A stretch of 64,000 nt of DNA from Alphaproteobacteria bacterium (lineage in GTDB: Bacteria; Pseudomonadota; Alphaproteobacteria; MPNO01): NCBI GenBank assembly GCA_963667285.1, contig OY763326.1, positions 879,068 to 943,067 of the forward strand, written 5' to 3'. The notes under the pieces were generated by a model. It was not told where the DNA came from and did not search any database. It saw nothing but the letters and a program-made list of their open reading frames with translations. The position numbers were made by a program, and so were the translations under genes. This document shows, in pieces, positions 1 to 64,000 of the stretch (positions are counted from its first letter, which is position 1; each line of letters begins with the position of its first letter).

Positions 1-846
1 GGGCGCTACCGGGCGCTGTGCGAGCACTACGGCATGGAGGCTACCCGCAACAACCGCGGCGTGGCGCATGAGAACGGCTCGATCGAGGGGCCGCACGGCC
101 ACCTCAAGCGCCGCATCGCGGATGCCCTGGCGCTGCGCGGCTCGTCCGACTTCGAGGATCTCGACGCCTATCGGCGCTTTGTCGCCGACGTGGTCGGCCG
201 GGCCAACGCGCACCGTTCCAAGGCGATCGAGGCCGAGGGCGCGGTGCTGCAGGACCTGCCGGTCGGGCGGACCGTCGATTACCAGCCGATCAGCGTCAAT
301 ATCACCTCGTCGTCCGGCTTCACCCTGCGCCGCGTGTTCTACACCGTGCCCTCGCGCCTGATCGGGCACCGGCTCGGTGCGCGCGTCTACGACGACCGGA
401 TCGACCTCTTCCTCTCAGGCAGCCATCTGCTCACCCTGCCGCGCGGCCGCGCCGGCGCCAGCGGTCCGGGCGTCCACGTCGTCAACTACCGCCACGTCAT
501 CCATTCGCTGAAGAAGAAGCCGATGGCGCTCCTGAACCTGGTCTATCGCGACGAGCTGTTCCCGCGCGAGGCCTACCGGCGCTGCTTCGAGAAGGCCCTG
601 GAGCGGCTCACCGAACGCGAGGCCTGCCGGCTCGCCGTCGCCCTCCTGGCGCTCGCCCATGAGGAGAACTGCGAAGCCGAGCTGGCCGCCGAGATCGACC
701 GCGCGCTCAAGGCCGGCCGTCTCCCCGACCCCGGCGAGCTCAAGGCGCGCTTCGCGCCGCGGCGCGGCAAGATGCCCAGCGTCGACGTCACCAGGCCGCC
801 CCTCGTCGGCTATGGCGCATTGCTGAGCGCGGGAGAAGCGGCATGA
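1..846 (+). CDS. istA: IS21-family transposase IstA, C-terminal part (5' end lies outside the window)
   Basis: Frame is open from base 1. It ends at 846 and overlaps by 4 bp the start of a classic IstB gene. The gene order and ATGA overlap are typical of IS21 istA-istB. Confidence 0.75.
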   Translation, partial: GRYRALCEHYGMEATRNNRGVAHENGSIEGPHGHLKRRIADALALRGSSDFEDLDAYRRFVADVVGRANAHRSKAIEAEGAVLQDLPVGRTVDYQPISVNITSSSGFTLRRVFYTVPSRLIGHRLGARVYDDRIDLFLSGSHLLTLPRGRAGASGPGVHVVNYRHVIHSLKKKPMALLNLVYRDELFPREAYRRCFEKALERLTEREACRLAVALLALAHEENCEAELAAEIDRALKAGRLPDPGELKARFAPRRGKMPSVDVTRPPLVGYGALLSAGEAA

Positions 847-1682
847 CCGACAACCAGGACAAGATTGCGACCGACCCCAACAAGGTCGACGCCATGAAGC
901 TCTCCCTGATGCTCACCGAGCTCCGCCTGCCGACGATCGGCCAACTCTGGCAGAGCTTCGCCAAGCGGGCCGACAAGGAGGGATGGACCGCGGCCCGCTT
1001 CCTCGCAGCCCTGACCGAGCACGAGCTCGCCGAACGCGATCGGCGGCGGATCGAACGCCACCTCAGGGAGGCCAAGCTGCTGCCTGGCAAAACCCTCGAC
1101 TCCTTCGACTTCAACGTCGTGCCGATGATCTCCAGGGCCCAGGTCAACGCGCTGGCCGCCGGCGACGCGTGGCTCGACCAGGGCGCCAACTGCCTGATCT
1201 TCGGACCGCCAGGGGCCGGCAAGAGCCATCTCGCCTCCGCCATCGGCCTCGCCCTGGTCGAGAACGGATACCGCGTGCTGTTCACCAAAACCACCGATCT
1301 CGTGCAGCGCATGCAGGTCGCGCGCCGCGAGCTCGCCCTGGAAGCCCTGCTGGCCCGGCTCGACCGCTTCAACCTCCTGATCCTCGACGACCTCGCCTAT
1401 GTGCGGAAGGACCAGGCCGAGACCGGCGTGCTCTTCGAACTCATCTCGGCACGCTACGAGCGGCGATCCCTGCTGATCACCGCAAACCAGCCCTTCGGTG
1501 AGTGGAACAAGGTGTTCCCGGACGAAACAACCGCGGTGGCCGCCGTCGACCGCCTGGTCCACCACGCCACCATCCTCGAGATGAACGTCGAGAGCTATCG
1601 CCGCCGCGCCGCCCTCGACAGAGGCAAGCGAAAGGCCGGCCGGCCGGCAAGCTACGCCACCGGGAAAAACACCGGGGACTGA
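843..1682 (+). CDS. istB: IS21-family helper ATPase IstB
   Basis: Walker A GPPGAGKSHLA and Walker B LLILDDL. The C-terminal stretch ERRSLLITANQPFGEWNKVFPD...DRLVHHA is diagnostic of IstB. Confidence 0.9.
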   Translation: MTDNQDKIATDPNKVDAMKLSLMLTELRLPTIGQLWQSFAKRADKEGWTAARFLAALTEHELAERDRRRIERHLREAKLLPGKTLDSFDFNVVPMISRAQVNALAAGDAWLDQGANCLIFGPPGAGKSHLASAIGLALVENGYRVLFTKTTDLVQRMQVARRELALEALLARLDRFNLLILDDLAYVRKDQAETGVLFELISARYERRSLLITANQPFGEWNKVFPDETTAVAAVDRLVHHATILEMNVESYRRRAALDRGKRKAGRPASYATGKNTGD

Positions 1683-1780
1683 GCTGCCGGCGCCGGATCG
1701 GCAGAGCGCCACGAAACTCACGGCCCGCGGGGATCGCCTCCGCGGGCCGCTTCTTCTCCGACCGACCAACACCGTCCCTC

Positions 1781-1894
1781 CGCGACAATCAAAAACCCCC
1801 TTGCAATCGCCGCCGCGACAGGGAATCATCCTCTCGCCGCTGCCGCCGGGAATCTCATCCTGATTGACGCGCGGCTCTCACCCAGATTGTCGCG
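1781..1894. repeat. Perfect 10-bp inverted repeat pair (cgcgacaatc at 1781-1790, gattgtcgcg at 1885-1894) in the IS tail
   Basis: Read directly from the sequence. The two arms are exact reverse complements about 95 bp apart. They may be IS21 subterminal IstA-binding repeats or mark the terminal IR. Confidence 0.4.
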
Positions 1895-2152
1895 CTATAG
1901 GTGGCTGAACTCGCCGCGCGGATACTTCACCGGCGGCAGGTTGTCGGGCATCGCATCGACGGCGTCATAGGCGTCGAGCGTGCCCTGCATCACGTCGAGG
2001 AAGTCCTGGATACGGTCGTCGGCCATGGTCATGCTCAGATCTGCGACGACTTCCTTGAGCTCGGCGTGTGTCGGTCTCCGTGCTGTCATGTCCGCAACCC
2101 TCCCTTCGAGAACAGAGCCGCCTATCCGGCCAGATTTTCGGTCCGAAGGCAA
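1895..2152 (-). CDS. Small hypothetical protein, GatC/amidase-associated-subunit-like (speculative)
   Basis: 85-aa ORF with an acidic helical pattern, LKEVVADLSMTMADDRIQDFLDVMQGTLDAYDAVDAMPD, reminiscent of GatC-like small subunits. Its 3' end abuts the IS end. Confidence 0.25.
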   Translation of the reverse strand: MPSDRKSGRIGGSVLEGRVADMTARRPTHAELKEVVADLSMTMADDRIQDFLDVMQGTLDAYDAVDAMPDNLPPVKYPRGEFSHL

Positions 2153-2297
2153 ATCGCCACCCGCCGGGCCGGCCCCGGCTTCGGTGGTTGCCCGATCCCC
2201 CGGCCGAAGCGTAGCCCCGCTTCGCGGGCATGGTGTGGGCGCGGGGCGGTTGGCATAGCGGCCGGGCGCGGCGGAAGGTCCGATCCGGCATTCGCCG

Positions 2298-2900
2298 TCA
2301 TTCGATATTCGCCGTTTCTTCGGGCGTCTTGGCGAACCGCATATCCATCAGCCCCGACGGCGTGCGCGCAATGATGACCTTGGCCGGCGACCCGCCGGAA
2401 TTCCGGATCACATGGGCGATCCGGCTGTCCCAGTGAATGCTGTCGCCGGCGGACAACGAATAGGTCTCGTCGCCGTACAAGACCTCGATTTGACCTTCAA
2501 GCACGTGACAGGCCTCCTCGCCCTCGTGCGTGTGGGCCTTGTCCATGGCGGTGGATTGCGCCGGAATCTCGACGATGACCAATTCCAGCTGCCGGCCAGG
2601 GGCGGACATGAACTGGATGACCCGACGATCGTCCTTCGACGCGCTTGGCTCGCCGAAATGAACATGCGGGCGGTCCGCCGCGCGGATAACGGTGCATCCG
2701 GCGTTGTCGTCGACGAACAGCGAGGAGACCGATAGCCCGAGCGTCGCCGCCAGCTTCTGCAGGGTCTGGATCGACGGCGAGGCCTTGCCGGTTTCGACCT
2801 GGCTGATATAGGCGCGCGACAGGCCGCTTCTGCTCGCGACATCGTCGATCACCAGCTCGCGCCGCAATCGGGCCTCGCGCAGCCGTCTACCGAAATTCAA
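2298..2900 (-). CDS. XRE-family HTH transcriptional regulator with C-terminal cupin domain
   Basis: N-terminal HTH LREARLRRELVIDDVASRSGLSRAYISQVETGKASPSIQTLQKLAATLG. The C-terminus is a cupin-type sensor. It is transcribed divergently from a TRAP operon. The start is uncertain: an alternative ATG lies at 2960. Confidence 0.7.
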   Translation of the reverse strand: MNFGRRLREARLRRELVIDDVASRSGLSRAYISQVETGKASPSIQTLQKLAATLGLSVSSLFVDDNAGCTVIRAADRPHVHFGEPSASKDDRRVIQFMSAPGRQLELVIVEIPAQSTAMDKAHTHEGEEACHVLEGQIEVLYGDETYSLSAGDSIHWDSRIAHVIRNSGGSPAKVIIARTPSGLMDMRFAKTPEETANIE

Positions 2901-3038
2901 GCTGTCCCTCCCTTGCGATCTTGCGCCAGACTGGCCCGAACATTTGGAAATATCAAACAAAATTCATTGACATCATATTTGGTGCTGTCTAGCGTCAAAT
3001 CGGAGATGCGAAACGGCAATCCGACGGGAGGTCGGCCC
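2901..3038. promoter_or_regulatory. AT-rich divergent intergenic region with a consensus TTGACA (2967-2972) and the SD GGGAGG ahead of dctP
   Basis: The local AT-rich island catttggaaatatcaaacaaaattcattgacatcatatttgg stands out in a very GC-rich background. It lies between the divergent regulator and dctP. Confidence 0.3.
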
Positions 3039-4037
3039 ATGAAAAGATACGCGTCACTTTCCATAGCCCTGATTGCGGGAATACTCGTTGCGTCAGGCCC
3101 CGGGCGGGCGGCCGACTACACCATGAAGATCGGCATGGTGACGGGCAACGATCAGCAGCACATCTACGCCCAGCGCTACGAGAAGGAACTCGAAAAGGTG
3201 ACGGGCGGCCGGATCGACGTCAAGGTGTTTCCACGCGGCCAGCTGGGCACGCCTGCGCGCCACATCGAAGGCCTCCAGGTGGGCACCGTCGAAGCCTTCA
3301 TCACGCCGTTCGATTTCTTCATCGGCGTCGATGCGCGTTACGGCGTGTTCAGCATCCCGGGCATGTTCAAGGACAAGCAGCACGCCTCGCGAACCATGCG
3401 CGACCCGGCGCTCAACAAGGAAATACTGTCGATCGCCGCGAACAAGGGCATCATCGGCATCACGGCGTTCCCGCACTCGGTGGCGCATTATTTCGGCAAG
3501 ACGCCGATCCTCTCGCTCGACGACTTCAAGGGCAAGAAGTTTCGCGTGAACGCAACGCCGGCGGAGCGCGAGCGGATGAACCGGTTCGGCGCCTCGGCGG
3601 TTCCGATGCCCCTCGGCGAGGTCGTGCCCTCGCTCCAGCGCGGCGTCATCGATGGCACCATGAGCGGGATCGCGATCTACGTGTTCCGCAAGTTCATCGA
3701 CCTGGGCAATGTGGTGACCGTGACCAACGATACGCTGATCATCAGCCAGGTGGCGGTGAGCAAGGCGTGGCTGTCGAGTCTGCCGGCCGATTTGCAAAAG
3801 GCCGTCGTCGACACCGGTCTCGGACTGCAGGACTGGATCAACGAGCATTCGGATGTGATGGAGGCCGGGCTGACCGAGAAGTGGCTTTCCATGGGCGGCA
3901 AGTTGCACAAGTTCAGTGCGTCGGACCAGGCCGAGCTCGAGAAGCGGCTCGCATCGGTGGGTGCCGATGTCACCAAGTCCGATCCGGCGGTCAGCGCGTT
4001 CTTCGAGAGGGTCAAGCAGGTCGGCGAGAAGTACTGA
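3039..4037 (+). CDS. dctP: TRAP transporter substrate-binding protein (DctP family)
   Basis: Signal peptide MKRYASLSIALIAGILVASGPGRA. DctP-like body. GGGAGG SD 8 nt upstream. Followed by dctQ and dctM. Confidence 0.85.
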   Translation: MKRYASLSIALIAGILVASGPGRAADYTMKIGMVTGNDQQHIYAQRYEKELEKVTGGRIDVKVFPRGQLGTPARHIEGLQVGTVEAFITPFDFFIGVDARYGVFSIPGMFKDKQHASRTMRDPALNKEILSIAANKGIIGITAFPHSVAHYFGKTPILSLDDFKGKKFRVNATPAERERMNRFGASAVPMPLGEVVPSLQRGVIDGTMSGIAIYVFRKFIDLGNVVTVTNDTLIISQVAVSKAWLSSLPADLQKAVVDTGLGLQDWINEHSDVMEAGLTEKWLSMGGKLHKFSASDQAELEKRLASVGADVTKSDPAVSAFFERVKQVGEKY

Positions 4038-4044
4038 GGAACGA

Positions 4045-4060
4045 CGGGTCCGCCGACCCG
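4045..4060 (+). terminator. GC-rich stem-loop (cgggtc-cgcc-gacccg) immediately after dctP, in the intercistronic region
   Basis: Perfect 6-bp stem with a 4-nt loop, read from the sequence. A second 8-bp stem (gcgagacc / ggtctcgc) lies at 4076-4106. The dctP-dctQ gap is unusually long (about 250 bp). Confidence 0.3.
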
Positions 4061-4283
4061 GGACGGCACGCGCGTGCGAGACCGGCCGCGTCGGCGCGGG
4101 TCTCGCCGGCGTGCCCGACCGGCGTGAAGAGCGCGGGCGTGGGGGCGCCCCGGGGGCGCCGCCTGCGGCGCGACGCGATTCCCATGTCCGCCACGCCGAT
4201 GCGGATTCGGGAGGCGATCCGGTGCGGAGGTCCCTGATTTCGTGTAGCTTCGCCGAGCCTGCCCACCGGTCGAGCGCTCCGGG

Positions 4284-4790
4284 ATGAACGCTGAAGGGCC
4301 CGAACGACACGTTGCCCGCGATGTGTTGAACGTCGCGCTCGACAAGCTGCCCATGACCGTCATCGGCATCCTGACCCTCGCCGGTCTCGCCATCAACTTC
4401 GCCAACGTCATCGCCCGGTATGTGTTCGGGTTCGCGTTTTTCTGGGCCGAGGAAATTCTCGTCTTCATCGTCGTCTGGAGCGTGTTCGTCGGCGCGATCG
4501 CCATCACCTACAGGGGCGGGCACCTGAAGATGAACCTGTTTTCGGACAATTTCACCGGGCCGTTGCGCGGGATCGTGAACGGGCTCGTCGTCCTCGGCTT
4601 CCTGTTCTCCGGTATCTTCGCCGTGATCCATTCATACCGGTTCGTCGCCATCATGGCGCGAAACGCGACCGTGAGCGTAACGGCCGAGATCCCGATGACG
4701 GTGCCGCACTCGGCCATCATGATCGGATTCGCGTTCATCGTGCTCGCGGTCATCGTCCGCATCCGGGCCTATCTTCGGGGCGACTTTTAG
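4284..4790 (+). CDS. dctQ: TRAP transporter small permease (DctQ family)
   Basis: Four-TM small protein of typical DctQ length and hydrophobic pattern. Sits between dctP and dctM. The true start may be an internal Met near 4353. Confidence 0.8.
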   Translation: MNAEGPERHVARDVLNVALDKLPMTVIGILTLAGLAINFANVIARYVFGFAFFWAEEILVFIVVWSVFVGAIAITYRGGHLKMNLFSDNFTGPLRGIVNGLVVLGFLFSGIFAVIHSYRFVAIMARNATVSVTAEIPMTVPHSAIMIGFAFIVLAVIVRIRAYLRGDF

Positions 4791-4831
4791 CCATGGCCGG
4801 TCGCTCCGGCGGGCGCGGGGGAGGCCGGTAA

Positions 4832-6103
4832 ATGGAGATCGTGATGGTGGGCATGCCCGTCGTCCTGCTCTTCCTGGGCTTTCCCATCTTCATCGTCCTG
4901 CTTGCAACCTCGGCCGTCGTCCTCCTGTTCTTCGCCAGCGTGCCGCCCATGGCGGCGCACCAGGTCATGTTCGGAAGTCTCGACAAGTTCGCGCTTCTGG
5001 CCGTCCCGTTTTTCATATTCACGGGCGAGCTGATGGCGCGGGGCGGCGTCTCCCGGCGGCTCATAGCCTGGGTCACCTCGATCGTCGGCGGCATCCGGGG
5101 CAGCCTGCCGATGACGGCGCTCGGCACGGCGACCATCTTCGGCGCCATCTCGGGAACGACCACGGCCACCGTCGCCGCCATCGGGGCGACCATCTATCAA
5201 CCGCTTCGCGACGCCGGCTATTCGGAGAAGTTCGCGTCCGGCATGCTCACCTCGGCGGGCGCCATCTCCAATATCATCCCGCCCTCCATCGCGATGATCC
5301 TCTACGGCATCGCGTCCGACGTATCCGTCATCCAGTTGTTCGCGGCCGGCATCGTCCCGGGGCTGCTCATGGCCGGCATGTTCGCCGCCTACATCTACTG
5401 GGTGGCCCGCAAGGAGGGCGTGCACGAAAGCGACCGGTTCAGCTGGCGGGGATTCGTCCTGGCGACCTGGCAGGGCGCCTGGGCGCTGGGCGCCCCGGTG
5501 ATCATCCTCGGCGGTATCTACAGCGGCGTCTTCTCGCCCACCGAGGCGGCGGGCGTCGCCGGGGTCTACGCCCTGGTCGTCACGCTTCTCATCTATCGGG
5601 AGGTGACGCTCCGCGAAGTGTTCGAGATCGCGTCCCGCTCGATGTACCTGACCGCCCAGATCTTCATCATCGTGGCGGTCGCGGGTGTCTATTCCTGGTT
5701 GCTGACCATCAGCGGCGGCGCGGCAGCCGCCACCGCGTTCATCGGCGATCTCGATATGCCGCCCTGGGCGGTGCTGTTGGTGATCAACATCTTCCTGCTG
5801 CTCGTGGGGACGGTTCTCGACACCGCGTCGGCGATTCTGGTCTTGACCCCGCTGCTTGCCGTCATCGCCAAGACCCTCGGGGTCGATCTGGTCCATTTCG
5901 GCATCATCGTCGTGGTCAATCTCACCATCGGCACCTTTACGCCGCCTTTCGGGCTCAACATTTTCGTCGGCCAAGCTGTGTTCAAGGTGCCGCTGGCCAA
6001 GCTCTATCCCGGACTCATGCCGTTCATCGTGCTCGCCATCGCGGCGCTGATGGTGATTACCTACGTGCCGTCGCTGTCGCTTTGGATCTTGAAGTTCATC
6101 TGA
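4832..6103 (+). CDS. dctM: TRAP transporter large permease (DctM family)
   Basis: 423-aa polytopic membrane protein with DctM-type motifs (GIYSGVFSPTEAAGV, TPPFGLNIFV). Confidence 0.9.
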   Translation: MEIVMVGMPVVLLFLGFPIFIVLLATSAVVLLFFASVPPMAAHQVMFGSLDKFALLAVPFFIFTGELMARGGVSRRLIAWVTSIVGGIRGSLPMTALGTATIFGAISGTTTATVAAIGATIYQPLRDAGYSEKFASGMLTSAGAISNIIPPSIAMILYGIASDVSVIQLFAAGIVPGLLMAGMFAAYIYWVARKEGVHESDRFSWRGFVLATWQGAWALGAPVIILGGIYSGVFSPTEAAGVAGVYALVVTLLIYREVTLREVFEIASRSMYLTAQIFIIVAVAGVYSWLLTISGGAAAATAFIGDLDMPPWAVLLVINIFLLLVGTVLDTASAILVLTPLLAVIAKTLGVDLVHFGIIVVVNLTIGTFTPPFGLNIFVGQAVFKVPLAKLYPGLMPFIVLAIAALMVITYVPSLSLWILKFI

Positions 6104-6430
6104 GGGAGGCCGGGAATTTGCTCCGCCGGCCAGCCGGACTGGCCGGCAACCCGTCAATGCAATAGCCTTCCCACCGGACCGGTCGCAGGAGGGCGGGTCG
6201 AGGCGGCATCCCATGCCCGCCATTCGCAGCCTCGCCATGGCGCTCGGCATTTTCCTGATGCTGGCGGCGCGTGCTGTGCACTCCCGGGCGGCGATCGCCG
6301 ACCGCGCCGTCGCCCGGGCCGACGATGCCTTCGAGCCCGATGACCGGTTCTTCGAAATCCGGAAGGGACGGCATGGACCGGGGAACCGCGACCCTCGCCG
6401 GAAGCTCATCCGCGCGGAAAGCATGTTCGG

Positions 6431-7579
6431 CTATCGGCACAGGGCGTTTCCGGTTTTCTGTACGGATTGGCGGCGCGGTTCCTTTTCCGTCAGCGTTTCG
6501 AGAAAGGCGACGAGATCGGCCCGTTGGCGCGCGCTCAGGTCCAGGCGGCGCAGAATCCGTTCGCCCGCGGCGTGCAGCCGTTCCTCGTCGATCGTCGAAT
6601 AGTGGCGGGCGACGTCGGCGAGCGTCTCGTGGCTGCCGGCATGCATGTAGGGCGCGGTGAGCGCCGCGTTGCGCAGGCCCGGCACCCGGAACTCGCCGAA
6701 ATTGCTCTGGCGCAGGCGGACATAGCGGGTCTTGGCGGCGGTGGAGCGCCGCGCATCGTCGTTGAAGCGGCCCAGCAGGGTGTAGGGGCTCCGGCGCAGC
6801 TTGCGGATGCCGCCGTGCCGGCCGGGATCGACCCGACCGGGCTCGACGAAATGCGGCACGCCGGCATCGGCGAACTCGCCGTTGGTGAAGGCCGGGCCGA
6901 AATGGCAGAAAGCGCAGTTGCCCCGGCCGACGAACAGGCGCAGGCCGCGCTTGGCGGCGGCGGGATAGCGGGCCCGGCCGGCCGCATCGCCGCGCGCGAG
7001 CGCGTCGCGGAAATCGTCGAACGGCGCGCGGCCGGTGACCCGGGTTTCCAGGAACGCCGCCAGCGCTTTGCCGAGATCGACGAATATCCGCGCGTCGTCC
7101 GCGCCGGGCGCCGCGCCGAAGGCGCGCCGGTATCCGCAGGAAAGCCGCCGGTCGGAGCGGACCAGCCGCGCCGCCCCGCCGGTGCCGACACCCATTTCGC
7201 GCGCATCGAGCAGGGGCCGCAGGTTTTGCGCCCACAGCGAGTCCTGCGCGCCGTCCCAGCCGAACCAGCGGTTGAACCCGAGGTTGAACAGGCCGGGCGC
7301 GTTGCGGTCGACGATCCGCTGCCCGCGGCTGCGCGGCAGGCCGTCGGTCCAGGCCCGGTCCGGCCTGTGGCAGGTCGCGCAGGAGACCGCGCCCGAGGTC
7401 GACAGGCGCGGTTCGAAAAACAGCGCCCGGCCGAAGGCGATGGCGGCGGGCTTGCCGGAAACCCGGTTGCTCGGATCGGGCAGCAAAGCCGGCGGCCACG
7501 GCCCGTGGCGCAGGATCCGGCGCTCTTCCTCGGCCGTGAAGTCGAGCGCCGGCGCCGGCGCGGCGACGCCGGAAAGCAT
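6431..7579 (-). CDS. Di-heme cytochrome c peroxidase / MauG-family protein
   Basis: Two CxxCH heme-binding motifs (CATCH, CAFCH). Size about 380 aa and architecture are typical of bacterial CCP/MauG. N-terminal signal-like segment. The start was chosen at an in-frame ATG; the ORF extends further upstream. Confidence 0.8.
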   Translation of the reverse strand: MLSGVAAPAPALDFTAEEERRILRHGPWPPALLPDPSNRVSGKPAAIAFGRALFFEPRLSTSGAVSCATCHRPDRAWTDGLPRSRGQRIVDRNAPGLFNLGFNRWFGWDGAQDSLWAQNLRPLLDAREMGVGTGGAARLVRSDRRLSCGYRRAFGAAPGADDARIFVDLGKALAAFLETRVTGRAPFDDFRDALARGDAAGRARYPAAAKRGLRLFVGRGNCAFCHFGPAFTNGEFADAGVPHFVEPGRVDPGRHGGIRKLRRSPYTLLGRFNDDARRSTAAKTRYVRLRQSNFGEFRVPGLRNAALTAPYMHAGSHETLADVARHYSTIDEERLHAAGERILRRLDLSARQRADLVAFLETLTEKEPRRQSVQKTGNALCR

Positions 7580-7641
7580 GCAGATTGCGATCGCAAGCTC
7601 CGGCAGCCGGGCGGCGACGGAGGCGCCTGGGCGCCGGGGCG

Positions 7642-8052
7642 TCACTCCGGCACCGTCTCGGCGGTCAGCTTGTCGCGGCCCGCCGCGCCGCGGACATCCA
7701 GAATCAGCTGCCAGCGCCCCGGCATGTGGAACATCAGGCCCTCGGCCTTTCCGGACGGGCCGTCCAGGGTCACCGCGGGCCGGTAGTTCATGCCGTGCCT
7801 GTGGTCCGGCATCCAGCCGCGCACCCCGACCCGGCCGACCGGCGGCCCGCAGAGATGGAAACGGATGGAGAAATGCGCGCCGACCGGGATTGGGGCGGGT
7901 TCCGATCGCCACCATGCGGTCCACGTCTCGCCGGCGATGCTCGCGCCGCCGGTCCAGCCCTCCGGACGGGGGCAGGCCGCCGCCTGGCCGGCCGCGAGCA
8001 CGAGCGCAAGCGCGGCCGCCAGCACCGGTCCGCCGAGGCGCCACCGGGCCAT
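7642..8052 (-). CDS. Small secreted His/Met/Trp-rich protein (possible metal, e.g. copper, chaperone)
   Basis: 136 aa. Signal peptide MARWRLGGPVLAAALALVLAAGQAAA. Mature part with WTAWW, HRHGM and MFHMPG motifs. Sandwiched between the Tat-amidohydrolase and the di-heme CCP. Only the 3' third of the 486-aa track ORF is plausible. Confidence 0.5.
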   Translation of the reverse strand: MARWRLGGPVLAAALALVLAAGQAAACPRPEGWTGGASIAGETWTAWWRSEPAPIPVGAHFSIRFHLCGPPVGRVGVRGWMPDHRHGMNYRPAVTLDGPSGKAEGLMFHMPGRWQLILDVRGAAGRDKLTAETVPE

Positions 8053-8057
8053 CGCGC

Positions 8058-8897
8058 CTAGCGCAGCTGCGCCAGATGCGGCCGGATCATCGCCTCGCCG
8101 TTGCGCCAGGCGATCTTTTCGGCGAGGCCGCGCGGCAGGTCGGTCAGCCATTGCCGGGTCCAGTCGGCGTGCTCGGCGACATAGTGCCAGCGTTCCGGCG
8201 TGAAGGTGTCGGTGCCGACCATGACGCGGTCGGGGAAGGCGGCGAACAGGCCGCGCCAGTCGTCGTCGACCCGGCCGCCATGGGCGTGTTCGCTGCGGAA
8301 GGCCAAATCGGTCCACAGATTCGCGTGCTTCCCGAGCATCGGGCCGACGATGTCCGGATCGACGAAGCCGGCATGGGCCCAGAGCACCCGCGCTTCCGGC
8401 CATTGGGCGAAGATGTCGTCGACCGCGCCGGCGTCCGAATGGGCGTGCAGGAGAAGATTGTGCCGCCGCGCGAGCTCGATCATGCGCCGCGGCACCGCCT
8501 TGTCGGTCTGCGCGGCGTAGAGGTGGAACTCGCCGACCGCGACCCACCTGAAACGCATCAGACGGTCCTCGAGAAAGTCGACCACCGACGGATCGTCGAC
8601 CCAGCTGTTGATCTCGCCGCGCCGGCGGTAGGGGCGCAGGCTGGGCAGGACAAGGCCCGGCGCCGCGGCGTGGAGCGCCCTTGTGCCGGCGTCGCCCGAG
8701 CTCGACACCAGCGCCCGCTTCAGCCCCGCCTTCCGCAGAATGGCGACGGCTTCGCTCGCGGAAAGGCGCTCTGCGGCGTCGTGGCTGAAATGGATATGGG
8801 CGTCGAAGATCGGCATCGGCGCGCCGGCGGCGCGGGCCGCCCCGGGCAGCAGCGCCGCGGCGGTCGAGGTCGCGAGAAAGCGACGGCGCGAAATCAT
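8058..8897 (-). CDS. Tat-exported amidohydrolase-2 family (TIM-barrel metal-dependent hydrolase)
   Basis: Twin-arginine signal MISRRRFLATSTAAALLPGAARAAG. IFDAHIHFSHD metal-binding start typical of the amidohydrolase_2 / ACMSD-like fold. Confidence 0.7.
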   Translation of the reverse strand: MISRRRFLATSTAAALLPGAARAAGAPMPIFDAHIHFSHDAAERLSASEAVAILRKAGLKRALVSSSGDAGTRALHAAAPGLVLPSLRPYRRRGEINSWVDDPSVVDFLEDRLMRFRWVAVGEFHLYAAQTDKAVPRRMIELARRHNLLLHAHSDAGAVDDIFAQWPEARVLWAHAGFVDPDIVGPMLGKHANLWTDLAFRSEHAHGGRVDDDWRGLFAAFPDRVMVGTDTFTPERWHYVAEHADWTRQWLTDLPRGLAEKIAWRNGEAMIRPHLAQLR

Positions 8898-9196
8898 GGC
8901 GTCCAGCCCCCCTTGAGCGGTCCGGATCGAATGTCGGTCGGGCGCTGTCCGGACATGCCCCCGATGCTGGACCACCGGTTCCGGGAAAATCCCGCTCATC
9001 CGCCTCGGGACCGGCATTCCGGCCGATCGAGCCGTGCGGACGAACCTCGTCGCAATCCGTTCGCCGCGCCTCACACCTGGATCGTGCATCCTCCGGGCCC
9101 AAAAGCCAAGAGGCGTTAAGACATTCGGCCGCAGCCGTTCAGCTTTCCAGTGTCAGGACAGGAGCCCGCCCGCGCCGATATGCTAGGCTCCGCCTC

Positions 9197-10642
9197 ATGG
9201 CCTTCGACGACCTCAGGGACTATCTCGCGGTGCTCGAGCAGCGCGGGCTGTTGCGCCGGGTGCGCGAGACGGTCGATCCGGAATGGGAGATCGGCTGTCT
9301 CGTCAAATGGGCGTTCCAGGGCCTGCCCGAGGACGAACGCTTCGGCCTGTTCTTCGAGCACGTCGCGGGCAGCGACATCCCGGCCGTGACCGGCGCGCTC
9401 GGCGCCTCGACCGAGGCCTATGCCACGGCGCTCGGGGTCGAGCCCGACGAGATCAACGCCAAATGGGAGCGCGCGCTGCGCAACCCGGTGCCGCCGGCCC
9501 GCGTCGACGAGGCGCCGTGCCAGGAGGTCGTGCACGAGGGCGGCGCGGTCGATCTGTCCCTGCTGCCGATCCCGGTCTGGACGCCGGGCAAGGACGCCGG
9601 GCGCTACATCACCACGATCGTCGCCACGAGCGACGCCGAGACCGGGGTCCAGAACCACGGCGTCTACCGCACCCTCGTTGCCGGCCGCGACCGGCTGGTC
9701 TGCAACCTCTCGCCGGGACGGCAGGGGCGGCTCTGCTGCGAGAGCCATCACGCGCTCGGCCGACCGGCGCCGATCGCCTTCGTCATCGGCGCCGAGCCCG
9801 CGGTCTATCTCGCGGCGGTCACCAACTTTCCCATCGGCGTCGACGAGGCGACGCTCGCCGGCGGCCTCAAGGAGGCGCCGGTCGAGACGGTGCGCGCGCG
9901 GACCGTCGACCTCGACGTGCCGGCCCGGGCCGAGATCGTGATCGAGGGGCTGGTCTATCCGGGCGAGACGGCGAAGGAGGGGCCGTTCGGCGAGTTCGCC
10001 GGCTATATGGGGCCGGTGTCCGACCGGCCGGTCGTGCGGGTCACCGCGATCACCCACCGCCGGGACCCGATCTTTTACGGCATCGCGAGCCAGATGCCGC
10101 CGAGCGAGAGCACGCTGATGCAGAGCCTCACCAACGCCGGCGCGCTACGCAAGGTGCTGCGCCACGACCTCGGCGAGCGCGGCGTGGAGGACGTCCATAT
10201 CGACCTCACCTTCGGCGGGCTGCTGGCGCATGCGATCGTCGCGATGCGCCCGCGCGTCGCGGGCGATGCGCAGCGGATCGGGCGGATCGTCGCCGCCATC
10301 GCGCCGGTCAAGCGGGTCACCGTGGTCGACCACAATGTCGACATCCGCGATCCGCTGCATCTCGACTGGGCGATGAACGCCCATTTCGACCCGGCGCGCG
10401 ATACCGTCCTGATCGATAACGTATTCGTGCCGATGTATATGGACCCGTCGGTCCGGGTGCGCGGCGGCAACACCGATCCCGGCAGCAAGATCGTCGTCGA
10501 CGCGACCCGCAGCATCGACGCGGGCGAGCTGTCGATCCCCTCGCGCCCGCTGATGGAGAAGGCGCTCGGAAGCTGGCGCAAGGCCGGGCTTCCGGAATTC
10601 GAGATCCCGAAACGGCTGGCCTTCCGTCTCGACGACGCGTGA
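9197..10642 (+). CDS. UbiD-family (prFMN-dependent) decarboxylase
   Basis: N-terminus MAFDDLRDYLAVLEQRGLLRRV is classic for UbiD. Full length 481 aa. No UbiX-like partner in the window. Confidence 0.85.
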   Translation: MAFDDLRDYLAVLEQRGLLRRVRETVDPEWEIGCLVKWAFQGLPEDERFGLFFEHVAGSDIPAVTGALGASTEAYATALGVEPDEINAKWERALRNPVPPARVDEAPCQEVVHEGGAVDLSLLPIPVWTPGKDAGRYITTIVATSDAETGVQNHGVYRTLVAGRDRLVCNLSPGRQGRLCCESHHALGRPAPIAFVIGAEPAVYLAAVTNFPIGVDEATLAGGLKEAPVETVRARTVDLDVPARAEIVIEGLVYPGETAKEGPFGEFAGYMGPVSDRPVVRVTAITHRRDPIFYGIASQMPPSESTLMQSLTNAGALRKVLRHDLGERGVEDVHIDLTFGGLLAHAIVAMRPRVAGDAQRIGRIVAAIAPVKRVTVVDHNVDIRDPLHLDWAMNAHFDPARDTVLIDNVFVPMYMDPSVRVRGGNTDPGSKIVVDATRSIDAGELSIPSRPLMEKALGSWRKAGLPEFEIPKRLAFRLDDA

Positions 10643-10709
10643 GACGCAGTTCCCGGCGCCGGCGCGGTTCTTCCGGTTTCCGCGCGGCGGTGCTCCCCGC
10701 CCCGCCGGT

Positions 10710-12029
10710 TCAGCCGCCGAAGAGCAGGGTCGGCAGGTAGAGCGCGGCAGGCGGGAACAACGCCACGACCGCCAGCACGATGAGCTGGCAGACCACGAAG
10801 GGCACCACCCCGCGGAACATCTCGCCGTAAGTGATTTCCGGCGGCGCAATCGCCCTCAGATAGTAGATGGAAGGGGCCACCGGCGGCGTGAGGTAGGACG
10901 TCTGGATGACGATGCAGACCATGATCCCGAACCATATCGGGTCGATGCCCACGCTCCTGATCAGGGGCGTGAAGATCGGCATGCAGATCAGCACGATCGA
11001 GACCCAGTCGAGGATGAAGCCCAGCACGAAGAACACCGCGAGCATCAGGATCGTCAGCTCGACGGGGCCCGGCTTGAAGGTATCGAGAAAGACGCGGATC
11101 AGGTCGTTGCCGCCATTGACCATGAAGATCGCGGAGAACATCACGCCGCCCAGCACGGTGAACATGACCATCACGTTCACCCGAATGGCGCGTTCGACGA
11201 CCTGCATGGCGACGTCCCAAGACATCCGCCCGTAGGCGACGATCAGCGCGACCGCACCGAACGCCCCGACGGCTGCGGCTTCGGTGGGCGAGGCGATGCC
11301 GGCAAGAATGGATCCGAGGACGGCGACGATCAGGATGATCGCCGGGACCAGCGCGACCACGGTAATGCGCAGCTTTTCGATAGTCGGGACGCGCATCTCT
11401 TCGGCCTCGACCGCCGGGCCATCCTCGGGCCTGAGATGGCAGCGCAGCGCGATGTAGACCATGAACAGAAAGGTCATCAGCAGGCCGGGGATCACGACGC
11501 CGGCGAACAGGTCGCCGATCGATTCCTCCACCACAGACCCGTAGACCACGACCACGACGGTCGGCGGGATGATGGTGCCGAGCGAACCGCCCGCGCAAAT
11601 CGTCCCCGAGATCAGATCGTGCTTGTAGCGCTGCTTGATCATCGGCGGGATGGCCATCATGCCGACAACCGTCTCGACCGCTCCGACGACGCCGGAGCAG
11701 GCGGCGAAAATGCTGCACATGGAAATCGACGTCAGGGCCAGCCCGCCGCGGAGCCTGCCGATCCACAGCTGGATCGCGTGGAACAGCCTGTCGGCGATGC
11801 CCGAGCGCTCCAGCGCGCTGCCCATGAAGACGAACAGGGGCAGTGCCGTCAGCACATAGTTCGACGACACGTCCTTCAGACGGCTGAACATCTGCGGGCC
11901 GAGCGTGTCGCCGAAAAACCAGAACCCGAACGCGAAGGAGAGCCCGATCATGCTGAACGCGACGGGTATGCCCATGAACACGAGAAGGAAGAGCGCGGGG
12001 AACATCCAGATTGCGGGAATGTCCAGCAT
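10710..12029 (-). CDS. dctM: TRAP transporter large permease (DctM family)
   Basis: 439-aa polytopic membrane protein with DctM motifs. Downstream of dctQ and dctP on the same strand. Confidence 0.9.
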   Translation of the reverse strand: MLDIPAIWMFPALFLLVFMGIPVAFSMIGLSFAFGFWFFGDTLGPQMFSRLKDVSSNYVLTALPLFVFMGSALERSGIADRLFHAIQLWIGRLRGGLALTSISMCSIFAACSGVVGAVETVVGMMAIPPMIKQRYKHDLISGTICAGGSLGTIIPPTVVVVVYGSVVEESIGDLFAGVVIPGLLMTFLFMVYIALRCHLRPEDGPAVEAEEMRVPTIEKLRITVVALVPAIILIVAVLGSILAGIASPTEAAAVGAFGAVALIVAYGRMSWDVAMQVVERAIRVNVMVMFTVLGGVMFSAIFMVNGGNDLIRVFLDTFKPGPVELTILMLAVFFVLGFILDWVSIVLICMPIFTPLIRSVGIDPIWFGIMVCIVIQTSYLTPPVAPSIYYLRAIAPPEITYGEMFRGVVPFVVCQLIVLAVVALFPPAALYLPTLLFGG

Positions 12030-12053
12030 GACCGCGCCGCGCCCCGCCGGCCC

Positions 12054-12587
12054 CTATTCCCGTTCGCCGATTGCGCGACGGCGGGCCGCAAGGACGCCGG
12101 CCCCGTGCCGCACGGTCTCCACGCAGGCCTGCAGCCAGAGCGCGAACAGACCGATGGCAAGCGCGGTATAGAACGGCCAGACTATCGGCGCCCACGCGCT
12201 CACGAGCTCTACCTCATCGGTGACGAATGCCGAATAGCTCCGCCGAAACGCGGCGTCGGCGACGATCCAGATCGCCGGAATGAACAGGCAGACATATGAC
12301 AGGATATTGGCGATGTGCTGCACCGGCATCGGCAGGCGGCTCGAAAGGACATCGATGCGGACATGCACATTCTTCTGCAGCCCGTAAGCGCCGGTCAGCA
12401 TGAACAGGGCCCCGTGCACCATGAAGGTGATGTCGAAGGCCCAGATCGTCGGTGCGTTGAACGCGTAGCGGGCGACGACCTCGTACAGCCCGACAAGGAT
12501 AAGCGCCGGGAAGAGAGCGAACCCGGCGTAGCTCGCGAGCCGCGCCGGGGCGTCGGCCCATTTGTCTGCCAGAGAGAGGATCCCCAT
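12054..12587 (-). CDS. dctQ: TRAP transporter small permease (DctQ family)
   Basis: Start taken at MGILSLADKW (ATG at 12585-12587). Four predicted TM segments. The upstream part of the track ORF is a non-coding artefact. Confidence 0.8.
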   Translation of the reverse strand: MGILSLADKWADAPARLASYAGFALFPALILVGLYEVVARYAFNAPTIWAFDITFMVHGALFMLTGAYGLQKNVHVRIDVLSSRLPMPVQHIANILSYVCLFIPAIWIVADAAFRRSYSAFVTDEVELVSAWAPIVWPFYTALAIGLFALWLQACVETVRHGAGVLAARRRAIGERE

Positions 12588-12645
12588 CGGTCGCCCAGGG
12601 GGCGGGCGGGGCTGGCGCCTCACCCGCCCGACCGCGGCCTGGCGG

Positions 12646-13707
12646 CTATTGCCGGTCGATGACGAGATACTTGGAGTTCTTCGACCAGGACTCCTGGAAG
12701 GCGTAGAAGCTCTTGGCAAACTTCTCCATCCATGGATTTCCCTTGGCGTTTTGCTCCTTCACCTTGGCGTCGGCCCATTCCCGTCCGGCCTTGCGCACGG
12801 CGTCGATGAACTCGGGCGACAGTTCGACCAGCTCGTTTGCCGGCGAGGCATCCATCTCGGCCATCGCCCTGGCGTTGTTGACGTTGAGCGTCGCATAGGA
12901 GCGGATCATCACCGAGTCGCAGACCATCTGCATCTTGGCCTGGATATCCCTCGGCAGCGCATCCCAACTCTCTTTTCGCATCAGAATTTCGTAGAGGCCG
13001 CCCGGTGCGTGAATGCCGGGGTAGATGACGTATTTGGCGACCTTCTGAAAGCCGAGGGAGTAGTTTCCGTAGGGATCGAGATATTCGGCGCCGTCCACGG
13101 CCTTGCGCTCGAGCATGGTGAAGACCTCGGGCCCGGGTACCAGCGTCGGCGCGGCGCCCAGCTTGCGCATGACGAACGTGTTCGCCCCCGCCGTGCGGTA
13201 GCGGAACCCCTTGAGGTCGGCGAGCGACTGCACCTTCTTGTGAGAATTCGCAAACAGCTCCGAACCGATGATGCCGCAGAACATGCCGTGATAGCCGAGG
13301 CTGTGGCGATAGTCGGTCCACAATTGCTCGCCGCCGCCGCCCAGCACCCAAAGGAGCTTGGCGTGGGGCCCCATCCCGCCCGGGATGTCGCCGATGAACG
13401 CCGAGGCGGGCAGTTCGTTGATCTCGAAACCGGGGTAATGATAGGCCATGTCGGCCCGGCGATCCTTCACCGCCCGGTGCGCCTCGAAGATGCTCGCCAG
13501 AACGAAGGCGCCGTAAGGCTTGATCACGACGGCGCCGTCGGTCGCGATCCTGACCTTCTCGGTGAACGCTTGCGGATAGAGCTTCCAGGTCACGGTGCCT
13601 TCGGGCACGAAGCTGGTCAATTTGAACTGGAACTTGGACTGCGCGGCAGCGTCCGCCGTCACGGCGAGCGAAAGCGCGCCCGTCAATGCGATCAGTGTCT
13701 TGCGCAT
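12646..13707 (-). CDS. dctP: TRAP transporter substrate-binding protein (DctP family)
   Basis: Start at MRKTLIALTGALSLAVTADAAAQ (signal peptide). DctP-like body. Confidence 0.85.
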   Translation of the reverse strand: MRKTLIALTGALSLAVTADAAAQSKFQFKLTSFVPEGTVTWKLYPQAFTEKVRIATDGAVVIKPYGAFVLASIFEAHRAVKDRRADMAYHYPGFEINELPASAFIGDIPGGMGPHAKLLWVLGGGGEQLWTDYRHSLGYHGMFCGIIGSELFANSHKKVQSLADLKGFRYRTAGANTFVMRKLGAAPTLVPGPEVFTMLERKAVDGAEYLDPYGNYSLGFQKVAKYVIYPGIHAPGGLYEILMRKESWDALPRDIQAKMQMVCDSVMIRSYATLNVNNARAMAEMDASPANELVELSPEFIDAVRKAGREWADAKVKEQNAKGNPWMEKFAKSFYAFQESWSKNSKYLVIDRQ

Positions 13708-13849
13708 GGCCACACCCTCCCCTTCTTGTATCTTGCCGGTCTGACGCCGACTGGCCGGCATCCGGTTGCAAGAATCGGTCGGAACGGGTCCGCGGCCACG
13801 ACGGCGTCCGGGGGATTGTACGGCAGTCGCCGCACCCGGTCGACCGGGA

Positions 13850-15265
13850 TCAGGGGAACAGCTCGGCCATTCGGCCGGCCAGACGGTGGAGCCGCCGATT
13901 GCGCTCGAGGATCCGCGACATCATCGGCGCGGCCTCCCGGAGGATCGCTTCGGCGTCGAAGGCGACGATCCGGCCGTCCGCCACCACCACCCGACCGTCC
14001 ACCAGCACCGTTTCGACGGAGCTCCCGTTCTCGGCGAATACCAGCTGGCTCGACGGATCGTTCACCGGCACCCACCAGGGTGCGTCCAGCCGGTAAAGGA
14101 CGAGGTCGGCCCGCTTGCCGACCTCGATCGAGCCGACGGCCCCGGATTGCAGGATCGCCGCGGCGCCGCCGGCGGTCGCCATGCGCAGGACATCCGTCGC
14201 TCCCGGCCAGCGCGCGCGCTCCGGCAGCGCCGGCCGGTGGAGGATCGCCGCCAGGCGCAACGCCTCGTGCATGATCAGATTGTCGTTGGTCCCCGCGCCG
14301 TCCGTGCCGAGCGCGATCGTCACCCCCCTCGCCATCATCTCGGGGATCGGAGCCGTCCCCGCCCCGATCTTCAGGTTGCTCTCCGGATTGTGTACGACGA
14401 CCGACCCGCCATCCGCGAGACGCCCTATGTCGTCGTCGTCCAGCCATATCGAATGGGCGAGGGAGAGCCTGCGGTCGAGCAAGCCCAGCCGGTCCAGGTG
14501 CTCGACCATCGTGCATCCGTACATGCCCTGCGCGATATCCGCCTGGACACGCGACTCCAGGAGGTGGGTGTGAACGCCGAGATCGTACCGTTCCGCCAGA
14601 TCGCGGCACATGACAAGCGCCGCGTCGGTGCAGCGCTCCGGGTTGGACGGGGCCGGAAACACCGCGAGCCTGCCGTCCACGCCGTGCCAGCGTTGGACCG
14701 CGTCGACCGTCAGCGCGCGCACCTCTTCGAGCGGCACCGGCTTCAGCGGATCGAGCGCGTCGATCTCCGCCGCCACCTCGCGCGGTATCGCGCCGTCTTC
14801 TGGCAGGATGTCGGCGAAAGCCGCGTCGTAGAACCTGAGACCGAGCACCGCCCGCATTCCGGAATCGCGGTAGGCGCCCATCGCCGCATCCACGTCGTCC
14901 ATCGTGCAGGCCTGGCCGGGGAAATGATCGAGCACGGCGGTGGTCCCGCTCAACAGCATCTGGATGCAGCCGAGCATCGCGCTGACATACACTTCGCGCG
15001 GCGTCCTGTTCGCCGTGTAGGCCTGGTTCATCCACATGAACGCCGGGTGGCTCAGGCGATCGCCCGTACCCTGGATCAGGTTGGCCGGGGAATGCGTATG
15101 CGCGTTCACGAAACCGGGCGCGAGCAACCGCCCGCGCCCCTCGATCACCCGATCGTAGTCGTCTGCCCCGGCGCCGGCGTCCGGCCCGATCGCGGAGATT
15201 TCACCCTTGGAGACGACGACATTCGCCGTCTCGTGAACGACATTGTCCCGGCCGAGCGAGAGGAC
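13850..15265 (-). CDS. Amidohydrolase, ATZ/TRZ-like deaminase/chlorohydrolase family
   Basis: GFVNAHTHS metal-ligand motif. Size about 470 aa. Typical of the cytosine/guanine-deaminase-like amidohydrolase subfamily. The start may be an upstream GTG/TTG. Confidence 0.8.
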   Translation of the reverse strand, partial: VLSLGRDNVVHETANVVVSKGEISAIGPDAGAGADDYDRVIEGRGRLLAPGFVNAHTHSPANLIQGTGDRLSHPAFMWMNQAYTANRTPREVYVSAMLGCIQMLLSGTTAVLDHFPGQACTMDDVDAAMGAYRDSGMRAVLGLRFYDAAFADILPEDGAIPREVAAEIDALDPLKPVPLEEVRALTVDAVQRWHGVDGRLAVFPAPSNPERCTDAALVMCRDLAERYDLGVHTHLLESRVQADIAQGMYGCTMVEHLDRLGLLDRRLSLAHSIWLDDDDIGRLADGGSVVVHNPESNLKIGAGTAPIPEMMARGVTIALGTDGAGTNDNLIMHEALRLAAILHRPALPERARWPGATDVLRMATAGGAAAILQSGAVGSIEVGKRADLVLYRLDAPWWVPVNDPSSQLVFAENGSSVETVLVDGRVVVADGRIVAFDAEAILREAAPMMSRILERNRRLHRLAGRMAELFP

Positions 15266-15590
15266 CATCGCGTCACGGATCAGAATGCTCTCCCGGGTGG
15301 CCAAGCCGTTCTCCCTTGTTGCCGAACGAGCTTGTCTTCGCGGGCCGCATACGGCAACCCTGCCGGGGCCGGCGGCCTGCGATCCCGACGGTCGAGGCCT
15401 CACCTGCCGTCTTTACCGAGAGGCGGGGCGGTTTGTCGCGCCCCGCGAACCGGCGGCAGCGGACACGTCCTCCGGCGGTCCCGGCCCACCGCCTTCTGGA
15501 CGGCGCGGCCTGCATCGTTGCCCGCGTTTCGACCGGTGCCTAAACTCGGGCCTTCGTTCGAGCCGCGCATGTTCACCAATTGAGGGCGCG

Positions 15591-16430
15591 ATGGATACCG
15601 TTGTCGAGCCTCGGGACCGGGTCGTCGATGTCGACGGCCTGTCGATGCATTACCTGGACTGGGGCGACCCGGCGAAGCCGGCGATCGTGCTGCTGCACGG
15701 GCTGCGCGGCCATGCCCATTCCTGGGACGACGTCTCGTTGGCGCTGTGCCGCGATCTCCGGGTGCTCGCGCTGGATCAGCGCGGCCGCGGTCTGACCGAC
15801 TGGGCGCGCGACGGCGATTACGGCGTCGATGCCTTCGTCGGCGACCTCGTGGGGTTCCACCGCGCGCTGGGTCTCGAAAAATTCATCCTGATGGGCCATT
15901 CCATGGGCGCGCGCAACGCCATGGCCTTCGCCGGCCGGTACCCGCACATGCTGGAAAAACTCGTGCTCAGCGAGTTCGGCCCCGAGATCAATCCCGTGGG
16001 CGCGCAGCGGATCGGCAAGGAACTGATCGACGTGCCGGAGGAATTCGACACCGTCGACGATGCGATCGCCTATATGGCGCAGCTCAACCGCTTTGCCTCG
16101 GAAGCGGTAATGCGGCGGCGCGAGCTCCACGCCACCCGGGAGCTGCCGAACGGCAGGATCGGCTGGCGCTACGACATCGAGATCCGCGCGGCGCGGCGCC
16201 GGGGCGACCCGGTCGCGCCGCTCGACTTGTGGCCGGCCTTGCCGCAGATCGCCTGCCCCACCCTGGTCGTTCGCGCGACGGAAACCGATATCCTCGACCG
16301 CGACGTCGCCCGGAGGATGATCGAGACCTTGCCCGACGGCCGGCTGGTCGAGATCGAACGCGCCGAGCACATGGTGTTCGAAGACAACCCGGAAGACTTT
16401 ATCGCCACGGTTCGCGACTTCCTCGTCTGA
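15591..16430 (+). CDS. Alpha/beta-fold hydrolase
   Basis: HGLRGHAHSWD oxyanion/HG motif and GHSMGA nucleophile elbow. 279 aa. Confidence 0.8.
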   Translation: MDTVVEPRDRVVDVDGLSMHYLDWGDPAKPAIVLLHGLRGHAHSWDDVSLALCRDLRVLALDQRGRGLTDWARDGDYGVDAFVGDLVGFHRALGLEKFILMGHSMGARNAMAFAGRYPHMLEKLVLSEFGPEINPVGAQRIGKELIDVPEEFDTVDDAIAYMAQLNRFASEAVMRRRELHATRELPNGRIGWRYDIEIRAARRRGDPVAPLDLWPALPQIACPTLVVRATETDILDRDVARRMIETLPDGRLVEIERAEHMVFEDNPEDFIATVRDFLV

Positions 16431-16506
16431 CGACCGTTGCACCGGGCGCCGGGCTATCGTCCGCCCGCTGTAGCCGACGCGCGGTGCGGCCGCGCAGGCT
16501 TCGTTC

Positions 16507-16900
16507 CCGGCTCACCGTCACCGAGGACACCTACGGCATTCACGACATGGAATACGGCATGTGTTCCGCCTGGGTGTACGAGAACATGGGCGACGCCTAT
16601 GACAGCCTCGACGAGGGCTTCACGATCGGAGGCCCGCTCGGCTATCCCTCCTTCGGGTGCTACGAGGTGCTGCAGAAGGCCCTGAGCGGGTATCCCATCG
16701 AACCGGAGAATATTCCCGAGACCTTCAACATATTTCAGACCCTGGCTTTCGAAATGCCCGAAGGGACGTTTCGGACCCAGGAAGGGCGCAGCAAGCCCGG
16801 CGACTTCATCGAATTCGTTGCGCGCATGGATACGCTATGCGCCGTGAGCGCCTGCCCCGCAGCCGGCAGGCCGCTGAGGGTCCAGGTCTACGAACCCTGA
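16507..16900 (+). pseudogene. 5'-truncated remnant of a DUF1989 (urea-carboxylase-associated) family gene
   Basis: About 130 C-terminal codons (TEDTYGIHDMEYGMCSAWVYEN...FVARMDTLCAVSACP...LRVQVYEP). They are about 65% identical by eye to the C-terminal two-thirds of the intact DUF1989 gene at 34751-35377. The N-terminal about 75 codons are absent, and there is no room for them after the preceding gene. Confidence 0.6.
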
Positions 16901-16988
16901 ATTGCGGCCAGGGAAACGGGCGGTATCGGTGCCGCGGCGATCCGTGCTTAGATCGGCGCCGACGGACCATGAAGCGGAGGATCGATCG

Positions 16989-18131
16989 ATGGGCGAGACG
17001 ACCGCGTATCTTTCCCCGAACGGAGACAATTCGAGCCGGGGCGACGGGCCGGCGACCCGTCTTGTGGTGGCGACGGTGGAAGGTGTCGCGACCTTTCGGC
17101 GCGAGGGCCGGGGTGCGCCGTGGCATCTGGCCGATCGCTCGCTGTCGGAGTGCCATGTCGGATCGCTGCTCTTCGAGCCGGTCTCGGGCAAGCTGTTCGC
17201 CGGCGCCCATGCCGATGGCGGGCTGTGGGTCAGGGACGGCGAGGTCGGCGCGTGGCGCCGGCTGACCGACGGGCTCGACCGGCCGCACATATACTGCCTC
17301 GCCGCGCGCCGGATCGGCGACCGGGTGACGCTGTTCGCCGGTACCGAGCCCGCCGCGCTCTACCGCAGCGAGGATTTCGGCGAGACCTGGGGTGAGGTGG
17401 AAAGCCTGCGCGCGGTCCCCGGCACGGACAAATGGACGTTTCCGCCGCCGCCGCATCTGGCGCATGTCAAGTCGGTCGTCTTCCACCCGGCGCGGGAGCG
17501 GACATTCTATGCCCTGGTCGAGCAGGGCGCGCTGCTGCAGACCGACGACGACGGCCGCACCTGGACCGAGCTCGCCGGCTATGCCGGCGCCGGCGATATC
17601 GCCTATCACGACGTCCACCGGCTGGTGATCAGCGCGAACGACCCGCGTCTGTTCTATCTCGCCACCGGTGAGGGGCTCTACCGCAGCGGCGATGGCGGCC
17701 GGAGCTGGGAGCACCTGATGAAGCGGGCCGAGCGGATCGGCTATCCCGACTTCCTGTTCTTCGATCCGCGCGACGACGACACGCTGTTCCTGGGCGGGGC
17801 GCGCAACGATCCGGGCAAGTGGTTCGGCGATCCGATGGCCGATTCGATCATCGCGCGCAGCACCGACGGCGGCCGCACCTGGCTCGAGCTCGATCACGGC
17901 ATGCCGAGCCCGATGGCACCGGCATTCGAGGCGCTCTGCCTGCACCATTGGGACGGCGGCATGATGCTCGCCGTGGGCACCGCGACGGGGGAGGTCTATG
18001 TCAGCGAGGACGACGGCGGGTCGTGGAGCTGCATCGAGGACAACGCGGGACCGGTCTCCAAGGACCACCACCACCTCGCCTGGTACCCGAAGGCCGAGCG
18101 CGAGGCCGCGATGGCGCTGCGCCGCGCCTGA
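16989..18131 (+). CDS. BNR/Asp-box repeat protein (Ycf48-/sialidase-like beta-propeller)
   Basis: Five S-x-D-x-G-x-T/S-W Asp-box motifs (SEDFGETW, TDDDGRTW, SGDGGRSW, STDGGRTW, SEDDGGSW). Paralog of the gene at 25902-26900. Confidence 0.65.
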   Translation: MGETTAYLSPNGDNSSRGDGPATRLVVATVEGVATFRREGRGAPWHLADRSLSECHVGSLLFEPVSGKLFAGAHADGGLWVRDGEVGAWRRLTDGLDRPHIYCLAARRIGDRVTLFAGTEPAALYRSEDFGETWGEVESLRAVPGTDKWTFPPPPHLAHVKSVVFHPARERTFYALVEQGALLQTDDDGRTWTELAGYAGAGDIAYHDVHRLVISANDPRLFYLATGEGLYRSGDGGRSWEHLMKRAERIGYPDFLFFDPRDDDTLFLGGARNDPGKWFGDPMADSIIARSTDGGRTWLELDHGMPSPMAPAFEALCLHHWDGGMMLAVGTATGEVYVSEDDGGSWSCIEDNAGPVSKDHHHLAWYPKAEREAAMALRRA

Positions 18132-18148
18132 ACGGCGCAGGCGGGTCA

Positions 18149-18180
18149 CGCGTCGGTGTGGAAACCCCTGCGCCGACGCG
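18149..18180. terminator. Stem-loop between convergent genes (cgcgtcgg ... ccgacgcg)
   Basis: 8-bp perfect inverted repeat with a 16-nt loop in the 78-bp convergent gap. No U-tract. Confidence 0.2.
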
Positions 18181-18209
18181 ATCCGCGCTTCCGGCCAAGA
18201 CGCATAGGC

Positions 18210-19475
18210 TCAGAAGAAGACGAAGGCGCGGACCACGGCGTTCTTGCGACAGGGCGCGTCGGCGGGCGCGGTGGGGTCGATGCAGGCGGTGTGGAAAGAC
18301 CAGCGCGAGACCGAGCCGTCGGCGATGGAGTCGTAGCATTTGAGCATCGAGACTTCGGTCGGCGTCTGCCGGGGGATCCAGTACCACTCGTGGTCGGGCC
18401 GGTAGGTGAAGCGCGTGGTCTCGCCGACGCGGTCGTCGTAGACGCGATAGTTCGTGATGTAGGGCTGGTCGGCGAAAGAGGGCCAGGCGCAGAGCACGAA
18501 GGGGAACTGGCCCACGGTTTCCATCGGCTTGGCGAGGTTGATCGACACGAACCGGCGCGACATCTTCTCGTCGGCCTCCGCCTCGGTGTATTGCTGCTCG
18601 CGCCCGAAATTGCGCAGGTTCTTCGTCAGCAGCTCGCGGCAGCGCACCCGGCCGCTGTTGTCGTTGAGGTCGTTGTGCACGAGGTTGACGTAGCTGGCGT
18701 TCACGCCCGGGTTCCTGGCCTCCTGGTCTTCCGTGCGGTCGCCCTGGTAGTCCTTGTCGAAGATGTCGTGGTTGTAGACCAGCGCATCGGTCGCATCCGG
18801 GAAGAACGCCAGCAGGAGTTCCTCGATCTCCGGATAGAACACGCGCTGCACCTCCGCCGAATCGTAGAAGTTCCCGCATCTGGACTCGAGATGCGCCAGC
18901 GAGACGCCGAGCCGGTCCATGCATTCGGGGCTCTCGACCGACAGGCCGGGGTAGTACTCCCCGATGCGGCGTGCGTCGCGCATCACCTGCGGGAAGTAGA
19001 GGCTGCGCCGCCCGTTATTCTCTTCCGCCTTGCGCAACGCCTCCGCCTCCACCGCGCGCGCCGGGTCACGCCACAGCGCGTTGGACGAAACGATGGAGTA
19101 GGACGGTTGCTCGTGCGCGGTGTATCGCAGCGGGAGCGCCAGGCTGCCTTCGGGGGCCTCGATGCCGTTCGCCCGGATATGCTCCAGGCATTCCTCGTAC
19201 TCGCGGAACCCGGGGCCCCACTCGGTCTCGATGGGGCCGGGCGGCGCGCTCTCGACCCGATCGATGAATGCCTGCACACGCCCCTCGGCGACCTGGTCGA
19301 GCGCCGCCTGGATCGCCGCGGCGGTTCCCGCATCCCCGTCCCGATCGAACGACATGTACGACAGGCCGCCATTCGCCGCGACCGGCGGCGGCTGTCCCTT
19401 GGTGAGTTGCAGCGACGGCACATAGACCGACGCATCGGGCGCAGCCCGGTTCCCGATCGCTTCATGCCCGTCCAT
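18210..19475 (-). CDS. Hypothetical protein, possibly CmcJ/NvfI-family (AsaB-like) non-heme-iron oxygenase fold with an N-terminal extension
   Basis: The C-terminal half has H-x-D (LVHNDLND), an RRFVSINLAKPME segment and a distal SFHTA His, resembling the CmcJ-like family. This is a weak assignment. Confidence 0.3.
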   Translation of the reverse strand: MDGHEAIGNRAAPDASVYVPSLQLTKGQPPPVAANGGLSYMSFDRDGDAGTAAAIQAALDQVAEGRVQAFIDRVESAPPGPIETEWGPGFREYEECLEHIRANGIEAPEGSLALPLRYTAHEQPSYSIVSSNALWRDPARAVEAEALRKAEENNGRRSLYFPQVMRDARRIGEYYPGLSVESPECMDRLGVSLAHLESRCGNFYDSAEVQRVFYPEIEELLLAFFPDATDALVYNHDIFDKDYQGDRTEDQEARNPGVNASYVNLVHNDLNDNSGRVRCRELLTKNLRNFGREQQYTEAEADEKMSRRFVSINLAKPMETVGQFPFVLCAWPSFADQPYITNYRVYDDRVGETTRFTYRPDHEWYWIPRQTPTEVSMLKCYDSIADGSVSRWSFHTACIDPTAPADAPCRKNAVVRAFVFF

Positions 19476-19737
19476 GACATGCCCTCCGGTTAGAGACCGT
19501 TCGTCGCGCCGCGCCAGGATGCGCGGTTTCCAGGACGCGAGCCCGACCGCGACGATTGTAGCGAACCGGTGCGCCAGGTGACAAATGCGTGATCGCGACA
19601 GCACCGCGCCGAGCGCCGGCCCGCCGGCCGCGCTAAGATCGCGCCTCAGGCAGGTCAGGCGGGAGGGGGCTTACGATGACGACAGGCACGATTCTCGCCG
19701 CGCCGCCCCGCGGCGACAGGCCCGGGAGCGACCCGTC

Positions 19738-19968
19738 ATGACGGCCCCGCCCTGGGTAGAGATCCTCGGCATCGTTGCCATCGCGATGATGGTCACGTGC
19801 TACGCTCTCGAGAGACGCGGCACGTTCTTCATCGCGGCCTTCGCGGCCGGCTGCGCCCTCGCCGCGGTCTACGCATACCTGATCGATTCCTATCCCTTCC
19901 TGATCGCCGAGGGTATCTGGGCGGTCGTCGCCGCGCGCCGCTGGCAGGTCGCGCGGCGCCTCGCCTGA
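19738..19968 (+). CDS. Small membrane protein (2 TM)
   Basis: 76 aa, MTAPPWVEILGIVAIAMMVTCYALERRG..., two hydrophobic helices. Divergent from the preceding gene. Confidence 0.45.
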   Translation: MTAPPWVEILGIVAIAMMVTCYALERRGTFFIAAFAAGCALAAVYAYLIDSYPFLIAEGIWAVVAARRWQVARRLA

Positions 19969-20009
19969 CGCCGGTCGGGCGTCGGGGCGGGTCAACCGAA
20001 GGGGCGCCA

Positions 20010-22136
20010 ATGCCGGAGGCTCGGGAAGACGCGGCGGGACCGGCCGGCGAGACCCCGGGACGATGGATCGCCGGGCTCGATATCGGCGGGACCTTCACCG
20101 ACGTCTTCATGATCGAGCCCGCCACGGCGAAAACCCAACGCTTCAAGTCGCTGACCACGCCGCAAGATCCCGCGCGGGGCGCCATCGACGCCCTGCGACA
20201 GGCCTGCCGGGAGACCGGTGCGGCGGTCGACGACCTCGCGATCGTCATGCACGCGACGACGCTGGTCTCGAACGCCCTGATCGAGCGCAAGGGCGTCAGG
20301 ACCGCGCTGGTCGCGACCGCAGGCTTCGCCGATCTGCTGGAGATTGCGCGCGAGAAGAAATACGACATCTACGATCTCGGCCTGGAAAAACCGCAGCCGC
20401 TGGTGCCGAGGGACGCGTGCTACGAGCTTGCGGAGCGGATCGACGCCGATGGCTCGGTCGTCGAGCCGCTGGACGAAGCGGCGGCGAGCGCGCTGATCGG
20501 GGAGATCGCCCGAAGCGGGGCACAGGCGGTCGCGGTCTGCCTGCTCCATTCCTACGCCAACCCGCGGCATGAGCGTCGTTTCGGCGAACTCCTTGCCACG
20601 CACCTGCCCGGCGTCGCGTGCTCGCTCTCTTCGGACGTCCTGCCGGAGATGCGGGAATACGAGCGCGCCACCACCACGTCCGCGAATGCCTACGTCCTGC
20701 CCCTGGTCGAACGGTATCTCGCACGGATCGAGGAAGGGCTCGCGGCCCGGCTCTTCGTGATGCTGTCCAGCGGCGGAATCACCACCCCGGATATCGCCCG
20801 GAAATTCCCCGTCCGGCTGTGCGAGTCGGGCCCGGCGGCGGGGGCCGTCATGGCGGCCGAGGCGGGCCGCGTTCTCGCCGCCCCCCACATACTGTCCTTC
20901 GACATGGGCGGGACGACGGCCAAGACCTGCCTCATCGAAAACGGCTCCCCCGTCGTGACCACCGAGTTCGAGGTGGCCCGCCACCACCGCTTCAAGAAAG
21001 GCAGCGGGCTGCCGCTGCGCCTGCCGGTCGTCGACATGATCGAGATCGGTGCCGGCGGCGGCTCCATCGCGAGGGTCGACGATCTGGGCCTGCTCAAGGT
21101 CGGGCCCCAAAGCGCCGGCGCCGACCCGGGCCCCGCCTGCTACGGGCGCGGCGGAACCATGCCCACGGTCACGGACGCGGACCTCGTGCTGGGCTATCTC
21201 GCCCCGGACGCGTTTCTCGGCGGCGCCATGGCGCTCGACCGGGAGAAGGCGCATTCCGCGATCGACGATCGCGTCGCCGGGCCGCTGGGTCTCACGGTCG
21301 AGGAGGCGGCGCTCGGGATCCACGCCGTGGTGGACGAGATGATGGCGAACGCCGCGCGGATACATATCGGCGAGCGCGGGCTGGACCCGGCGAGCCATGT
21401 GCTCGTCGCCTTCGGCGGCGCCGGCCCGGTCCACGCGGGCGGCGTCGCGCGGCGGCTCGGCATCGGCAGCTTCGTCGTGCCCGGGTCCGCCGGGGTGGGC
21501 TCGGCGCTCGGGCTGCTGCTGGCGCCCCGCGCCTACCGCCTGTCGCGAACGTCGATCGGGACCGTCGACGCGATCGACTGGACGGCGGTCGAACGGGCCT
21601 TCCGGGAGATGGCCGGGGAAGCGACGGAAGTGCTGAAGCGCGCCGGCGTGGCGGCGGCGGAGATGGCCTTCACGCGAATCGCCGAGATGCGGTATTTGGG
21701 GCAGCGCAAGGAGCTGGCTGTCCGACTCCCCGACGGCAGGCTCGGCGCGGACCGGATGGACGCGATCCGGCGCGCCTTCGAGGTGGAGTACGAACGGGTC
21801 TACCGGCGCATCCATGCCGGGCACCCGGTCGAAACGCGCACATTGCGCCTCGTCGCCGAGGGGGCGCCGGTCGTCGGGTCCGTCCCGGTCCCGCCGGCGG
21901 GCGCGGCCGGGGCCAGGCCGCGCCGGCGAACGATCTGGCTGGAGGGGTCGGATGCTCCGTCCGCCGCGCGGGTCTGGCGGTGCGACGAGGTTCCGGCCGG
22001 CCGCCGCATCCGCGGTCCGGCGATAGTCGAGGATATCCACACCACGATCGTCGTCGACCAGGGGTCGGTGGCTTCGTTCGACACCGGCCGCAATCTCGTC
22101 GTCGAGCTCGGGGGAGGCGGCGATGGCCCGGCGTGA
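20010..22136 (+). CDS. hyuA: Hydantoinase/oxoprolinase family, A subunit (HyuA-like)
   Basis: N-terminus RWIAGLDIGGTFTDVF (ASKHA ATPase fold of HyuA). About 700 aa. 14-bp overlap with hyuB. Confidence 0.85.
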   Translation: MPEAREDAAGPAGETPGRWIAGLDIGGTFTDVFMIEPATAKTQRFKSLTTPQDPARGAIDALRQACRETGAAVDDLAIVMHATTLVSNALIERKGVRTALVATAGFADLLEIAREKKYDIYDLGLEKPQPLVPRDACYELAERIDADGSVVEPLDEAAASALIGEIARSGAQAVAVCLLHSYANPRHERRFGELLATHLPGVACSLSSDVLPEMREYERATTTSANAYVLPLVERYLARIEEGLAARLFVMLSSGGITTPDIARKFPVRLCESGPAAGAVMAAEAGRVLAAPHILSFDMGGTTAKTCLIENGSPVVTTEFEVARHHRFKKGSGLPLRLPVVDMIEIGAGGGSIARVDDLGLLKVGPQSAGADPGPACYGRGGTMPTVTDADLVLGYLAPDAFLGGAMALDREKAHSAIDDRVAGPLGLTVEEAALGIHAVVDEMMANAARIHIGERGLDPASHVLVAFGGAGPVHAGGVARRLGIGSFVVPGSAGVGSALGLLLAPRAYRLSRTSIGTVDAIDWTAVERAFREMAGEATEVLKRAGVAAAEMAFTRIAEMRYLGQRKELAVRLPDGRLGADRMDAIRRAFEVEYERVYRRIHAGHPVETRTLRLVAEGAPVVGSVPVPPAGAAGARPRRRTIWLEGSDAPSAARVWRCDEVPAGRRIRGPAIVEDIHTTIVVDQGSVASFDTGRNLVVELGGGGDGPA

Positions 22137-23712
22137 CGGAAGGCTCGACCCGGTGCGGATCGAGCTGTGCTGGAACCGCCTGGTCTCGATCGCCAGCGAA
22201 CAGGCCGCGACCATGGTCAACAGCGCCTTTTCCACCGTCCTCGGCGAGATGGAAGACCTGTCGGCGGCGGTGTTCGATGCCCGGGGCGTCATGCTGGCGC
22301 AGTCCGTGCAGGGCGCGCCGGGACATCTCGGAACGCTGAGCATCGGCATGGACCACATCGTCGATGCGGTCGGACCGGCGGGCTTCGGGGCGGGCGACGT
22401 CTTCATCACCAACGACCCGTGGCTGGTCTCGGGGCACAAGCACGACATCACCGTCGTCACCCCGGTCCACCGCGGCCGCGATCTCGTCGGGTTCACCGCA
22501 AGCAATTGCCACACCGTCGATATCGGCGGGCGAATCTTCTCGGCGGCGGCGGAGGCGGTCTATGAGGAGGGGCTCCAGATCCCGATCATGAAGCTGTTCG
22601 ACGCCGGCGAGCCCAACGACACGCTGTTCCGCATCATCGAGGACAACGTGCGGTCTCCCGAGCTGGTGCTCGGCGACCTGGCCGCGCAGGTTTCGGCAAA
22701 TCACGTCGCGGGGGACCGGCTGCGCGCCCTCATGGATCTGGAGGGCCTTGCCGATCTCTCGGGAATCGCCGACGAGATCACCGCCCGCACGGAACGGAAG
22801 ATGCGCCAGGCGATCGCGGCGCTTCCCGACGGGACCTATCGCGGCCGGGTCATGCTCGACGGCTTCGGCGAGCCGCTGACGATCGCCGTCGCCATCGCGG
22901 TGGCGGACGACGAGGTCGAGGTTGATTTCGCGGGGACCTCTCCGCAGATCGCAAAGGGCGTCAACTGCGTCCTGAACTACACCAAGGCCTTCGTGTTCTA
23001 CGCGCTCAAATGCGCGCTGAGCCCCGACATCCCGAACAACGACGGCACGCTGCGCCCGATCCGGGTGAGCGCGCCCGAGGGGTCCATTCTGAACGCCCGC
23101 CATCCGGCTCCGGTCGGCGGGCGCCATCTGGTGGGGCTGTTCGTTCCCTTCGCGATCTTCGATGCCCTGGCCCCGGCGATCCCGGACCGCATCGTCGCCG
23201 AAAGCTCGGTCCTCGGCGCGGTCACGCTCGCCGGCGAGGGAGATGACGACGCGCCATACGTGTTCACGTTCTTCTGCTCGGGCGGGATGGGCGCGCGGGC
23301 GGACCGGGACGGGCTCGACGCGACCGCCTTCCCGAGCAACGTCGCCAACGCTCCGGTCGAGGTGATCGAACAGGTCGCGCCGATACGCTTCACCGGGCGC
23401 GCGCTGATCCCGGACTCTCCGGGCGCCGGCAGGTTCCGCGGCGGGGCGGGACAGCGCATCGGGCTCACATTGCGCAGCCGGAATGCGGCGACGGTCTCGA
23501 CCATGTTCGAGCGCGCGCACTTCCCGCCTCGCGGTGTGCAGGGCGGCGGCGATGGCGGGCCGACGCGGCTCAGCCTCGACGGCAGACCGATCGACCCCAA
23601 GCGGGGTTTTCGCCTGGAACCCGGATCGGAGTTCGTGATCGAGACCCCGGGCGGCGGCGGCTACGGGCCGGCCGGCCGCCGGGAGCCGCGGGGCGCCGGC
23701 GGGTCCGGTTGA
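22123..23712 (+). CDS. hyuB: Hydantoinase/oxoprolinase family, B subunit (HyuB-like)
   Basis: N-terminus DPVRIELCWNRLVSIASEQAATMVNSAFS is typical of HyuB. 529 aa. Confidence 0.85.
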   Translation: MARRDGRLDPVRIELCWNRLVSIASEQAATMVNSAFSTVLGEMEDLSAAVFDARGVMLAQSVQGAPGHLGTLSIGMDHIVDAVGPAGFGAGDVFITNDPWLVSGHKHDITVVTPVHRGRDLVGFTASNCHTVDIGGRIFSAAAEAVYEEGLQIPIMKLFDAGEPNDTLFRIIEDNVRSPELVLGDLAAQVSANHVAGDRLRALMDLEGLADLSGIADEITARTERKMRQAIAALPDGTYRGRVMLDGFGEPLTIAVAIAVADDEVEVDFAGTSPQIAKGVNCVLNYTKAFVFYALKCALSPDIPNNDGTLRPIRVSAPEGSILNARHPAPVGGRHLVGLFVPFAIFDALAPAIPDRIVAESSVLGAVTLAGEGDDDAPYVFTFFCSGGMGARADRDGLDATAFPSNVANAPVEVIEQVAPIRFTGRALIPDSPGAGRFRGGAGQRIGLTLRSRNAATVSTMFERAHFPPRGVQGGGDGGPTRLSLDGRPIDPKRGFRLEPGSEFVIETPGGGGYGPAGRREPRGAGGSG

Positions 23713-23783
23713 AGCGGTACCGCCCGCTGGTATCATCGGTGCGCGGCAGGAGCGTCGAGCGGACGACCCACGGGAGAACGGGA

Positions 23784-24923
23784 ATGGAGGACCCTCGACC
23801 GGCCGGCGTCGAACTCGACAGCCGGTGGCCGCGCTACGATCGGGCCGCTCTCGGATTCCGCCATTACTGGTACCCGGTGCTGGAGTCGCGAAAGCTCCGC
23901 AAGCGTCCCCGCCCGCTGACGCTTCTGGGCGAGAAGATCGTCCTGGTCCGCGATCGCGGCAGGGCCTACGCGCTCGGCGACCGCTGTCCTCACCGCGGCG
24001 TTCCGCTTTCCATGGGACGGCGCGAATTTCCCGGTAGGCTCACCTGCTGCTATCACGGGTGGACCTTCGACCTGGCCAGTGGCGAGCTGGTTGCCGCGCT
24101 GACCGACGGGCCGGATTCGCCGGTCTGCGGCGACCCGCGGCTGAGAGTGCGGACCTACCCGGTCGAGGAACGGGCCGGGCTGATCTGGATATATGTCGGC
24201 GACGAGCCGCGGCCGCCGGTCGACGACGACATTCCGGCGTCCCTGCTGCGAGCCGACGCGGTGGTCGAGCCGATGGTCGATCTGCGCGACGGCAACTGGC
24301 GCTACGCGATGGAGAACGCGGTCGACGACGCCCATGCCAAGTGTCTGCACCGCTACAATCTGTGGTTTTTCTTCACCAGGCTTCCGGGTTACGGGACCGG
24401 AGCGCGCATGGCGACGTCGGAGGACGGCAAATGGCTCCGCCGCGAGAGCACGCCCGAGTTCCGCCCGGCCGACTATCCGGGCGTCGGCACCTGGCCGAGA
24501 CACGATTTCTGGCGCTGGCGCGGCGGTCGCCCGAAGGCCGGCAAGGGCACCGGCAGCAACATCCTCGGGGGCGCGTGCCTGCCCGGGATCTTTTCCGTCG
24601 GCCATGAGAGCTGGGAGGATTTCCAGATCTTCGTGCCGGTCGACGAGGACCGCCACCTGATGCTTCAGGTGTCGGTGCGCCACACCGCGGGGCTGGGGGC
24701 CTGGCTGTGGCGGCTGCGCTACTGGACCTATATCCGGCTCATCCATCACATCATGTTCAACCGCTGGGAGGACGGACGGGTGGTCCCGGCGATGAGCGAG
24801 CCCGAGCATCTGTTCCGGCCCGATATGGCGGTCGTCCACTGGCGGCGATGGTGCCACGAGAACGCCCGGCGCTCGCCCGCAGAGCCGGCCGGGGCTGCAC
24901 CCGCGGAGCGCCAGGCAGGTTGA
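23784..24923 (+). CDS. Rieske [2Fe-2S] non-heme-iron oxygenase, alpha subunit (alpha-only type)
   Basis: Rieske motif CPHRG...CCYHGW. Catalytic-domain His/Asp region DAVVEPMVDLRDGNWRYAMENAVDDAHAKCLH. No beta-subunit or reductase gene adjacent. Confidence 0.8.
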   Translation: MEDPRPAGVELDSRWPRYDRAALGFRHYWYPVLESRKLRKRPRPLTLLGEKIVLVRDRGRAYALGDRCPHRGVPLSMGRREFPGRLTCCYHGWTFDLASGELVAALTDGPDSPVCGDPRLRVRTYPVEERAGLIWIYVGDEPRPPVDDDIPASLLRADAVVEPMVDLRDGNWRYAMENAVDDAHAKCLHRYNLWFFFTRLPGYGTGARMATSEDGKWLRRESTPEFRPADYPGVGTWPRHDFWRWRGGRPKAGKGTGSNILGGACLPGIFSVGHESWEDFQIFVPVDEDRHLMLQVSVRHTAGLGAWLWRLRYWTYIRLIHHIMFNRWEDGRVVPAMSEPEHLFRPDMAVVHWRRWCHENARRSPAEPAGAAPAERQAG

Positions 24924-25780
24924 GAGTCGTGGTAACCGGAGGATCCGGGAAGGCGGGCCGGCCGCTGGTCGAAGAGCTGGCCTCGGACGGCGCCGGAAGA
25001 TCGCGCCATGAGGTGCTGGTCTTCGACAGGGCGCCGATGCCCGAACGGCAGGGGGCGCGCTATCTCGCGGGCGACGTCGAGGATCTCGGGCAGGTCCATG
25101 GCGCGCTGGCCGGTGCCGACGCGGTCATCCATCTCGCCGGCATCCACACCCACGGCATCGCGGCGAACGAGAAGACCTTCCGGGTCAACGCAATGGGCAC
25201 GTTCAACGTGCATGAAGCGGCCTGGCGGCTCGGCATCCGGCGCGTGGTCACGATGAGCAGCGAGGCGGTGCTGGGCTGGGCGCCGGGGTCGTGGGAGAGA
25301 GAGCACGTCCCCGCGTATTTGCCGCTCGACGAGGACCACCCGGTCGGCGCGCAGGACGCCTATGGCCTCTCGAAGGTGGCCTGCGAAGCGATCGCCCGGT
25401 CCTACACCGCCAAGTGCGGCATGGTTACGGTCGTCCTGCGGCCGCCCTGGATCGTCTCGCCGGAGGAGCTGGACGGCCTGCGCGACACTGGCGGCGTGAC
25501 TCCGGCGCGGTTCGGCCTCTTCCACTACATCGACTCCCGCGATCTTGCGGCGGCGTGCCGCGCGGCGATCGAACGGCCCCTGGCGGGGTCCCATACGCTG
25601 TTCGTCGGATCGGAAGAAACCACCGTGGCGGAGCCCCTGTGCTCGCTCTATCCCAGGCTGATGCCGGCGCTCGGCGACAAGGCGGAGTCCCTCACCGGCG
25701 CGCGCGGGCCGGTCTCGACGGAGCGCGCGCGGATGCTCCTCGACTGGACGCCCACGCGCTCCTGGCGGCAGGAGCGCTGA
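24920..25780 (+). CDS. NAD-dependent epimerase/dehydratase (extended SDR) family protein
   Basis: VVVTGGSGKAGRPL Rossmann motif. YGLSK active-site Tyr/Lys. TTG/GTG start overlapping the upstream stop. Confidence 0.75.
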   Translation: MRVVVTGGSGKAGRPLVEELASDGAGRSRHEVLVFDRAPMPERQGARYLAGDVEDLGQVHGALAGADAVIHLAGIHTHGIAANEKTFRVNAMGTFNVHEAAWRLGIRRVVTMSSEAVLGWAPGSWEREHVPAYLPLDEDHPVGAQDAYGLSKVACEAIARSYTAKCGMVTVVLRPPWIVSPEELDGLRDTGGVTPARFGLFHYIDSRDLAAACRAAIERPLAGSHTLFVGSEETTVAEPLCSLYPRLMPALGDKAESLTGARGPVSTERARMLLDWTPTRSWRQER

Positions 25781-25901
25781 TCCGGGGATCGCGCCCGTCC
25801 CTCGCGGAACCTGGTGAGAAATGCGGGCTTGCCGGTCGGACGGGTGTGGACGGGCGGGTCGGGATCGTGCTTGCATTCGATGACGGGAGCGGGAGGTACG
25901 G

Positions 25902-26900
25902 ATGGCCACGTCTCTATTCGTCGCGACGGGGAACGGGGTCTTCCTCGCGGAGCCGAACGGCGCCGGCCGCGAGACCCGGCCTCTGGGGCTGCAAGGCAAG
26001 GGCATGGTGCGCTGGATCCTGGCCGACCCGTCTTGCGCCGGGCGGGTGTGGGCGGCGACGGAGCGCTCGGGCGTCTGGCGGACCGATGACGGCGGTGCGA
26101 CCTGGACGGAGAAGAACGAGGGGCTGGTCTACAAGCACACCCTGTCGCTCGCCCTTCATCCGGCGACCGGCACGCTCTATGCCGGCACGGAGCCCGCCTG
26201 CATCTTCAGATCGAGCGATGCCGGGGACAGCTGGGTCGAGCTCGAGACCCTGCGGCGACTCGGGACGCGCAAGGACTGGACCTTCCCGGGGCCGCCCTAT
26301 GTCGCCCATGTGCGCGGCATCGGGCTGTCGCCATCCGACCCCGAAATCATCTTCGGCGCGGTCGAGGAGGGTTGGCTGGTGCGCTCGCGCGACGGCGGCG
26401 AGAGCTGGGTCAACATCAAGGACGGCACCGAGTTCGACTCGCACACCGTCACCGTGCTTCCGGATGGCGAAACCGTGATCTCGGCGTCGGGCAAGGGCCT
26501 GTACCGGAGCACCGACGGAGGCGAGACATTTGCCGCCGCCTATGCCGGGATCGCACACCCCTATCTGATAAACGTCGCGGTTCATCCCGGCCGGCCCGAC
26601 ATGCTGTTCACCGCCGGCGCGGAGGTGCCGCCGCCGGGCTGGCGTCGGCCGGAAGGCGCCGGGGCGGGGTTCTACCGGAGCGAGGACGGCGGGGAGAGCT
26701 GGTCCCGCCTGACCGGCGGGCTGCCGGAGCGCATCGGGCCGGCGCCGCGCTCGATCGCGATCGACCCCGCGTCGCCCGAGACCGTGTTCGTCGGGCTCAA
26801 CGACGGCGAAATCTGGGCCAGCCGGGACGGTGGGGAGGCGTTCGACCGTATCGTCGCCGGCCTGCCCCCCGTGCTGGGGATCGCACCGGTCCCCGCCTGA
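25902..26900 (+). CDS. BNR/Asp-box repeat protein (paralog of 16989-18131)
   Basis: Asp-boxes TDDGGATW, SSDAGDSW, SRDGGESW, STDGGETF, SEDGGESW, SRDGGEAF. Same domain order as its paralog. Confidence 0.65.
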   Translation: MATSLFVATGNGVFLAEPNGAGRETRPLGLQGKGMVRWILADPSCAGRVWAATERSGVWRTDDGGATWTEKNEGLVYKHTLSLALHPATGTLYAGTEPACIFRSSDAGDSWVELETLRRLGTRKDWTFPGPPYVAHVRGIGLSPSDPEIIFGAVEEGWLVRSRDGGESWVNIKDGTEFDSHTVTVLPDGETVISASGKGLYRSTDGGETFAAAYAGIAHPYLINVAVHPGRPDMLFTAGAEVPPPGWRRPEGAGAGFYRSEDGGESWSRLTGGLPERIGPAPRSIAIDPASPETVFVGLNDGEIWASRDGGEAFDRIVAGLPPVLGIAPVPA

Positions 26901-26907
26901 ACCCGAC

Positions 26908-27861
26908 ATGGGCGGAGCGGAAAGGCGGGACAGCTTCGACGGCATCGCCATCTTCGTCCGCGTGGCGCAAAGCGCCAGCTTCTCGGAAGCGGCGCGCCAT
27001 CTCGGCTTGTCGGCATCCGGTGTCAGCCGGGCGATCGCGCGGCTCGAATCGAGGCTCGGAACCCGGCTGGTCGACCGGACGACGCGGCGCCTGTCGCTGA
27101 CCGCCGAGGGCGGCGCCTATTTCGAGCGGTGCCGGCACATCCTCGCCGAACTCGAAGCCGCCGAGAACGCCCTGGCCGAGGCGCGCGGCGTGCCGCGAGG
27201 ACCTCTGCGGATCCAGGTGCCGCGCGGATTCGGCCGCACGGTGGTCGTGCCGGCGCTCGCCGGTTTCCTTTCGCGCCACCCCGAGGTGACCGTCGACGTT
27301 ACCGTCAACGACGGCGCCATCGATCCGAGCGAAGAAGGGGTGGACGCCTCCTTCATTCTGGGCGAGCCGGCGACCGGCCGCTTTGTCGCCCGCAGGATCT
27401 GCACCATCGGCTATGCCGTCTGTGCCGCGCCCGGCTACCTCGAGGCTCATGGCAGGCCGATGGGCCTCGACGATCTGGCCCGGCACCGATGTCTCAACTA
27501 CCTCCGTCCGCGTTCCGGGCGCCGACGCGACTGGACGCTGTGCAGCCACGGCAAGGAAGTCTCGGTGCCGGTCGCGTCGGTGCTCGACGCCAACGATATC
27601 CAGGCAGTTCACCAGGCGGCCCTGTCGGGTGCCGGGCTCGCCTATCTGATGGATTTCCTGATCGCGGGCGACGTTGCGGCCGGACGGCTGGAAATCGTCC
27701 TGCCGGGCCATGTCCTGCGTGGCGTACCGGTGTTCCTGTGCTATCCGCGGAACCCGCATCGCACGCCGCGCCTGACCGCCTTCGTCGACTATCTCGGCGA
27801 GACCCTGCCCGCCGGCGCGGACTGGTCGATCGACCGGCTGGTCGGCTCGACTATTGACTGA
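26908..27861 (+). CDS. LysR-family transcriptional regulator
   Basis: N-terminal wHTH FDGIAIFVRVAQSASFSEAARHLGLSASGVSRAIARLE. LysR substrate-binding domain. About 317 aa. Confidence 0.85.
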   Translation: MGGAERRDSFDGIAIFVRVAQSASFSEAARHLGLSASGVSRAIARLESRLGTRLVDRTTRRLSLTAEGGAYFERCRHILAELEAAENALAEARGVPRGPLRIQVPRGFGRTVVVPALAGFLSRHPEVTVDVTVNDGAIDPSEEGVDASFILGEPATGRFVARRICTIGYAVCAAPGYLEAHGRPMGLDDLARHRCLNYLRPRSGRRRDWTLCSHGKEVSVPVASVLDANDIQAVHQAALSGAGLAYLMDFLIAGDVAAGRLEIVLPGHVLRGVPVFLCYPRNPHRTPRLTAFVDYLGETLPAGADWSIDRLVGSTID

Positions 27862-27940
27862 GTATCAAAGCAGTTTCTCCCATTTGGACCTTTGAGGCAT
27901 CAATAGCGAGCGCTACCATCGGCCCGCATCGCATTGCCAT

Positions 27941-28759
27941 TTGCGCACGGTGAAACGGATGACCGGCGAATTCGAGCGCGAAACCGTCGACCTGCCCACC
28001 GGGCCTGTGACGTATTTCGCAGCCGGGGCGGGGCACGATGTGGTCTATCTCCACCCCGCCGCCGGGATGCGCATTTCCGACCCGCTCCGTCGCCTGGCCC
28101 GACGATTTCGCGTCTGGGCGCCGGTCGTGCCGGGTTTCGACGACACCTTGGCGCACGAAACGGTCGATACGATGCCGGCGCTCGCCGATCTGCTCGCGGC
28201 GTTCATCGCAGCCGGGCCCGGCCGCGCGGTCGATGTCGTGGGCAGCTCGCTGGGCGGCTGGCTCGGCGCCTGGCTCGCGGTTCGCCACCCGGATCTGGTG
28301 GAACATCTCGTGCTCGCGGCGCCCGCCGGATTCAGACCGGTCGACGCGCCGCCGCTCAGCTTCGATCCCGACATCATGCGCGCCCAGCTCTACGCCCATC
28401 CCGAACGGGTGCCGCCCGACGACAAGCCGCCGGAGATGCGCGAGGCCAATGCCAGGGCGGTCGCCCGATACGGGCTGGGCAACTCCCACGACGCCGGACT
28501 CCAGGCGAAGGTAGCGGCGATCGCCTGCCAGACCCTGATCCTCCACGGTACGCTCGACGTGCGGGTTCCGGCGTCGGGCGTGCAGATGCTCAAGGAGCGA
28601 ATTCCCAATTCGCAGCTGGTCTATGTCTACGACGCCGCCCACAGCCTGGAGCTCGACCAGCCCGGGCGCGTGGGCGCCCTGATCGAGGATTTCCTCGTCA
28701 GGGGCGAGGCCTTCATCGTCAACCAGGCGCTGCCCGAAGCGGTGGAGACCGTTCCATGA
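27941..28759 (+). CDS. Alpha/beta-fold hydrolase
   Basis: GSSLGGW nucleophile elbow. HGTLD and AAHSLE catalytic-triad context. 4-bp overlap with the downstream LLM gene. Confidence 0.75.
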   Translation: MRTVKRMTGEFERETVDLPTGPVTYFAAGAGHDVVYLHPAAGMRISDPLRRLARRFRVWAPVVPGFDDTLAHETVDTMPALADLLAAFIAAGPGRAVDVVGSSLGGWLGAWLAVRHPDLVEHLVLAAPAGFRPVDAPPLSFDPDIMRAQLYAHPERVPPDDKPPEMREANARAVARYGLGNSHDAGLQAKVAAIACQTLILHGTLDVRVPASGVQMLKERIPNSQLVYVYDAAHSLELDQPGRVGALIEDFLVRGEAFIVNQALPEAVETVP

Positions 28760-29907
28760 GATTCTCGCAAACCCACCACATGCCCTATACGGATATCGAC
28801 GAGGCCGGGCTGGGTTGGCCGATCTCGAACAGCCGGTTCGATTCCGGGCGCGCGATCGAAATGTTCCGCGCCTACACCCACGCCAAGGTGTATGCCGAAG
28901 AGTGCGGGTTCGACGCGATCGGCTGCAACGAGCACCACATGAGCCCGTTCGGCATGATGCCGAACCCCAACCTGATCGCCGCCGCGGTGACGGAACGCAC
29001 GTCGAGCGCCGAGATCCAGCTCAGCGGCAACATCGTGCCCCTCACCAACCCGATCCGGATCGCCGAAGAATACGCGATGATCGACGTGATGAGCGGCGGA
29101 CGGCTGATGGCGGGCTTCATGCGCGGCATCCCGCACGAATATGTCGCCTACAACGTCGCGCCGGACGAATCCTGGAGCCGCATGCGCGAAGCCGTGCAGC
29201 TGATCCTCAAGGCCTGGACCGAGCCGGAGCCGTTCGGCTGGGAAGGCGAGCATTACCGCTTCCGCGCCGTCTCGATCTGGCCCAAGCCGGTCCAGCGGCC
29301 GCACCCGCCGATCCTGATGTCGGGTGGCAGCCCGACATCGGCGCGCTTCGCCGCCGAACACCGGGCGATCATGGGCATCCTGCGCGTGCTCAATTTCGAC
29401 CAGGCGCTGCAGCTCATCGACATCTACAGGCAGAAGGCCCGCGAGGACGGGTGGGAGCCCGGCCCCGACCGGTTCATGGTCGGCGTGCCGACGGCGGTCG
29501 CCGAGACCGTCGAGGAGGCGAAGCGGGCGCTGCATGACGGCACCCAGTATTTCTTCGATGTCCTGCAAGGCGGCATAAACCGGGCCCAGCTCCTGGTGCT
29601 CCAGAAGACGCGCTTCAACGCCGACGACACCCTGGTGCGCCCGGTCGACAAGGACCAGCGGATGAAGGCGACGCCGGTCGAGCAGCGCATCGAGAACGGC
29701 CAGGTGCTCTGCGGCACGCCCGACATGGTGGTCGACCAGATCGAGCGCATGCACGCCGCGCTGAATCACGGGCACATGAATCTGATCGTCAAGGTCGGCA
29801 ATATGCCGGACGATTTCGTCCTTCGGAGCATGAAGCTGCTCGGCGACCATGTGTTCCCGGAGGTCAAGCATCTCGGCCGGGCGACCGAAACCGTCGCCGC
29901 CGAGTAG
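28756..29907 (+). CDS. Luciferase-like (LLM-class) flavin-dependent monooxygenase/oxidoreductase
   Basis: 383 aa TIM-barrel LLM pattern (AEECGFDAIGCNEHH..., LSGGRLMAGF). Translationally coupled to the upstream hydrolase. Confidence 0.8.
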   Translation: MRFSQTHHMPYTDIDEAGLGWPISNSRFDSGRAIEMFRAYTHAKVYAEECGFDAIGCNEHHMSPFGMMPNPNLIAAAVTERTSSAEIQLSGNIVPLTNPIRIAEEYAMIDVMSGGRLMAGFMRGIPHEYVAYNVAPDESWSRMREAVQLILKAWTEPEPFGWEGEHYRFRAVSIWPKPVQRPHPPILMSGGSPTSARFAAEHRAIMGILRVLNFDQALQLIDIYRQKAREDGWEPGPDRFMVGVPTAVAETVEEAKRALHDGTQYFFDVLQGGINRAQLLVLQKTRFNADDTLVRPVDKDQRMKATPVEQRIENGQVLCGTPDMVVDQIERMHAALNHGHMNLIVKVGNMPDDFVLRSMKLLGDHVFPEVKHLGRATETVAAE

Positions 29908-29936
29908 CCCGGCCCGGGGCACGCAGGAGCGAATCG

Positions 29937-30293
29937 ATGCCGAGCGTCACCGTCGTCAACCGGGGCAACCGGTCTTTCGAGGTCAGGCAGGGCCGCGCGC
30001 TGCTGACCGGCGCGCGCGAAGCCGGGCTGCCCTGGCGCTGGTATTGCGGCGGCGAGGCGCTCTGCGGAACCTGCTGCATGCTGGTGGTCGACGGCGCGCT
30101 CGACGAGCCCAACGAGATCGAGCGCTATTTCATCGAGGGCTGGGGCTACCATCCCGGCTTTCGCCTCGCCTGTCAGGCGCGTGTCGTCGAGCCGGTCGCG
30201 GTAATATCCTGCGCCGAGGAAGGCTATGACAGGGATGCGGTGCTCGCCGCCTACGACGCGGCGGTGGAGCAGAGAAAAGGGGATCGACCATGA
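29937..30293 (+). CDS. [2Fe-2S] ferredoxin
   Basis: 118 aa with a CGGEALCGTCC ... C cysteine cluster typical of 2Fe-2S ferredoxins. Overlaps the next gene by 4 bp. Confidence 0.7.
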   Translation: MPSVTVVNRGNRSFEVRQGRALLTGAREAGLPWRWYCGGEALCGTCCMLVVDGALDEPNEIERYFIEGWGYHPGFRLACQARVVEPVAVISCAEEGYDRDAVLAAYDAAVEQRKGDRP

Positions 30294-30943
30294 CGGAGAC
30301 CGACACCGCATCCGCGCTGACACCCGAATCCTTCGCCCTGATGAAGGACCTGGTCGGCAAGGAAGCGGCGCTGCTGACGATGGACCTGATGAGCGAGGAA
30401 TCGAAGCTCCGCTACCGCAGCTTCTACCCCTGCGGCGACATGCTGATCGGGCTGCGCTATGCCGAGCCGCGACCCGACGGCAAGGGGTTCAAGCCCGGCC
30501 GGTCGCTAAAGATCATGAACGGCAGGATCGTCTCCGAGCCGCGCCGGGACGTCCAGTTCACCCCGCCGCTGGTGCCGCATCATGCCGAGCATGTCTACGG
30601 CTTCTGGCACATCAACGACCAGCAGGAGATGGTCATGAACCTGAAGCTCGGCGACGACCGCCGGCTGACGGTGCTGATCGAGGGCTATCCCGAGCGCGGG
30701 CGGATCGACCGCTTCGCCTGGTTCTGCCTCGAATGCCTGAACCCGCTCTACATGGTCGAGGTGGAGACCGCCAGGGTCGGGCTGGGCGGCTACTACGCCG
30801 TCCAGGAGGACGGGTTCGCGGCGTTCAACGGCGACGAAAAGCTGCGGACATGCGCGTCATGCGGCGCCGTCCACCCGGTCGCCTATTCGATCTTTCCGTG
30901 GAACGATACGCCGGAAGAACGCGCGGCCCGCGAGCTCTGGTAG
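30290..30943 (+). CDS. Cupin protein with C-terminal Cys4 rubredoxin-like ribbon, 3-hydroxyanthranilate-3,4-dioxygenase (HAAO)-like
   Basis: WFCLECLNPLY...(about 35 aa)...RTCASCGAVHPV: two CxxC pairs spaced as in bacterial HAAO (W-Y-C-x2-C...R-C-x2-C-G-x-H). Cupin core upstream. One of three paralogs in the window. Confidence 0.5.
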   Translation: MTETDTASALTPESFALMKDLVGKEAALLTMDLMSEESKLRYRSFYPCGDMLIGLRYAEPRPDGKGFKPGRSLKIMNGRIVSEPRRDVQFTPPLVPHHAEHVYGFWHINDQQEMVMNLKLGDDRRLTVLIEGYPERGRIDRFAWFCLECLNPLYMVEVETARVGLGGYYAVQEDGFAAFNGDEKLRTCASCGAVHPVAYSIFPWNDTPEERAARELW

Positions 30944-30983
30944 GGTCGCCCGGCGGCCCGAGAACAAGGACAGGGAGAAGGAC

Positions 30984-32009
30984 ATGAGACTGCTGAAGAC
31001 CCGGCATCCGGCGGCCGTGCTCATCGCGGCGGGCGCGATTGCCCTCGCCGGCGGGACGCAGACCGCCCAGGCCCAGCTGTCGCTCGCCAAGGTCAAGGTC
31101 GCGATGCCGTTGACCGTCCTGGTCCAGCGCGCGGCGCTCGAAGGCGCGATCGCGTCCGGCGCGTTCAAGCGCGAGGGTCTCGCGGTCGAGGTCATCTCAT
31201 TCCGCTCCTGGACGGAGCCGGTGCAGTCGCTCGCCGCGGACGCGGCGCAGTTCGCGCTCGGCGGCGGAAGCTTCATCCGTGCCTCGCTCGGCGGCAAGGC
31301 GCCGGTGCGCGCCATCGCGCTGGTCTCCAGCCGCTACCCCTACGCCTTCTGGGTCAAGAAATCGAGCGGCATCAAGTCGTTCGAGGACCTCCGGGGCAAG
31401 ACGATCCAGACCGTGCGGGCGGGCGAGACGCTCGACAACGTCTGGCAGCAGATCCTGGCGACCGCCGGCCTCGGGATCACCGACGTCAAGCGGTTCGAAT
31501 CCTTCAACGGCTTCGGCTCGCTGATGAGCGGCAACGCCGATATCGCCAATATCTCCAGCAACTGGATCGGAAAGTCCCGAAAGGCCGGGCTGGTTCTCCT
31601 GCTGGACTACAACGACTGGCGCAAGGAGCAGGGGCTGCCGACGAACGAGGCCCAGAATCTCGGCTGGGGCACGTCGCTGAAGATGCTCAAGCAGCACCCG
31701 GATACCGTGCGCGCCTTCCTCCGCGCGCTCGCCAGGGCGACCGTCCGGCTGCGCGAGGACCGCGACTTCGCCGTCTCGGTGCTCACCGCCAAGCCCTATT
31801 CCCAGACCGAGGAAACGGCGAAGGAGGTGTGGGAGATGCACCGCAACGCGTGGATGCTCCGCCTCGACCCGTCCAAGGGCGACTATTCGTTCGACGCCGC
31901 GATGTCGGAAGTCGCGCTGCGGCGGCCGAAAGGGTCGATCGACGTGCGTCAGGCGAGCGCGCTGGAGCCGATCGCCGAGGTGTTGAAGGAGCTGAAGATC
32001 TCCTTCTGA
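30984..32009 (+). CDS. ABC transporter substrate-binding protein, NitT/TauT (SsuA/NMT1-like) family
   Basis: Signal peptide MRLLKTRHPAAVLIAAGAIALAGGTQTAQA. NMT1/SsuA-type periplasmic-binding fold by composition and length (341 aa). Confidence 0.8.
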   Translation: MRLLKTRHPAAVLIAAGAIALAGGTQTAQAQLSLAKVKVAMPLTVLVQRAALEGAIASGAFKREGLAVEVISFRSWTEPVQSLAADAAQFALGGGSFIRASLGGKAPVRAIALVSSRYPYAFWVKKSSGIKSFEDLRGKTIQTVRAGETLDNVWQQILATAGLGITDVKRFESFNGFGSLMSGNADIANISSNWIGKSRKAGLVLLLDYNDWRKEQGLPTNEAQNLGWGTSLKMLKQHPDTVRAFLRALARATVRLREDRDFAVSVLTAKPYSQTEETAKEVWEMHRNAWMLRLDPSKGDYSFDAAMSEVALRRPKGSIDVRQASALEPIAEVLKELKISF

Positions 32010-32029
32010 CCGGCGGCGGTGCCGGGAGC

Positions 32030-32794
32030 ATGGAGGAGCCGAGCCTCGAGGTGATCGGGGTCACCAAGTCGTTCCCGACCGCACAGGGCCGGCTCCAGGT
32101 GCTCGATGGGATCGACATGACCCAGGCCCGCGGCGAGGTGGTCTCCATCGTCGGCGCGAGCGGATCGGGCAAGACCACATTCCTCAGGCTCGTCGCCGGG
32201 CTCGATACGCCTGACAGCGGCGCGCTCAGGCTCGACGGGCGGGAGATCGACGGACCGACTCCCGAACGGTCGCTGATCTTCCAGCAGTTCGGCCTGATGC
32301 CGTGGCTCAGCGTGCTGGAGAACGTCCTGTTCGGGCTGGCGACGAGCGGCCTCTCGAAGACCGAGCAGCGCGACCGCGCCAACGACGTCATCGGGCGCGT
32401 GGGACTGCAGGGGTTCGAGGACTTCCACCCCAAGGCGCTGTCCGGCGGCATGCAGCAGAGGGTCGGGATCGCGCGGGCGCTCGCGGTCGAACCGCGGCTC
32501 CTGCTGTGCGACGAGCCCTTCGCATCGGTCGACGCGATGACCCGCCAGACCATGCAGACCGACCTTCTCGACATCGTGACCCAGCACAGGGCGACCGTGC
32601 TGCTGGTGACCCACGACATCGAGGAGGCGCTGTTCCTCGGCGACCGGGTGCTGGTGTTCTCGTCGCGCCCGGCTCGGGTGATCGAGGAGATCGACGTGGC
32701 GATCGCCAAGCCGCGCGAGCATTCGGTCAGAATGTCGGCCGCGTTCCAGGAACAAAGGGCGATGCTTTGGGAACTCCTCCAGGCAGCCGCCTAG
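32030..32794 (+). CDS. ABC transporter ATP-binding protein (NitT/TauT family)
   Basis: Walker A GASGSGKTT. Signature LSGGMQQRVGIARAL. Walker B LLLCDEPFASVD. The start coordinate is good to plus or minus 1-2 nt. Confidence 0.85.
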   Translation: MEEPSLEVIGVTKSFPTAQGRLQVLDGIDMTQARGEVVSIVGASGSGKTTFLRLVAGLDTPDSGALRLDGREIDGPTPERSLIFQQFGLMPWLSVLENVLFGLATSGLSKTEQRDRANDVIGRVGLQGFEDFHPKALSGGMQQRVGIARALAVEPRLLLCDEPFASVDAMTRQTMQTDLLDIVTQHRATVLLVTHDIEEALFLGDRVLVFSSRPARVIEEIDVAIAKPREHSVRMSAAFQEQRAMLWELLQAAA

Positions 32795-32814
32795 AGAACG
32801 GCGAACCCGCCCGG

Positions 32815-33570
32815 TTGCGCGCGCTTGCGGCGCGGCCGGGCACGCTCTCGCTGCTCATCCTCCTGGCCATCCTCGCCGGCTGGGAGGCCGGCGGGAGGAC
32901 CGGCGTGCTCGACACGTTTTTCTTCAGCACCCCCGGTGCGATCGCGGTCAAGGCCTGGGCGATGCTGATCGACGGCAACCTCCTGTTCCATAGCCTGCGC
33001 ACGGGCTACGCCTATGTCGCCGGGGTGGTCGCGGCGATCGCGGTGGGGGCGGTGGCGGGGCTCGCCATGGGCTGGTGGCGGCGCTTCGGCGATGTGGTCG
33101 ATCCCTACGTCGTCTTCTTCTCGGCGATGCCGCGCATCGCCCTGTTCCCGGTCATCATCCTGATTTTCGGCATCGGCGACCTGTCGCGGACGATCATCGT
33201 CTTCCTCGGCGTGGTCTTTCCGGTCCTGTTCAACGCCTATATCGGCGCCAAGCAGACGCCGCGGCTCCTGATCGATGTGGGACGGGTTTTCGGCTACTCG
33301 CACAACCGGCTGTTTACCGCCGTGGTCCTGCCGGCGGCGCTGCCCTATCTGATCGCGGGGTTCCGCATCGGGGTGACGCTCGGGATCATCATGATCGTGG
33401 TCGCCGAGTTCCTCGCCGCGTCGGCCGGGCTCGGGCAGCAGATCGCGGTCACCGCGCAGAATTACCAGATCGCCGAGATGTGGGCCTGGGTGCTCTACAC
33501 CTCGTTCTACGCCCTGCTGATCGTCCGCGGCATGGACCGCTTCGAGCGCTGGGCGATGCGCTGGGCCTGA
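32815..33570 (+). CDS. ABC transporter permease (NitT/TauT family)
   Basis: Six-TM BPD-type permease. The start was guessed at a TTG just after the ATPase stop. The upstream part of the track ORF is an artefact. Confidence 0.7.
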   Translation: MRALAARPGTLSLLILLAILAGWEAGGRTGVLDTFFFSTPGAIAVKAWAMLIDGNLLFHSLRTGYAYVAGVVAAIAVGAVAGLAMGWWRRFGDVVDPYVVFFSAMPRIALFPVIILIFGIGDLSRTIIVFLGVVFPVLFNAYIGAKQTPRLLIDVGRVFGYSHNRLFTAVVLPAALPYLIAGFRIGVTLGIIMIVVAEFLAASAGLGQQIAVTAQNYQIAEMWAWVLYTSFYALLIVRGMDRFERWAMRWA

Positions 33571-33581
33571 GGAGGGTCGTC

Positions 33582-34730
33582 ATGAGCGAACAAATCGTCT
33601 CCATCGACGTGCGTCCGGCGGAGTTCGGGGACCGGAGCCCGCGCCAGGGGGTGCAGGATTTGGTGAGACCGCGTATCTACGGCCGGCTCGCCGAGGAAGG
33701 CTGCGGCAAGGACGTCGCCCATCTCGTCCTCCACCCCGCCGTCAACTTCATGCACCACTACCTGATCGAGCCGATGCAGGCGCGCGGGCGGGCGATCCTC
33801 GGGCTCAACACGCGCTACGCGAACAACGACTCGACCCTGCTGGTCGAGCGCGTCATCCAGGATATCGGCGCGGGCGTAAAGTTCCTGCGCGACCGGGGCT
33901 ACCGGCGGATCGTCTATATCGGCAACTCGGGCGGCGGTTCGGTCGGCACGCTCTACCAGGCGCAGGCGGAACGGCTCACGATCGACACCACGCCGGACGG
34001 GCTTGCCATCGACCTCTACCCGGAGGACCTGCCGCCGGTCGACGCGATCGTGCTCGCGTCCTGCCATATCGGACGGGGCCGGCATTTCGGCATGTCGCTC
34101 GATCCTTCGGTGCTCGACGAGCGCGAGCTCACCCGTACCGATCCCGAGCTCGACATGTTCAACCCCGCCAACGGCCCGCCTTACGACCGCGCTTGGCTCG
34201 AGCGCTACGCCGAGGCGCAATCGGCGCGGCACCGGCGGATCACCGGCTGGGTCCTCGGGCGGCTGCGCGAGATCGACGCGATGCCGCAAGAGGCCGGGCT
34301 CGCCGACGAGCCGTTCCTGATCCACCGCACCTACGCCCGGCCGCAGATCCTCGATCCGACGATCGACCCCAACGACAGGCCCGTCGCGTCCTCGATATGG
34401 GGCGGGGCCAGGGCGACCAACTACGCCGCCACGGTTCTCGGGCGGTTCACCACGCTCCGGTCCTATCTCAGCCAGTGGAGCCTGCTCGGCCGCGCGGCGG
34501 ACGGCCCGGCGCGTCTCGCCGAAACCTCGGTGCCGGCGATCAACATCCGGTTCTCCGCCGACGAGGGCACCTATCCGAGCCTGTCGCAGGAATATTCCGA
34601 CGCCGCGGACGGACGCTGCGAGGATTACACCCTCGTCGGCGCGCGGCACTTCCCCTACAAGCAGGAGAACGGCCCGGCGCTGATTTCCGAGCTCGCCGAC
34701 GTGATCGCCGAATGGGGCGACCAGGGCTGA
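33582..34730 (+). CDS. Alpha/beta-hydrolase-fold protein with G-N-S-G-G nucleophile elbow (unknown specificity)
   Basis: IVYIGNSGGGSVGTLYQ (Ser nucleophile) and a C-terminal GARHFPY His. 382 aa. About 60% identical by eye to the minus-strand gene at 35385-36527. Confidence 0.6.
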   Translation: MSEQIVSIDVRPAEFGDRSPRQGVQDLVRPRIYGRLAEEGCGKDVAHLVLHPAVNFMHHYLIEPMQARGRAILGLNTRYANNDSTLLVERVIQDIGAGVKFLRDRGYRRIVYIGNSGGGSVGTLYQAQAERLTIDTTPDGLAIDLYPEDLPPVDAIVLASCHIGRGRHFGMSLDPSVLDERELTRTDPELDMFNPANGPPYDRAWLERYAEAQSARHRRITGWVLGRLREIDAMPQEAGLADEPFLIHRTYARPQILDPTIDPNDRPVASSIWGGARATNYAATVLGRFTTLRSYLSQWSLLGRAADGPARLAETSVPAINIRFSADEGTYPSLSQEYSDAADGRCEDYTLVGARHFPYKQENGPALISELADVIAEWGDQG

Positions 34731-34750
34731 CCTGCGCCGGAGGCGAACCA

Positions 34751-35377
34751 ATGAACATTCTGGAAGACGTGACACTCCCCGGCCGGCAAGGCGGCGCCTG
34801 GATCGTGCGGAAGGGACAGCATGTTCGGGTCATCGACGTCGAAGGCGGCCCGATCGGCGATTTCGTCTGCTTCAACGCCGACGACCTCACCGAGCGGTTC
34901 AGCCAGACGCGCACCCGGACGAACCACGGCAAGTTTCTCCTGTCCGAGGGAGACCATCTCTACTCCCGCGCAAACAACCCGATGCTGACGATCGTGGAGG
35001 ACAGCTACGGCATCCACGACCTGCAATACGGAATGTGCTCGGCCTGGGTCTACGAGAATTTCAGGAACGACGAGTATCGCGGCTTCGCGGCGGACGCGTT
35101 GACACTGGGCGGACCGCTCGGAATGCCGACTTTCGGCTGCTACGAAGTGCTGCAGCGGGCGCTCGCGGACTGGCCCATCGAGCCGCACGACATTCCGGAC
35201 CCGATCAACCTGTTCCAGACCGTCGACTACGATGCGGACAGGGGAACCTTCACCCTTGTCGACGGGCGCAGCAAGCCGGGCGATTACATCGACTTCGTCG
35301 CCCGCATGGACACGCTGTGCGCCCTCAGCGCCTGCCCGTCGATGGGGCGGGCGCTCCGCGTCCAGATCCACGAATAG
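34751..35377 (+). CDS. DUF1989 family protein (urea-carboxylase-associated protein family)
   Basis: 208 aa. Conserved GIHDLQYGMCSAWVYEN and FVARMDTLCALSACP blocks of DUF1989. Intact copy of the remnant at 16507-16900. Confidence 0.7.
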   Translation: MNILEDVTLPGRQGGAWIVRKGQHVRVIDVEGGPIGDFVCFNADDLTERFSQTRTRTNHGKFLLSEGDHLYSRANNPMLTIVEDSYGIHDLQYGMCSAWVYENFRNDEYRGFAADALTLGGPLGMPTFGCYEVLQRALADWPIEPHDIPDPINLFQTVDYDADRGTFTLVDGRSKPGDYIDFVARMDTLCALSACPSMGRALRVQIHE

Positions 35378-35384
35378 GAACGGA

Positions 35385-36527
35385 TCAGGCGGACCACCCG
35401 GCAAGCAAGTCGGCGAGCTCGGCGATCAGCTCGTCCCCGTCCGGCTGGGTGAAGGGGAAGTGCATCGCGCCCTTGAGTAGATAGGTCTCGCAGCGCGATC
35501 CCACGGCCTCGGTGTACCGGCCGGTCTCCGAAGGAAAACAGCCCTCGTCGGCCGAGTACTCGACATTCAGCACCGGCACCGAGGTTTCCGCCAGGCGCGC
35601 CGGGCCATCGGCGACGCTGAGCGGGCTCCACTGGCTGAGATAGGACCGGAGCGTGGTGAAGCGGCCGAACACGCCGGCGGAGTAGTTCACCGCCCGCGCC
35701 TTGCCGAAGATCGTCGCATCGCCCGCCGGCCGGTCGTTGGGATCGATCGAGCGGTCGAGCGTGGCCGGCTTCGCGCAAGTACGGTGGATGACGAAGCCTT
35801 GGTCGTCGGCACGGGGATGGGCCTCCAGCTGACGCAGCCGCGCCAGTACCCACCCGGTGATCCGGTCGTGCCGCGCGGCCTGTGCCGCCTCGTAGCGCGC
35901 GAGCCAGTCGCGATCGTAGGGCGGCCCGTTGTCGGGATCGTACATGTCGAGTGCCGGGTCGGCCGAAAGCGCATCCGCCTCGTCGATCACCGACGGATCG
36001 AGCGCCGAGCGGAACTGCTGGTGGCGCCCCGGATGGGCGCTCAGCAGGACCACCGCGTCCGCCGGTGGGAGGTCTTCGGGTACGATGTCGAAGGGCCGGC
36101 CGTCGGGCGTCGTCTCGATGGTGAGGGTCTCGGCCTGCGCCTGATAGAGCGACATCACCGGACCGCCGCCCGAGTTGCCCACCAGAACGACGCGCCGGTA
36201 ACCGCGCTCCCGCAGCCAGCGTACGCCTCCGCCGACATCCTGGATCAGCCGCTCCATCAGCAGCGCGCTGTCGTTGTGGAGATGGCGGCTGGTGAGGGTG
36301 AGCACGGCGCGGCCGCGCGCGGCCAGCGGCGCCTGGGCGTAGTGGTGCAAGAAGCTCACCGCCGGGTGCATGAAGAGGAACGCGACATTCTTGCCGCAGC
36401 CCGCATCGGCGATCTTGCCGAGGATTCGGGGGCGCACCCGGTCGGCGATCCCCTGCCCGACGGGCGGGGTATTGCTCGGCCGCAGGTCTATCGAGACGAG
36501 CTCGCCGCGCTCGGCGGGGTGGGTCAT
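35385..36527 (-). CDS. Alpha/beta-hydrolase-fold protein with G-N-S-G-G elbow (paralog of 33582-34730)
   Basis: VVLVGNSGGGPVMSLYQ and KGAMHFPF. Collinear similarity to its paralog over the full length. Start ATG overlaps the stop of the upstream HAAO-like gene (ATGA). Confidence 0.6.
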   Translation of the reverse strand: MTHPAERGELVSIDLRPSNTPPVGQGIADRVRPRILGKIADAGCGKNVAFLFMHPAVSFLHHYAQAPLAARGRAVLTLTSRHLHNDSALLMERLIQDVGGGVRWLRERGYRRVVLVGNSGGGPVMSLYQAQAETLTIETTPDGRPFDIVPEDLPPADAVVLLSAHPGRHQQFRSALDPSVIDEADALSADPALDMYDPDNGPPYDRDWLARYEAAQAARHDRITGWVLARLRQLEAHPRADDQGFVIHRTCAKPATLDRSIDPNDRPAGDATIFGKARAVNYSAGVFGRFTTLRSYLSQWSPLSVADGPARLAETSVPVLNVEYSADEGCFPSETGRYTEAVGSRCETYLLKGAMHFPFTQPDGDELIAELADLLAGWSA

Positions 36528-37087
36528 GCGCCCCTGGCCATGTCCTCGCGCAGCTCGGCCGCCACCGCCCCCCATCCATAGGGAGCGAGATCGATCTCGT
36601 CATGCGTCCGGCCGCAGGACGGGCAGGTCCGGCGCGCCGCGTCGGCGTTGAACGCGCGGCAGGCGCGGAGATAGCCCTCCTGCGGGATCTCCTCCGCCGT
36701 GTCCCAGACATCGCGGGCGATCTCCGCGCCGCAGCCCTCGCAATACCAGGCGACCGCCTCGAGGCCGGGGTGCTCGGCCTTGTAGCGAAGCTGGACGCAT
36801 TCGCCGTCGGGGACGATGCGATGCGGCGTGCCGGAGGGCACGTAGACGAAATCGCCCGGAACCACCGGGTGGAAACGGACCGGGCCGTCGGGGAATTCGA
36901 CCCGGCCCTCGCCCGACATGTTGACCAGCACCGTGTCGTGCTCGCAGATCAGGAAGAAGGGCTGGGGCGTGTCGTTGCGGCTGAGGCAGATCTGCGGGTC
37001 CACGCCCGCCGGCAGCATGGGGTACTCGTCGTAAGGGCCGCGCTTCGCGGCCTCGTCGAAGGCGGCGAAGCGCTGCTTGCGTGCCAT
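36524..37087 (-). CDS. HAAO-like cupin dioxygenase with C-terminal Cys4 ribbon
   Basis: VAWYCEGCGAEIARDVWD...ARRTCPSCGRTHDE closely mirrors the bacterial 3-hydroxyanthranilate 3,4-dioxygenase C-terminus (FEWYCDACG...RRCPHCG.VHP). Cupin block PFFLICEHDTV...VPSGTPHRIVP. 187 aa, matching HAAO size. Confidence 0.55.
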   Translation of the reverse strand: MARKQRFAAFDEAAKRGPYDEYPMLPAGVDPQICLSRNDTPQPFFLICEHDTVLVNMSGEGRVEFPDGPVRFHPVVPGDFVYVPSGTPHRIVPDGECVQLRYKAEHPGLEAVAWYCEGCGAEIARDVWDTAEEIPQEGYLRACRAFNADAARRTCPSCGRTHDEIDLAPYGWGAVAAELREDMARGA

Positions 37088-37102
37088 TGCGGGCTCCTCC
37101 GC

Positions 37103-37828
37103 CTAGCCGGCCGCGGCCGCCGTCTCGCTCAGGCTCTGATGCGCCTCGCGGATGATGTCGGTCATGTCGCGGTAGCGGTCCCAGCCCCAGCGCCCGAGCG
37201 GGAACGGCGGGTTGACGTTGCCGCATTTGGGGCAGGTCCGGTTGCGCTCATCGGCGTTGTAGTTGAGCGCCGCCTGAGCGCTGCCATAGATCGTGTGCAG
37301 GTGGCCGACGGGACCGACCTCGTCCTTCTGCTTTCCCCGTCTGGGCGGCGTCGAATCGAATTCTTCCCGGTAGATTTCGGTCGAGCAGGCGGCGCAGGTG
37401 AAGGCAACGGCCTCTCTTTGCGGGACGCCGGTGGACTGGCGCTGGGTGACCGAGACCAGCGAGAAGCTTTCGGGACTGTCCGGTTCGCTCAACAGGTTTC
37501 CGACGCCGTGGCTGCGCGCGCTGGCGCGCACCAGCCCGGCCTTGCCGCGCCCCGTGGTGGCGCCCGAACCGAAGACGATCGCCACCTCGTCGACCGTGTT
37601 CTCATGCTCGAAATAGCCGTAATCGCCGCCCGACTGGCCGTAGAACAGCGCGATGGTGGGCACCATCGCGCCTTCATCCACATAGGGGAACATCGGCGTC
37701 AGCGTGCTGACCAGGGTGCGCGCGTAGTCGTAGACATTGCACTTCAGCGGCTGCTTGTCCGTCGCCGGCGGCGGCATGGAGACCGTCTTTCCCGCCCTGT
37801 CGTTCACATCCCCCTCCTCACCTTCCAT
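37103..37828 (-). CDS. HAAO-like cupin with C-terminal Cys4 ribbon (more divergent paralog)
   Basis: VAFTCAACSTEIYREEFD...RNRTCPKCGNVNPP. Putative metal ligands in FEHENTVDE (H...E spaced by 6, as in HAAO). The start is uncertain; an internal Met lies at about 37777. Confidence 0.45.
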   Translation of the reverse strand: MEGEEGDVNDRAGKTVSMPPPATDKQPLKCNVYDYARTLVSTLTPMFPYVDEGAMVPTIALFYGQSGGDYGYFEHENTVDEVAIVFGSGATTGRGKAGLVRASARSHGVGNLLSEPDSPESFSLVSVTQRQSTGVPQREAVAFTCAACSTEIYREEFDSTPPRRGKQKDEVGPVGHLHTIYGSAQAALNYNADERNRTCPKCGNVNPPFPLGRWGWDRYRDMTDIIREAHQSLSETAAAAG

Positions 37829-37939
37829 GCCGTCAGGCGCGACAGCGAGCCCTCGATTATAGGCGCGGCGCGGCTCGCGCCAAAGCCGGCCGACACCGAC
37901 TGAAGGTCGAGGCCCGGGCGCGCCGGATCAACTTTCGCG

Positions 37940-38704
37940 CTAGCTGTTCCACCACGGCACGTCGCTGAACGAGCGCAGATCGAGCTCGTTCGTCCAGGTC
38001 GAGCGGTGCTGGCGCGCGAGGTGGAGATAGGTGTCGGCGATCTTCTCGGGCAGCATGAGCCCATCATGCTCCATGCCCCGGCTCTCGCGCAGCGCCCGGA
38101 ATTTCTCCGGGCCGAGCATCTTGCCCAGCGTATCCGGGGCATCGACCGCGCCGTCGACCAGTATGTGGACGATGTGAATCCCGCTGGGGCCGAATTCGGC
38201 ATTCAGCGTCTGGCACAGCATGCGCCGTCCGGCCATCGACGCGGCGTGCGAATGCTGGCCCTCGTTGCCGCGCACGGCCGCCGTGGAGGAGGTGACGAGC
38301 ACGGTGCCGCGGCCGCGTTCCGCCATCCGGGGGCAGAGCGCGGACGCGGCGCGGAACAGGCCGAAGGTCGCCATGCGCCAGCCGAGTTCGAAGACCTTGT
38401 AGCTGGTCTCCTCCAGGCTTCTGCCGCCGACCTGCGAGCCGAGATTGTAGAGCGCCACCTCGATCGGCCCGATCTCCTCCTCGACCGCGGCGATGCGCGC
38501 CTCGATGCTGTCCGGCTGCACGGCGTTCAGCAGATAGCCCGTGGCGTCGCCGCCCTCGCTCCGGATGGCCTCGACCAGCCGGTTGAGGCCGTCCTCGTCG
38601 GAGCGGCGGCAAAGCACCGCATGGTAGCCCTCTCTCGCGAACCGCATTCCCACCGTGCCGCCGATGCCGGCGCCGGCGCCGATGACGAGACAAACCGGTT
38701 TCAT
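37940..38704 (-). CDS. Short-chain dehydrogenase/reductase (SDR)
   Basis: Start MKPVCLVIGAGAGIGG (TGxxxGIG Rossmann) with a GGAGAGGAG SD. Catalytic tetrad region. 254 aa. The 5' two-fifths of the track ORF is an artefact. Confidence 0.8.
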   Translation of the reverse strand: MKPVCLVIGAGAGIGGTVGMRFAREGYHAVLCRRSDEDGLNRLVEAIRSEGGDATGYLLNAVQPDSIEARIAAVEEEIGPIEVALYNLGSQVGGRSLEETSYKVFELGWRMATFGLFRAASALCPRMAERGRGTVLVTSSTAAVRGNEGQHSHAASMAGRRMLCQTLNAEFGPSGIHIVHILVDGAVDAPDTLGKMLGPEKFRALRESRGMEHDGLMLPEKIADTYLHLARQHRSTWTNELDLRSFSDVPWWNS

Positions 38705-38823
38705 CGCAATCTCCTCTCCCATGCTTTCCGCCGTGGCGGCCCGAATGTCCCGGCCCCACCCGCCGGATACCGCGACGGACGCCGGGCTCCCGCACCGCGC
38801 GGCGGGACACGACGGGGCCGCGT

Positions 38824-39357
38824 TCAGCCTCCGGCCGCGGATGGATGAATGGCGACGAAGCGCTCCTCGGTCCAGCCCTTGTCGTAAGGGGTGCAGAAAA
38901 TACCCTCGTACTGCACGGTACGGACCTTCCACTCTCCGTCGACGCGGCGGAACTCGCAGCTGTACCGACCCATGATCCAGACCGCTTCGCGGCTGTCGCC
39001 CGGCCCTTGCAGGGTCGCCGGTTCGAAGCACAGCCAGCTGCCATCCGCCGAATCTCCGTCGACTTCGATGGCCTCCGTGCCGAGCAGATGGCTGGATTCG
39101 CGGATTCTCGTGCCTGCGGAGAATTTCTTCCTGAGCGCCGCGCGCCCGCGCTCGTCCATCGCGACATCGGCGAAGCCGGATGCACTGGTCCACTTCCCGT
39201 CGTCGGTATAGAAGGCGACCATTCGCTCCCCGTAGCCCGGATGCTCGCGGTCGTCGGCCTTGTGCATCATGTCGGTCATCAGCCGGCGTATGGCGGATTC
39301 GTCCTCCAGCCGCCGCAGCCTGCCGCGCAATTCCTCGATCGTCTTCTCGACGTCCAC
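38824..39357 (-). CDS. NTF2/SnoaL-like protein, putative small (beta) subunit of the upstream Rieske dioxygenase
   Basis: About 177-aa C-terminal portion of a long track ORF. NTF2-like composition. Lies 44 bp downstream of a Rieske alpha gene, in the position and size expected for a beta subunit. GTG start inferred, with a GGGGAG SD. Confidence 0.5.
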   Translation of the reverse strand: MDVEKTIEELRGRLRRLEDESAIRRLMTDMMHKADDREHPGYGERMVAFYTDDGKWTSASGFADVAMDERGRAALRKKFSAGTRIRESSHLLGTEAIEVDGDSADGSWLCFEPATLQGPGDSREAVWIMGRYSCEFRRVDGEWKVRTVQYEGIFCTPYDKGWTEERFVAIHPSAAGG

Positions 39358-39401
39358 CGCGTCGCTCCCCGCCCTGTCCGGCCTGCCGTCCCGGCGCGAA
39401 T

Positions 39402-40685
39402 CTAGGCTTCGGCCAGCGCGGCCTCGCCCCATTTCCATTCGCGGCGCGCCAACACCTGATCGACCGAGGTGTCGGCAGGCACGATTACCATTCGGCTGTC
39501 GATGTCCGGGAAGGCGACCGTCCCGTCGAGCGCGGGCAATGTCTCGCCGGCCATCTGCTTGCGGACCAGATCCAGCAGGTAGCGGCGCAAATGCATCACC
39601 AGGACGTCGCGGGAACCGATCTGCTCGAGGCTGCGGTCGACGATCGGCCCCATGCTCTGCAGGATCGCGACATCCTGCGCGGCGATGCCGCGGATGCCGG
39701 AGAAGTTCTCGTGTTTCTGCCGTTCGCGGTCGAGCAGATGCATGTTCTCGAGATTGCCGCGCGAGCGGTACTCGATCTCGGGATCGATCAGGTCGTGGCC
39801 GAAATTGTGTTCGAGGGTCCGCCGCTCTTCCTCGTCCGCCGGCGTGTCGGGATCGTAGTGGACGTAGTAGAGCCAGTGATGCTCGTCGTCGATCGGTACC
39901 CAGGCGTGCCAGATGTAGCGCAGCTTGGTGCGCCCGGCGGGGACGATGGTGTGGCAGGGAACGACGAAGGGATCGACCCAGTAGAGCGCCCTGGCGGGAT
40001 CGGGCGTGTTCCAGCGCCAGATCGTCTGGAAGCCGAACGCCTCGTCCCGGGTGAATCCCCTGGGCCGCGGATCGACCCCCATCGCCTCGCGGGTCTTGTC
40101 GATCGGCGCCTCTCCGATCGGACTGTGCAGGAAGGAGGGGTGCGAGATGTCGATATCGGCTTCGAGGCCCTGCAGGTAATTGCATTCCTGGCGGTAGTGG
40201 TAGCCCAGCACGTGGCTTGCCGGCAGCCTGGTGAACAGGAAATCCGGGAAGGGCGGCGGCACCGGCTCGCGCCCCATATAGGTCCAGACGATGCCCCCCG
40301 CCTCATGCGTCGGATAGGCGGTGACCTCGATGGTCTTGCCGAAATCGGGGTTGAGCTCGGTCGGCGTATCGACGACCCGCCCCTCCACGTCGAACTTCCA
40401 GCCGTGATAGACGCAGCGCAGGCCGCACTCTTCGTTGCGACCGTAGAGCAGCGACACGCGGCGGTGCGGGCAGAACTCGTCGAGCAGGCCGACCCGACCG
40501 TCGGTGTCGCGAAACGCGACCAGCCGTTCGCCCAAGAGCTTGATGGCGACCGGCGCGCCGTCCGGCTCCGGCAGCCGTTCGGCGAGCATGGCCGGCAGCC
40601 AGTAGCTGCGGAATATCTCGCCCATCGGCGTTCCGGCGTCGGTACGCACCAGGAGCTCGTTCTCTTCCCGCGTTATGGCTGCCAA
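39402..40685 (-). CDS. Rieske non-heme-iron ring-hydroxylating oxygenase, alpha subunit
   Basis: Rieske CPHRRVSLLYG...CVYHGWKF. Catalytic-domain mononuclear-Fe region. 427 aa. Confidence 0.8.
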   Translation of the reverse strand: MAAITREENELLVRTDAGTPMGEIFRSYWLPAMLAERLPEPDGAPVAIKLLGERLVAFRDTDGRVGLLDEFCPHRRVSLLYGRNEECGLRCVYHGWKFDVEGRVVDTPTELNPDFGKTIEVTAYPTHEAGGIVWTYMGREPVPPPFPDFLFTRLPASHVLGYHYRQECNYLQGLEADIDISHPSFLHSPIGEAPIDKTREAMGVDPRPRGFTRDEAFGFQTIWRWNTPDPARALYWVDPFVVPCHTIVPAGRTKLRYIWHAWVPIDDEHHWLYYVHYDPDTPADEEERRTLEHNFGHDLIDPEIEYRSRGNLENMHLLDRERQKHENFSGIRGIAAQDVAILQSMGPIVDRSLEQIGSRDVLVMHLRRYLLDLVRKQMAGETLPALDGTVAFPDIDSRMVIVPADTSVDQVLARREWKWGEAALAEA

Positions 40686-40938
40686 GACGCTTTCCCCGCG
40701 CTGATGGATCGAGGTGGACCGGGTGCCACGCTCCCGCCGGCTACCGAAACGCTGGACCTGCCGTCAAGCTCCGGCGGCTCGCCGCCGCTTCGGTGACCGC
40801 GCCGTCCCGGCCTCACGGGCCGATGCCCGGGACGCCGGACGAAGACCGAGTATCACAAAGGGTGCAGAGCGCGGCAAGTTGGCCGCGGGCGGACGCGGTA
40901 ACGGTTTCATGGCGCGGGCGCCCGGACATGTCCCGATT

Positions 40939-41439
40939 TCAGAACGGCGCCAGCAGGGCGCCGTGCGGCGCATCGCAGTTGAGGAGGTCGACGCGCTTGC
41001 TGGCTATACGCCACTCGCCTGCCACGCGCCGAAGCCTGTAGTCGTAGGCGCCGGCGAAGACCCGCTGGTCGTCGGCGCGATAGTCGAGCATCACGAAGTT
41101 CGCGGTGACGCGACAGGCGTCATCGCCGTTCCTTTCGCGTATTGCAACGTTGCCGACGACATGGCGGGTGCGAACGGGCGGGATGTTCGCGAATGCCTTG
41201 TCGTGCCGCAGCCGACGCGCCCGCGCCCGCAACAGGGTGACGCCCTCGTGGATCAGCGACGCGGTATCCGAGGCGCTGGACTGGTCCGGTTGCGACGGCA
41301 CCCAGTAGAGTCCGTCTTCGCAGAACAGGTCGACCCATTCGTCGTAGCGTCCGCCGTCGATCGACGCGCATTCACGAAACAGGAAGTCCTCGATCTCCCT
41401 CTGCAGCAGCAAACCCTCCAGGGACGGGCTGTCGTCCAT
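40939..41439 (-). CDS. Ring-hydroxylating dioxygenase beta (small) subunit
   Basis: 166 aa. N-terminal LQREIEDFLFRECASIDGGRYDEWVDLFCEDGLYWVP is the hallmark beta-subunit motif. Overlaps the upstream alpha gene by 8 bp. Confidence 0.8.
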   Translation of the reverse strand: MDDSPSLEGLLLQREIEDFLFRECASIDGGRYDEWVDLFCEDGLYWVPSQPDQSSASDTASLIHEGVTLLRARARRLRHDKAFANIPPVRTRHVVGNVAIRERNGDDACRVTANFVMLDYRADDQRVFAGAYDYRLRRVAGEWRIASKRVDLLNCDAPHGALLAPF

Positions 41440-41445
41440 CGGCGC

Positions 41446-42756
41446 TCACCCCGACCGCATATAGTCGAGCCAGGCGCGATATTGCGTCCGAATCGGCAGC
41501 TCGCTGGTGCCGGACCCCGCGTAGCCACCCCCGTCGAGCGGTCGGTCGCATCCCTCCTCCCGCTCCAGGTTGATCCATTCGGGCTCGGCGGCGGCAAACC
41601 CGGCCTGGCACCCCTTGTAGATCTCCAGATCGTCCGTGGCGATCAGCGAGGCCGGAGAGTTGAGCGTGGTGAGAAAGCGCACCGCGCTCTCGTAAAGCCA
41701 CTCCGGCGCGCCCTTCAGACGGAAACAGAAACTGTGCGCGATCGTGCGGTCGACCGCGACCGGTTCCACGAAGCGCATCGACTGGAACCGCGGGTTGATC
41801 ACGAAATTGGGATAGATCAGGTGGTTGTACGTGTCCCAGCCGAGTACCGCATCGGCCTGCCCGGTACCGAGGCGGGCGGCGAGAAGCTCGCGATAAGCGT
41901 TGAATTCGGGGGTGTCGGGCATGGCCGAAATCATGCCGCTTTCATAGAACCCGCCGATATAGCTGTGGCCGCGAGCGAAGCCGCAGGTTCCCGCATTGGA
42001 CATGCCCGACAGCGGGATCCCGTTGGCTGCATACATTTGCAACGCCTGCTGTGTCGCGGGATCCGGCGGCGCGCCTGTCTCGAGATCGCGGCCCACGCTG
42101 ATCGACGAATCGTGGACGAAGGTGGGATGGACCAGATCGTTGGCGTTTTCCATGTGCAGCTTCCAGTTGCCCGGGTAGTCCTGGCGAAAGCCGCCGCCCG
42201 CGAGCTCGACCTCGCCGTCGGGCGCGCGGTCGACGAGGTTGTCGAGGGCCTTCGCAGCCGGGCCGAGAAAGCTGGGGAGATCGGGACCGTCCGTGGCAAG
42301 GCTGGCGAACACGAAGCCGCGGTAGTCCGCGGTACGCGGCACCGGGGCAAGCCCGGCATGGGCACCGCCCGGGGAATCGGGGCGGGCATACCCGTCCGGC
42401 TGGGGAACCCCGAGCAGGCGCCCGTCCCGACCGTAGACCCAGCCATGGTAGGGGCACGCAAACCGGTCGGCGGTGCCGCGGTCGGCAATGCACACCAGCA
42501 TGCCGCGATGCAGGCACCGGTTGCGCAGAACGCGGATTTCGCCATCTTCGCCTCGGACGACGAGCAGCGGCTCGCGTCCAATCCTGGCGCGCAGGAAATC
42601 GCCCGGCCGGCGAAGCTGGCTTTGGTGCGCCACGAAGATCCAGGCACGCCCGAATATCCGCTCCATCTCCAATTCGAAGATGGCGGGATCGGCGTAGACG
42701 CGTCGATGGACACGGCCGGGCTCGACCAGGGCTTCCACCGAGGACAGGCCAGTCAT
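41446..42756 (-). CDS. Rieske non-heme-iron ring-hydroxylating oxygenase, alpha subunit
   Basis: Rieske CLHRGMLVC...CPYHGWVYG. 436 aa. Followed by its beta subunit. Confidence 0.8.
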   Translation of the reverse strand: MTGLSSVEALVEPGRVHRRVYADPAIFELEMERIFGRAWIFVAHQSQLRRPGDFLRARIGREPLLVVRGEDGEIRVLRNRCLHRGMLVCIADRGTADRFACPYHGWVYGRDGRLLGVPQPDGYARPDSPGGAHAGLAPVPRTADYRGFVFASLATDGPDLPSFLGPAAKALDNLVDRAPDGEVELAGGGFRQDYPGNWKLHMENANDLVHPTFVHDSSISVGRDLETGAPPDPATQQALQMYAANGIPLSGMSNAGTCGFARGHSYIGGFYESGMISAMPDTPEFNAYRELLAARLGTGQADAVLGWDTYNHLIYPNFVINPRFQSMRFVEPVAVDRTIAHSFCFRLKGAPEWLYESAVRFLTTLNSPASLIATDDLEIYKGCQAGFAAAEPEWINLEREEGCDRPLDGGGYAGSGTSELPIRTQYRAWLDYMRSG

Positions 42757-42821
42757 ATCGGGGCTCCCCGCTGGTTCGGTATCCTAAGCGCCGGGCATGC
42801 GGGTAGGAAACCCCGCCGCCC

Positions 42822-44123
42822 TTATCCCATCGTATCGGGCAGGAACAGAACGATGGATGGGAACGCGACCAGTAGCAGAATTCGCAGGACGTCGGTGACG
42901 ATGAATGGCGCCACACCGCGGTAGATGGTCGACAGCCTGACGTCCCTGGCGACACCGCGGATCACGAACACGTTGAGACCGAATGGCGGCGTGATCAAGC
43001 CCAGCTCCACCGTCATGACCACCACCACGCCGAACCAGATGGGGTCGAAGCCGAGATCGACGATCGCCGGGAATATGATCGGCACGGTCAGGATGATCAT
43101 TGCCAGCGAATCCATCAGGCAGCCGAGTATCAGGTAGAACAACAACAACAGCAGCAGGATGCCGTAAGGTCCGATCGGCAGCGCAAGCAGCAGGTCGGTC
43201 AGTTTCTGCGGCGTCTGGGTAATGGCAAGAAAGACGCCGAACAGCAGGGCCCCGATCAGGATGGTGAATACCGCCCCGGTGGTGCGGACGCTCTCGATCA
43301 GACAGTCGAGCGTTTGCCGCAGGGTCAGGCTGCGCCGAATGACGGCGATCAGGAAAGCGCCGGCCGCGCCCATGCCCGCGGCCTCGGTCGGCGTGAACAC
43401 GCCGCCGTAAATCCCGCCGATCACGAAGAAGAACACCAGCGCGACCGCCCACACATTGCGCAGCGACGCGATCCGTTCGCGCCACGACGCCCGGACCCCG
43501 GCCGGCACCGCATCGGGGTTGAACCAGGCAATGATCTGCACTGTGGTCATGTACATCGCGACCGCCAGCAGGCCCGGAATGAAGGCGGCGATGAACAGGC
43601 GACCGATATCCTGTTGGGTGATGATGCCGTACACCGCCAGCACCACCGACGGCGGAATCAGAATGCCGAGCGTGCCGCCCGCGGCGATAACGCCGGTCGA
43701 AATGCTGCTGCTATAGCCGTAGTCGCGCATTTCCGGCAGGGCGACCTTGGCCATCGTCGCTGAGGTCGCGACCGAGGAGCCGCAGATCGCCGCGAAACCG
43801 GAGCAGGCCGCGAGCGTCGCCAGCGACAAGCCGCCGCGGCGGTGGCCGAGCCAGGCGTTGCCGGCGCGGAACAGCTCGCGGCTCATACCGGACGCGCTGG
43901 CGAACGCGCCCATGAGGATGAACAGCGGGATCAGCCCGAACGCGAAGTCGGTGGCGTTGCGGATCGGCGACAGCGCCACCAGGCGCAGCGCCGGGTCGAT
44001 GCCGCTCAGGCTGGCGAAGCCGCCGATGCCGACGATCGCCATGGCGATACCGACGGGAACGCGCAGCAACATCAGCACGAGCAGGACGACGAAGCCGAGC
44101 CCTGCGATGAGGTCGTTGTCCAC
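42822..44123 (-). CDS. dctM: TRAP transporter large permease (DctM family)
   Basis: DctM motifs (GGIYGGVFTPTEAAGMG, TPPFGLNVFV). Start inferred at a GTG near 44123. The upstream part of the track ORF is an artefact. Confidence 0.85.
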   Translation of the reverse strand: MDNDLIAGLGFVVLLVLMLLRVPVGIAMAIVGIGGFASLSGIDPALRLVALSPIRNATDFAFGLIPLFILMGAFASASGMSRELFRAGNAWLGHRRGGLSLATLAACSGFAAICGSSVATSATMAKVALPEMRDYGYSSSISTGVIAAGGTLGILIPPSVVLAVYGIITQQDIGRLFIAAFIPGLLAVAMYMTTVQIIAWFNPDAVPAGVRASWRERIASLRNVWAVALVFFFVIGGIYGGVFTPTEAAGMGAAGAFLIAVIRRSLTLRQTLDCLIESVRTTGAVFTILIGALLFGVFLAITQTPQKLTDLLLALPIGPYGILLLLLLFYLILGCLMDSLAMIILTVPIIFPAIVDLGFDPIWFGVVVVMTVELGLITPPFGLNVFVIRGVARDVRLSTIYRGVAPFIVTDVLRILLLVAFPSIVLFLPDTMG

Positions 44124-44134
44124 CCGCGCCGCCG

Positions 44135-44629
44135 CTATTCGTGTGGCAGGCGCGCGCCGGTGCCGACCGCGCGGCGGCGCAGCAGCCGCCACAGGCGGAT
44201 CGCCATCAGGATCGTCGCCGCGACGATACCGACCCACGCCAGGGCGTAGAACGGCCAGATGTCGAGGCGCAAGTCGAAGGTCTGCGAGGTCGTCTCGTAG
44301 GTCACGACGATCTTGCGCACCAGCATCCGCGCGAACACCGCCATCGCCACGAGCGAGCAGGCGGTGGCGAAGATATCGATCAGGCGCTTGCCGCGAAGGC
44401 CGACCAGGGTCCACAGCACGTCCATCTGGATGTGCTCGTCGCGATAGCCGGCAACGGCGATGCCCCAGAACACCACAACGCCGATCATCAGCCGACCGAT
44501 ATCGAAACTGTCGGGGACCGGAAAGTTGAACAGGTAGCGCAGAAGGACCGAGGCGAAGGTCAGCGCGGCAACGAAGGCAAGGAATAACCCGGCCAGCGTT
44601 TCGATGCCGGAGATTGCTTTCTGGACCAC
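44135..44629 (-). CDS. dctQ: TRAP transporter small permease (DctQ family)
   Basis: 164 aa, four TM segments, between dctP and dctM. Confidence 0.8.
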   Translation of the reverse strand: MVQKAISGIETLAGLFLAFVAALTFASVLLRYLFNFPVPDSFDIGRLMIGVVVFWGIAVAGYRDEHIQMDVLWTLVGLRGKRLIDIFATACSLVAMAVFARMLVRKIVVTYETTSQTFDLRLDIWPFYALAWVGIVAATILMAIRLWRLLRRRAVGTGARLPHE

Positions 44630-44709
44630 GGCTGAAGACGCAAGCGCCGACGAATGGGCAAGTCGGGTGGGGCGCGGGTCGGCCCCGCCCGATGGTCGCG
44701 GCCGGCGCC

Positions 44710-45738
44710 CTACTGGAGCAGCGCGTTGTGCTTCTTCAACGCGGCTATCAACTCGTCATAGGCCTTGTCGGCGTCGATACCCTTCTTGGTCGCCCCTTCC
44801 GCCCAATGGGCGCGAATCGGCTTCGCCGCCGCATGCCATGCGTCCTGGGCTTCCCGCGGGATCGTGTAAACCTCATGCCCCTTCATGTTCTGCAGCTTGG
44901 TGCGGCCGAGGAATTCCCATTCGGTGAACGCCTCGGTCACCTTGCGCGCCCAATCCGGGGTGCAATGCGCATCGACCGCCTGCTTCTGGGCCGACGAGAA
45001 CTTGGCGTAGGTGCCCTTGTTCATGACCCAGATGAACGCGGTGGACGCGATCGGAAAGTCCATGTGGTATTTGAGAGGCTTGTGGATGCCCCAGATCTGC
45101 ATCGAGTTCCACGAGAAGAACACCGCGTCGGCAATGCCCCGCTCGACAAGGTCACGGGTATCGCCGCCCGGCGCGTAGACGCTGCTGCCCCCGAGGTTCT
45201 TGACCAGCTGGGCGATGGTGCCGTTCATCGGCCGGATCTTCAGGCCCTTGAGGTCCTGCGGCATCACGATCTTCCTGGGCTTGCTGGAGATGACACCCGG
45301 CTCCAGCGCATGCGCCAGGCAGAAATGGACGTCGTTCATCTCGTACTGAGCGTATTTCCGATACCACTCGGTCAAGGCCGTCGACGCGGGCCGGCTGTCC
45401 GACACCAGCAATGGCAGCTCGATCGCCGAGATTATCGGCCATCGACCGGGGATGAAGCCGGGGTTGTACCAGGCGATATCGACGATGCCGTCCTTCGCCA
45501 TGTCGTATTGATCCTTGGCCTTGCCAAGCTGCTGCGACGGGAAAATGGTGATCTTGATCGTCCCGCCTGACGCGTCCTCGACCGACTTGGCCCACGGCAC
45601 CATTCCCTTGGTGTGCAGCGGAAACTTTGCCGGCAGATGATGCGCATAGCGCAGATTGAAAGTCTTCTCGGCGGCCTTGGCGCCGGACAGCGCGAACGCG
45701 GCGACCAAACAGATAGCCAGAGCCGTCTTGGACCACAT
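44710..45738 (-). CDS. dctP: TRAP transporter substrate-binding protein (DctP family)
   Basis: Start MWSKTALAICLVAAFALSGAKAA (signal peptide). DctP-like body. The first about 140 codons of the track ORF are an artefact. Confidence 0.8.
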   Translation of the reverse strand: MWSKTALAICLVAAFALSGAKAAEKTFNLRYAHHLPAKFPLHTKGMVPWAKSVEDASGGTIKITIFPSQQLGKAKDQYDMAKDGIVDIAWYNPGFIPGRWPIISAIELPLLVSDSRPASTALTEWYRKYAQYEMNDVHFCLAHALEPGVISSKPRKIVMPQDLKGLKIRPMNGTIAQLVKNLGGSSVYAPGGDTRDLVERGIADAVFFSWNSMQIWGIHKPLKYHMDFPIASTAFIWVMNKGTYAKFSSAQKQAVDAHCTPDWARKVTEAFTEWEFLGRTKLQNMKGHEVYTIPREAQDAWHAAAKPIRAHWAEGATKKGIDADKAYDELIAALKKHNALLQ

Positions 45739-45794
45739 GGTAGCTGTCCTCCCCTTTTTTCTGGGATGAATTAGATGGAGCCGGGCGAGGGGGG

Positions 45795-46520
45795 TCAAGG
45801 TCGGTGCGCAGACCGGAAGGGATCGCCCCCGGGCACGACAAGCGTCTCCATCGGCACGTGGACGCTGCCGCCGGTATGGGCGGGGAAGAACCCGACATCG
45901 GCGCGCAGCGTCTCCCGGGCAGGCGAGGACAGCGCGGTCGACAGCGCCCGGGCGGAATCGAAAACCGCCTTGTTGCGCAGCAACGCCTCGGCGAACCGGA
46001 ACGGCAATCCGGAGACGACGACGGCCGGCGTGTCGACCGCGACCGCCCGGACGCCCGGCAACGCGGCGATCAGCGGCGCGTGTGTGGCCGTGTAGTGGTC
46101 GAGCCAGGCCTGCTCGTCTTCCGCCGGGCCGGGGTAATGGACAAGGTAGGAGCACAAGCGCGTCGCCCCGTCGGGGGCGGGATCGGGGACGGCGTAGAGG
46201 CGGCGAAGCATACCCTGTTGCGACACCGTCGCTCCGGCGAGGCCCGGCAGGAAACCGGGATCGGCGAGCCGCCGCAGGCCGGTGTCTTGCCGGAGAGCGC
46301 GTTCACAGCCCGCGACGTCCGCGAACTCCAGCTCGAGGGCCAACAGGGGCGCGTCGTCATCGCCGGTATGGGGATGAGGCGCGGGCAACGGCGTGTGGAC
46401 ATACGCGGTCTGGAGATCGGGAGCGCCGCCGACCGCCTCCACCACCCTTCCGCGCTCCGCGTCGGACAGGCCGCCGGTCGGCCCGCCACGATGAAAGAAG
46501 CAATACCAGGTCACAGGCAT
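45795..46520 (-). CDS. Hypothetical protein, possible tandem EthD-like / dimeric alpha+beta-barrel domains
   Basis: Two about 100-aa repeats with a similar pattern (YCFFHRGG...AYVHTP and CSYLVHYPGP...HYTATHAPL). Weak family assignment. Confidence 0.3.
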   Translation of the reverse strand: MPVTWYCFFHRGGPTGGLSDAERGRVVEAVGGAPDLQTAYVHTPLPAPHPHTGDDDAPLLALELEFADVAGCERALRQDTGLRRLADPGFLPGLAGATVSQQGMLRRLYAVPDPAPDGATRLCSYLVHYPGPAEDEQAWLDHYTATHAPLIAALPGVRAVAVDTPAVVVSGLPFRFAEALLRNKAVFDSARALSTALSSPARETLRADVGFFPAHTGGSVHVPMETLVVPGGDPFRSAHRP

Positions 46521-46569
46521 GGGTTCTCGACCTCCGCGCCCGAGCTGCCGGGTCGAAACGGCGCGCGGC

Positions 46570-47520
46570 TCAGGCGGCCGCCGTCTCCGCCCGCATGATC
46601 CCCATGCCGGTCAGCCATTCGGGGACCGCGAAGTAGCAGTCGACGGTCGCCTCGTAGGGGCCGGCCGCCCGCATCGCCGCGAAGGCGGCCGTCCAGGCCC
46701 GGACCTCGTGGACGCCGACCCCTCCCACCGCGGACAGCGCGTCGTCGTCGGCCTCGTCGTAGGCCTCGAGGTCGCCGCTCCGCAGCGACTCCATGAAGCC
46801 GGCGTCCCACGCAGGGTCCGGCGGGAGGCAGGGGCGCAGGCCGGCGGCGAGGTCGCGCCCCGCCTGGACGACCCGTGCCTGGCGCTTCTCGTAGTCGGCC
46901 GCGCTGGCCTCCCCGCCCTCGATCAGCCGTTCGGACAGGCCTTGCGCGAACATCGCCGGCCCGGCATTGGGCGGATCGTGGGAGAGCCCGCCCGAGCCCA
47001 CGACCAGGACCCGCTTCCCCAGCCCCGCAAGGAAGCGCCCGACGGCCTCGCCGAACAGGCGCACGCGCTCGAAACCCGGATAGGGCGGCGCGTTGCCGTT
47101 GACCATGATGGGCAGGCATGGCCGCGCCGCCAGGCCGCCGCAGAACGCGTTGAGCGGCAGCGTCACGCCGTGGTCGACCAGCATCCGGTGCGACACGGCG
47201 ACATCGATGCCGGCTTTCCGAACCGCTGCGATGCAATCGCGCGCGATTTCCCCGGGAACGTCGAGCGGTCCCGGCTGGGTGCCCCAGTCGATGCCGCCAC
47301 GCGCTTCGGTCGCGATGCAGAAGGACGGCATGGCCCGGTAGAAGAAGGCGTTGAAGTGGTCTGGATAGAAGACCGCGACCAGCTCGGGATCGTAGTCCCG
47401 GACCCATGCCGCGAGCGCCGCCATCGAGCGCTCCCATCCCTCGCGCGCGGTCCGGTCGGCGGGGACCGCGTAGCCGAGTTGGAGCGGGCTGTGCGAAAAG
47501 CAGGCCACCGCCAGCGACAT
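46570..47520 (-). CDS. Class III extradiol ring-cleavage dioxygenase (LigB/MhpB-type catalytic subunit)
   Basis: N-terminus MSLAVACFSHSPL matches the LigB/MhpB start (LHCLSHSPL). 316 aa. Confidence 0.7.
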   Translation of the reverse strand: MSLAVACFSHSPLQLGYAVPADRTAREGWERSMAALAAWVRDYDPELVAVFYPDHFNAFFYRAMPSFCIATEARGGIDWGTQPGPLDVPGEIARDCIAAVRKAGIDVAVSHRMLVDHGVTLPLNAFCGGLAARPCLPIMVNGNAPPYPGFERVRLFGEAVGRFLAGLGKRVLVVGSGGLSHDPPNAGPAMFAQGLSERLIEGGEASAADYEKRQARVVQAGRDLAAGLRPCLPPDPAWDAGFMESLRSGDLEAYDEADDDALSAVGGVGVHEVRAWTAAFAAMRAAGPYEATVDCYFAVPEWLTGMGIMRAETAAA

Positions 47521-47784
47521 TGCCGGTCTCCCCTTCCTGAACGACGGCGCATCGCCGACGAGATCGAACAGTGTAGGCGCATGCTCGCCGCCGTCGAGGG
47601 CTACGAGGCCATCGCCTGGAAGAACGCCGGGGCGCACCCGGCTCCCCGCTCCGTTTGTGGACGCCCGGTACGAGTCCGGGCACGGCGCAAGAGTAACCCC
47701 TCATGCCCAGCGGGCGCGAAGGTAGCCTGTCCCGAGCTTGTCGAAGGGCCGTATCGCGGGGCGGCGACCCGGTTCCGGCGGCGG

Positions 47785-49221
47785 TCAGCGGGGGAGTTCG
47801 GAGGGGCGGCCGGTCAGCCAGGCATCGACCGCATGGGCGCATTGGCGGCCCTCGCGGATCGCCCAGACGACCAGGGACTGACCGCGGCGCATGTCGCCCG
47901 CGACGAAGACCTTGTCGCGCGAGGTCCGGTAGCTCTCGGTGTCGGCCTGCACATTGCCGCGCCCGTCGAGGGCAACGCCCAGCGCTTCGATCATGCCGTC
48001 CCGCACCGGTCCGGCGAAGCCCATGGCGAGCAGCACGAGATCCGCCTCGATCTCGCCTTCGGAACCGGGAACCGGGACGAAGCCCTCGCCGGGCCGGAAG
48101 CGCACCTGCCGGGTCGCGAGCGCGCGCACCCGGCCGGCCTCGTCGCCCAGGAAGGCCGTGGTCTCGATCTCGTAGAGCTGCTCGGAGCCTTCCTGCTGCG
48201 ACGGCGAAATGCGGAGCCGGCGGGGCCAGTAGGGCCAAACCAGGCTCAGATCCGGGTTCTCTTCCGGCTCGTCGAAGATTTCGAGCTGCACGATCCTCGC
48301 CGCGCCCTGGCGGGTTGCGGTGCCGATGCAGTCCGAGCCCGTGTCTCCGCCGCCGATCACGACGATATTGCGGCCGGCGGCGTCGATCCTGCCCGCCGGG
48401 GCGGGGTCGCGGGCATTGATGCGGTTCTGCTGCGGCAGGAACTCCATCGCGAAACGGATACCGCCCAGCTCCCGGCCGGGCGTTCCGGCCAGATCGCGCG
48501 GCGCCTCGGCCCCGCCCGCCAGCACCACGGCGTCGTGGGTCGCGACCAGCTCCTCGACATCGACGTTGACGCCGACATGCGCGCCGGTGCGGAAGACGAC
48601 GCCTTCCGCCGCCATCTGCGTCATGCGCCGGTCGATGAGGTGCTTCTCCATCTTGAAGTCGGGAATGCCGTAGCGGAGCAGGCCGCCGATGCGGTCCTCC
48701 TTCTCCATCAGCACGACATCGTGGCCGGCGCGGGCCAGCTGCTGCGCCGCGGCCATGCCGGCCGGCCCCGAGCCCACGACGGCGACGCGCTTTTCGCTGC
48801 GCTCCGCCGCTGGCTGCGGCTGGACCCAGCCCTCCTCGAAGCCCTTGTCGACGATCGCGCATTCGATGGTCTTGATGGTGACCGGATCGTCGTTGATGGT
48901 GAGGACGCAGGCTTCCTCGCAGGGGGCGGGGCAGATGCGGCCGGTAAACTCGGGGAAGTTGTTGGTCGAGTGCAGGTTGTCCAGCGCTTCCCGCCAGTCG
49001 TCGCGGTAGACTAGGTCGTTCCAGTCCGGGATCTGGTTGTTGACCGGACAGCCGTTGTGACAGAACGGGATGCCGCAATCCATGCAGCGCGCCGCCTGCT
49101 TGCGGTTGGCCTCGTCGCCGAGCGGCTCGACGAATTCCCGCCAGTGCCCGACGCGCTCCTCGACCGGGCGGTAGGGGCGTTCGCTGCGCCCGAATTCGAG
49201 GAAGCCGGTGACCTTACCCAT
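47785..49221 (-). CDS. gltD: Glutamate synthase (NADPH) small subunit
   Basis: 4Fe-4S region [20 protein letters not shown] Rossmann [14 protein letters not shown]. 478 aa. 8-bp overlap with gltB. Confidence 0.9.
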
Positions 49222-52200
49222 GCGCCTCGATCTTCCGGTCGGCGGCGGCCATTTCGGTCAGCGCGCGGCGGTATTCCACGGGCGTGACCTTGACGAACCG
49301 GTCCCGCGCGGCCTCCCAGTCCGCGAGCATGGCGGCGGCCACGGCGCTTCCGGTGTAGCGGCGGTGGCGCTCGACCATGCCGTAGAGCCGCGCCTCGTCA
49401 TGCCGCATCATGTCCTGCAGGTCGCGGGCTTCCCGTCCGCTGGCGGGGACCGCCTCCAGCATCACCCCCGCCAGGTTGCACCGCTCCTCGAACGTCCCGT
49501 CGGGGTCGTAGACATAGGCGATGCCGCCGCTCATGCCCGCGGCGAAGTTCCGCCCGGTGGAGCCCAGCACCGCGACGCAGCCCCCGGTCATGTATTCGCA
49601 GCCATGGTCCCCCACCCCCTCGACGACCGCCCAGGCGCCCGAATTGCGCACCGCGAAGCGCTCCCCCGCGACGCCGGAGAAATAGCATTCGCCCTCGATC
49701 GCCCCGTAGAGAACCGTATTGCCGACGACGATGTTCTCGCTCGGCACGTAGGGCGATGCGGCAGGCGGGCGGATGACCAGCCGGCCGCCGGAAAGCCCCT
49801 TCCCGACATAGTCGTTGGCGACGCCCTCGAGATGGATCGCCATGCCGCGCGTGGCCCACGCGCCGAAACTCTGCCCGCCGACCCCCTTCGCCTCGATGAC
49901 GATGCTGTCCTCGTCCAGACCCGCATGGCCGCGCCGCCTGGCGACCTCGCCCGCCAGCATGGCGCCGACCGTGCGGTTCACGTTGCGCACCTCCGTGCGG
50001 ATCCTGACCGGGCGGCCTTCCTCCAGCGCCGGCGCGGCGTCGGCGATCAGGCGGTTGTCGAGCGCGCGGTCGAGACCGTGGTCCTGCCCCTCGCTGTTGT
50101 GGATGTCGACGCCGGGACCGACCTCCGGTTTGAACAGCAGCCGGTTCAGGTCCACGCCATGCGCCTTCCAGTGGTCTTCCGCGCGGCGCATGTCGAGCCG
50201 GTCCGAGCGGCCGATCATCTCGTCGAAGCGCCGGAAGCCCAGCCGCGCCATGATCCGGCGCACTTCCTCGGCGACCAGGAAGAAGTAGTTGATCACATGC
50301 TCGGGCGTGCCGGCGAAGCGCCGCCGGAGCTCCTCGTCCTGGGTGGCGATGCCGACCGGGCAGGTGTTCAGATGGCACTTGCGCATCATGATGCAGCCGA
50401 TCGCGACCAGGGGCGCGGTGGAGAAGCCGAACTCGTCCGCCCCGAGCAGCGCGCCGATGGCGACGTCGCGCCCGGTGCGCAGCCCGCCGTCGACCTGCAC
50501 GGCGATGCGGGTGCGCAGATCGTTGAGCACCAGGGTCTGGTGGGTCTCGGAGAGGCCGATCTCCCAGGGCGAGCCGGCATGGGTGAGCGAGGTGACCGGC
50601 GAGGCCCCGGTGCCGCCCTCGAATCCCGAGATCGTGACATGGTCGGCCTTGGCCTTGGAGACGCCGGCGGCGACCGTGCCGACGCCGACCTCCGAGACCA
50701 GCTTGACGCTGATCCGCGCCGCCGGGTTCACGTTCTTCAGGTCGTGGATGAGCTGGGCCAGATCCTCGATGGAATAGATATCGTGATGCGGGGGCGGCGA
50801 GATCAGGCCGACGCCGGGGGTCGAGTGCCGCACCCGCGCGATGTTGCGGTCCACCTTGTGGCCGGGGAGCTGGCCGCCCTCGCCGGGCTTGGCGCCCTGC
50901 GCCATCTTGATCTGGATGTCGTCGGCGTTGACGAGGTATTCCGTGGTGACCCCGAAACGGCCGGAGGCGACCTGCTTGATCGCCGAGCGCATGTTGTCGC
51001 CGTTCGTCATCGGCGCGAAGCGATCGGCTTCCTCGCCGCCTTCTCCGGTGTTCGACTTGCCGCCGATGCGGTTCATGGCGATCGCCAGCGTGGTGTGCGC
51101 CTCGCGCGAGATCGAGCCGAAGGACATGGCGCCGGTCGCGAAGCGCCTCACGATCACGGATGCCGGCTCGACCTCCTCCAGCTTTACGCCGTTGCCGTCC
51201 TCGCGGAACTCGAACAGGCCGCGCAGCGTCATCAGCCTGCGGCTCTGGTCGTTCAGGATGGCGGCGAAGTCCTCGTAGCTCGCCGCGTCGTTGGCGCGCG
51301 CGGCATGCTGGAGCTTGGCGACCGTGTCCGGCTCCCACTGGTGGCGTTCGCCGCGCAGCCGGTAGGTGTATTCGCCGCCGACATCGAGCATGTCGCGGTA
51401 GATCGGCGCGTCGCCCCAGGCGGCGCGGTGGCGGGCCGCCGTTTCGGCCGCGATCTCGGCGAGCGAGGCGCCTTCCACCGTGGTGGCCGTGCCGGTGAAA
51501 TAGCGCTCGACGAGCTCGCTCGCCAGGCCGACCGCATCGAAGATCTGCGCGCCGCAATAGGACTGGTAGGTCGAGATGCCCATCTTGGACATGACCTTCA
51601 GCAAGCCCTTGCAGACGGCCCTTATGTAGTCCCGATGGACCTTCTCGCGGGTGAAGTCCGCCGGGAAGGCGCCGTCCTCGTGGAGCGCGTCGAGCGTCTC
51701 GAACGCGAGATAGGGGTTGACCGCCTCCGCCCCGTAGCCGGCAAGCACGCAGAAGTGATGCACCTCGCGGGCTTCGCCGGTCTCGAGCACGAGGCCCACC
51801 TCGGTGCGCGAGCCTTCGCGGATCAGGCGGTGGTGCACCGCCGAGCAGGCCAGCAATGCCGGCAGGGCGATCCGGTCCGGTCCGATCGCGCGATCGGACA
51901 GGATGAGGATGTTGAAGCCCCGTTCGACCGCCCGGCTGGCTTCGTCGCACAGCCGTTCGACGGCGGGCCCCAGGCCCGCCCCGCCCTCGGCGGCGTCCCA
52001 GGTGGCGTCCAGCGTCTCGGTCACGAACGCCCCGCCGACCAGATCGGCCACATGGCGGATCTTGTGGAGGTCGCTGTCGGTCAGGATCGGTTGCGACACT
52101 TCGAGACGGCGATGCGTGCCGCCGCTGTCCAGGTCGAGCAGGTTGGGGTGGGGTCCCACCATCGAGACCAGCGACATCACCAGCTCTTCCCGGATCGAAT

Positions 52201-53800
52201 CGATGGGCGGGTTGGTCACCTGGGCGAACAGCTGCTTGAAATAGGTGTAGAGCAGCTTCGGTCGTTCGGAGAGGACGGAGAGCGGCGTGTCGGTGCCCAT
52301 CGACCCGACCGGGTCGTCGCCGTGCTCGCCCATCGGCCGCAGGAAGACCTCGAGATCCTCCTTGGTGTATCCGAAGGCCTGCTGGCGGTCGAGCAGATCG
52401 CCCGCCCGGGACCGGTTGCTCGCCGCGAGCGGCGGCGCCTCCAGCTCGTCGAGCTGGAAGGCGGTGTCGGCGAGCCACTGGCCGTAGGGGTGCGAGCGCG
52501 CGAGCTCGGTCTTGAGCTCGCCGTCGTCGACGATGCGGCCCTGTTCCAGGTCGATCAGGAACATCTTGCCGGGCTGCAACCGCCATTGCTGGGCGATGCG
52601 CTCCGGCGGGATGTCGAGCACGCCCACCTCCGACGCCATCACCACGAGACCGTCCGTGGTCACCAGATAGCGCGCCGGGCGCAGGCCGTTGCGGTCCAGC
52701 GTGGCGCCGATCTGCCGTCCGTCGGTGAAGGCCACCGCCGCCGGCCCGTCCCACGGCTCCATCAGCGCCGCGTGGTACTCGTAGAAGGCGCGTCGTTCCG
52801 CGTCCATCAGCGGGTTGCCGGCCCAGGCCTCGGGAATCAGCAGCATCATCGCATGGGCGAGCGAATAGCCGCCCCGGACCAGCAGCTCCAGCGCATTGTC
52901 GAAGCAGGCGGTGTCCGACTGTCCGGGCGGGATCAGCGGCCACAGCTTCTCCAGATCCTCGCCGAACAGCTTCGAGCTGGTCGCGTGCCGGCGCGCCGCC
53001 ATCCAGTTGAAGTTGCCGCGCACGGTGTTGATCTCGCCGTTGTGGCAGATCATCCGGTAGGGATGCGCCAGCCGCCATGAAGGGAAGGTGTTGGTCGAAA
53101 ACCGCTGGTGCACGAGCGCCAGCGCGGACGCCATCCGTTCGTCCTGAAGGTCGAGGTAGTAGTCGCCCAGCTGCGGCGCGAGCAGCATGCCCTTGTAGAC
53201 GATGGTGCGGCAGGAGAGAGAGGCGATGTAGAAGTCGTCGAGGCCGGGCGTGTCCTCTTCCGCGGCCCCGTTCTCGATCCGCTTGCGGATGACGAACAGC
53301 TTGCGCTCGAAGGCATCGCCCGGAGCGGTGTCGCTGCCCCGTCCGACGAAGATCTGGCGCACCACCGGCTCTGTGGTCGCCACCGTCGGCCCCAGGATTG
53401 CGCTCGCGACGGGGACCGTGCGCCAGCCGGCGACGCGCTGGCCTTCCTCGCCCACGATGCGCTCGACCAGCGCCTCGCAGGCGAGGCGCGCCGCTTCGGA
53501 GCGCGGCAGGAAGACGGCGCCGACCGCATAGTCGGCCTCGTCCGGCAGGTCGATGCCGGCCTCCGGCGCGACGGCGCGGAAGAGCGCGTCGGGCTTTTGC
53601 AGCAGGATGCCGGAGCCGTCCCCGGCCAGCGGATCGGCGCCGACCGCGCCCCGGTGGTCCAGGTTCAGCAGGATTTCGAGGCCCTGCCGGACAATGCGAT
53701 GGGACTTGCGGTTCCCAATATCGACCACGAAGCCGACGCCGCAGCTGTCGTGCTCGTTACGCGGATCGTAGAGTCCCTGCTTGGGCGGCAACGCAGACAA
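49214..53800 (-). CDS. gltB: Glutamate synthase large subunit
   Basis: 1528 aa. N-terminal amidotransferase Cys in [13 protein letters not shown] and 3Fe-4S domains. GXXDGG C-terminal domain. Confidence 0.95.
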
Positions 53801-53986
53801 GGGGTATCGTCTCCACAGGTTTCGTCCAGAAAGAACCGCCGCCTCCGGGACCGGTTCGGGCGACGCTCAAAAGACCAACCATATAGAGCATCGCGGGGTC
53901 TGGTAGAAGACAAGCGGGACGATTGCCTCGGCCGCTCAGGCAAACTCAAGGTGGCCGAACCGATGGCCGACCCACCCCCGGCGCGA

Positions 53987-55060
53987 TCAGCTTTCGACCG
54001 GATGGTTCCAGCCGTGGCGGTCCTCGATGCGGCCGTACTGGATGCCGGTAAGCTCGTCGTGGAGGGATTTGGTGAGCGGCGCTTCGCCCGCCCGCCGGGG
54101 AATCAGGTCGCGCCGCCTGAAGTTCAGCCGGCCGACCGGGAGCACGACCGCGGCGGTTCCGGTGACGAACACCTCTTCGAGCGCGCCGCCGTCGCACGCA
54201 CCGACGATTTCGTCGATCGCAACTTCCCGCTCCTCGACGGCGATGCCGCGGTCGGCCAGCAGGGCGATGATGCTCTCCCGGGTCACGCCGGGAAGGATCG
54301 CGCCGTTCAGCGCCGGCGTGACGACGCGGTCGCCGAGCTTGAAGAACACGTTCATCAACCCGGCCTCCTCGACATAGCGGTGCTCGCTGCCGTCGAGCCA
54401 GAGAACCTGGTCGAACCCGTCAGCGCGCGCCAGCCGGCCGGCGGAAAACGTCGTCGCGTAGTTGGCCGAGGTCTTGGCCTCGCCCACCCCGCCATGCGGG
54501 GCGGTCCGCGCGAAACGATCCTCGACCTTGAGCGACAGGCCGCTATCGCCGCTCCTGAAATACGCCCCGACCGGACAGGTCATGACGATGAACCGGTAGG
54601 CGTTCGACGGCCGGACCTCGAGATGCGATTCCGCGCTGAAAACGATCGGCCGGATATACAGCCCGTGGCCCGGCCGGTCGGAAATCCAGCCGCGGTCGAT
54701 AGCGACCAGCCGGGTCACCGCCGCGACGAAGTCGTCCTCGTCGATCTCGGGAATGCACATGCGCCGGCACGAAAGCCGCAGCCGCCTGGCGTTGCGGTCG
54801 GGACGGAAGACGCGGACCCTTCCGTCGACGCCGACAAACGCCTTCAGCCCCTCGAACGCCATCTGGGCGTAGTGCAGCGTCATCGCGCCCGGTTCGATGG
54901 GGATCGGGCCGTAGGGGACGATCTCCGGATCGCGCCACGCGCCGTCCCGCCACGCCATGGCGAACATGTGGTCGGAAAAGACCTCGCCGAATACCAGCCG
55001 GTCGAGATCGAGATCCCCCAGCCGGCTCCGTTCGGTCAGGCGGACAACCAACCCGTCCAT
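53987..55060 (-). CDS. ilvE: Class IV aminotransferase (branched-chain amino-acid aminotransferase-like)
   Basis: FSDHMF...LHYAQMAFEGLKAF BCAT signature. 357 aa. The gene symbol is tentative. Confidence 0.8.
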   Translation of the reverse strand: MDGLVVRLTERSRLGDLDLDRLVFGEVFSDHMFAMAWRDGAWRDPEIVPYGPIPIEPGAMTLHYAQMAFEGLKAFVGVDGRVRVFRPDRNARRLRLSCRRMCIPEIDEDDFVAAVTRLVAIDRGWISDRPGHGLYIRPIVFSAESHLEVRPSNAYRFIVMTCPVGAYFRSGDSGLSLKVEDRFARTAPHGGVGEAKTSANYATTFSAGRLARADGFDQVLWLDGSEHRYVEEAGLMNVFFKLGDRVVTPALNGAILPGVTRESIIALLADRGIAVEEREVAIDEIVGACDGGALEEVFVTGTAAVVLPVGRLNFRRRDLIPRRAGEAPLTKSLHDELTGIQYGRIEDRHGWNHPVES

Positions 55061-55099
55061 CTCTGTTCCCCGTGCTGCCGCGGGCCCGAAATCCGGGCG

Positions 55100-56089
55100 T
55101 CAGGACAGCAAGTCTATCGTTTTCCCCACCCCGGCCGCCCGGGCCCGCCGGTAAATCGACCACGCGAGCGGCATGTCGACACTCCCGAGGCCGGTCGGTA
55201 TCGCCATGATGCGGTCCCGATCGCCATGGCGGCCGGGGCGGTTCCCGAGGACGATATCGCCGAAGGAGGTGAAATCGTCCGGCAGCTCCAGATCGGGGCG
55301 CCGCTGCGCCGCGGCGGCCCGCAGCCCCGCGTCGTTGTCGGCGACCAGCAGGTCGAGGACTTCGAACGCCTCGTCTTCCCAGGCGGTCAGCACATCGAGC
55401 GGTATGGCCAGCATGCCGGGCGTCCACCAGCCGGCCTTGAGCGGCCGTTCCGATCCTTGCGGTATCGACGAGACGACGATGTCCATGCCGCGAACCGCAT
55501 CCTCGGCGGTGTCCACCGGGGTCAGGGTCCAGCTCCCCTCCTCCGCCATGACGGCGCAGAATTTCTCGCGGCTCGCCGGCGTGCGCGATGCGACGAAGAC
55601 GTCCTTGAGGGTGGGGAACAGGGCCGACAGCACCCTGAGAGACCACATTCCGAGGCCGCCGCACCCGACCAGGCCGAGACGCACCGGGTCGCGGCGCGCG
55701 CAGTGCCTGGCGGCGACCGCGCCGCAGGCCGCCGTCCGCACGAAGGTGATCCACATGCCTTCCATGATCGCCACGGGCAGCCCGTGTTCGGGATCGTTGA
55801 GGACGATCAGCCCGGAGGAGTCGGGAAACCCGCGCTCGGTGTTGCCGGGGTAGTAGGAGATCCACTTCATCCCGAGCGCCTTTTCCCCGGCGACCCAGGC
55901 CGGCATGGCGTGCAGGAAGCTGTGCGGACGATCGGGATGCACGCCCGCCTTCACCGGCACCTCGACCTCGCCCCTCCCGTCCATGCGGTAGGTGTGTTCG
56001 ACCATCTCGACGATGTCCGCGAGCGGCGGCGCCACCGCCGCGATATCGGCGCTGTCGAGCAGGAGCTGTTCGGGGAACCGCGCTGTCAT
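55100..56089 (-). CDS. Ornithine cyclodeaminase / mu-crystallin family protein
   Basis: 329 aa. Rossmann LGLVGCGGLGMW. OCD-family N-terminal pattern. Confidence 0.85.
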   Translation of the reverse strand: MTARFPEQLLLDSADIAAVAPPLADIVEMVEHTYRMDGRGEVEVPVKAGVHPDRPHSFLHAMPAWVAGEKALGMKWISYYPGNTERGFPDSSGLIVLNDPEHGLPVAIMEGMWITFVRTAACGAVAARHCARRDPVRLGLVGCGGLGMWSLRVLSALFPTLKDVFVASRTPASREKFCAVMAEEGSWTLTPVDTAEDAVRGMDIVVSSIPQGSERPLKAGWWTPGMLAIPLDVLTAWEDEAFEVLDLLVADNDAGLRAAAAQRRPDLELPDDFTSFGDIVLGNRPGRHGDRDRIMAIPTGLGSVDMPLAWSIYRRARAAGVGKTIDLLS

Positions 56090-56104
56090 CCTCTCAGGCT
56101 CCCG

Positions 56105-57421
56105 TCACCGGGTCATCAGGCCCGGCAGGGACAGGGAAATCTCCGGGAAGGCCATGATCAGGGCCATGGCGATGACGTCGCAGATCAGGAAGGGAACCGC
56201 CGCCCGGATGATGTGGCCCATGGTCGTGTCGGGCGGCGACACGCCCTTCATGACGTAGAGCAGGATGCCGTAAGGCGGGGTGGTCTGCGCCATCTCGATG
56301 TTGATCAGGAACAGGACGAGGAACCAGATCGGGTCGTAGCCCAGCTGCTTCACCACGGGCAGGAAGACCGGCAGGGTGATCAACATCAGGGGCACGCCCG
56401 AGATGAAGCCGCCGAGGATCAGGATCACGAACTGCATCATGACGATGAGCACCAGCGGCGCCACCGGGAGCCCGACGGCCCATTGCACGAGATACCGGTT
56501 CGCGCCGGTGAACGCGAGCACCTGGGAATAGGCCTGGGCGGCGGCGAGGATGATCAGCACCATCACCGAAATTCGCAGCGTGCTCTCGATCGCCTCGCGC
56601 GTGACCTTCCGGTTGAGCCCGCCATAGCAGGCGGCGAGGACGAATGAGCCGGCGGTGCCGAGCGCCGCCGCTTCGGTCGGCGTGGCGACGCCGAGAAAGA
56701 TCAGCCCGACGACGAGGAACACGATGAGCCCGAGCGGCAGGACGTATTTGACGGTGAGCGAAATCTTCAGCCCGAGCGGCACCCTCTCGATCGCGTAGCG
56801 GGGCGCGAGGTCGGGCTGCAGATAGCAGCGGACGATGATGTAGGAGGCATAGAGCACCGCCATCAGAATGCCCGGCAGGACGATCGCGATCAGCAGCTTG
56901 CCGACCGACACCTCGGCCAGCACCGCCAGGATCACGCCGAGCCCGCTCGGCGGGATCATGATCGCGAGCCCGCCGCTGCCGAGCAGCGGGCCGATGCTCA
57001 TGGGTTTCTTGTAGCCCCGCGATTCGAGCTCGGGCGCGAGCGTCGCGCCGAGCATCGCGGTGGTCCCGATGCTGGCGCCGCTGAGCGAGGCGAGCACCGT
57101 CCCCGACGCCACGGCGAGCAGCGACAGGCGCCCGGGCAGGTTTCCGAGCCATTTGTCGAGCGCGTCGATCATGCGCGCCGCCACACCCGCCCGGAACATC
57201 ACCTCGCCCATCAGCACAAACAGCGTTATCGGCAGCAGGACGAAGACCGTCAGGCTGCCATAGGCGCTGTTGACCATCTGTTCGAGACCGGCCTCGCCGC
57301 CCATCAGCAGGAACATGCCCACGATGTTGACCGCGAAGAACGCGAAGACCACCGGAACCCCGACGAACAGCAGGGTGAAGAGCGCCCCCAGGATCAGCGC
57401 GATGGACCAGTACCATTCCAC
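56105..57421 (-). CDS. dctM: TRAP transporter large permease (DctM family)
   Basis: 438 aa. DctM motifs (TPTEAAALGTAG, TPPYGILLYV). Confidence 0.9.
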   Translation of the reverse strand: MEWYWSIALILGALFTLLFVGVPVVFAFFAVNIVGMFLLMGGEAGLEQMVNSAYGSLTVFVLLPITLFVLMGEVMFRAGVAARMIDALDKWLGNLPGRLSLLAVASGTVLASLSGASIGTTAMLGATLAPELESRGYKKPMSIGPLLGSGGLAIMIPPSGLGVILAVLAEVSVGKLLIAIVLPGILMAVLYASYIIVRCYLQPDLAPRYAIERVPLGLKISLTVKYVLPLGLIVFLVVGLIFLGVATPTEAAALGTAGSFVLAACYGGLNRKVTREAIESTLRISVMVLIILAAAQAYSQVLAFTGANRYLVQWAVGLPVAPLVLIVMMQFVILILGGFISGVPLMLITLPVFLPVVKQLGYDPIWFLVLFLINIEMAQTTPPYGILLYVMKGVSPPDTTMGHIIRAAVPFLICDVIAMALIMAFPEISLSLPGLMTR

Positions 57422-57445
57422 GCCGGTTTCCTCCCGCTGCGCGCG

Positions 57446-57958
57446 CTAGAGGTCGACTTGCATGTCGCCGGACCGCTGCTCGGCGGGGGACCGTATCAGC
57501 CTCCAGGAATCCCTCACCAATTGCACCAGGAAGACGGCGCTTCCCAGGGGGATAACCGCAAGCACGATGAAGATGGGAACTTCCTCGACCTTGAAATAGT
57601 CGTATTCGTTGGTCAGGAATTTCTCCCACGTGACCTTGCTGCCCTGCCAGACCAGCACCAGGCAGACGCAGATCCCGAGCAGCAGTCCGAAGAGCTCGGA
57701 GGCGAGGCGGGTCCGCTTCCCGAACCGCGTCACCAGGATGTCGAGGCGGACATGGCCGCCCCGCTGCTGCAGCCAGGCGGCGCCGAGGAACGCGATGAAG
57801 AGCAGGCTCCACTCGTTGAGCGCGATCACCCAGCGGATGGACTCGCCGAAGAAATAGCGCGAGCCGACATCGGCGGACACGCTGACGACCTGGAAGATCA
57901 GCAGCGCGCCGGCGATCCAGGCGAAGGCGTTGACGATCCTGTCGAATACCGCCCCCAA
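57446..57958 (-). CDS. dctQ: TRAP transporter small permease (DctQ family)
   Basis: 170 aa, four TM segments. Confidence 0.8.
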   Translation of the reverse strand: MGAVFDRIVNAFAWIAGALLIFQVVSVSADVGSRYFFGESIRWVIALNEWSLLFIAFLGAAWLQQRGGHVRLDILVTRFGKRTRLASELFGLLLGICVCLVLVWQGSKVTWEKFLTNEYDYFKVEEVPIFIVLAVIPLGSAVFLVQLVRDSWRLIRSPAEQRSGDMQVDL

Positions 57959-58016
57959 ACGGTGCCTCCGCCCGAGCGTTGCCTGGATTGCCGGAAAGCC
58001 CCGCGATGACGGGGCG

Positions 58017-59009
58017 TCAGCGCGTGATCATCTTGCGGATCTTCGCGTACTGCTCGGGCGCCAGTCGCTTCTTCATGACCGCCCAGCGCGATTCGTTGGC
58101 TACGTCCACCCATTTCTTCGCTTCGTCGGCGGGCAGGCCGATGAACTTCACGCCGCTTTTCTGCAACTTGGCCATCTCGGCCGCCTTCAGCTCCTTGCCC
58201 TTCGGAACCATGAAGCGTTCCATCTCGGCCTGTTCGTCGAGCATCAACTTCTGCGCGGCGGCGGACAGCTTGTTCCACTTGCCGCGGTTGATGAAGCTGA
58301 ACACCGTGTGCGCCGGCCAGAACGCGTCGGCCATCGCGCAGCAGATGACTTCGTGAATGCCGATATTCGTTGCCGCCAGCGGAAACGGCGCCGCCTGCAC
58401 GACGCCGCGCTCGAGCCCGGGATAGATCTCGGAAATCTTCATGTGGATCGGCGACGCGCCGATCGCCTTCATGAAGGGATCGTAACCCGAGTGGGACCGG
58501 ATCTTGACGTTCTTCAGATCCGCCATCCGGTTGATCGGCTTCTTGGAGAAAATATGGAAACCCACATCGGTCGCGGTGCGTCCCATGACCTTGATGCCGA
58601 TCTTCTTGTGCGCTTCGTCGAGAAGATCGATGTATCCGACCTCGCGCTCTTCCTTCGGCGATATCTCCGACATGCCCACGGTACCGATCTCCGGCACCAG
58701 CGCCTGATGGATGGTGAAGGTCATCACCATGTCGGAGATGCCCTTGCTCGTCGCGTTCATCTGGTCGCGCAGCGGGACGACCGACGGCCCGCCGATATAG
58801 TCGAGCTTGAGGACGCCCTTGCCGGCCTCGTTCACCCGCTCGATGAAGCGCCTGAACATCACCATGCTGGGGTAGTTTCGATCCGGCTGCGAGAATGTGA
58901 CGACGCGCAGCGTCGTCTCGGCCGCCGTGGCCGGGAGAGCGAAACAGACCGCCGCCGCCGCACATGCGGAAAGCGCCGCTATACGCATCGTGAGGTAAGC
59001 CGATTTCAT
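58017..59009 (-). CDS. dctP: TRAP transporter substrate-binding protein (DctP family)
   Basis: Start likely MKSAYLTMRIAALSACAAAAVCFALPATAAE (signal peptide). An alternative start lies at 59042. Confidence 0.75.
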   Translation of the reverse strand: MKSAYLTMRIAALSACAAAAVCFALPATAAETTLRVVTFSQPDRNYPSMVMFRRFIERVNEAGKGVLKLDYIGGPSVVPLRDQMNATSKGISDMVMTFTIHQALVPEIGTVGMSEISPKEEREVGYIDLLDEAHKKIGIKVMGRTATDVGFHIFSKKPINRMADLKNVKIRSHSGYDPFMKAIGASPIHMKISEIYPGLERGVVQAAPFPLAATNIGIHEVICCAMADAFWPAHTVFSFINRGKWNKLSAAAQKLMLDEQAEMERFMVPKGKELKAAEMAKLQKSGVKFIGLPADEAKKWVDVANESRWAVMKKRLAPEQYAKIRKMITR

Positions 59010-59235
59010 GGGTTTTCCTCCCCTGTAACGAGCCCCCGGCATTGCGCGAGGCGGTCGGGTGTCTGCTGCGAATGAACCGGTCGGCGCGCCCCGCCGTCGG
59101 CCTCACCGCGTATGCGGAGGGACGCGGCTCACTCCGCTGAGGAAGTCATGGTAGCGCCGATTCGCCGGCCGGAGCAAATTGCCGGTTATCCGGACGCGCG
59201 CGCCGCGCTCGATCCGGTTCGACCCATTCCCCGGG

Positions 59236-60387
59236 TCAATCGACCACGAAGAGCTCCCAGCCCGGATCGGTCGAGAGTATTTCGCAGCCGTGCTCGCGGA
59301 TGACCACGTGCTCTTCCGGGTTCACCAGCCCGTCCGGGCTCTCGATCTTGGGCTCCGGGGTGAGCGTCATGCCGACCTGGAGAACGGTCGGGTCGAACCG
59401 GTTGATCGACGGCGGTTCGGTCTCCAGTCCGATGCCGTGCCCGATGCGCTTCGCCGGGTGATCCGAATAGTTGACGAAATCGGTCCTGGCCAGCAGGGAC
59501 TGGGAATACTCGAAAATTTCCGACATGCCGGTTCCCGGGGTCATGCGGTCCATCACCTTGAACAGGATTTCCCACATACCGTCATGCTCGCGGCGCTGCC
59601 GGTCGCTCGGCGGGCCGAACACCGCCCGGCGGGTAAAATCCATGTGATAGCCCTCGAAATGGCAGCCGCCGTCGAGATAGAGCACGTCGCCCGCCTGAAA
59701 CGCGCCGCCGGGCCCGGTCGCGCCCAGCGCGGTCGGCGGTCCGGAATCCAGATCCGCCCCCTCCTCGAAGTAATAGGCGATGATGCGCTTCTGGATTTCG
59801 GCGGACGTGATGCCGGGGTGGAGCTCCTCGATGCAGCGTTTCCACGCCCGGCCGCCGATCGCACAAGCCTCGCGCTGCGCCTCGATCTCCCACTCCGACT
59901 TTATCATCCGGCAGCCCCAGACGACGGGACCGGACTCGACGAAACGGACGCCGGGCAGATCGTCCTGCAAGCGAATGAAATCGCCATGCGGGATACCGAG
60001 CCATGTCTCGCGCCCGAGCTCGATCCCGATCGTGGCATCCAGCAGCCCGCGATCCTCGAGGACGCCGCGTATGCCCCAGTCCACCCGTTGGTCGGTGTTG
60101 AACGGCACCTCGGGATAGATGCGGCGGTCCTCGACCCAGGATGGGTAAGGCCGGTCGTAGAGGCGCGCGAACATTCCCGGGCCCGACCAGCTTATGACCG
60201 CGGCCTCCCCCTCCAGGGGAAGGATGAAAATATTCGGCCGCTGCCTCATCCATGCCGGCGCCCGCTGACCGCTGAAATAGTAAAAGGTCGTCGGGTCGGT
60301 CACCACGAGACCGTCCATGCCGCGCTCGCTCATGAGCGAGCGCGCGTGTGTTTTCCGGGTTTCGTACTCGCTCGCCGGGACGGCCAT
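59236..60387 (-). CDS. M24-family metallopeptidase (creatinase/prolidase/ectoine-hydrolase-like)
   Basis: Pita-bread C-terminal domain with metal ligands (HGIGLETEPP, DGGCHFEGYHMDFTR). Creatinase-type N-terminal domain. 383 aa. Confidence 0.8.
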   Translation of the reverse strand: MAVPASEYETRKTHARSLMSERGMDGLVVTDPTTFYYFSGQRAPAWMRQRPNIFILPLEGEAAVISWSGPGMFARLYDRPYPSWVEDRRIYPEVPFNTDQRVDWGIRGVLEDRGLLDATIGIELGRETWLGIPHGDFIRLQDDLPGVRFVESGPVVWGCRMIKSEWEIEAQREACAIGGRAWKRCIEELHPGITSAEIQKRIIAYYFEEGADLDSGPPTALGATGPGGAFQAGDVLYLDGGCHFEGYHMDFTRRAVFGPPSDRQRREHDGMWEILFKVMDRMTPGTGMSEIFEYSQSLLARTDFVNYSDHPAKRIGHGIGLETEPPSINRFDPTVLQVGMTLTPEPKIESPDGLVNPEEHVVIREHGCEILSTDPGWELFVVD

Positions 60388-60518
60388 CGAACACCTCTTT
60401 GGAAATACCGGCTGTCGCGCAACAATGAGCTTATGCGACCGCCATCCCGGCTTCAACTCAGGACGCCACCGGTTCCCGCCTGTTGCCCGGACGGCGGCCC
60501 GATGATATGGGGTCGGTC

Positions 60519-61772
60519 ATGAAGACCGTGTTCAGCAACGCGAACGTCATCGACGGAAAGGGCGGCGCGTTCCACGGTTTCGTCGTGGTCGAGGGCAGGG
60601 AAATCGTTCGTGTCGGCCACGGCGAACCCCGCCTGTCCACCACCGGGTACGAGGTCGTGGACCTCGGAAACAAGTGCCTGCTGCCCGGGTTCTTCGACTG
60701 CCACGTCCATCTGCGCTCGGACGGGCTCGCCGATCCGCGCGCCCAGGTGCTGTCCGACACGGATGCGCTCTGCGCCTTGCGGTCCGCGCGCAATGCCAGG
60801 CGCACGATCGAAGCGGGGATCACCACGATACGGGATTGCGGGTCGACCAACTTCGTCGATTTCTCGGTGCGCCGGGCGGTGGAACAGGGGCTGGTTCCCG
60901 GCCCCCGCATGGTGCTGTCGGGCAAGATCATCTGCATGACCGGCGGTCACGGGTGGAACGTGGGGCAGCAGGCGGACGGTCCGGACGGGGTTCGCAGGGC
61001 GGCGCGCGAGCAGCTGCGCGCCGGGGCGGACAACGTCAAGCTGATCGCGACCGGCGGCATCCTCACGCCGGGCACCGAAATCGGCAGCGCCCAGCTCACC
61101 GTCGACGAGCTGCGCGCCGGTGTCGAAGAGGCGAAGAAGGCCGGCGCCATCTCGGCCGCGCACGCGCATGGCGCGACCGGCATAAGGAATGCGGTGCGGG
61201 CGGGCATCGACTCGATCGAGCATGGCTATTTCCTCGATGACGAGGGTATCGAGCTGATGCTCGAACGCGGCACCTATCTGGTGGCCACGTCGGCCGCGGT
61301 GAGGAATGTCGCGACGCGGGGCGTCGAGGACGGCTTGCTGCCCGATGTTCACAGAAAGGCCTGCGAGGCCGTCGACAGCCATATCGAGAGCTTCGGCAGG
61401 GCCTGGCGCGCCGGCGTCAAGCTGGCGATGGGAACCGATTCCGGCGTTCCCTTCACGCGCCACGGACGAAATCTCGAAGAACTCGCGCATCTGGTGGAGA
61501 TGGGTCTCGGCCCCATGGAGGCGATCCAGGTCTCGACGCTCGGCAGCGCGCGGCTGCTGCGGCTCGACGACCGTCTTGGCAGCATCGAGGAAGGCAAGCT
61601 GGCCGACCTGGTCGTGTGCGACGGAGATCCGCTGCGCGATATCGCGGTCCTTCAGGACAAGGACCGCATCGAGTGGGTGGTCAAGGACGGCGAGGTCGTG
61701 ATTCGCCGCGGCGGCGCCCGCGCCACCGGGGACGCACCGGCGTGCGACACATTCTCTCCAACGCCCGCATAA
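60519..61772 (+). CDS. Amidohydrolase-family metal-dependent hydrolase
   Basis: NANVIDGKGG start. FFDCHVHL metal ligands. Internal HAHGA/HG motif. 417 aa. Confidence 0.75.
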   Translation: MKTVFSNANVIDGKGGAFHGFVVVEGREIVRVGHGEPRLSTTGYEVVDLGNKCLLPGFFDCHVHLRSDGLADPRAQVLSDTDALCALRSARNARRTIEAGITTIRDCGSTNFVDFSVRRAVEQGLVPGPRMVLSGKIICMTGGHGWNVGQQADGPDGVRRAAREQLRAGADNVKLIATGGILTPGTEIGSAQLTVDELRAGVEEAKKAGAISAAHAHGATGIRNAVRAGIDSIEHGYFLDDEGIELMLERGTYLVATSAAVRNVATRGVEDGLLPDVHRKACEAVDSHIESFGRAWRAGVKLAMGTDSGVPFTRHGRNLEELAHLVEMGLGPMEAIQVSTLGSARLLRLDDRLGSIEEGKLADLVVCDGDPLRDIAVLQDKDRIEWVVKDGEVVIRRGGARATGDAPACDTFSPTPA

Positions 61773-62965
61773 TCGACGGCACCGGAGAGGTCCTCGCGGA
61801 CCGTTTCATCGTCGTCGAGGACCGGACGATCGCCGACATCGCTCCGATGTCCCGCTTCCCCGAAACGCCCGCGGGCGAGGTCTTGGACGTTTCCGGCCTC
61901 TCCGTGATGCCGGGGATGATCGACTGCCATGTGCATCTGTCCATCGACGGCGACGCCGACCCCATCGCCCAGGTGGTGGGCGACACCGCGGCGATGTCAG
62001 TCCTTCGCATGGCCCGCAACGCCGAGCGCACGATCTCCGCCGGCGTGACGACGGTGCGCGATCTGGGCGCCAGGGACCATATCGACATGTCCTTCCGGCG
62101 TGCCCTCGCCGAGGGCTTGCCGATGGCGGCGCCGCGGCTGGTCCTGAGCGGCCGGCCGGTCACCATGACGGGCGGCCATTGCTGGCAGTTCGGCCGTCAG
62201 GCCGACGGGGTCGACGACGCGAGGCGGGCGGCGCGGGAACAGATTCGCGCCGGCGCGGACTGCATCAAGCTCATGGCGACCGGCGGTATCCTGACCCAGG
62301 GCAACGAGATCGGCGCGGCGCAGCTCGAGGAAGCGGAGATGCGCGCCGCCATCGAGGAGGCCGACAAGGCGGGAAAGCTGAGCGCCGTCCACGCGCATGG
62401 CGCGTCGGGGATCAAGAACGGCATCCGGGCCGGCGTGCAGAGCGTCGAACATGCCTATTTTCTCGACGACGACGGCATCGACATGATGCTGAAGCGCGGC
62501 GTGTGGCTGGTCCCCACCGCGGCCGCGGTCGACCTCGTGGTGAAGAACGGGATCGGATCCGGGATACCGCCCGATGTGGTGGAGAAGGCCGGGTCCGCGG
62601 TGGAAAGCCAGCGCGCGTCCTGCGCCAGGGCGCTCAAATCCGGCGTCAGGATCGCGATGGGCACCGATGCGGGCACGCCCTACAACCGGCACGGCGAGAA
62701 TGCCCAGGAACTCGCCGCGCTCGTATCGCTCGGCATGACGCCCATGGATGCCATCCGCGCGACCACGATCCGGGGGGCGGAACTCCTCGGTCTGTCGGAC
62801 CGGCTGGGAACCGTGCAGGTCGGAAAGACGGCGGACATCCTGGTCGTCGACGGGGACCCGCTGGCGGATATATCCATCCTCCGCGCCCGCAAGCGCATCG
62901 CGATGGTGTTCCAGGACGGCGAAATCGTGGCGCGTCGCGGAGAGATCGTGGCGTCGGGATCCTGA
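61741..62965 (+). CDS. Amidohydrolase-family metal-dependent hydrolase (tandem paralog)
   Basis: Collinear with the upstream gene (NARIIDGTGE, MIDCHVHL, AVHAHGASG). GTG start inferred. Overlaps the 3' end of the upstream paralog by about 30 bp in another frame. Confidence 0.7.
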
Positions 62966-63046
62966 CCCGGGCCGGTCTCGGCGAGGGCGACGGGCGTAAC
63001 GCTCCCACTTGAAACGGGTAGGCGCCAGGAGCCTTCGGCTTCGCCG

Positions 63047-64000
63047 TCAGCCGCCATCCACCAGCGGCATCACCCTGGAGGCGAAGGTCTCCAGCCCTTC
63101 CATCATCGGGTAGAAATGCACCAGCGGGCAGTCGATGCCGATCGATTCCAGGTAGCGCAGCCGATCGGCGATCTGGCGGGGCGTGCCGACCAGGCCGGCG
63201 CCGAGACCCTTGGCGGCGACCGCGGAGACCGGGTCGCGGCCGCCATACTCCTCGAGCTCCCGGACGCGCTCCTCGGCCTCGCCGGCGCTCTCGGTGCAGA
63301 TGACATGCGCGCTGACGCCGTAGGACAGCGACCGGCCGCACTCCACGGCCCGCCGGTCGAGCTCGTCGATGTCGCGGGCGAAGTTGGCCAGGTTGGCGTC
63401 GGCGTTGGCATAGCCCGGATCGTAGGCGACGAACCACGCGTCGCAGGCCCGCGCCACCACCTCCCTGCCCGCCTCGGAGCGGCTGGCGGCATAGATCGGC
63501 GGGTTGGGAAGCTGGACCGGCCTGATCGGCAGCCGCCCCGACTCGCAGCGGTAGAACTCGCCCTCCAGGGTGAAAGTCTCCTCGGTCCAGAGCCCCTTCA
63601 TCACGTCGACGAACTCCCCCATCCGGCGGTAGCGGGCGTCCGACTGGTCGAGCCAGCCGCCGTTGCCGAAGACGTCGAACTCTTCCTCGTACCAGCCGTT
63701 GACGACGTTGACCGCGAACCGCCCGCCGCTGATGCGGTCGAGCGAGGCCCCCATCTTGGCGGCAAGCTGGGGCGGGACGATGCCGGGGTGGACCGCGCAC
63801 ATAAGCTCGATCCGCCGCGTATGCGCGATCAGTGCGGAAGTCAGCATCCAGGCCTCGAGATCGGGGCCCAGATGGCGCTCGGCGATCAGCGTGGTCTCGA
63901 AGCCCAGCGCCTCGGCGCGCCTGACGACATCGACCGCTATGCGGAACGACTTGTCGACATCGCCGCCGGCGCCGGGCGTGCGCAGATCGGAAACCGCGTC
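63047..64000 (-). CDS. LLM-class flavin-dependent oxidoreductase (N-terminus beyond the window end)
   Basis: Luciferase-like TIM-barrel pattern. The reading frame stays open to the window edge (AEALGFETTLIAERHLGPDLEAW) upstream of the first listed Met. Confidence 0.7.
   Translation of the reverse strand, partial: DAVSDLRTPGAGGDVDKSFRIAVDVVRRAEALGFETTLIAERHLGPDLEAWMLTSALIAHTRRIELMCAVHPGIVPPQLAAKMGASLDRISGGRFAVNVVNGWYEEEFDVFGNGGWLDQSDARYRRMGEFVDVMKGLWTEETFTLEGEFYRCESGRLPIRPVQLPNPPIYAASRSEAGREVVARACDAWFVAYDPGYANADANLANFARDIDELDRRAVECGRSLSYGVSAHVICTESAGEAEERVRELEEYGGRDPVSAVAAKGLGAGLVGTPRQIADRLRYLESIGIDCPLVHFYPMMEGLETFASRVMPLVDGG

Follow-up and report, generated by a model that had tools for sequence, protein, structure and literature searches.

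Organisation of the locus

The window, by which we mean the whole stretch of 64,000 nucleotides that was analysed, contains three open reading frames, here called A, B and C, in which a cupin similar to 3-hydroxyanthranilate 3,4-dioxygenase (HAAO) is combined with a C-terminal four-cysteine (Cys4) site. The following features were assigned:

27110-37817, conserved 10.7-kb block with A, B and C, collinear with Defluviicoccus MAG contigs
27941-28759, plus strand, alpha/beta hydrolase (Pfam Abhydrolase_1), upstream in the operon of A
28762-29907, plus strand, luciferase-like flavin monooxygenase (LLM; Pfam Bac_luciferase), upstream in the operon of A
29937-30293, plus strand, [2Fe-2S] ferredoxin (Fer2; Pfam Fer2, E 7e-12), putative electron donor to A
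30290-30943, plus strand, A, 217 aa, HAAO-fold cupin with Cys4, single-gene, third family
30984-33570, plus strand, NitT/TauT-type ABC importer, three genes
30984-32009, plus strand, SsuA/NMT1-like periplasmic binding protein of the importer (Pfam NMT1, NCBIfam SsuA_fam)
about 32027-32794, plus strand, importer ATPase
about 32800-33570, plus strand, importer permease
33573-34730, plus strand, X385, paralogue of X396, near the end of the operon of A
34772-35377, plus strand, DUF1989 protein, end of the operon of A
35385-36527, minus strand, X396, alpha/beta-hydrolase-like, no family assignment, ATGA overlap with B at 36524-36527
36524-37087, minus strand, B, 187 aa, HAAO-like cupin with Cys4, three iron ligands lost, putative small subunit
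37103-37828, minus strand, C, 241 aa, HAAO-fold cupin with C-terminal Cys4, putative large and catalytic subunit

The operon of A, which ends with X385 and the DUF1989 gene, is convergent with X396-B-C. Blastn of three Defluviicoccus MAG contigs (L030, L013 and L012) against the window led to 87-88% identity over 10.7 kb, from position 37807/37817 down to 27110, and the synteny stops exactly at the start of C. Linkage of A to C-B was also observed in the L013-L019 range (including L014, L016, L017 and L019), L030, L094 and L099, the last having all genes co-directional (LLM-Fer2-A-NMT1-...-X385-C-B). The LLM gene precedes Fer2-A in L095-L099 and L013-L017, and an NMT1 or NMT1_3 gene lies downstream of A in most A-family loci. 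X396 had no match in Pfam or NCBIfam and a weak match to dienelactone hydrolase around its GNSGGG elbow (2o2g, E 0.15); it is 60% identical to X385 and adjoins C-B in 13 of 78 loci, while an LLM monooxygenase does so in 20. Genes for hydrolases (X396, DLH), FAH-family proteins, IclR and class II aldolases recur around C-B, and cytoplasmic solute-binding-fold proteins accompany the cupin-Cys4 genes. Since the conserved catabolic block that holds both A and C-B also encodes hydrolases, a flavin monooxygenase and an ABC importer, A and C-B most likely belong to one pathway, in which a small organic compound is imported and its intermediates are processed by them one after another.

Three distant relatives of HAAO

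Direct reading of the sequence confirmed that all three frames end with the predicted W/F-x-C-x2-C ... R-x-C-x2-C-G, namely W144-F-C146-LE-C149 ... R186-T-C188-AS-C191-G in A, W114-Y-C116-EG-C119 ... R153-T-C155-PS-C158-G in B and F143-T-C145-AA-C148 ... R197-T-C199-PK-C202-G in C. The four cysteines are retained in 13/13 homologues of A, 87-90 of 91 homologues of B and 99/99 of C. Pairwise BLASTP of the Cys4 region gave E-values of 9e-6 (A/B), 4e-6 (A/C) and 8e-11 (B/C), and profile-profile comparison resulted in 98.5% for the A versus the C family and 98% for B versus C. This resemblance exceeds chance, and in this region A, B and C are homologous among themselves and with bacterial HAAO. 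Beyond the C-terminal region no mutual similarity was detected by BLASTP, and therefore the term paralogous used in the original prediction is valid at superfamily depth only. The three represent old, deeply diverged and uncharacterised families, each with orthologues across phyla, and are not the recent duplicates that had been considered.

HAAO was the sole significant NCBIfam or PDB relative of A, B and C, and the AF2 models of A and C matched HAAO structures only, in agreement with the HAAO-like cupin proposed before. Comparison with HAAO from Cupriavidus (1yfu) by hhalign gave 97.3% for A, 97.7% for B and 94.3% for C, and both CxxC pairs of each aligned to HAAO Cys125/128/162/165, the Cys4 spacing thus being that of HAAO. 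Some B homologues carry the JGI automatic annotation '3-hydroxyanthranilate 3,4-dioxygenase' and HAAO is the best NCBIfam match of all three, which might suggest true HAAO isozymes for NAD synthesis or for tryptophan or 2-nitrobenzoate catabolism. This explanation is effectively refuted. Identity to HAAO is 13-22%, the three copies reached 36.9, 33.2 and 17.7 bits with NF009763 (HAAO) versus a cut-off of 220 bits (146-220 bits for the curated HAAO families), and Pfam 3-HAO matched none of them at E ≤ 10. Moreover, the HAAO residue set is complete in none of the copies: C retains the iron ligands, with G71, a variable residue and an invariant glutamine in place of R47, R99 and the acid-base residue E110, B keeps R99 only of these three and the ligands, and A keeps E110 but lacks H95. 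In sequence searches of 1.84 billion representatives and of the PDB, the C-family profile did not reach HAAO, and ACMSD, AMSDH and kynureninase were not seen among the neighbouring genes. Because the scores are far below the cut-offs and the substrate residues are never kept together, we regard A, B and C as distant relatives of HAAO, none of which is 3-hydroxyanthranilate 3,4-dioxygenase itself.

C and B form a conserved gene pair

The probable true start of C is GTG 37807 with GGAGG just upstream, leading to 234 aa as in its homologues. An alignment of 22 homologues revealed H75, N77, E81, H107, Q129, C145, C148, C199 and C202 as invariant, and the five non-cysteine residues were, like the cysteines, retained in all 99 C sequences. 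In hhalign with 1yfu, H75 aligned to H51 and E81 to E57, and the best 22 Foldseek PDB matches of the AF2 model (pLDDT 83) were all HAAO. C may bear a mononuclear iron site made up of His75-x5-Glu81 ... His107, which corresponds to the triad His51/Glu57/His95 of HAAO, and C would be the catalytic subunit.

B had been predicted to be closest to HAAO, and this is true for the sequence score (best of the three by hhalign, E 1.3e-12; weak Cupin_2 match in Pfam), but not for the iron ligands, which the supposedly divergent C keeps invariantly. In the alignment of B with HAAO, R90 coincides with R99 and P88 with P97, the H95 position falls into a gap (gap or Gly in B), and H50 is variable (lysine in 41 and histidine in 29 of 91 homologues). 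All three iron ligands are gone from B, and the non-catalytic derivatives suggested before fit B. Despite this loss B is more conserved than C (45-90% versus 35-93% identity across phyla). It starts 15 nt past the stop of C, preceded by GGAGG, and its own stop TGA overlaps the start of X396 (ATG-ACC-CAC) as read from the sequence; C, B and the hydrolase-like X396 would be co-translated.

A survey of 94 C genes from 78 genome loci showed B directly downstream in 80, fused to C in a single B-C frame in 6 and directly upstream in 3. Of the 92 C genes whose flanking DNA was long enough, which cover about ten phyla-level lineages, 89 thus have B adjoining or fused, and just 3 lack it. In fusion P0263 (421 aa), a full-length C (38% identity, E 3e-48) is preceded by a full-length B (56%, E 9e-73), and about eight more cluster representatives are fused likewise. 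From the conserved gene pair and the natural fusions we infer that C and B together make up one enzyme, an obligate heteromer with C as the large and B as the small subunit, and not two separate enzymes as previously assumed for these adjacent genes. B would probably pair with C in the dimer, form part of the substrate pocket and contribute a second Cys4 centre.

Electron-transfer genes next to A and C-B

A retains H107, N109 and E113 (motif 1) and E131, which aligned to HAAO E110, but the motif-2 His segment is absent, leaving no H95 equivalent and no obvious third iron ligand. Thus, of the His-Glu-His ligands for which a comparison with HAAO had been proposed, all are invariant in C, all are lost in B, and H107 and E113 are present in A. 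The ferredoxin gene shares an ATGA overlap with A, indicating translational coupling. A Fer2 gene lies upstream of A on the same strand in 28/32 A-family loci, nine of them with a 4-nt overlap; no Rieske oxygenase is in view in the Fer2-A loci L010, L011 and L110, and Rieske oxygenases adjoin A in some others. The window ferredoxin has no sequence similarity to XylT of pWW0 (E 37), and its cysteine spacing is C-x5-C-x2-C-x32-C compared to C-x4-C-x2-C-x31-C in XylT. Among 46 contigs with a pair of A-like large and small genes, most of them short, 17 have a gene for a Rieske-type ferredoxin after the pair; H and E are missing from the distant small A-like subunits.

An electron-transfer gene was found near C-B in about 10% of the loci and none adjoins C-B in the window. 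Flavodoxin and/or FdR occur at 9/78 loci, with both present in 7, as in the Pseudomonas guariconensis operon flavodoxin-FdR-DLH-C-B. Phaeobacter gallaeciensis pGal_C110 carries FAD oxidoreductase, C, B and flavodoxin together, and in Sphingobium sp. AntQ-1 the order is SsuA-like-C-B-PDR/VanB reductase, a Rieske oxygenase being absent from the vicinity.

Possible function

The best explanation as a whole, to which we assign a probability of about 0.45, comprises HAAO-type families, a C-B heteromer, a ferredoxin-coupled A and donor-dependent oxygenases. A and C-B could, tentatively, be O2-dependent non-heme iron oxygenases which differ from HAAO in receiving electrons from a donor dedicated to them. 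A would use the ferredoxin, its two-subunit cousins would use a Rieske-type ferredoxin, and C-B of other genomes would depend on either a PDR/VanB reductase or flavodoxin together with FAD reductase. The invariant Cys4 site, putatively binding iron, would be the electron entry and relay electrons to the cupin iron, analogous to a Rieske cluster.

HAAO, the only characterised relative, works without external electrons, its Cys4 iron being ~24 Å from the catalytic iron. This counts against a dedicated donor, as do the electron-transfer genes being limited to roughly a tenth of C-B loci, the lack of an obvious third ligand in A, the overlap of the xylT-xylE type, and the neighbouring hydrolase, FAH-family and IclR genes, which suit a classical ring-cleavage pathway equally. 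So does the iron-reservoir role assigned to the HAAO Cys4 iron, as far as it is described in PMC10143591 (citing Liu et al., 2015, JBC).

The main rival, which we consider less likely, is that C-B and A are self-sufficient extradiol-type dioxygenases, each opening a hydroxylated or aminated (hetero)aromatic ring with O2 alone. X396 and X385 would then process the ring-fission product, ferredoxin or flavodoxin would only re-reduce accidental Fe(III), like XylT for catechol 2,3-dioxygenase, and Cys4 would be an iron reservoir or structural. HAAO as sole structural relative, the 2-His-1-Glu triad in C and the X396, DLH, FAH, IclR and aldolase genes recurring beside C-B are consistent with this, as is the LLM next to A and C-B, a potential maker of a diol or aminophenol, and the 4-nt xylT/xylE overlap in pWW0 is identical in arrangement to that of Fer2 and A. 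However, the window ferredoxin is unlike XylT, and same-operon NAD(P)H-to-flavodoxin chains, PDR/VanB after C-B and Rieske-type ferredoxins after A-like pairs are the signature of multicomponent oxygenases and not of repair. In addition, the HAAO acid-base residue is replaced by glutamine in C, and Cys4 is retained in every C sequence, yet is dispensable in HAAO, as to our knowledge animal HAAO lacks this site. The ATGA-coupled Fer2 of A and the flavodoxin/FdR or PDR/VanB genes beside C-B elsewhere, which the original prediction had overlooked, argue against simple, self-sufficient ring-cleavage dioxygenases. A non-enzymatic function as metal chaperones or iron stores, cupin-based sensors or regulators, or mere electron carriers (rubredoxin with a cupin appendage) for neighbouring flavin or Rieske oxygenases is very improbable. 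It would explain the missing triad of B, the loss of H and E in distant small A-like subunits, the accompanying solute-binding-fold proteins and the Rieske oxygenases beside A in some loci, but the catalytic-type triad and second-shell residues are perfect in all C sequences, the genes are found in catabolic operons with hydrolases and transporters and not with DNA-binding domains, and no other oxygenase in need of a carrier occurs in the Sphingobium C-B-PDR cluster or in many of the A loci.

Comparison with known systems

Bacterial HAAO/NbaC (Cupriavidus metallidurans, 1yfu) shares with A, B and C the monocupin barrel followed by a rubredoxin-like CxxC...CxxC site of equal spacing, and single features are retained in each, namely H-x5-E...H in C, the P97 and R99 equivalents in B and the E110 equivalent in A. 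Low identity, scores far below the family cut-offs and the separation of ligands and substrate residues over different copies distinguish them from it, and bacterial HAAO is a homodimer, whereas C-B would be a heteromer with one degenerate subunit. The A and C-B genes are tied to electron-donor genes and not, as HAAO/NbaC, to the kynurenine or nitrobenzoate pathway. In animal HAAO (human 2qnk/5tk5) two cupins lie on one chain, the N-terminal one catalytic and the C-terminal one metal-free, and the putative C-B unit of one catalytic and one degenerate cupin resembles this bicupin, the B-C fusions formally being bicupins of this kind. Unlike in animal HAAO, however, both halves carry Cys4, the degenerate half of the fusions is N-terminal, and C and B are mostly separate genes.

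XylT from TOL plasmid pWW0 is a small [2Fe-2S] ferredoxin that reductively reactivates XylE, a repair of oxidised iron only. Both systems have a ferredoxin gene of ~112-118 aa directly upstream of, and overlapping by 4 nt with, an iron dioxygenase-type gene, but the ferredoxins differ in sequence and cysteine spacing, XylE has the VOC fold whereas A is a cupin, and XylT offers no precedent for flavodoxin/FdR, PDR/VanB and Rieske-ferredoxin partners. The proposed donor-dependent oxygenases resemble multicomponent Rieske oxygenases and VanAB, with a putative mononuclear His/His/carboxylate iron and a second, iron-sulfur-type centre in the terminal oxygenase, a large subunit for catalysis beside a small one without catalytic function as in some Rieske oxygenases, and interchangeable donors (ferredoxin, Rieske ferredoxin, PDR reductase) encoded next door. 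The resemblance would be one of function only; a Rieske domain is missing, a mononuclear Cys4 site would take the place of the second centre, and the catalytic domain is a cupin instead of the Bet v1-like RHO fold. In the AlkB system, an FAD reductase, to whose family the FdR beside C-B belongs, passes electrons via the Cys4 iron centre of rubredoxin to a non-heme iron oxygenase; AlkB has a di-iron site in the membrane, whereas A and C-B would be soluble with a mononuclear site and have the rubredoxin-like centre built into the oxygenase subunits.

Three HAAO-like families

The genes A, B and C, each predicted to encode a cupin with a C-terminal Cys4 site (CxxC...CxxC, rubredoxin-like) as in 3-hydroxyanthranilate 3,4-dioxygenase (HAAO), were found within one conserved 10.7-kb unit at 27.1–37.8 kb of the window, which consists of two convergent operons:

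29937–30293, plus strand: Fdx, a [2Fe-2S] ferredoxin (Fer2), ATGA overlap with A
30290–30943, plus strand: A, 217 aa
33573–34730, plus strand: X385, hydrolase-like protein in the operon of A
35385–36527, minus strand: X396, paralogue of X385, ATGA-coupled to B
36524–37087, minus strand: B, 187 aa
37103–37828, minus strand: C, 241 aa as annotated ORF
Plus-strand operon, in order: alpha/beta hydrolase, luciferase-like flavin monooxygenase (LLM), Fdx, A, SsuA-like binding protein (30984–32009), ATPase, permease, X385, DUF1989
Minus-strand operon, in order: C, B, X396

For C, a GTG at 37807 is the likelier start judging from the sequence, because homologues have about 234 aa and a GGAGG lies just ahead of this codon. 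All three proteins carry an aromatic-x-C-x2-C motif with R-T-C-x2-C-G following 39–53 residues on, and the original prediction of such a site in these ORFs was borne out by ORF reading as well as by BLASTP and profile matches. Pairwise BLASTP of A, B and C over the C-terminal motif region gave E values of 9e-6, 4e-6 and 8e-11, at about 30% identity confined to the C-terminal 60–90 residues; beyond this part no mutual BLASTP alignment was obtained. Comparison of the family profiles with each other led to 98–98.5%, and with Cupriavidus HAAO to 94–98%, and hhalign placed the CxxC pairs on Cys125/128/162/165 of HAAO (comparison sequence checked as identical to 1yfu_A, the Cupriavidus metallidurans structure). 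These alignments argue for homology, and not chance, as the origin of the motif likeness.

HAAO was the only family approached by A, B or C, far under threshold, with scores of 36.9, 33.2 and 17.7 bits for NF009763 (cut-off 220) and 22.2, 30.4 and 14.3 bits for TIGR03037 (cut-off 146) respectively. Pfam 3-HAO gave no match at E ≤ 10, and the only Pfam match was Cupin_2 for B (E 4.6e-5, under the gathering score). A phmmer search of the PDB with B reached HAAO at E ~2e-3, nothing significant was found by the sequence-only search of the PDB with the C-family profile, and the kinship with HAAO becomes visible only by profile-profile and fold comparison. AF2 models from the family alignments were beta-rich for both C (pLDDT 83, pTM 0.80) and A (pLDDT 83), and in Foldseek searches of the PDB, HAAO entries filled the first 22 places for the C model (E 4e-7, prob 1.0) as well as the first 18 for the A model (E 1e-4). 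Since the models are confident and HAAO tops the matches, the assignment of an HAAO-type fold to A and C is sound. The cupin + Cys4 architecture of B is based on the weak Cupin_2 match and an hhalign value of 97.7% to HAAO. With HAAO as the sole family matched and the Cys4 pairs aligned to it, the proposed placement in an HAAO-like superfamily held, as did the suggested structure-model check for A and C.

For the active site, we take His51, Glu57 and His95 to be the iron ligands of 1yfu HAAO, and Arg47, Arg99 and Glu110 to be its substrate/catalytic residues. Cupin motifs were sought with the consensus G(x)5HxH(x)3-4E(x)6G (motif 1) and G(x)5PxG(x)2H(x)3N (motif 2). C contains G71-x3-H75-x-N77-x3-E81-x5-G87 and H107-x3-N111; H75-x5-E81 falls on H51-x5-E57 in hhalign, H107 is the sole invariant His in the motif-2 strand, and the R47, R99 and E110 positions are taken by G71, the variable residue 111 and an invariant Q129. 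B shows motif 2 (G78-x5-P84-x-G86-x2-H89) and is without all three HAAO iron ligands, having Leu and a variable residue at the H51 and E57 positions and an alignment gap at H95; H50, the only nearby His, is Lys in most homologues. At the HAAO R99 and P97 positions B has invariant R90 and P88, and at the E110 position R101. A shows motif 1 only, retaining H107, N109 and E113, together with E131 at the E110 position and without equivalents of Arg47 and Arg99; it lacks the ~28-residue segment that bears the motif-2 His in C, and hence this His. The iron triad is thus complete in C, partial in A (H107, E113) and absent from B. The original prediction, which had put the middle copy, B, closest to HAAO, thus misplaced the catalytic copy, and its option of non-catalytic derivatives fits B, where the triad is gone. 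HAAO itself was rejected as the identity of A, B or C, given the scores below cut-off and an incomplete HAAO catalytic residue set in every copy. Genes for ACMSD, AMSDH or the kynurenine pathway were detected neither around A, B and C in the window nor in the neighbour families that recur at other loci.

Each family is widespread. Orthologues of B form >300 clusters and those of A 86, while a word search with C yielded 39. The C profile, run against 1.84 billion cluster representatives, picked up 211 at E ≤ 1e-3, of which 87 pass E ≤ 1e-30, and at no point arrived at true HAAO. Nearly all orthologues are named 'hypothetical'. The nearest relatives of the window C are in Defluviicoccus MAGs (92–93%), and further hosts of C are Alpha- and Gammaproteobacteria, Burkholderiales, Myxococcota, Chloroflexota, Binatia, Eremiobacterota/Vulcanimicrobiota and, within Actinomycetota, Acidimicrobiales, Pseudofrankia and Yinghuangia, among others. 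Since each gene has its own orthologues across phyla, at only ~30% C-terminal identity to the other two, a recent duplication was ruled out and the three copies are separate old families; a further copy was not present in the window. To our knowledge, HAAO is so far the only characterised enzyme with the cupin + Cys4 architecture, which has thus radiated into at least three further unstudied families across many bacterial phyla. Literature searches found no published characterised member of A, B or C, and such genes are unmentioned in the multi-omics paper on Sphingobium sp. AntQ-1 (PMC9836352).

C and B as probable subunits of one enzyme

The C profile recovered 94 C genes from 78 genome loci. 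B follows directly downstream on the same strand in 80 of them, six are fusions in which one ORF spans a complete B domain and then a complete C domain, three have B directly upstream, two are truncated by the contig end, and a detectable B was missing despite room beside only three. In the natural fusion P0263 (421 aa), residues 1–184 correspond end to end to B (56% identity, E 9e-73) and residues 193–419 to C (38% identity, E 3e-48); in about eight more representatives of 405–568 aa the C domain falls within the C-terminal half. Some genomes have two to four C-B pairs, and a tandem of four C genes (42–49% identical to the window C) followed by a single B (L004 4855–8564; also L005 and L006) suggests alternative catalytic subunits with one common partner. 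In the window, the C stop is followed by 15 nt including GGAGG and the B start, and the B stop overlaps the X396 start (ATGA).

A census of 99 distinct C sequences showed H75, N77, E81, H107, Q129 and the four Cys to be invariant. B has an invariant set of its own (C48, D51, R90, R101, K103, E110) and, although the triad is gone, is the better conserved of the two across phyla, with typically 50–60% identity to the window protein vs 37–45% for C. From the pairing, the fusions and this census, we read C-B as a putative heteromer in which C would hold the iron site and B would be an indispensable, non-canonical partner. The original prediction missed that both genes encode one enzyme, as the gene pairs and fusions indicate.

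The conserved unit and its neighbours

The unit is collinear with Defluviicoccus contigs at 87–88% nucleotide identity, and the collinearity stops exactly at the C start (37807–37817). Just upstream of C, the stretch at 37.9–42.8 kb with genes for a Rieske oxygenase, SnoaL and an SDR is a different, non-conserved neighbourhood outside the unit. A pathway order of Rieske dioxygenase alpha/beta, SDR, C-B and hydrolase (minus strand, 35–43 kb) was dropped because synteny stops at C and the SDR and Rieske neighbours are not conserved. Linkage of A with C-B recurs in L014–L019, L094 and L099, with all genes co-directional in the last. Given this linkage and the shared conserved unit, A, B and C probably belong to a single pathway that acts on one imported compound. 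X385 and X396 (~380 aa) are 60% identical, with a faint likeness to dienelactone hydrolase (DLH) around a GNSGGG elbow and no family found in Pfam and NCBIfam; by sequence they resemble a so far unannotated family of alpha/beta hydrolases linked with the HAAO-like genes.

The commonest neighbour of C-B, found at 34 of the 78 loci (L055 8998–9990, L057 6209–7210 and 32 others), is a cytoplasmic NMT1_3/TAXI-fold protein without signal peptide and with a conserved N-terminal motif GDWGxANLHRxCGW. An NMT1_3 gene also follows A in many loci; no such cytoplasmic partner was found in the window. Where present, this protein could act as a third component or in handling the substrate. Next in frequency are ABC transporter parts and LLM monooxygenases (20/78), and FAH-family hydrolases, IclR regulators, DctP and class II aldolases also recur, so the C-B neighbourhood is catabolic and not diagnostic of the substrate.

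Some observations lie beside this. A second DUF1989 copy in the window (16510–16894) shares 62% identity with the C-terminal portion of 34772–35377 and shows 71–74% nucleotide identity to the corresponding Defluviicoccus stretch; it adjoins a second BNR/Ycf48-like gene (17052–18056; 31% identical to 25902–26900). Both lie ~10 kb upstream and may be traces of an older duplication that covered part of the region. The window also has four TRAP large-permease paralogues (4985–6088, 10731–11867, 42825–44012, 56114–57307), several Rieske oxygenases and two LLM monooxygenases, and is a dense catabolic and uptake region. In a Binataceae MAG (L001 3544–8558), EgtB-like (FGE-sulfatase/DinB) and EgtD-like (Methyltransf_33) genes, presumably for ergothioneine synthesis, and a zf-UBP gene directly precede NMT1_3-C-B, and a MetE-like gene is nearby, likewise in L093; a link to thiol-histidine or methyl-group metabolism is possible.

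Electron-transfer genes beside A and C-B

Of 32 loci of the A family, drawn from genomes and metagenomes, 28 have Fer2 upstream of A on the same strand and within ~1 kb; in nine of these the two genes overlap by 4 nt as in the window. A Fer2 ORF is also present in L105, outside the 28-locus count, and in the other three loci a Rieske oxygenase gene is located upstream, with a Rieske-type ferredoxin close by. Because several Fer2-A loci (L010, L011, L110) have no Rieske oxygenase within the contig, A is the most plausible client of the ferredoxin. A distant A branch, collected from 46 loci with many short contigs (L092 6001–7557, L093 2464–4024, L116–L153), consists of a large subunit of ~215 aa with the H/N/E motif kept and a small one of ~192 aa with the motif lost. 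Both subunits were found in 27 of the 46, and they are typically followed by a Rieske-type small ferredoxin (17/46), an NMT1-like protein and M24 creatinase-like genes. As this branch repeats the design of C-B, a pairing of putative catalytic and degenerate subunits would have arisen or persisted twice in the superfamily.

Flavodoxin and/or reductase genes occur near C-B at nine of the 78 loci, both together at seven, in the unrelated lineages Burkholderiales, Sphingomonas, Novosphingobium, Hyphomonadaceae, a gammaproteobacterium, Vulcanimicrobiota and others. Pseudomonas guariconensis (L057 7395–11190) has an operon of flavodoxin, FAD reductase (FdR), DLH, C and B with the NMT1_3-like cytoplasmic gene divergent, and plasmid pGal_C110 of Phaeobacter gallaeciensis (L157 7146–11618) carries an FAD-dependent oxidoreductase, SCP2, C, B, IclR, flavodoxin, TAXI and DLH. 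In pANTQ-1 of Sphingobium sp. AntQ-1 (L158 7725–11164) the order is SsuA-like, C, B and a PDR/VanB oxidoreductase at 4-nt spacing, with no Rieske oxygenase near; a PDR/VanB partner was not found among the 156 loci apart from Sphingobium. In RefSeq, C and B of these three strains are each a 'hypothetical protein'; the strains are cultivable and their C-B loci are ready-made experimental systems. The locus tags of the pair are GAL_RS20425/20430 in Phaeobacter gallaeciensis DSM 26640 and sphantq_RS22755/22750 in AntQ-1, where RS22745 is the PDR reductase. Such redox partners were overlooked in the original prediction.

Possible function and comparison with known systems

From the profile and fold comparisons, the residue census and the conserved gene order, we put at about 0.9 the probability that A, B and C represent three new families with the HAAO fold, none of them HAAO, with C-B as a heteromer whose metal subunit is C, A as a ferredoxin-linked protein, and all three in one catabolic unit.

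How the enzymes work can be stated with less certainty. At somewhat short of even odds, they may be non-heme-iron oxygenases that depend on electron donors, with the invariant Cys4 centre handing electrons on to the iron of the cupin. As the main alternative, A and C-B could be ordinary ring-cleaving dioxygenases that need only O2, with the ferredoxin or flavodoxin just keeping the iron reduced and Cys4 serving as an iron reservoir, which we consider rather unlikely. Such a reservoir was proposed for HAAO by Liu et al. (2015), as cited in PMC10143591. Against the electron-dependent reading, only about one C-B locus in ten has an electron-transfer gene nearby.

The role of the Cys4 iron of HAAO is still debated, and a ferredoxin of the XylT type reduces the inactive Fe(III) form of an extradiol dioxygenase and is dispensable for turnover. 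XylT and the catechol 2,3-dioxygenase XylE of pWW0 are encoded with the identical 4-nt overlap of a small [2Fe-2S] ferredoxin gene and a downstream dioxygenase-type gene as Fdx-A. However, homology of Fdx to XylT was ruled out by BLASTP (E 37) and by a tblastn search of 72,556 plasmids, in which Fdx gave no XylT- or NahT-type match at E ≤ 1e-5. Four donor types beside one superfamily would also, by analogy, resemble a multicomponent oxygenase, unlike the known ferredoxin-mediated repair of extradiol dioxygenases. Should the electron relay exist, these proteins would represent a multicomponent oxygenase of a new type, and what the rubredoxin-like site does could be tested directly. Ordinary dioxygenases would still constitute a new two-subunit family of ring-cleaving enzymes; in marine, soil and sponge-associated bacteria it would supply ring-cleavage steps 'missing' from catabolic clusters, and it would set right the automatic 'HAAO' annotations.

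In combining a putatively catalytic cupin with a degenerate one, C-B recalls the single-chain bicupin of animal HAAO, and this design recurs across these families together with repeated electron-donor linkage. With Rieske-type multicomponent oxygenases, A, C-B and the A-like pairs share dedicated electron-transfer genes beside them, as a functional analogy only; Rieske oxygenases contain a Rieske [2Fe-2S] domain, whereas A, B and C gave no Rieske match and have the Cys4 knuckle instead. We tentatively raise, as a doubtful proposal, that A, C-B and the A-like pairs form a new class of electron-transfer-dependent mononuclear-iron oxygenases, 'rubredoxin-cupin oxygenases'. In this class the built-in Cys4 iron centre would be fed by exchangeable donors (a [2Fe-2S] ferredoxin, a Rieske ferredoxin, flavodoxin/FdR or a PDR reductase) and would deliver the electrons, perhaps from one subunit to the other, to the 2-His-1-Glu cupin iron. 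The class would be a convergent counterpart of the Rieske oxygenases and would make sense of the long puzzling rubredoxin-like site in bacterial HAAO, which would then be an evolutionary remnant.

Follow-up and report, generated by a model that had tools for sequence, protein, structure and literature searches.

A long-diverged pair of alpha/beta-hydrolase genes facing each other across a DUF1989 gene in an alphaproteobacterial gene island

Described relatives of the genes at the locus

The meta-cleavage-product (MCP) C-C hydrolases BphD, MhpC, HbpD, and DxnB2 occur in gene trios with a hydroxylase and a ring-cleaving dioxygenase, and BphD and MhpC carry the elbow motif G-N-S-x-G-G. Here, we analyzed two related genes, hydA and hydB, which lie in a 64,000-nt stretch of DNA (the window) from a Defluviicoccus-like alphaproteobacterium. 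HydA and HydB share with the MCP hydrolases the fold and the Ser-Asp-His triad, and their family has the same genomic role in such trios. However, both proteins lie outside the curated MCP models (no match to Abhydrolase_1 or to NCBIfam HsaD and BphD at E ≤ 0.01), and the nearest structural neighbours of HydA are not MCP hydrolases but feruloyl/PET-type esterases and dienelactone-hydrolase-like alpha/beta-hydrolases (PDB 7QJM, 7QJN, 8B4U, 7D78). The latter show 11–16% identity over about two thirds of HydA, lack its large lid and do not share its genomic context.

A described member of the same family is sphantq_4474 of Sphingobium sp. AntQ-1 (pANTQ-1), which aligns with HydA along 330 aa at 41% identity (E 2e-75) and shares its G-x-S-G-G, D-E, and H-F motifs. 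The function of this “hydrolase-like protein” was proposed only from co-induction with a luciferase-like flavin monooxygenase (LLM) on anthraquinone (PMC9836352). An LLM is present both in the catabolic cluster of sphantq_4474 and in the unit of HydA. The two proteins differ in the motif around the serine (G-H-S-G-G in sphantq_4474, G-N-S-G-G in HydA) and in their loci, as in AntQ-1 the LLM gene directly adjoins the single-copy hydrolase gene, which has no cupin, VOC or DUF1989 gene as neighbour.

The DUF1989 gene located between hydA and hydB is related to the carboxyguanidine deiminase CgdAB (UAAP1/UAAP2) and to the DUF1989 domain of the TMAO demethylase Tdm. Its product matches PF09347 from end to end (E 2.1e-46, profile positions 2–168 of 168) and also matched PDB 3DI4 (E 5e-23), 3ORU and the Tdm chains. 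In contrast to the CgdA/CgdB pair it is encoded by a single gene, and its scores with the NCBIfam models for UAAP1/UAAP2 and TMAO demethylase (106, 82, and 67 bits) were far below the respective cut-offs (285, 206, and 1100). Genes for a urea/guanidine carboxylase or an allophanate hydrolase were not found near DUF1989 in the window, nor was a GCV_T domain. The DUF1989 family has a 3-Cys zinc site (PMC12560246), with which the conserved cysteines of the protein are consistent. Residues Cys96, Cys130, Cys190, Cys195, His89, and Asp90 were conserved in 24 homologues, and the protein probably binds zinc.

Three further proteins of the window, c187, c241, and c217, resemble 3-hydroxyanthranilate 3,4-dioxygenase (3HAO; NbaC/HAO), with which they can be aligned at cupin motif 2 and, near the C-terminus, at the rubredoxin-like CxxC...CxxC site. 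Their scores with the 3HAO models were 18–37 bits versus cut-offs of 146–220, no Pfam family was matched at threshold, and in contrast to 3HAO two of them are encoded by a large-small gene pair, to which one more paralogue is added.

HydA and HydB are long-diverged paralogues

The open reading frames of HydA (33582–34730, plus strand, 382 aa) and HydB (35385–36527, minus strand, 380 aa) were present at the coordinates first given. A BLASTP alignment of the two proteins reached both ends and contained 224 identical residues in 376 positions (60%), 76% positives and 7 gaps (E 1e-164), i.e., they are full-length paralogues. An earlier interpretation made from the sequence alone (the sequence-only reading) had described two facing, collinear paralogues around an intact DUF1989 gene, and this core observation was confirmed, including the quoted common motifs SID(V/L)RP, GCGK, GNSGGG, RITGWVL, and GRFTTLRSYLSQWS. 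It had also considered that the proteins might fail to align over their full length, which did not occur.

The family has an alpha/beta-hydrolase fold, and the candidate triad consists of Ser116 (G-N-S-G-G), Asp327 (S-A-D-E-G), and His356, which were invariant in 59 homologues and are all present in both HydA and HydB. The segment G114-N-S116-G-G118 is located between strand 109–115 and helix 117–130, Asp327 follows strand 319–324 and His356 follows strand 346–351. The SADE and GAxH regions could be aligned with the corresponding region of the alpha/beta-hydrolase PDB 9pir. The lid, a conserved insertion of about 160 residues (about 160–318), follows strand 155–159, which would be its usual position. 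In the oxyanion-hole region, an H-P pair (invariant His51-Pro52) is found where H-G is usual. Further residues invariant in the 59 homologues are Asn115 and the arginines at positions 78, 165, 216, 249, 266, and 288, which would be compatible with a polar subsite of the BphD type (Arg, Asn, Trp) for a dienoate. His162 is another invariant residue. The conserved triad suggests that the family members are hydrolytically active.

Searches of Pfam and NCBIfam at E ≤ 0.01 gave no match for either protein, PDB sequences did not reach the threshold, and Abhydrolase_1 was touched by 24 of the 59 homologues at E ≤ 1 (best E 1e-3). The family is mid-sized, with 1814 representatives of 50%-identity clusters, and most of its members (Variovorax, Ramlibacter, actinomycetes) are single-copy. 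In the literature searched, no assayed member was found, and a broader search on LLMs, hydrolases, and ring cleavage gave nothing on the family. The description as an uncharacterised serine hydrolase of unusual length was supported, and the family lies outside the curated models and the published biochemistry.

At the DNA level, hydA and hydB were 68% identical (770/1125 aligned positions), and this identity was limited to coding sequence. Within 33.0–37.5 kb, the long inverted repeats comprised only three patches of 77–142 nt with 77–79% identity inside both coding regions, and no repeat was found between the flanks of the two genes. The resemblance of the genes is thus genuine and much greater than expected by chance, but it represents paralogy at the protein level and not an inverted repeat of DNA; the self-comparison proposed in the sequence-only reading for dating the duplication indicated an old and not a recent event. 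A recent inverted (palindromic) segmental duplication was rejected on these grounds.

This agrees with an NJ tree, in which the A and the B clade hold the same genomes (the window, L087, L089, L002, and L001), so that copies from one genome are not each other's nearest relatives. Orthologues of each copy with up to 91–93% identity occur elsewhere, for HydB e.g., P0064 (91%) and P0073 (88%). The A/B pair is convergent in the window, L002, L087, L089, L095, and L096, and it is arranged in tandem on one strand in L001. A dating by dS was dropped because a GC3 of ~0.9 compresses synonymous divergence, and pS values of 0.47 between the paralogues versus 0.22–0.35 between close orthologues have to be read accordingly. 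The duplication is old and predates the genomes in the tree. As the genes are convergent, of equal length and collinear in their motifs, they had been viewed as a local inverted duplication, but a recent event of this kind that left two redundant copies around DUF1989 is highly improbable given the 32% nucleotide differences in the coding sequence, flanks without repeat, the close orthologues, the tree, the tandem arrangement in L001 and the differences fixed between the clades.

The latter amount to 24 positions specific for the A or the B clade and include 79, 120, 122, 163, 170, and 330–334, which flank catalytic or invariant residues. They point to copies that have diverged rather than being redundant. 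When compared with orthologues, dN/dS was 0.10–0.15 for both hydrolase copies (0.10–0.12 for HydB), indicating purifying selection on two genes which, judged from their intact triad motifs, are both functional. An exact-sequence look-up showed that neither the HydA nor the HydB of the window is on record.

Organization of the two gene units and of the DUF1989 gene

Each copy is the hydrolase gene closing a different transcription unit. The unit of HydA on the plus strand (27941–33570 upstream of hydA) starts with genes for a PcaD-like alpha/beta-hydrolase (27941–28759), the LLM (28756–29907), a 2Fe-2S ferredoxin (29937–30293), and the 3HAO-like protein c217 (30290–30943), followed by those for an importer consisting of an NMT1/SsuA-type binding protein (30984–32009), an ABC ATPase (32030–32794) and a permease (about 32740–33570). 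These genes overlap or are separated by gaps of ≤40 nt, and 11 nt separate the permease gene from hydA. The LLM gene is located 3.7 kb upstream of hydA within this same-strand cluster. The gene order is repeated in L002, L087, and L095. Genes for a BNR/Sortilin-repeat protein (25902–26900) and a LysR regulator (about 26908–27861), both on the plus strand, precede the cluster, which is also the case in L002 and L087.

On the minus strand, hydB is the last gene of a three-gene unit with c241 (37103–37828; 241 aa, or 234 aa if started from GTG 37807) as first gene and c187 (36524–37087; 187 aa) directly upstream of hydB. The ATG of hydB overlaps the stop codon of c187 (ATGA), which suggests translational coupling to a two-subunit 3HAO-like cupin formed by c241 and c187. 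A distant relationship of c187 to 3HAO was seen in matches to the NCBIfam model (E 4.5e-8, under the cut-off) and to 3HAO chains in the PDB (E 2e-3), in which the motifs WYC..C and CP.CG could be aligned; it has the C-terminal CxxC...CxxC site and a weak Cupin_2 match, and 300 homologues were found. When aligned with c217 as first sequence, c241 and c187 showed 28–29% identity to c217 and shared Cys motifs. A promoter-like site upstream of c241 (37883–37856, minus strand, 10/12 match) is weak, as one such site was found versus 1.3 expected by chance.

The large-small cupin pair is kept in L087, L089, L095, L096, L002, L004, L100, and L101. In L101 it occurs without a member of the hydrolase family, and the position beside the pair is occupied by a canonical Abhydrolase_1 gene. 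The operon structure of both units was deduced from gene spacing. The assignment of the two hydrolases to separate operons in the sequence-only reading held insofar as each closes its own unit, but its “Rieske cluster” is not the operon of HydB; only c241-c187-HydB is conserved, whereas the genes further upstream vary among relatives.

The DUF1989 gene (34751–35377, plus strand, 208 aa) starts with ATG at 34751, 20 nt past the stop codon of hydA, and is preceded by GGAGG 7 nt before the ATG. According to this spacing and the GGAGG motif it is probably co-transcribed with hydA. Its stop codon ends at 35377 and that of hydB begins at 35385, leaving 7 nt and not 8 bp between them as previously noted. 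A terminator between the convergent genes was ruled out, since only 7 nt separate the stop codons and the scan gave no convincing one. Rfam matches were absent from the window, i.e., no guanidine or other riboswitch was found upstream of DUF1989, and no tRNA was detected.

The dN/dS of DUF1989 was 0.12–0.13. A pairing of the hydrolase family with DUF1989, as assumed before, was not supported by the neighbourhood data: it was adjacent in 3 of 92 loci, all from the clade of the window, and was absent from one 84%, one 75%, and one 93% relative. The latter (L004) contains HydA alone, facing c187, without HydB and DUF1989. The suggested survey of DUF1989 neighbourhoods revealed homologues with 66–71% identity in unrelated gene contexts. 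An obligate partnership was therefore rejected; DUF1989 is a lineage-specific, Cys-rich accessory rather than a constant companion of these hydrolases. The literature search on DUF1989 yielded three papers that mention it, none of them dealing with a context of this type. Taken as a whole, the sequence-only reading was supported in part.

Oxygenases as partners of the hydrolase family

Gene neighbourhoods were surveyed in the 92 loci by tblastn, for which a small set of proteins served as queries. The counts are not independent, because many loci are from closely related Variovorax and Ramlibacter genomes, and showed an oxygenase of any type adjacent to the hydrolase gene in 66/92 loci and within 5 kb in 74/92. 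A VOC/glyoxalase-type protein was encoded adjacently in 55 loci, an FAD monooxygenase (aromatic hydroxylase) in 29, a 3HAO-like cupin in six and an HGO-like cupin in two. LLM genes were present within 5 kb in seven loci, in one of them adjacent. The context known for the MCP type was found, with a ring-cleaving-type oxygenase and often a hydroxylase adjoining the hydrolase; in the clade of the window and in Rhodococcus, cupins are present as such neighbours. Annotated plasmids carry VOC-hydrolase pairs in Cupriavidus and Bosea, an HGO-hydrolase pair in R. oxybenzonivorans and, in R. opacus, the order LLM-cupin-hydrolase-cysteine hydrolase-FAD monooxygenase. Fusions of the hydrolase with a VOC domain (Rosetta-stone type) were observed in three separate 50%-cluster representatives (P0396, P0425, P0431) and are known from 2-kb metagenome contigs. 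The small VOC partners, whose NCBIfam matches were far under the cut-off, appear extradiol-dioxygenase-like, with a putative role as dioxygenase. PDB 9U42 is a close homologue of the VOC partner, and a literature search on this entry found no citing paper. Across bacteria, the hydrolase gene is almost always found beside that of an oxygenase, the constant partner of the family.

In our preferred interpretation, to which we assign a probability of roughly 55%, HydA and HydB are anciently diverged hydrolase paralogues with oxygenase partners that close two convergent units of one catabolic island. The family would provide the hydrolase for oxygenases in cassettes for the catabolism of aromatic or heterocyclic compounds, usually together with a small VOC protein and an FAD aromatic hydroxylase and in some lineages with HGO-like or 3HAO-like cupins or an LLM instead. 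In the window, HydA would close the unit of small hydrolase, LLM, ferredoxin, c217 and NMT1-type ABC importer, and HydB the c241-c187 unit. An imported substrate, probably an aromatic or N-heteroaromatic acid, might be oxygenated and then ring-opened, whereupon Ser116 could attack a carbonyl of the ring-fission product (or an ester, lactone or amide) with release of an acid fragment. If the copies have diverged in specificity, they may therefore serve two related intermediates or branches. A single step duplicated between two branches is plausible, but the occurrence of HydA alone in L004 suggests that one copy may suffice, which weakens the proposal of two specificities.

The presence of an LLM in the HydA unit allows for another assignment, in which the family hydrolyzes the lactones or esters that a luciferase-like (type II) monooxygenase forms by Baeyer-Villiger oxidation and HydA serves the LLM at 28756–29907. 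Besides the relationship of HydA to sphantq_4474, the LLM of AntQ-1 is 28% identical to that of the window, both AntQ-1 genes were strongly induced on anthraquinone (PMC9836352), an LLM is encoded in the vicinity of family members of R. opacus, R. oxybenzonivorans, L001, and L007, and the best structural neighbours are esterases. We nevertheless consider this assignment doubtful, as VOC proteins far outnumber LLMs in the survey, VOC domains and not LLMs are the fusion partners, the HydB unit has no LLM and the AntQ-1 assignment is based only on transcriptomics and annotation. It is also unlikely that HydA and HydB assemble as subunits into a single heteromeric enzyme, in the manner of the DUF1989 pair CgdA/CgdB. 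In all cases in which an A and a B gene were both observed, they lie side by side, in tandem or convergent, and further pairs (P0003/P0068, P0010/P0087, P0011/P0046) are apparently located on shared contigs, but each copy has a full triad, the genes are parts of separate transcription units that run on opposite strands, HydA occurs alone in L004 and most of the family is single-copy. A non-hydrolytic use of the fold, e.g., as cofactor-independent oxygenase, as a RutD-like perhydrolase or peracid-handling enzyme, or as acyltransferase, would be in line with the invariant His51-Pro52 and with Rut-like gene sets (LLM, isochorismatase-type cysteine hydrolase, YjgF, small alpha/beta-hydrolase) beside the pair in L001 and in R. 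opacus. Given the complete invariant triad at canonical positions and nothing that specifically favours another chemistry, this is quite improbable.

If the assignment of the family as hydrolase partner of oxygenases holds, several thousand proteins annotated as “alpha/beta hydrolase”, “hypothetical” or “pimeloyl-ACP methyl ester carboxylesterase” could be given a new name as the enzymes of the hydrolase step in ring-opening cassettes driven by oxygenases. Proteins with these annotations occur among the Rhodospirillales, the sphingomonads, the actinomycetes and the Burkholderiales, where they belong to the core genome of Variovorax and Ramlibacter. For a search for the substrate, the hydrolase-VOC fusions offer a direct handle. 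In the window, the catabolic island contains a pair of paralogues that is old and conserved, with DUF1989 as accessory and no structural rearrangement.

We also consider, tentatively, a more far-reaching possibility. The family (~380 aa, ~160-residue lid, H-P in place of H-G) might constitute another lineage of hydrolases for ring-fission products, independent of the known one and dedicated to small one-module VOC or cupin dioxygenases, in some organisms by fusion to the VOC domain, and the cluster in the window might encode an undescribed pathway for N-heteroaromatic or aminophenolic compounds. In that case, this cluster would comprise the LLM, the ferredoxin, three 3HAO-like cupins, two hydrolases, DUF1989, and the NMT1-type importer.

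HydA, HydB and the age of their duplication

The genes of the paralogous predicted serine hydrolases HydA (33582-34730, plus strand, 382 aa) and HydB (35385-36527, minus strand, 380 aa) are both intact and enclose an intact gene for a 208-aa protein (34751-35377, plus strand). HydA and HydB can be aligned end to end with 60% identity and 76% positives (E 1e-164), and every motif from which the sequence-only reading had deduced collinear paralogues falls inside this alignment. The middle gene had been assigned to DUF1989, in agreement with a match that spans the full PF09347 profile (E 2e-46). Its ATG start codon at 34751 lies 20 nt past the HydA stop codon and is preceded at a distance of 7 nt by GGAGG. 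Its stop codon is indeed close to that of HydB, the spacing being 7 nt by sequence and not 8 as reported before. After two small corrections, the original sequence observation is confirmed.

The proposal of a recent inverted duplication could not be upheld. At the DNA level, the hydrolase genes are only 68% identical (770/1125 positions), and a search for long inverted repeats within 33.0-37.5 kb revealed only three patches of 77-142 nt with 77-79% identity, all located inside coding regions, and no repeat extending into the flanks. The 120 best database homologues formed two clear orthologue groups, one with 60-93% identity to HydA and 54-62% to HydB, the other including P0064, P0073 and P0054 with 91, 88 and 81% identity to HydB, respectively, and only about 57% to HydA. 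In a neighbor-joining tree both clades contained the window and the loci L087, L089, L002 and L001 with parallel branching, which shows that the duplication is older than these genomes.

The layout of the window was also found in L087/L088, L089, L095 and L096. L002 (84% relative) has the two hydrolase genes in convergent orientation and no DUF1989, and in L001 (75% relative) they are in tandem on one strand. L004 (93% relative; locus 1195-3674) lacks DUF1989 and HydB, and HydA directly faces the cupin gene c187 described below at a distance of about 90 nt, which shows that one hydrolase copy can be dispensable. Single frameshifts are present in HydB of L002 (11196-12301) and HydA of L096 (5834-6981); these could reflect pseudogenisation or assembly errors. 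Compared with close orthologues, HydA, HydB and DUF1989 showed dN/dS values of 0.10-0.15 and are under purifying selection. Between the two clades, 24 positions differ and are each fixed within a clade, and 134 are conserved in both. Several of the clade-specific positions (79, 120, 122, 163, 170, 330-334) adjoin catalytic or invariant residues. The overall pattern fits better with diverged specificities than with redundancy. The earlier suggestion that a hydrolase step is present in two branches is plausible.

The hydrolase family and its probable oxygenase partners

The description of the hydrolases as an uncharacterised family holds for curated models, as neither HydA nor HydB reached E ≤ 0.01 with any model of Pfam or NCBIfam; no sequence match was obtained in the PDB either, and at E ≤ 1 only some homologues touched Abhydrolase_1/6, Hydrolase_4 or DUF3530. 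The AlphaFold2 model, for which 59 homologues were used, was confident (pLDDT 93, pTM 0.93), and both structure searches identified the modelled protein as an alpha/beta hydrolase. Ser116 of the G-N-S-G-G motif is placed between strand 109-115 and helix 117-130, Asp327 after strand 319-324 and His356 after strand 346-351. These residues, which are invariant across the 59 homologues, are candidates for the catalytic residues at the positions of the canonical Ser-Asp-His triad; the Asp/His region aligns with the corresponding region of an alpha/beta hydrolase in the PDB (9pir). The extra length is due to about 160 additional residues (about 160-318) inserted at the usual lid position, among which many Arg, Asp and His residues are invariant in the 59-homologue alignment. 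The family is mid-sized, with >2190 matches in the 90%-clustered database, >590 relatives in species-representative genomes and, in a profile search of 50%-identity cluster representatives, 1814, 1143 and 328 matches at E ≤ 1e-3, 1e-10 and 1e-30, respectively. The relatives in species-representative genomes come mainly from Rhodospirillales MAGs, Variovorax, Ramlibacter and Xenophilus, sphingomonads and actinomycetes.

To survey the neighbours, ORFs near the hydrolase gene in the fetched loci were clustered, and representative proteins were used as queries across 92 loci, which are phylogenetically non-independent. A small (~187 aa) VOC/glyoxalase-family protein was adjacent in 55 loci, an FAD aromatic-ring hydroxylase (PF01494 + Rng_hyd_C) in 29, a cupin similar to 3-hydroxyanthranilate 3,4-dioxygenase (3HAO) in six and one similar to homogentisate 1,2-dioxygenase in two. 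At least one of these or a luciferase-like monooxygenase (LLM) was adjacent in 66 loci and within 5 kb in 74. Annotated plasmid records agree with this picture: the hydrolase gene (Hyd) occurs as VOC-Hyd in Cupriavidus necator N-1 and Bosea, next to "Homogentisate 1,2-dioxygenase" in Rhodococcus oxybenzonivorans, as LLM-Hyd in Sphingobium sp. AntQ-1 and, with LysR, as LLM-cupin-Hyd-cysteine hydrolase-FAD monooxygenase in R. opacus. Moreover, P0396, P0425 and P0431 (620-652 aa), three separate 50%-cluster representatives known from short metagenome contigs, are natural fusions of an N-terminal hydrolase having a G-W-S-G-G elbow motif with a C-terminal VOC/glyoxalase domain. In P0396 the hydrolase part shares 36% identity with HydA (E 5e-54), and the VOC part aligns over its length with the bacterial VOC neighbour (E 3e-9). 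In L101, a c241/c187-type cupin pair occurs without a member of the family and is adjoined instead by a canonical 275-aa Abhydrolase_1 gene. Taken together, neighbour counts, plasmid records, fusions and L101 point to hydrolysis coupled to an oxygenase of ring-cleaving type as the best-supported putative role. The association of the family as a whole with oxygenases of the VOC and cupin types, fusions included, is the more interesting by-product of our analysis.

For the small VOC partner in Xenophilus/Variovorax (L030 9433-9996), a close homologue of known structure exists: PDB 9U42 ("Glyoxalase", 182 aa, E 1.4e-38), of which no mention was found in the literature searched. The clusters around the hydrolase pair of L001 (386-2884, 7199-9799) and the single member of R. 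opacus (L090 3583-9422) include LLM, an isochorismatase-type cysteine hydrolase and small alpha/beta hydrolases, the former also a YjgF-family protein, which is absent from the latter. This gene set is reminiscent of the Rut pyrimidine pathway, a hint at an N-heterocyclic substrate.

The only family member mentioned in the literature searched was sphantq_4474 of Sphingobium sp. AntQ-1, whose identity to HydA is 41%. During growth on anthraquinone this gene and the LLM gene beside it are induced together, and on the grounds of transcriptomics and annotation its product was proposed to act as the hydrolase of a Baeyer-Villiger lactone (PMC9836352). The putative role of the family resembles that of the C-C hydrolases acting on meta-cleavage products, but its members fail the sequence models of these enzymes and their nearest structures are esterases. 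We therefore file the family as a distinct alpha/beta hydrolase lineage with a putative job of a known kind, in which the bond cleaved may be C-C, ester or amide.

The DUF1989 protein

A pairing of DUF1989 with the hydrolase as a family trait was not borne out, as the two were adjacent in only three of the 92 loci, all of the window's clade. The stand-alone DUF1989 subfamily (~208 aa) is strongly conserved, with 58-97% identity among the best 120 matches from several phyla. Members with 82-97% identity share the HydA/HydB context. Homologues with 66-71% identity, an unusually high level for a protein without an assigned role, lie in quite different contexts (L097 5793-11145, L099 7001-7630): the 71% homologue adjoins a DDAH/ADI-type enzyme (an amidinohydrolase), a molybdenum hydroxylase of the xanthine-dehydrogenase type and an LLM, the 66% homologue unrelated genes. 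The conserved residues Cys96, Cys130, Cys190, Cys195, His89 and Asp90 are in keeping with the zinc site of three Cys residues known from DUF1989 domains (PMC12560246). The protein scored below the NCBIfam equivalog cut-offs for CgdAB/UAAP and Tdm by a wide margin, no partner genes of these systems were present nearby, and an Rfam search of the window revealed no riboswitch. We read DUF1989 as a probable lineage-specific accessory enzyme, putatively co-transcribed with HydA.

The surrounding catabolic island

HydA and DUF1989 end a plus-strand unit (27941-35377) in which neighbouring genes overlap or are separated by ≤ 40 nt. It begins with genes for a PcaD-like small hydrolase, a luciferase-like flavin monooxygenase, a 2Fe-2S ferredoxin and the cupin c217 (30290-30943), followed by an NMT1/SsuA-type binding protein, an ABC ATPase, a permease, HydA and DUF1989; this order is identical in L002, L087 and L095. 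The unit is preceded by genes for a BNR-repeat protein and a LysR regulator. The former, a BNR/Sortilin-repeat protein (25902-26900, plus strand) with a weak match to the F510_1955-family glycosylhydrolases, lies ahead of LysR, a position kept in L002 and L087; L001 has a similar gene.

On the minus strand, only c241-c187-HydB is conserved among relatives, the c187 stop and HydB start codons overlapping in ATGA. HydB had been assigned to a Rieske cluster, which is not its conserved context, because the SDR, SnoaL-like and Rieske genes farther upstream are replaced by others in L089, L095 and L096. The 111-nt gap that separates the SDR gene from c241 contains, immediately ahead of c241, a promoter-like sequence (TTGGCG-16-TATAAT, 37883-37856, minus strand, 10/12). 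This sequence is weak evidence, since a sigma-70-like scan of 27.5-41 kb found one site versus 1.3 expected by chance.

The cupins c241 and c187 (36524-37828, minus strand) are 28-29% identical to c217. All three, which are mutual paralogues named by their length, matched no Pfam family at threshold; they have a common C-terminal CxxC...CxxC site and only distant likeness to 3HAO. The c241/c187-type pair may represent a previously undescribed two-subunit cupin oxygenase. Such large-small pairs are kept in distant genomes beside NMT1-type binding proteins (L100 6307-7558; L101 6274-7588).

For a catabolic island, the HydA/HydB arrangement is nothing unusual. Neither tRNA genes nor Rfam RNAs were detected within the 64 kb. 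The regions 2913-24923 and 40939-53800 are rich in catabolic and transport genes, including several TRAP transporters, an amidohydrolase, a UbiD-family decarboxylase (9197-10642), hydantoinase/oxoprolinase A and B (19797-23712), a homotrimeric-type Rieske oxygenase (23709-24923), Rieske alpha/beta subunits (40939-42756) and glutamate synthase gltBD (47785-53800).

What the first reader, a model, noticed from the sequence alone, without database searches (positions are those of the whole stretch)
35385..45738. Ten-gene minus-strand catabolic cluster: TRAP importer, two Rieske dioxygenase alpha/beta pairs, SDR, two HAAO-like cupins, GNSGG hydrolase
All genes sit on one strand with short gaps or overlaps: dctPQM, alpha/beta, alpha/beta(NTF2-like), SDR, cupin-Cys4, cupin-Cys4, hydrolase. 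Classic aromatic pathways use one Rieske dioxygenase, a cis-diol dehydrogenase, one ring-cleavage enzyme and a hydrolase. This cluster instead has two different terminal oxygenases and two 3-hydroxyanthranilate-dioxygenase-like ring-cleavage candidates, fed by a TRAP (organic-acid) importer. That points to a pathway for an anionic, probably amino- or hydroxy-substituted aromatic acid whose ring-cleavage step uses an HAAO-type enzyme rather than a LigB or vicinal-oxygen-chelate (type I) extradiol dioxygenase. No ferredoxin or reductase gene is inside the cluster. The only candidate in the window is the lone ferredoxin at 29937.
Basis: partly seen in the sequence, partly recalled or inferred. 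Interest (0 to 1): 0.7.

Follow-up and report, generated by a model that had tools for sequence, protein, structure and literature searches.

The report
Two unrelated gene modules, not one pathway
The flagged block is an aromatic-acid breakdown operon, which has its own conventional ring-opening enzyme just outside the flagged coordinates, sitting by chance next to a separate three-gene cassette for an uncharacterised two-subunit enzyme that resembles 3-hydroxyanthranilate dioxygenase.

Summary

**Module 1 (47520 to 37940, minus strand).** This is a conserved ten-gene operon: MhpB-type (LigB-family) extradiol dioxygenase, EthD, TRAP dctPQM, an IadDE/HcaEF-like Rieske alpha/beta pair, a phthalate/isophthalate-dioxygenase-like Rieske alpha, a SnoaL_4 protein and an SDR. 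The ring-cleavage enzyme passes NCBI's equivalog cutoff for 3-carboxyethylcatechol 2,3-dioxygenase. This contradicts the claim that cleavage is HAAO-type rather than LigB-type.

**Module 2 (37828 to 35385).** Cupin1, cupin2 and the hydrolase form a separate cassette.
- It has its own conserved promoter-like element.
- In relatives it travels with the convergent LLM-ferredoxin-cupin3-ABC-hydrolase2-DUF1989 operon.
- It never accompanies Rieske genes in 77 other loci.

**The two cupins.** Both have the HAAO fold. They are adjacent in 76 of 77 loci and fused in 19. Only cupin1 keeps a His-x5-Glu...His motif, so they are probably one heteromeric enzyme rather than two ring-cleavage candidates.

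Substrates of both modules remain unknown. No reductase gene lies in the window.

The parts
46570..47520 (-). Module 1, gene 1: MhpB-type class III (LigB-family) extradiol dioxygenase, 316 aa.
   Evidence: Pfam LigB E 6e-32. NCBIfam equivalog NF009910, 3-carboxyethylcatechol 2,3-dioxygenase: 327.6 bits against a cutoff of 291. PDB 8k04 MhpB E 1.3e-75. First gene of the operon in L087, L089 and L091.
45795..46520 (-). Module 1, gene 2: EthD-domain protein, 241 aa, role unknown.
   Evidence: Pfam EthD E 7e-5. TIGR02118 EthD family: 36.4 bits against a cutoff of 30.5. Conserved between LigB and dctP in L087, L089 and L091.
44710..45738 (-). TRAP solute-binding protein DctP, 342 aa.
   Evidence: Pfam DctP E 1e-30. 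Best PDB match 7nqg, E 1.4e-90. Next matches 7nsw, 7nrr and 7nr2, E about 1e-34.
44135..44629 (-). TRAP small membrane subunit DctQ, 164 aa.
   Evidence: Pfam DctQ E 9e-23.
42822..44123 (-). TRAP large membrane subunit DctM, 433 aa.
   Evidence: Pfam DctM E 2e-109. TIGR00786: 340 bits against a cutoff of 268.
41446..42756 (-). Rieske oxygenase alpha1, 436 aa, of the IadD / phenylpropionate-dioxygenase-like clade.
   Evidence: Rieske plus Ring_hydroxyl_A. PDB 7yls/8h2t/9o71 (Variovorax IadD) E 1e-94; HcaE 8k0a E 1e-53. 40.6% identical to Variovorax paradoxus by tblastn. Rieske Cys/His and the Fe ligands His210, His215 and Asp376 align with those of IadD.
40939..41439 (-). Rieske oxygenase beta1, 166 aa.
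   Evidence: Ring_hydroxyl_B E 2e-28. 6-bp gap after alpha1.
39402..40685 (-). Rieske oxygenase alpha2, 427 aa (407 aa from the later ATG), of the phthalate family (alpha-only type).
   Evidence: Rieske plus LigXa_C E 4e-29. PDB 9ina (isophthalate dioxygenase; PMC12445078) E 7e-78. 7fjl E 1e-75 (listed only as a Rieske (2Fe-2S) domain protein) and 7fhr, putative phthalate 4,5-dioxygenase alpha, E 3e-74.
38824..39357 (-). SnoaL_4 / NTF2-like protein, 177 aa. Constant partner of alpha2, not a canonical beta subunit.
   Evidence: SnoaL_4 E 6e-19 and no Ring_hydroxyl_B hit. Directly follows the LigXa_C gene in L083, L087, L089 and L091. Weak PDB hits to NTF2-fold eliminases and dehydratases: LinA, BaiE, scytalone dehydratase.
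37940..38704 (-). SDR-fold protein, 254 aa. Last gene of module 1 here and in L091, absent in L087. Has an atypical active site.
   Evidence: adh_short E 1e-24. No NCBIfam model reaches its cutoff.
37829..37939 (-). Junction spacer between the two modules, with a promoter-like element at 37883-37856 (TTGGCG, 16 nt, TATAAT).
   Evidence: This is the only sigma-70-like match in 34600-48000. The window matches L091 up to the SDR stop and then diverges. It matches L004 from GCTTTGGCG through TATAAT onward, although L004 has a different upstream sequence.
37103..37828 (-). Module 2: cupin1, an HAAO-fold protein. 241 aa from the ATG, or more likely 234 aa from the GTG at 37807. Probable catalytic subunit.
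36524..37087 (-). Module 2: cupin2, an HAAO-fold protein, 187 aa. Probable non-catalytic partner.
   Evidence: AF2 model pLDDT 94.5. Foldseek best hits are HAAO at TM 0.70-0.80, and the model also matches the PnpC small subunit. NCBIfam HAAO equivalog: 33 bits against a cutoff of 220. Leu46 and Thr52 stand where cupin1 has His75 and Glu81. Always adjacent to cupin1, or fused to it.
35385..36527 (-). Module 2: hyd, a serine hydrolase with no Pfam family, 380 aa. Overlaps the cupin2 stop by 4 bp.
   Evidence: No Pfam hit even at E<=5. Invariant GNSGGG, Asp327 and His356. The profile's PDB hits are weak, and nearly all are alpha/beta hydrolases (best E 5e-4). Gene overlap shown.
34751..35377 (+). 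Module 2, convergent operon: DUF1989 protein, 208 aa.
   Evidence: DUF1989 E 2e-46. Same position in L004, L089 and L090.
33582..34730 (+). Module 2: hyd2, a paralogue of hyd (60% identical), 382 aa.
30984..33570 (+). Module 2: ABC importer. NMT1/SsuA-like binding protein 30984-32009, ATPase 32030-32794, permease 32815-33570.
   Evidence: NMT1 E 8e-25. ABC_tran and BPD_transp_1 from the public gene calls of the same strain. Frames checked.
30290..30943 (+). Module 2: cupin3, a third protein with the HAAO-like Cys4 tail and an FxHxNxxxE motif, 217 aa. Overlaps the ferredoxin stop by 4 bp.
   Evidence: NCBIfam HAAO: 36.9 bits against a cutoff of 220. Sequence, alignment, overlap.
29937..30293 (+). 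Plant-type [2Fe-2S] ferredoxin, 118 aa. It is embedded in module 2, not in the Rieske operon.
   Evidence: Fer2 E 7e-12. Sits between the LLM and cupin3 genes in L004, L089 and L090.
27959..29907 (+). Module 2: alpha/beta hydrolase 27959-28759 and luciferase-like monooxygenase 28756-29907 (4-bp overlap).
   Evidence: Abhydrolase_1 E 4e-14. Bac_luciferase E 8e-50. LLM genes also lie beside the cupin pair in 16 other loci.

Best explanation
The interval joins two independent units.

**Module 1 (47520 to 37940, minus strand)** is a ten-gene operon for an aromatic, or possibly N-heteroaromatic, carboxylate.
- A TRAP system imports the anion.
- Two Rieske oxygenases hydroxylate the ring. One is an alpha3beta3-type enzyme of the IadDE/HcaEF clade. 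The other is a phthalate-family alpha with a conserved NTF2-like partner.
- An MhpB-type (LigB-family) extradiol dioxygenase cleaves the resulting 3-substituted catechol.
- Electrons must come from a reductase encoded elsewhere. The meta-cleavage hydrolase and lower-pathway genes are also elsewhere.
- The most likely substrate class is phenylpropanoid-like: 3-phenylpropionate, cinnamate, or hydroxy- or methoxy-derivatives that funnel to 2,3-dihydroxyphenylpropionate.

**Module 2 (37828 to 35385)** is a separate cassette with its own promoter-like element. It is functionally tied to the convergent LLM-ferredoxin-cupin3-ABC-hyd2-DUF1989 operon.
- Cupin1 and cupin2 form one heteromeric HAAO-fold metalloenzyme.
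- Cupin1 carries the His-x5-Glu...His site.
- Cupin2 is a degenerate partner.
- The translationally coupled serine hydrolase probably processes the product.

**Shown here:** gene content, module boundaries, folds, conserved motifs, and pair/fusion statistics.

**Inferred:** substrates, subunit roles, catalytic chemistry, and transcription units.
For: **Boundaries.**
- The order LigB-EthD-dctPQM-alpha1-beta1-alpha2-SnoaL(-SDR) recurs with three different flanks. In the window and L089 the flanks are gltD and the cupins. In L091/L092 they are Amidohydro_2 and narK/narGHJI. In L087/L088 the operon is followed by convergent RidA and OCD genes, with no SDR.
- A 67%-identical alpha1 in L083 again sits with TRAP genes, a LigXa_C gene, SnoaL_4 and glyoxalase-type (VOC) genes, and no cupins.
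- The cupin1-cupin2-hyd cassette plus the convergent operon is syntenic in L004, which is about 90% identical. There the upstream genes are unrelated.
- The breakpoint maps to the 111-bp SDR-cupin1 spacer. The TTGGCG-16-TATAAT element is conserved with L004.

**Ring cleavage.** The MhpB equivalog cutoff is passed, and 8k04 matches at E 1e-75.

**Uptake.** The binding protein matches 7nqg at E 1e-90.

**Oxygenases.**

**Cupin heteromer.**
- The two genes are adjacent in 76 of 77 loci across many phyla.
- They are fused, in the order cupin2-cupin1, in 19 loci. In the six fusion sequences that were printed, the cupin2 half has lost its Cys4. In all 19 the only CxxC pairs and the FxHxNxxxE motif lie in the cupin1 half.
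- HAAO is the best structural match for both.
- FAA-hydrolase, MarR, LLM and transporter genes recur as neighbours.

**Coupling.** 4-bp overlaps link cupin2 to hyd and Fer2 to cupin3.
Against: - No transcript data exist. Read-through from the SDR gene into cupin1 cannot be excluded, and there is no terminator-like site in the spacer. One promoter-like hit in 13 kb is what chance gives; only its position and its conservation make it meaningful.
- The substrate class is weakly constrained. alpha1 is closer to the IAA oxygenase IadD than to HcaE. alpha2's nearest relatives act on benzene dicarboxylates. I link 7nqg to hydroxycinnamate-binding TarP proteins from memory (Bisson et al. 2022) and could not verify it with the tools.
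- The SDR lacks the canonical Tyr/Lys, so the cis-diol dehydrogenase step is not secured.
- The cupin1 triad assignment rests on motif spacing and predicted strand positions.
- The heteromer is inferred from gene adjacency and fusion, not from a modelled or measured complex.
Confidence: 0.7

Rival explanations
1. All genes from dctP to the hydrolase are one pathway for an amino- or hydroxy-substituted aromatic acid. The two HAAO-like cupins are its ring-cleavage enzymes and the GNSGG hydrolase processes the product.
For: - All the genes share one strand.
- The SDR-cupin1 gap is only 111 bp and has no terminator-like site.
- Both cupins have the HAAO fold.
- Cupin1 has a His-x5-Glu...His motif.
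Against: - An MhpB equivalog heads the operon.
- The cupins and hydrolase are absent from the same operon in L087 and L091.
- None of the loci fetched with the cupin query has close homologues of the operon's Rieske, SnoaL_4 or SDR genes. The only Rieske matches there are 26-49% identical.
- The synteny breakpoint lies in the spacer.
- Cupin2 lacks two metal ligands, and the two cupins are fused in 19 loci, so they are one enzyme and not two.
Confidence: 0.07
2. Module 1 is an iad-like pathway for indole-3-acetate or a related indole carboxylate. alpha1/beta1 performs the IadDE-type first oxidation, the NTF2-like protein opens the epoxide, and the SDR acts like IadJ.
For: - IadD is the best structural-database match (E 1e-94, 40.6% identical).
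- IadDE is now proposed to make a 2,3-epoxide that is hydrated and then dehydrogenated (PMC12633357). An NTF2-fold protein and an SDR would fit these steps.
- Arg329 and Asn210 of the IadD pocket are conserved.
Against: - Five of the seven non-ligand IadD pocket residues differ: L211A, F251N, H311Y, K322N, Y362F.
- There are no homologues of iadC, iadF (CoA ligase), iadG (thiolase) or iadI in the operon or elsewhere in the window.
- The iad route ends in anthranilate without extradiol cleavage, yet this operon starts with an MhpB equivalog.
- IadDE itself does not accept IBA or IPA.
Confidence: 0.13
3. The juxtaposition is functional in this strain. The cassette was recruited so that hyd serves as the missing meta-cleavage-product hydrolase (MhpC role) of module 1, with the cupins as passengers or accessory enzymes.
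For: - Module 1 has no C-C hydrolase of its own.
- hyd has a Ser-Asp-His arrangement.
- One weak profile hit is to an MCP hydrolase (4lxg, E 0.32).
Against: - hyd overlaps the cupin2 stop by 4 bp and has a paralogue in the convergent operon.
- In the loci fetched with the cupin query, hyd homologues turn up in nine, always near a cupin pair and never beside close homologues of the operon's Rieske genes.
- Other Defluviicoccus genomes run module 1 without it.
Confidence: 0.1

Closest known systems
E. coli hca/mhp pathway for 3-phenylpropionate and 3-hydroxyphenylpropionate (HcaEFCBD, MhpABCDEF)
   Same: - A Rieske alpha/beta dioxygenase of the same broad clade (HcaE 8k0a E 1e-53; NCBIfam HcaE 199 bits, HcaF 68 bits).
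- An SDR-fold gene in the position where HcaB would act.
- An MhpB-type LigB-family extradiol dioxygenase that passes the equivalog cutoff.
   Different: - No HcaC ferredoxin, HcaD reductase, or MhpC/D/E/F.
- A TRAP importer rather than an MFS permease.
- A second, phthalate-family oxygenase with an NTF2-like partner, and an EthD protein.
- alpha1 scores far below the HcaE equivalog cutoff (199 against 830).
- The SDR lacks the catalytic Tyr/Lys.
Variovorax iad locus (IadCDE plus IadF-J, IadK2) for indole-3-acetic acid
   Same: alpha1/beta1 are the closest solved relatives of IadD/IadE. The Rieske and Fe ligands are conserved, and identity is 40.6%.
   Different: - No IadC reductase, CoA ligase, thiolase or amidase.
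- Uptake by TRAP, not by an ABC system.
- Five of the seven pocket residues differ.
- An extradiol dioxygenase is present.
Isophthalate dioxygenase and the related phthalate-family Rieske oxygenases in the PDB (9ina, 7fjl, 7fhr)
   Same: alpha2 shares the Rieske plus LigXa_C-type catalytic domain at E 1e-74 to 1e-78. These enzymes act on aromatic carboxylates and use a PDR-type reductase.
   Different: - The closest homologues found on plasmids are about 40-45% identical.
- It is always followed by a SnoaL_4 gene.
- No cognate reductase gene is nearby.
- Substrate unknown.
3-hydroxyanthranilate 3,4-dioxygenase (HAAO/NbaC)
   Same: - A cupin barrel plus a C-terminal four-Cys (rubredoxin-like) site in cupin1, cupin2 and cupin3.
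- HAAO is the best structural match for both modelled proteins.
- Cupin1 has His-x5-Glu and a later His-x3-Asn.
   Different: - Two different subunits, or a fusion, instead of a homodimer.
- Cupin2 has Leu and Thr at the His and Glu positions.
- The carboxylate-binding Arg47 and Arg99 of HAAO are not matched in cupin1, and Glu110 is Gln (Arg47, His51 and Glu57 numbering is from memory).
- Scores of 18-37 bits against an equivalog cutoff of 220.
- The cupin1 profile finds no HAAO by sequence.
Heteromeric ring-cleaving dioxygenases with a degenerate subunit (AmnAB and LigAB of the LigB fold; hydroquinone dioxygenase PnpCD of the cupin fold)
   Same: The logic of one catalytic and one non-catalytic paralogous or partner subunit. 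The cupin2 model also matches the PnpC small subunit (4zxa_A, 5m22_G).
   Different: A different fold (AmnAB, LigAB) or a different architecture (PnpD is a large bicupin). No sequence relationship was detected. The analogy rests on general knowledge of those systems.
TarPQM-type TRAP transporters for lignin-derived phenylpropanoids
   Same: The DctP matches 7nqg at E 1.4e-90, and 7nsw, 7nrr and 7nr2 at about 1e-34. I recall these entries as the TarP homologues of Bisson et al. 2022. The paper's existence is confirmed by a citation, but the link from these PDB entries to the paper is not.
   Different: The ligand of 7nqg could not be checked with the tools. The binding-site residues were not compared.

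Membership tests
3-hydroxyanthranilate 3,4-dioxygenase (HAAO/NbaC) | Cupin fold with a C-terminal four-Cys metal site | tested here: met
   - cupin2: Foldseek TM 0.70-0.80 to 1yfu, 5v26 and 1zvf.
- CxxC...CxxC is invariant in both families.
3-hydroxyanthranilate 3,4-dioxygenase (HAAO/NbaC) | 2-His-1-Glu iron site (His51, Glu57, His95) | tested here: inconclusive
   - cupin1: His75-x5-Glu81 and His107-x3-Asn are invariant and lie on predicted adjacent strands. No residue-level alignment to HAAO could be obtained.
- cupin2: Leu46 and Thr52 stand at the His and Glu positions, and only His89 is kept. Not met for cupin2.
3-hydroxyanthranilate 3,4-dioxygenase (HAAO/NbaC) | Substrate-binding Arg47, Arg99 and Glu110 | tested here: not met
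   - cupin1 has invariant Gly71 four residues before His75.
- It has no Arg four residues after His107.
- It has Gln129 in the TQRQ strand that parallels HAAO's ERQR.
- The Arg47 position is taken from memory of the HAAO literature.
3-hydroxyanthranilate 3,4-dioxygenase (HAAO/NbaC) | Score above the curated family cutoff | tested here: not met
   - NF009763: cupin2 33.2 bits, cupin1 17.7, cupin3 36.9, against a cutoff of 220.
- TIGR03037: 30.4 against 145.95.
- No Pfam 3-HAO hit.
MhpB, 3-carboxyethylcatechol 2,3-dioxygenase (LigB superfamily) | Score above the NCBIfam equivalog cutoff, and full-length similarity to a solved MhpB | tested here: met
   - NF009910: 327.6 bits against 291. Three sibling models fall below their own cutoffs.
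- 8k04: E 1.3e-75 over residues 44-352.
MhpB, 3-carboxyethylcatechol 2,3-dioxygenase (LigB superfamily) | Extradiol cleavage of 2,3-dihydroxyphenylpropionate | not testable with these tools
   Needs an enzyme assay.
Rieske non-haem iron oxygenase, alpha3beta3 type | Rieske CxH...CxxH, mononuclear Fe 2-His-1-Asp, and a separate Ring_hydroxyl_B subunit | tested here: met
   - alpha1 aligns Cys/His with IadD Cys85, His87, Cys106 and His109.
- His210, His215 and Asp376 align with IadD His216, His221 and Asp377.
- beta1: Ring_hydroxyl_B E 2e-28.
IadDE indole-3-acetate oxygenase | IAA-binding pocket (Asn210, Leu211, Phe251, His311, Lys322, Arg329, Tyr362) and the iadC/F/G/H/I/J gene context | tested here: not met
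   The pocket reads Asn, Ala, Asn, Tyr, Asn, Arg, Phe, so 2 of 7 are kept. No iad accessory genes lie in the window.
HcaEF 3-phenylpropionate dioxygenase | NCBIfam equivalog cutoffs | tested here: not met
   HcaE 199.4 bits against 830. HcaF 67.9 against 230.
Phthalate-family (alpha-only) Rieske oxygenase | Rieske domain plus a LigXa_C-type catalytic domain, with no Ring_hydroxyl_B partner | tested here: met
   alpha2: Rieske E 4e-17 and LigXa_C E 4e-29. 9ina, 7fjl and 7fhr match at E 1e-74 to 1e-78. The neighbouring protein matches SnoaL_4 only.
TRAP transporter | DctP, DctQ and DctM all present and adjacent | tested here: met
Classical SDR dehydrogenase | Gly-rich NAD(P) motif and the catalytic Ser-Tyr-x3-Lys | tested here: not met
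   GAGAGIGG is present.
Alpha/beta-hydrolase serine hydrolase | G-x-S-x-G elbow followed by Asp and then His, on an alpha/beta fold | tested here: inconclusive
   GNSGGG, Asp327 and His356 are invariant in 12 sequences. The profile's PDB hits are weak, with a best E of 5e-4, and nearly all are alpha/beta hydrolases. No Pfam model matches. No structure model was made.

The most novel reading that the evidence does not exclude
Cupin1 plus cupin2 define an undescribed class of HAAO-fold oxygenase.
- It is built from one catalytic and one degenerate subunit. In about a quarter of loci the two are fused into one roughly 430-aa chain.
- It is spread thinly over uncultured Alphaproteobacteria, Binatia, Chloroflexota, Eremiobacterota, Myxococcota and Acidimicrobiia.
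- It acts on an unknown substrate that is not 3-hydroxyanthranilate.
- A ferredoxin-coupled third paralogue (cupin3) hints at a redox-dependent variant.

If so, it would be the cupin-fold counterpart of AmnAB/LigAB-type heteromeric ring-cleaving dioxygenases.
Probability: 0.35. Interest if true: 0.6.

Novelty: new member of a known kind. Interest (0 to 1): 0.38.

Why it matters
**For the scan.** The apparent oddity was a Rieske pathway that opens the ring with HAAO-type cupins and has no LigB or VOC enzyme. It comes from drawing the cluster boundary two genes short and from reading a strain-specific juxtaposition as an operon. Corrected, module 1 is an uncharacterised but conventionally built aromatic-acid operon in sponge- and wastewater-associated Defluviicoccus. 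It is useful mainly as a target for assigning substrates to an IadDE-like and a phthalate-family oxygenase that always travel together.

**What is left over.** The more interesting item is the cupin1/cupin2 family.
- It has only about 200 clusters at 50% identity among 1.84 billion proteins.
- It has no Pfam model and no literature that I could find.
- The evidence that the two proteins work as one HAAO-fold enzyme is clear.

Working out its substrate would add a new branch to the cupin ring-cleaving dioxygenases.

Tried and rejected
- **Single-operon reading.** Rejected on synteny and the mapped breakpoint.
- **SnoaL_4 as a canonical beta subunit of alpha2.** Rejected. It has no Ring_hydroxyl_B match, and alpha2 belongs to an alpha-only family. 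The conserved adjacency still suggests a functional partner.
- **The ferredoxin at 29937 as the Rieske electron donor.** Judged unlikely. It overlaps cupin3 by 4 bp and sits in the LLM/ABC operon in every relative.
- **Sequence-level alignment of cupin1 to HAAO.** No PDB hit with the single sequence or the profile. hhalign of the cupin1 and cupin2 profiles aligned only the C-terminal half.
- **Structure prediction with locus-derived homologues.** I repeated it with database homologues.
- **Pfam search for hyd, cupin1 and cupin3 at E<=5.** Nothing useful.
- **Plasmid searches for closer characterised relatives of alpha1 and alpha2.** At most 45% identity, with only generic names.
- **Literature searches.** Searches for 7NQG and for heteromeric HAAO-like cupins found nothing relevant. 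Bisson et al. 2022 is not held.
- **Terminator scan.** No site fell in an intergenic gap of the block.
- **ORFs at 33075-34730 (551 aa) and 34655-35404 (249 aa).** These are not genes as first called. The first merges the tail of the permease frame with hyd2. The second is the antisense shadow of the DUF1989 gene.

Full report
**1. Are the genes there?**

Yes. The window is about 68% G+C, so I picked real frames by third-position G+C and checked each start and stop. From 45738 down to 35385 the minus strand carries eleven genes, not ten.

| Gene | Coordinates | Evidence |
|---|---|---|
| dctP | 44710-45738 | Pfam DctP E 1e-30 |
| dctQ | 44135-44629 | Pfam DctQ E 9e-23 |
| dctM | 42822-44123 | Pfam DctM E 2e-109 |
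| Rieske alpha1 | 41446-42756 | Rieske + Ring_hydroxyl_A |
| beta1 | 40939-41439 | Ring_hydroxyl_B |
| Rieske alpha2 | 39402-40685 | Rieske + LigXa_C |
| SnoaL_4 protein | 38824-39357 | SnoaL_4 E 6e-19 |
| SDR | 37940-38704 | adh_short E 1e-24 |
| cupin1 | 37103-37828 | no Pfam hit |
| cupin2 | 36524-37087 | sub-threshold Cupin_2 only |
| hyd | 35385-36527 | no Pfam hit |

**2.

- Directly upstream on the same strand lie an EthD-domain gene (45795-46520, 56-bp gap) and a LigB-family gene (46570-47520, 49-bp gap).
- The LigB-family product scores 327.6 bits on NCBIfam NF009910, the equivalog for 3-carboxyethylcatechol 2,3-dioxygenase (cutoff 291).
- It also matches the solved MhpB structure 8k04 at E 1.3e-75.
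- Beyond it come gltD and, probably, gltB, which are housekeeping genes (gltD by Pfam; the long ORF beyond it was not scanned).

| Gene | Coordinates |
|---|---|
| alpha/beta hydrolase | 27959-28759 |
| luciferase-like monooxygenase (LLM) | 28756-29907 |
| Fer2 ferredoxin | 29937-30293 |
| cupin3, a third Cys4 cupin-like protein | 30290-30943 |
| NMT1/SsuA-like ABC binding protein | 30984-32009 |
| ABC ATPase | 32030-32794 |
| ABC permease | 32815-33570 |
| hyd2, 60% identical to hyd | 33582-34730 |
| DUF1989 protein | 34751-35377 |

**3. One unit or two?**

The source is a Defluviicoccus-type alphaproteobacterium. I looked at the same genes elsewhere.

*Rieske operon in other contexts.*
- In a MAG with 87%-identical alpha1 (L087/L088) the order is LigB-EthD-dctPQM-alpha1-beta1-alpha2-SnoaL_4. 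Convergent RidA and OCD genes follow, with no SDR, cupins or hyd.
- In another MAG (L091/L092) the same nine genes plus the SDR are followed by a dctM fragment, narK and narGHJI.
- In a more distant contig (L083, alpha1 67% identical) TRAP, LigXa_C, SnoaL_4 and alpha1/beta1 sit with glyoxalase-type (VOC) genes, a dienelactone hydrolase and an amidase. Again there are no cupins.

*Cupin cassette in other contexts.*
- I fetched 78 genome loci that encode cupin2 relatives.
- tblastn with all the window proteins found a cupin1 homologue next to cupin2 in essentially every one.
- None of them has close homologues of the operon's Rieske, SnoaL_4 or SDR genes. The only Rieske matches are 26-49% identical.
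- In L004 (Defluviicoccus, about 90% identical) the cupin1-cupin2-hyd cassette and the whole convergent operon are syntenic with the window. The genes upstream of cupin1 are different.

*The junction.*
- The window aligns with L091 through the SDR stop codon and then diverges.
- It aligns with L004 from GCTTTGGCG...CGCGCCTATAAT onward.
- That element (TTGGCG, 16 nt, TATAAT; 37883-37856) is the only sigma-70-like match in 34600-48000.

So two syntenic blocks meet inside the 111-bp SDR-cupin1 spacer. Only contigs of this same strain (L089, L090) share the juxtaposition.

**4. Module 1 (47520 to 37940)**

*Uptake.* The TRAP binding protein matches PDB 7nqg at E 1.4e-90, and 7nsw, 7nrr and 7nr2 at about 1e-34. 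I recall these as the TarP homologues that bind hydroxycinnamates (Bisson et al. 2022). The paper is cited, but I could not verify the link between these PDB entries and the paper.

*alpha1/beta1.*
- Its closest solved relative is Variovorax IadD/IadE (E 1e-94; 40.6% identity).
- HcaE comes second (E 1e-53).
- The Rieske and iron ligands are conserved.
- Of the seven non-ligand residues lining IadD's IAA pocket, only Asn210 and Arg329 are kept. The others read L211A, F251N, H311Y, K322N and Y362F.
- None of the iad accessory genes described in PMC12633357 is present. It is therefore not an iad locus.

*alpha2.*
- It belongs to the alpha-only phthalate family: 9ina, isophthalate dioxygenase (PMC12445078), E 7e-78, and 7fjl, E 1e-75.
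- It is always followed by the SnoaL_4 gene.
- That protein does not match Ring_hydroxyl_B. Its faint PDB hits are NTF2-fold eliminases and dehydratases.
- I treat it as a conserved accessory of unknown role. It might act as a dehydratase on a dihydrodiol or as an epoxide-opening enzyme, but that is speculation.

Its assignment as the cis-diol dehydrogenase is therefore insecure.

*Electron supply.* No PDR-type reductase or Rieske ferredoxin was found among the window ORFs scanned.

*Proposed sequence of steps.* This is inferred apart from the family assignments.
1. TRAP uptake of an aromatic carboxylate.
2. Ring hydroxylation by one or both Rieske enzymes, with electrons supplied in trans.
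3. Formation of a 3-substituted catechol.
4. Extradiol cleavage by the MhpB-type enzyme.
5. Lower-pathway steps encoded elsewhere.

The MhpB equivalog and the binding-protein match point to phenylpropanoid-type acids. Other routes that converge on 2,3-dihydroxyphenylpropionate, for example from coumarin or quinoline derivatives, are not excluded.

**5. Module 2 (37828 to 35385, plus the convergent operon)**

*Fold.*
- The cupin2 model (pLDDT 94.5) has HAAO as its best PDB match (TM 0.70-0.80).
- Both families have four invariant Cys, as in the rubredoxin-like site of bacterial HAAO.

*The two are not equivalent.*
- Cupin1 has invariant F73-x-H75-x-N77-x3-E81 and H107-x3-N. These lie on the strands where cupins bind metal.
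- Cupin2 has F44-x-L46-x-C48-x2-D51-T52 in the matching stretch and keeps only His89.

*They work as one protein.*
- The genes are adjacent in 76 of 77 loci from many phyla.
- In 19 loci they are fused in the order cupin2-cupin1. In the six fusions printed, the cupin2 half has lost its Cys4. In all 19 the only CxxC pairs and the metal motif lie in the cupin1 half.
- This is Rosetta-stone evidence for a single heteromeric enzyme with one catalytic and one degenerate subunit.

*It is not HAAO itself.*
- Scores are 18-37 bits against an equivalog cutoff of 220.
- The cupin1 profile finds no HAAO by sequence.
- The residues that bind 3-hydroxyanthranilate are not conserved (partly from memory of the HAAO literature).

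*Family size.* The family is small: 207 representative clusters at E<=1e-3 among 1.84 billion.

*Recurrent neighbours elsewhere.*
- An NMT1_3/TAXI-like protein, in 43 loci.
- An SCO4226-like protein, in 21 loci.
- LLM genes, in 16 loci.
- MarR regulators, FAA-family hydrolases, class II aldolases and various transporters.

This set fits small aromatic or heteroaromatic catabolism.

*hyd.*
- It overlaps the cupin2 stop by 4 bp.
- It has invariant GNSGGG, Asp and His.
- Its profile finds only weak PDB hits, nearly all of them alpha/beta hydrolases.
- It is probably a serine hydrolase acting after the cupin enzyme, but it accompanies the pair only in the Defluviicoccus group and a few others.

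It keeps that position in all relatives, so it more likely serves module 2.

**6. Verdict**

- *Observation:* partly confirmed. The genes are right, but the count and the boundaries are wrong.
- *Interpretation:* the general idea of an aromatic-acid pathway with two oxygenases and no reductase holds. The distinctive claim of HAAO-type rather than LigB-type cleavage, with two ring-cleavage candidates, does not.
- Module 1 is a new, uncharacterised member of the familiar Rieske plus extradiol meta-cleavage design.
- The cupin1/cupin2 heteromer is the item worth following up. I found no description of it.

**7. Limits**

- There are no transcript or enzyme data.
- Substrates are inferred from relatives about 40% identical.
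- Several HAAO and FabG reference details come from memory and are marked as such.

Noticed in passing
window 37940-38704 (-): The SDR-fold protein has His and Met where classical SDRs have the catalytic Tyr and Lys (SHAASM against NYAAAK of FabG). It is probably not a standard dehydrogenase.
   Followed up: partly
window 29937-30943 (+): A third HAAO-like protein, cupin3, has an FxHxNxxxE motif and a Cys4 tail but lacks the stretch that holds cupin1's His107. It is translationally coupled (4-bp overlap) to a plant-type 2Fe-2S ferredoxin and follows a luciferase-like monooxygenase.
   Followed up: partly
window 33582-34730 (+) and 35385-36527 (-): Two convergent paralogues, 60% identical, belong to a roughly 380-aa putative serine hydrolase family with no Pfam model. 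GNSGGG, Asp and His are invariant, and there is a long insert between the Ser and the Asp. A DUF1989 gene (34751-35377) lies between them.
   Followed up: partly
L012, L013, L015, L022, L025, L027, L036, L038, L050 and others (e.g. L013:9998-11296): Natural cupin2-cupin1 fusion proteins of about 420-470 aa. The gene order is the reverse of the unfused pairs (cupin1 then cupin2). In the fusions I inspected, the cupin2 half has lost its four Cys.
   Followed up: yes
L062:11247-12248 and 42 other loci: The commonest neighbour of the cupin pair is an NMT1_3/TAXI-like 'binding protein'. In the representative I inspected it seems to lack a signal peptide, so it may be cytoplasmic rather than a transporter component. 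A 93-aa SCO4226-like protein directly precedes cupin1 in 21 loci.
   Followed up: no
window 2913-6103 (+), 10710-13761 (-), 42822-45738 (-), 56105-59042 (-): There are four complete TRAP transporter gene sets in 64 kb. They are interleaved with amidohydrolases, hydantoinase A/B (19797-23712), an M24 creatinase-like peptidase (59236-60456), an OCD/mu-crystallin gene and a class IV aminotransferase (53987-56089). The region is dense in organic-acid and cyclic-amide catabolism.
   Followed up: no
window 23709-24923 (+): A further Rieske oxygenase alpha of the homotrimeric type (Rieske plus Aromatic_hydrox) lies directly after the hydantoinase B gene. It is unrelated to the two in the finding.
   Followed up: no
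window 8058-10642: A divergent pair of an Amidohydro_2 gene (8058-9089, minus) and a UbiD-family decarboxylase gene (9197-10642, plus). In L091 an Amidohydro_2 gene sits divergently upstream of the MhpB-like gene. I did not test whether the two are orthologous.
   Followed up: no
window 34-1682 (+): An IS21-type IstB ATPase gene (843-1682) is preceded by an ORF with no Pfam hit (34-846), possibly the end of istA. This would be a mobile element at the window edge.
   Followed up: no
window 40686-40938: The 253-bp gap between beta1 and alpha2 is the longest gap inside module 1 (313 bp if alpha2 starts at the later ATG). I did not examine it for a small ORF, an internal promoter or an RNA element.
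   Followed up: no
L084:10001-12306 and L085:10001-11765: The large family of alpha1 homologues at 50-55% identity, including Tara Oceans contigs, is typically followed by a small glyoxalase-fold gene rather than sitting in a TRAP/LigB operon. This suggests a different and widespread function for that sister clade.
   Followed up: no
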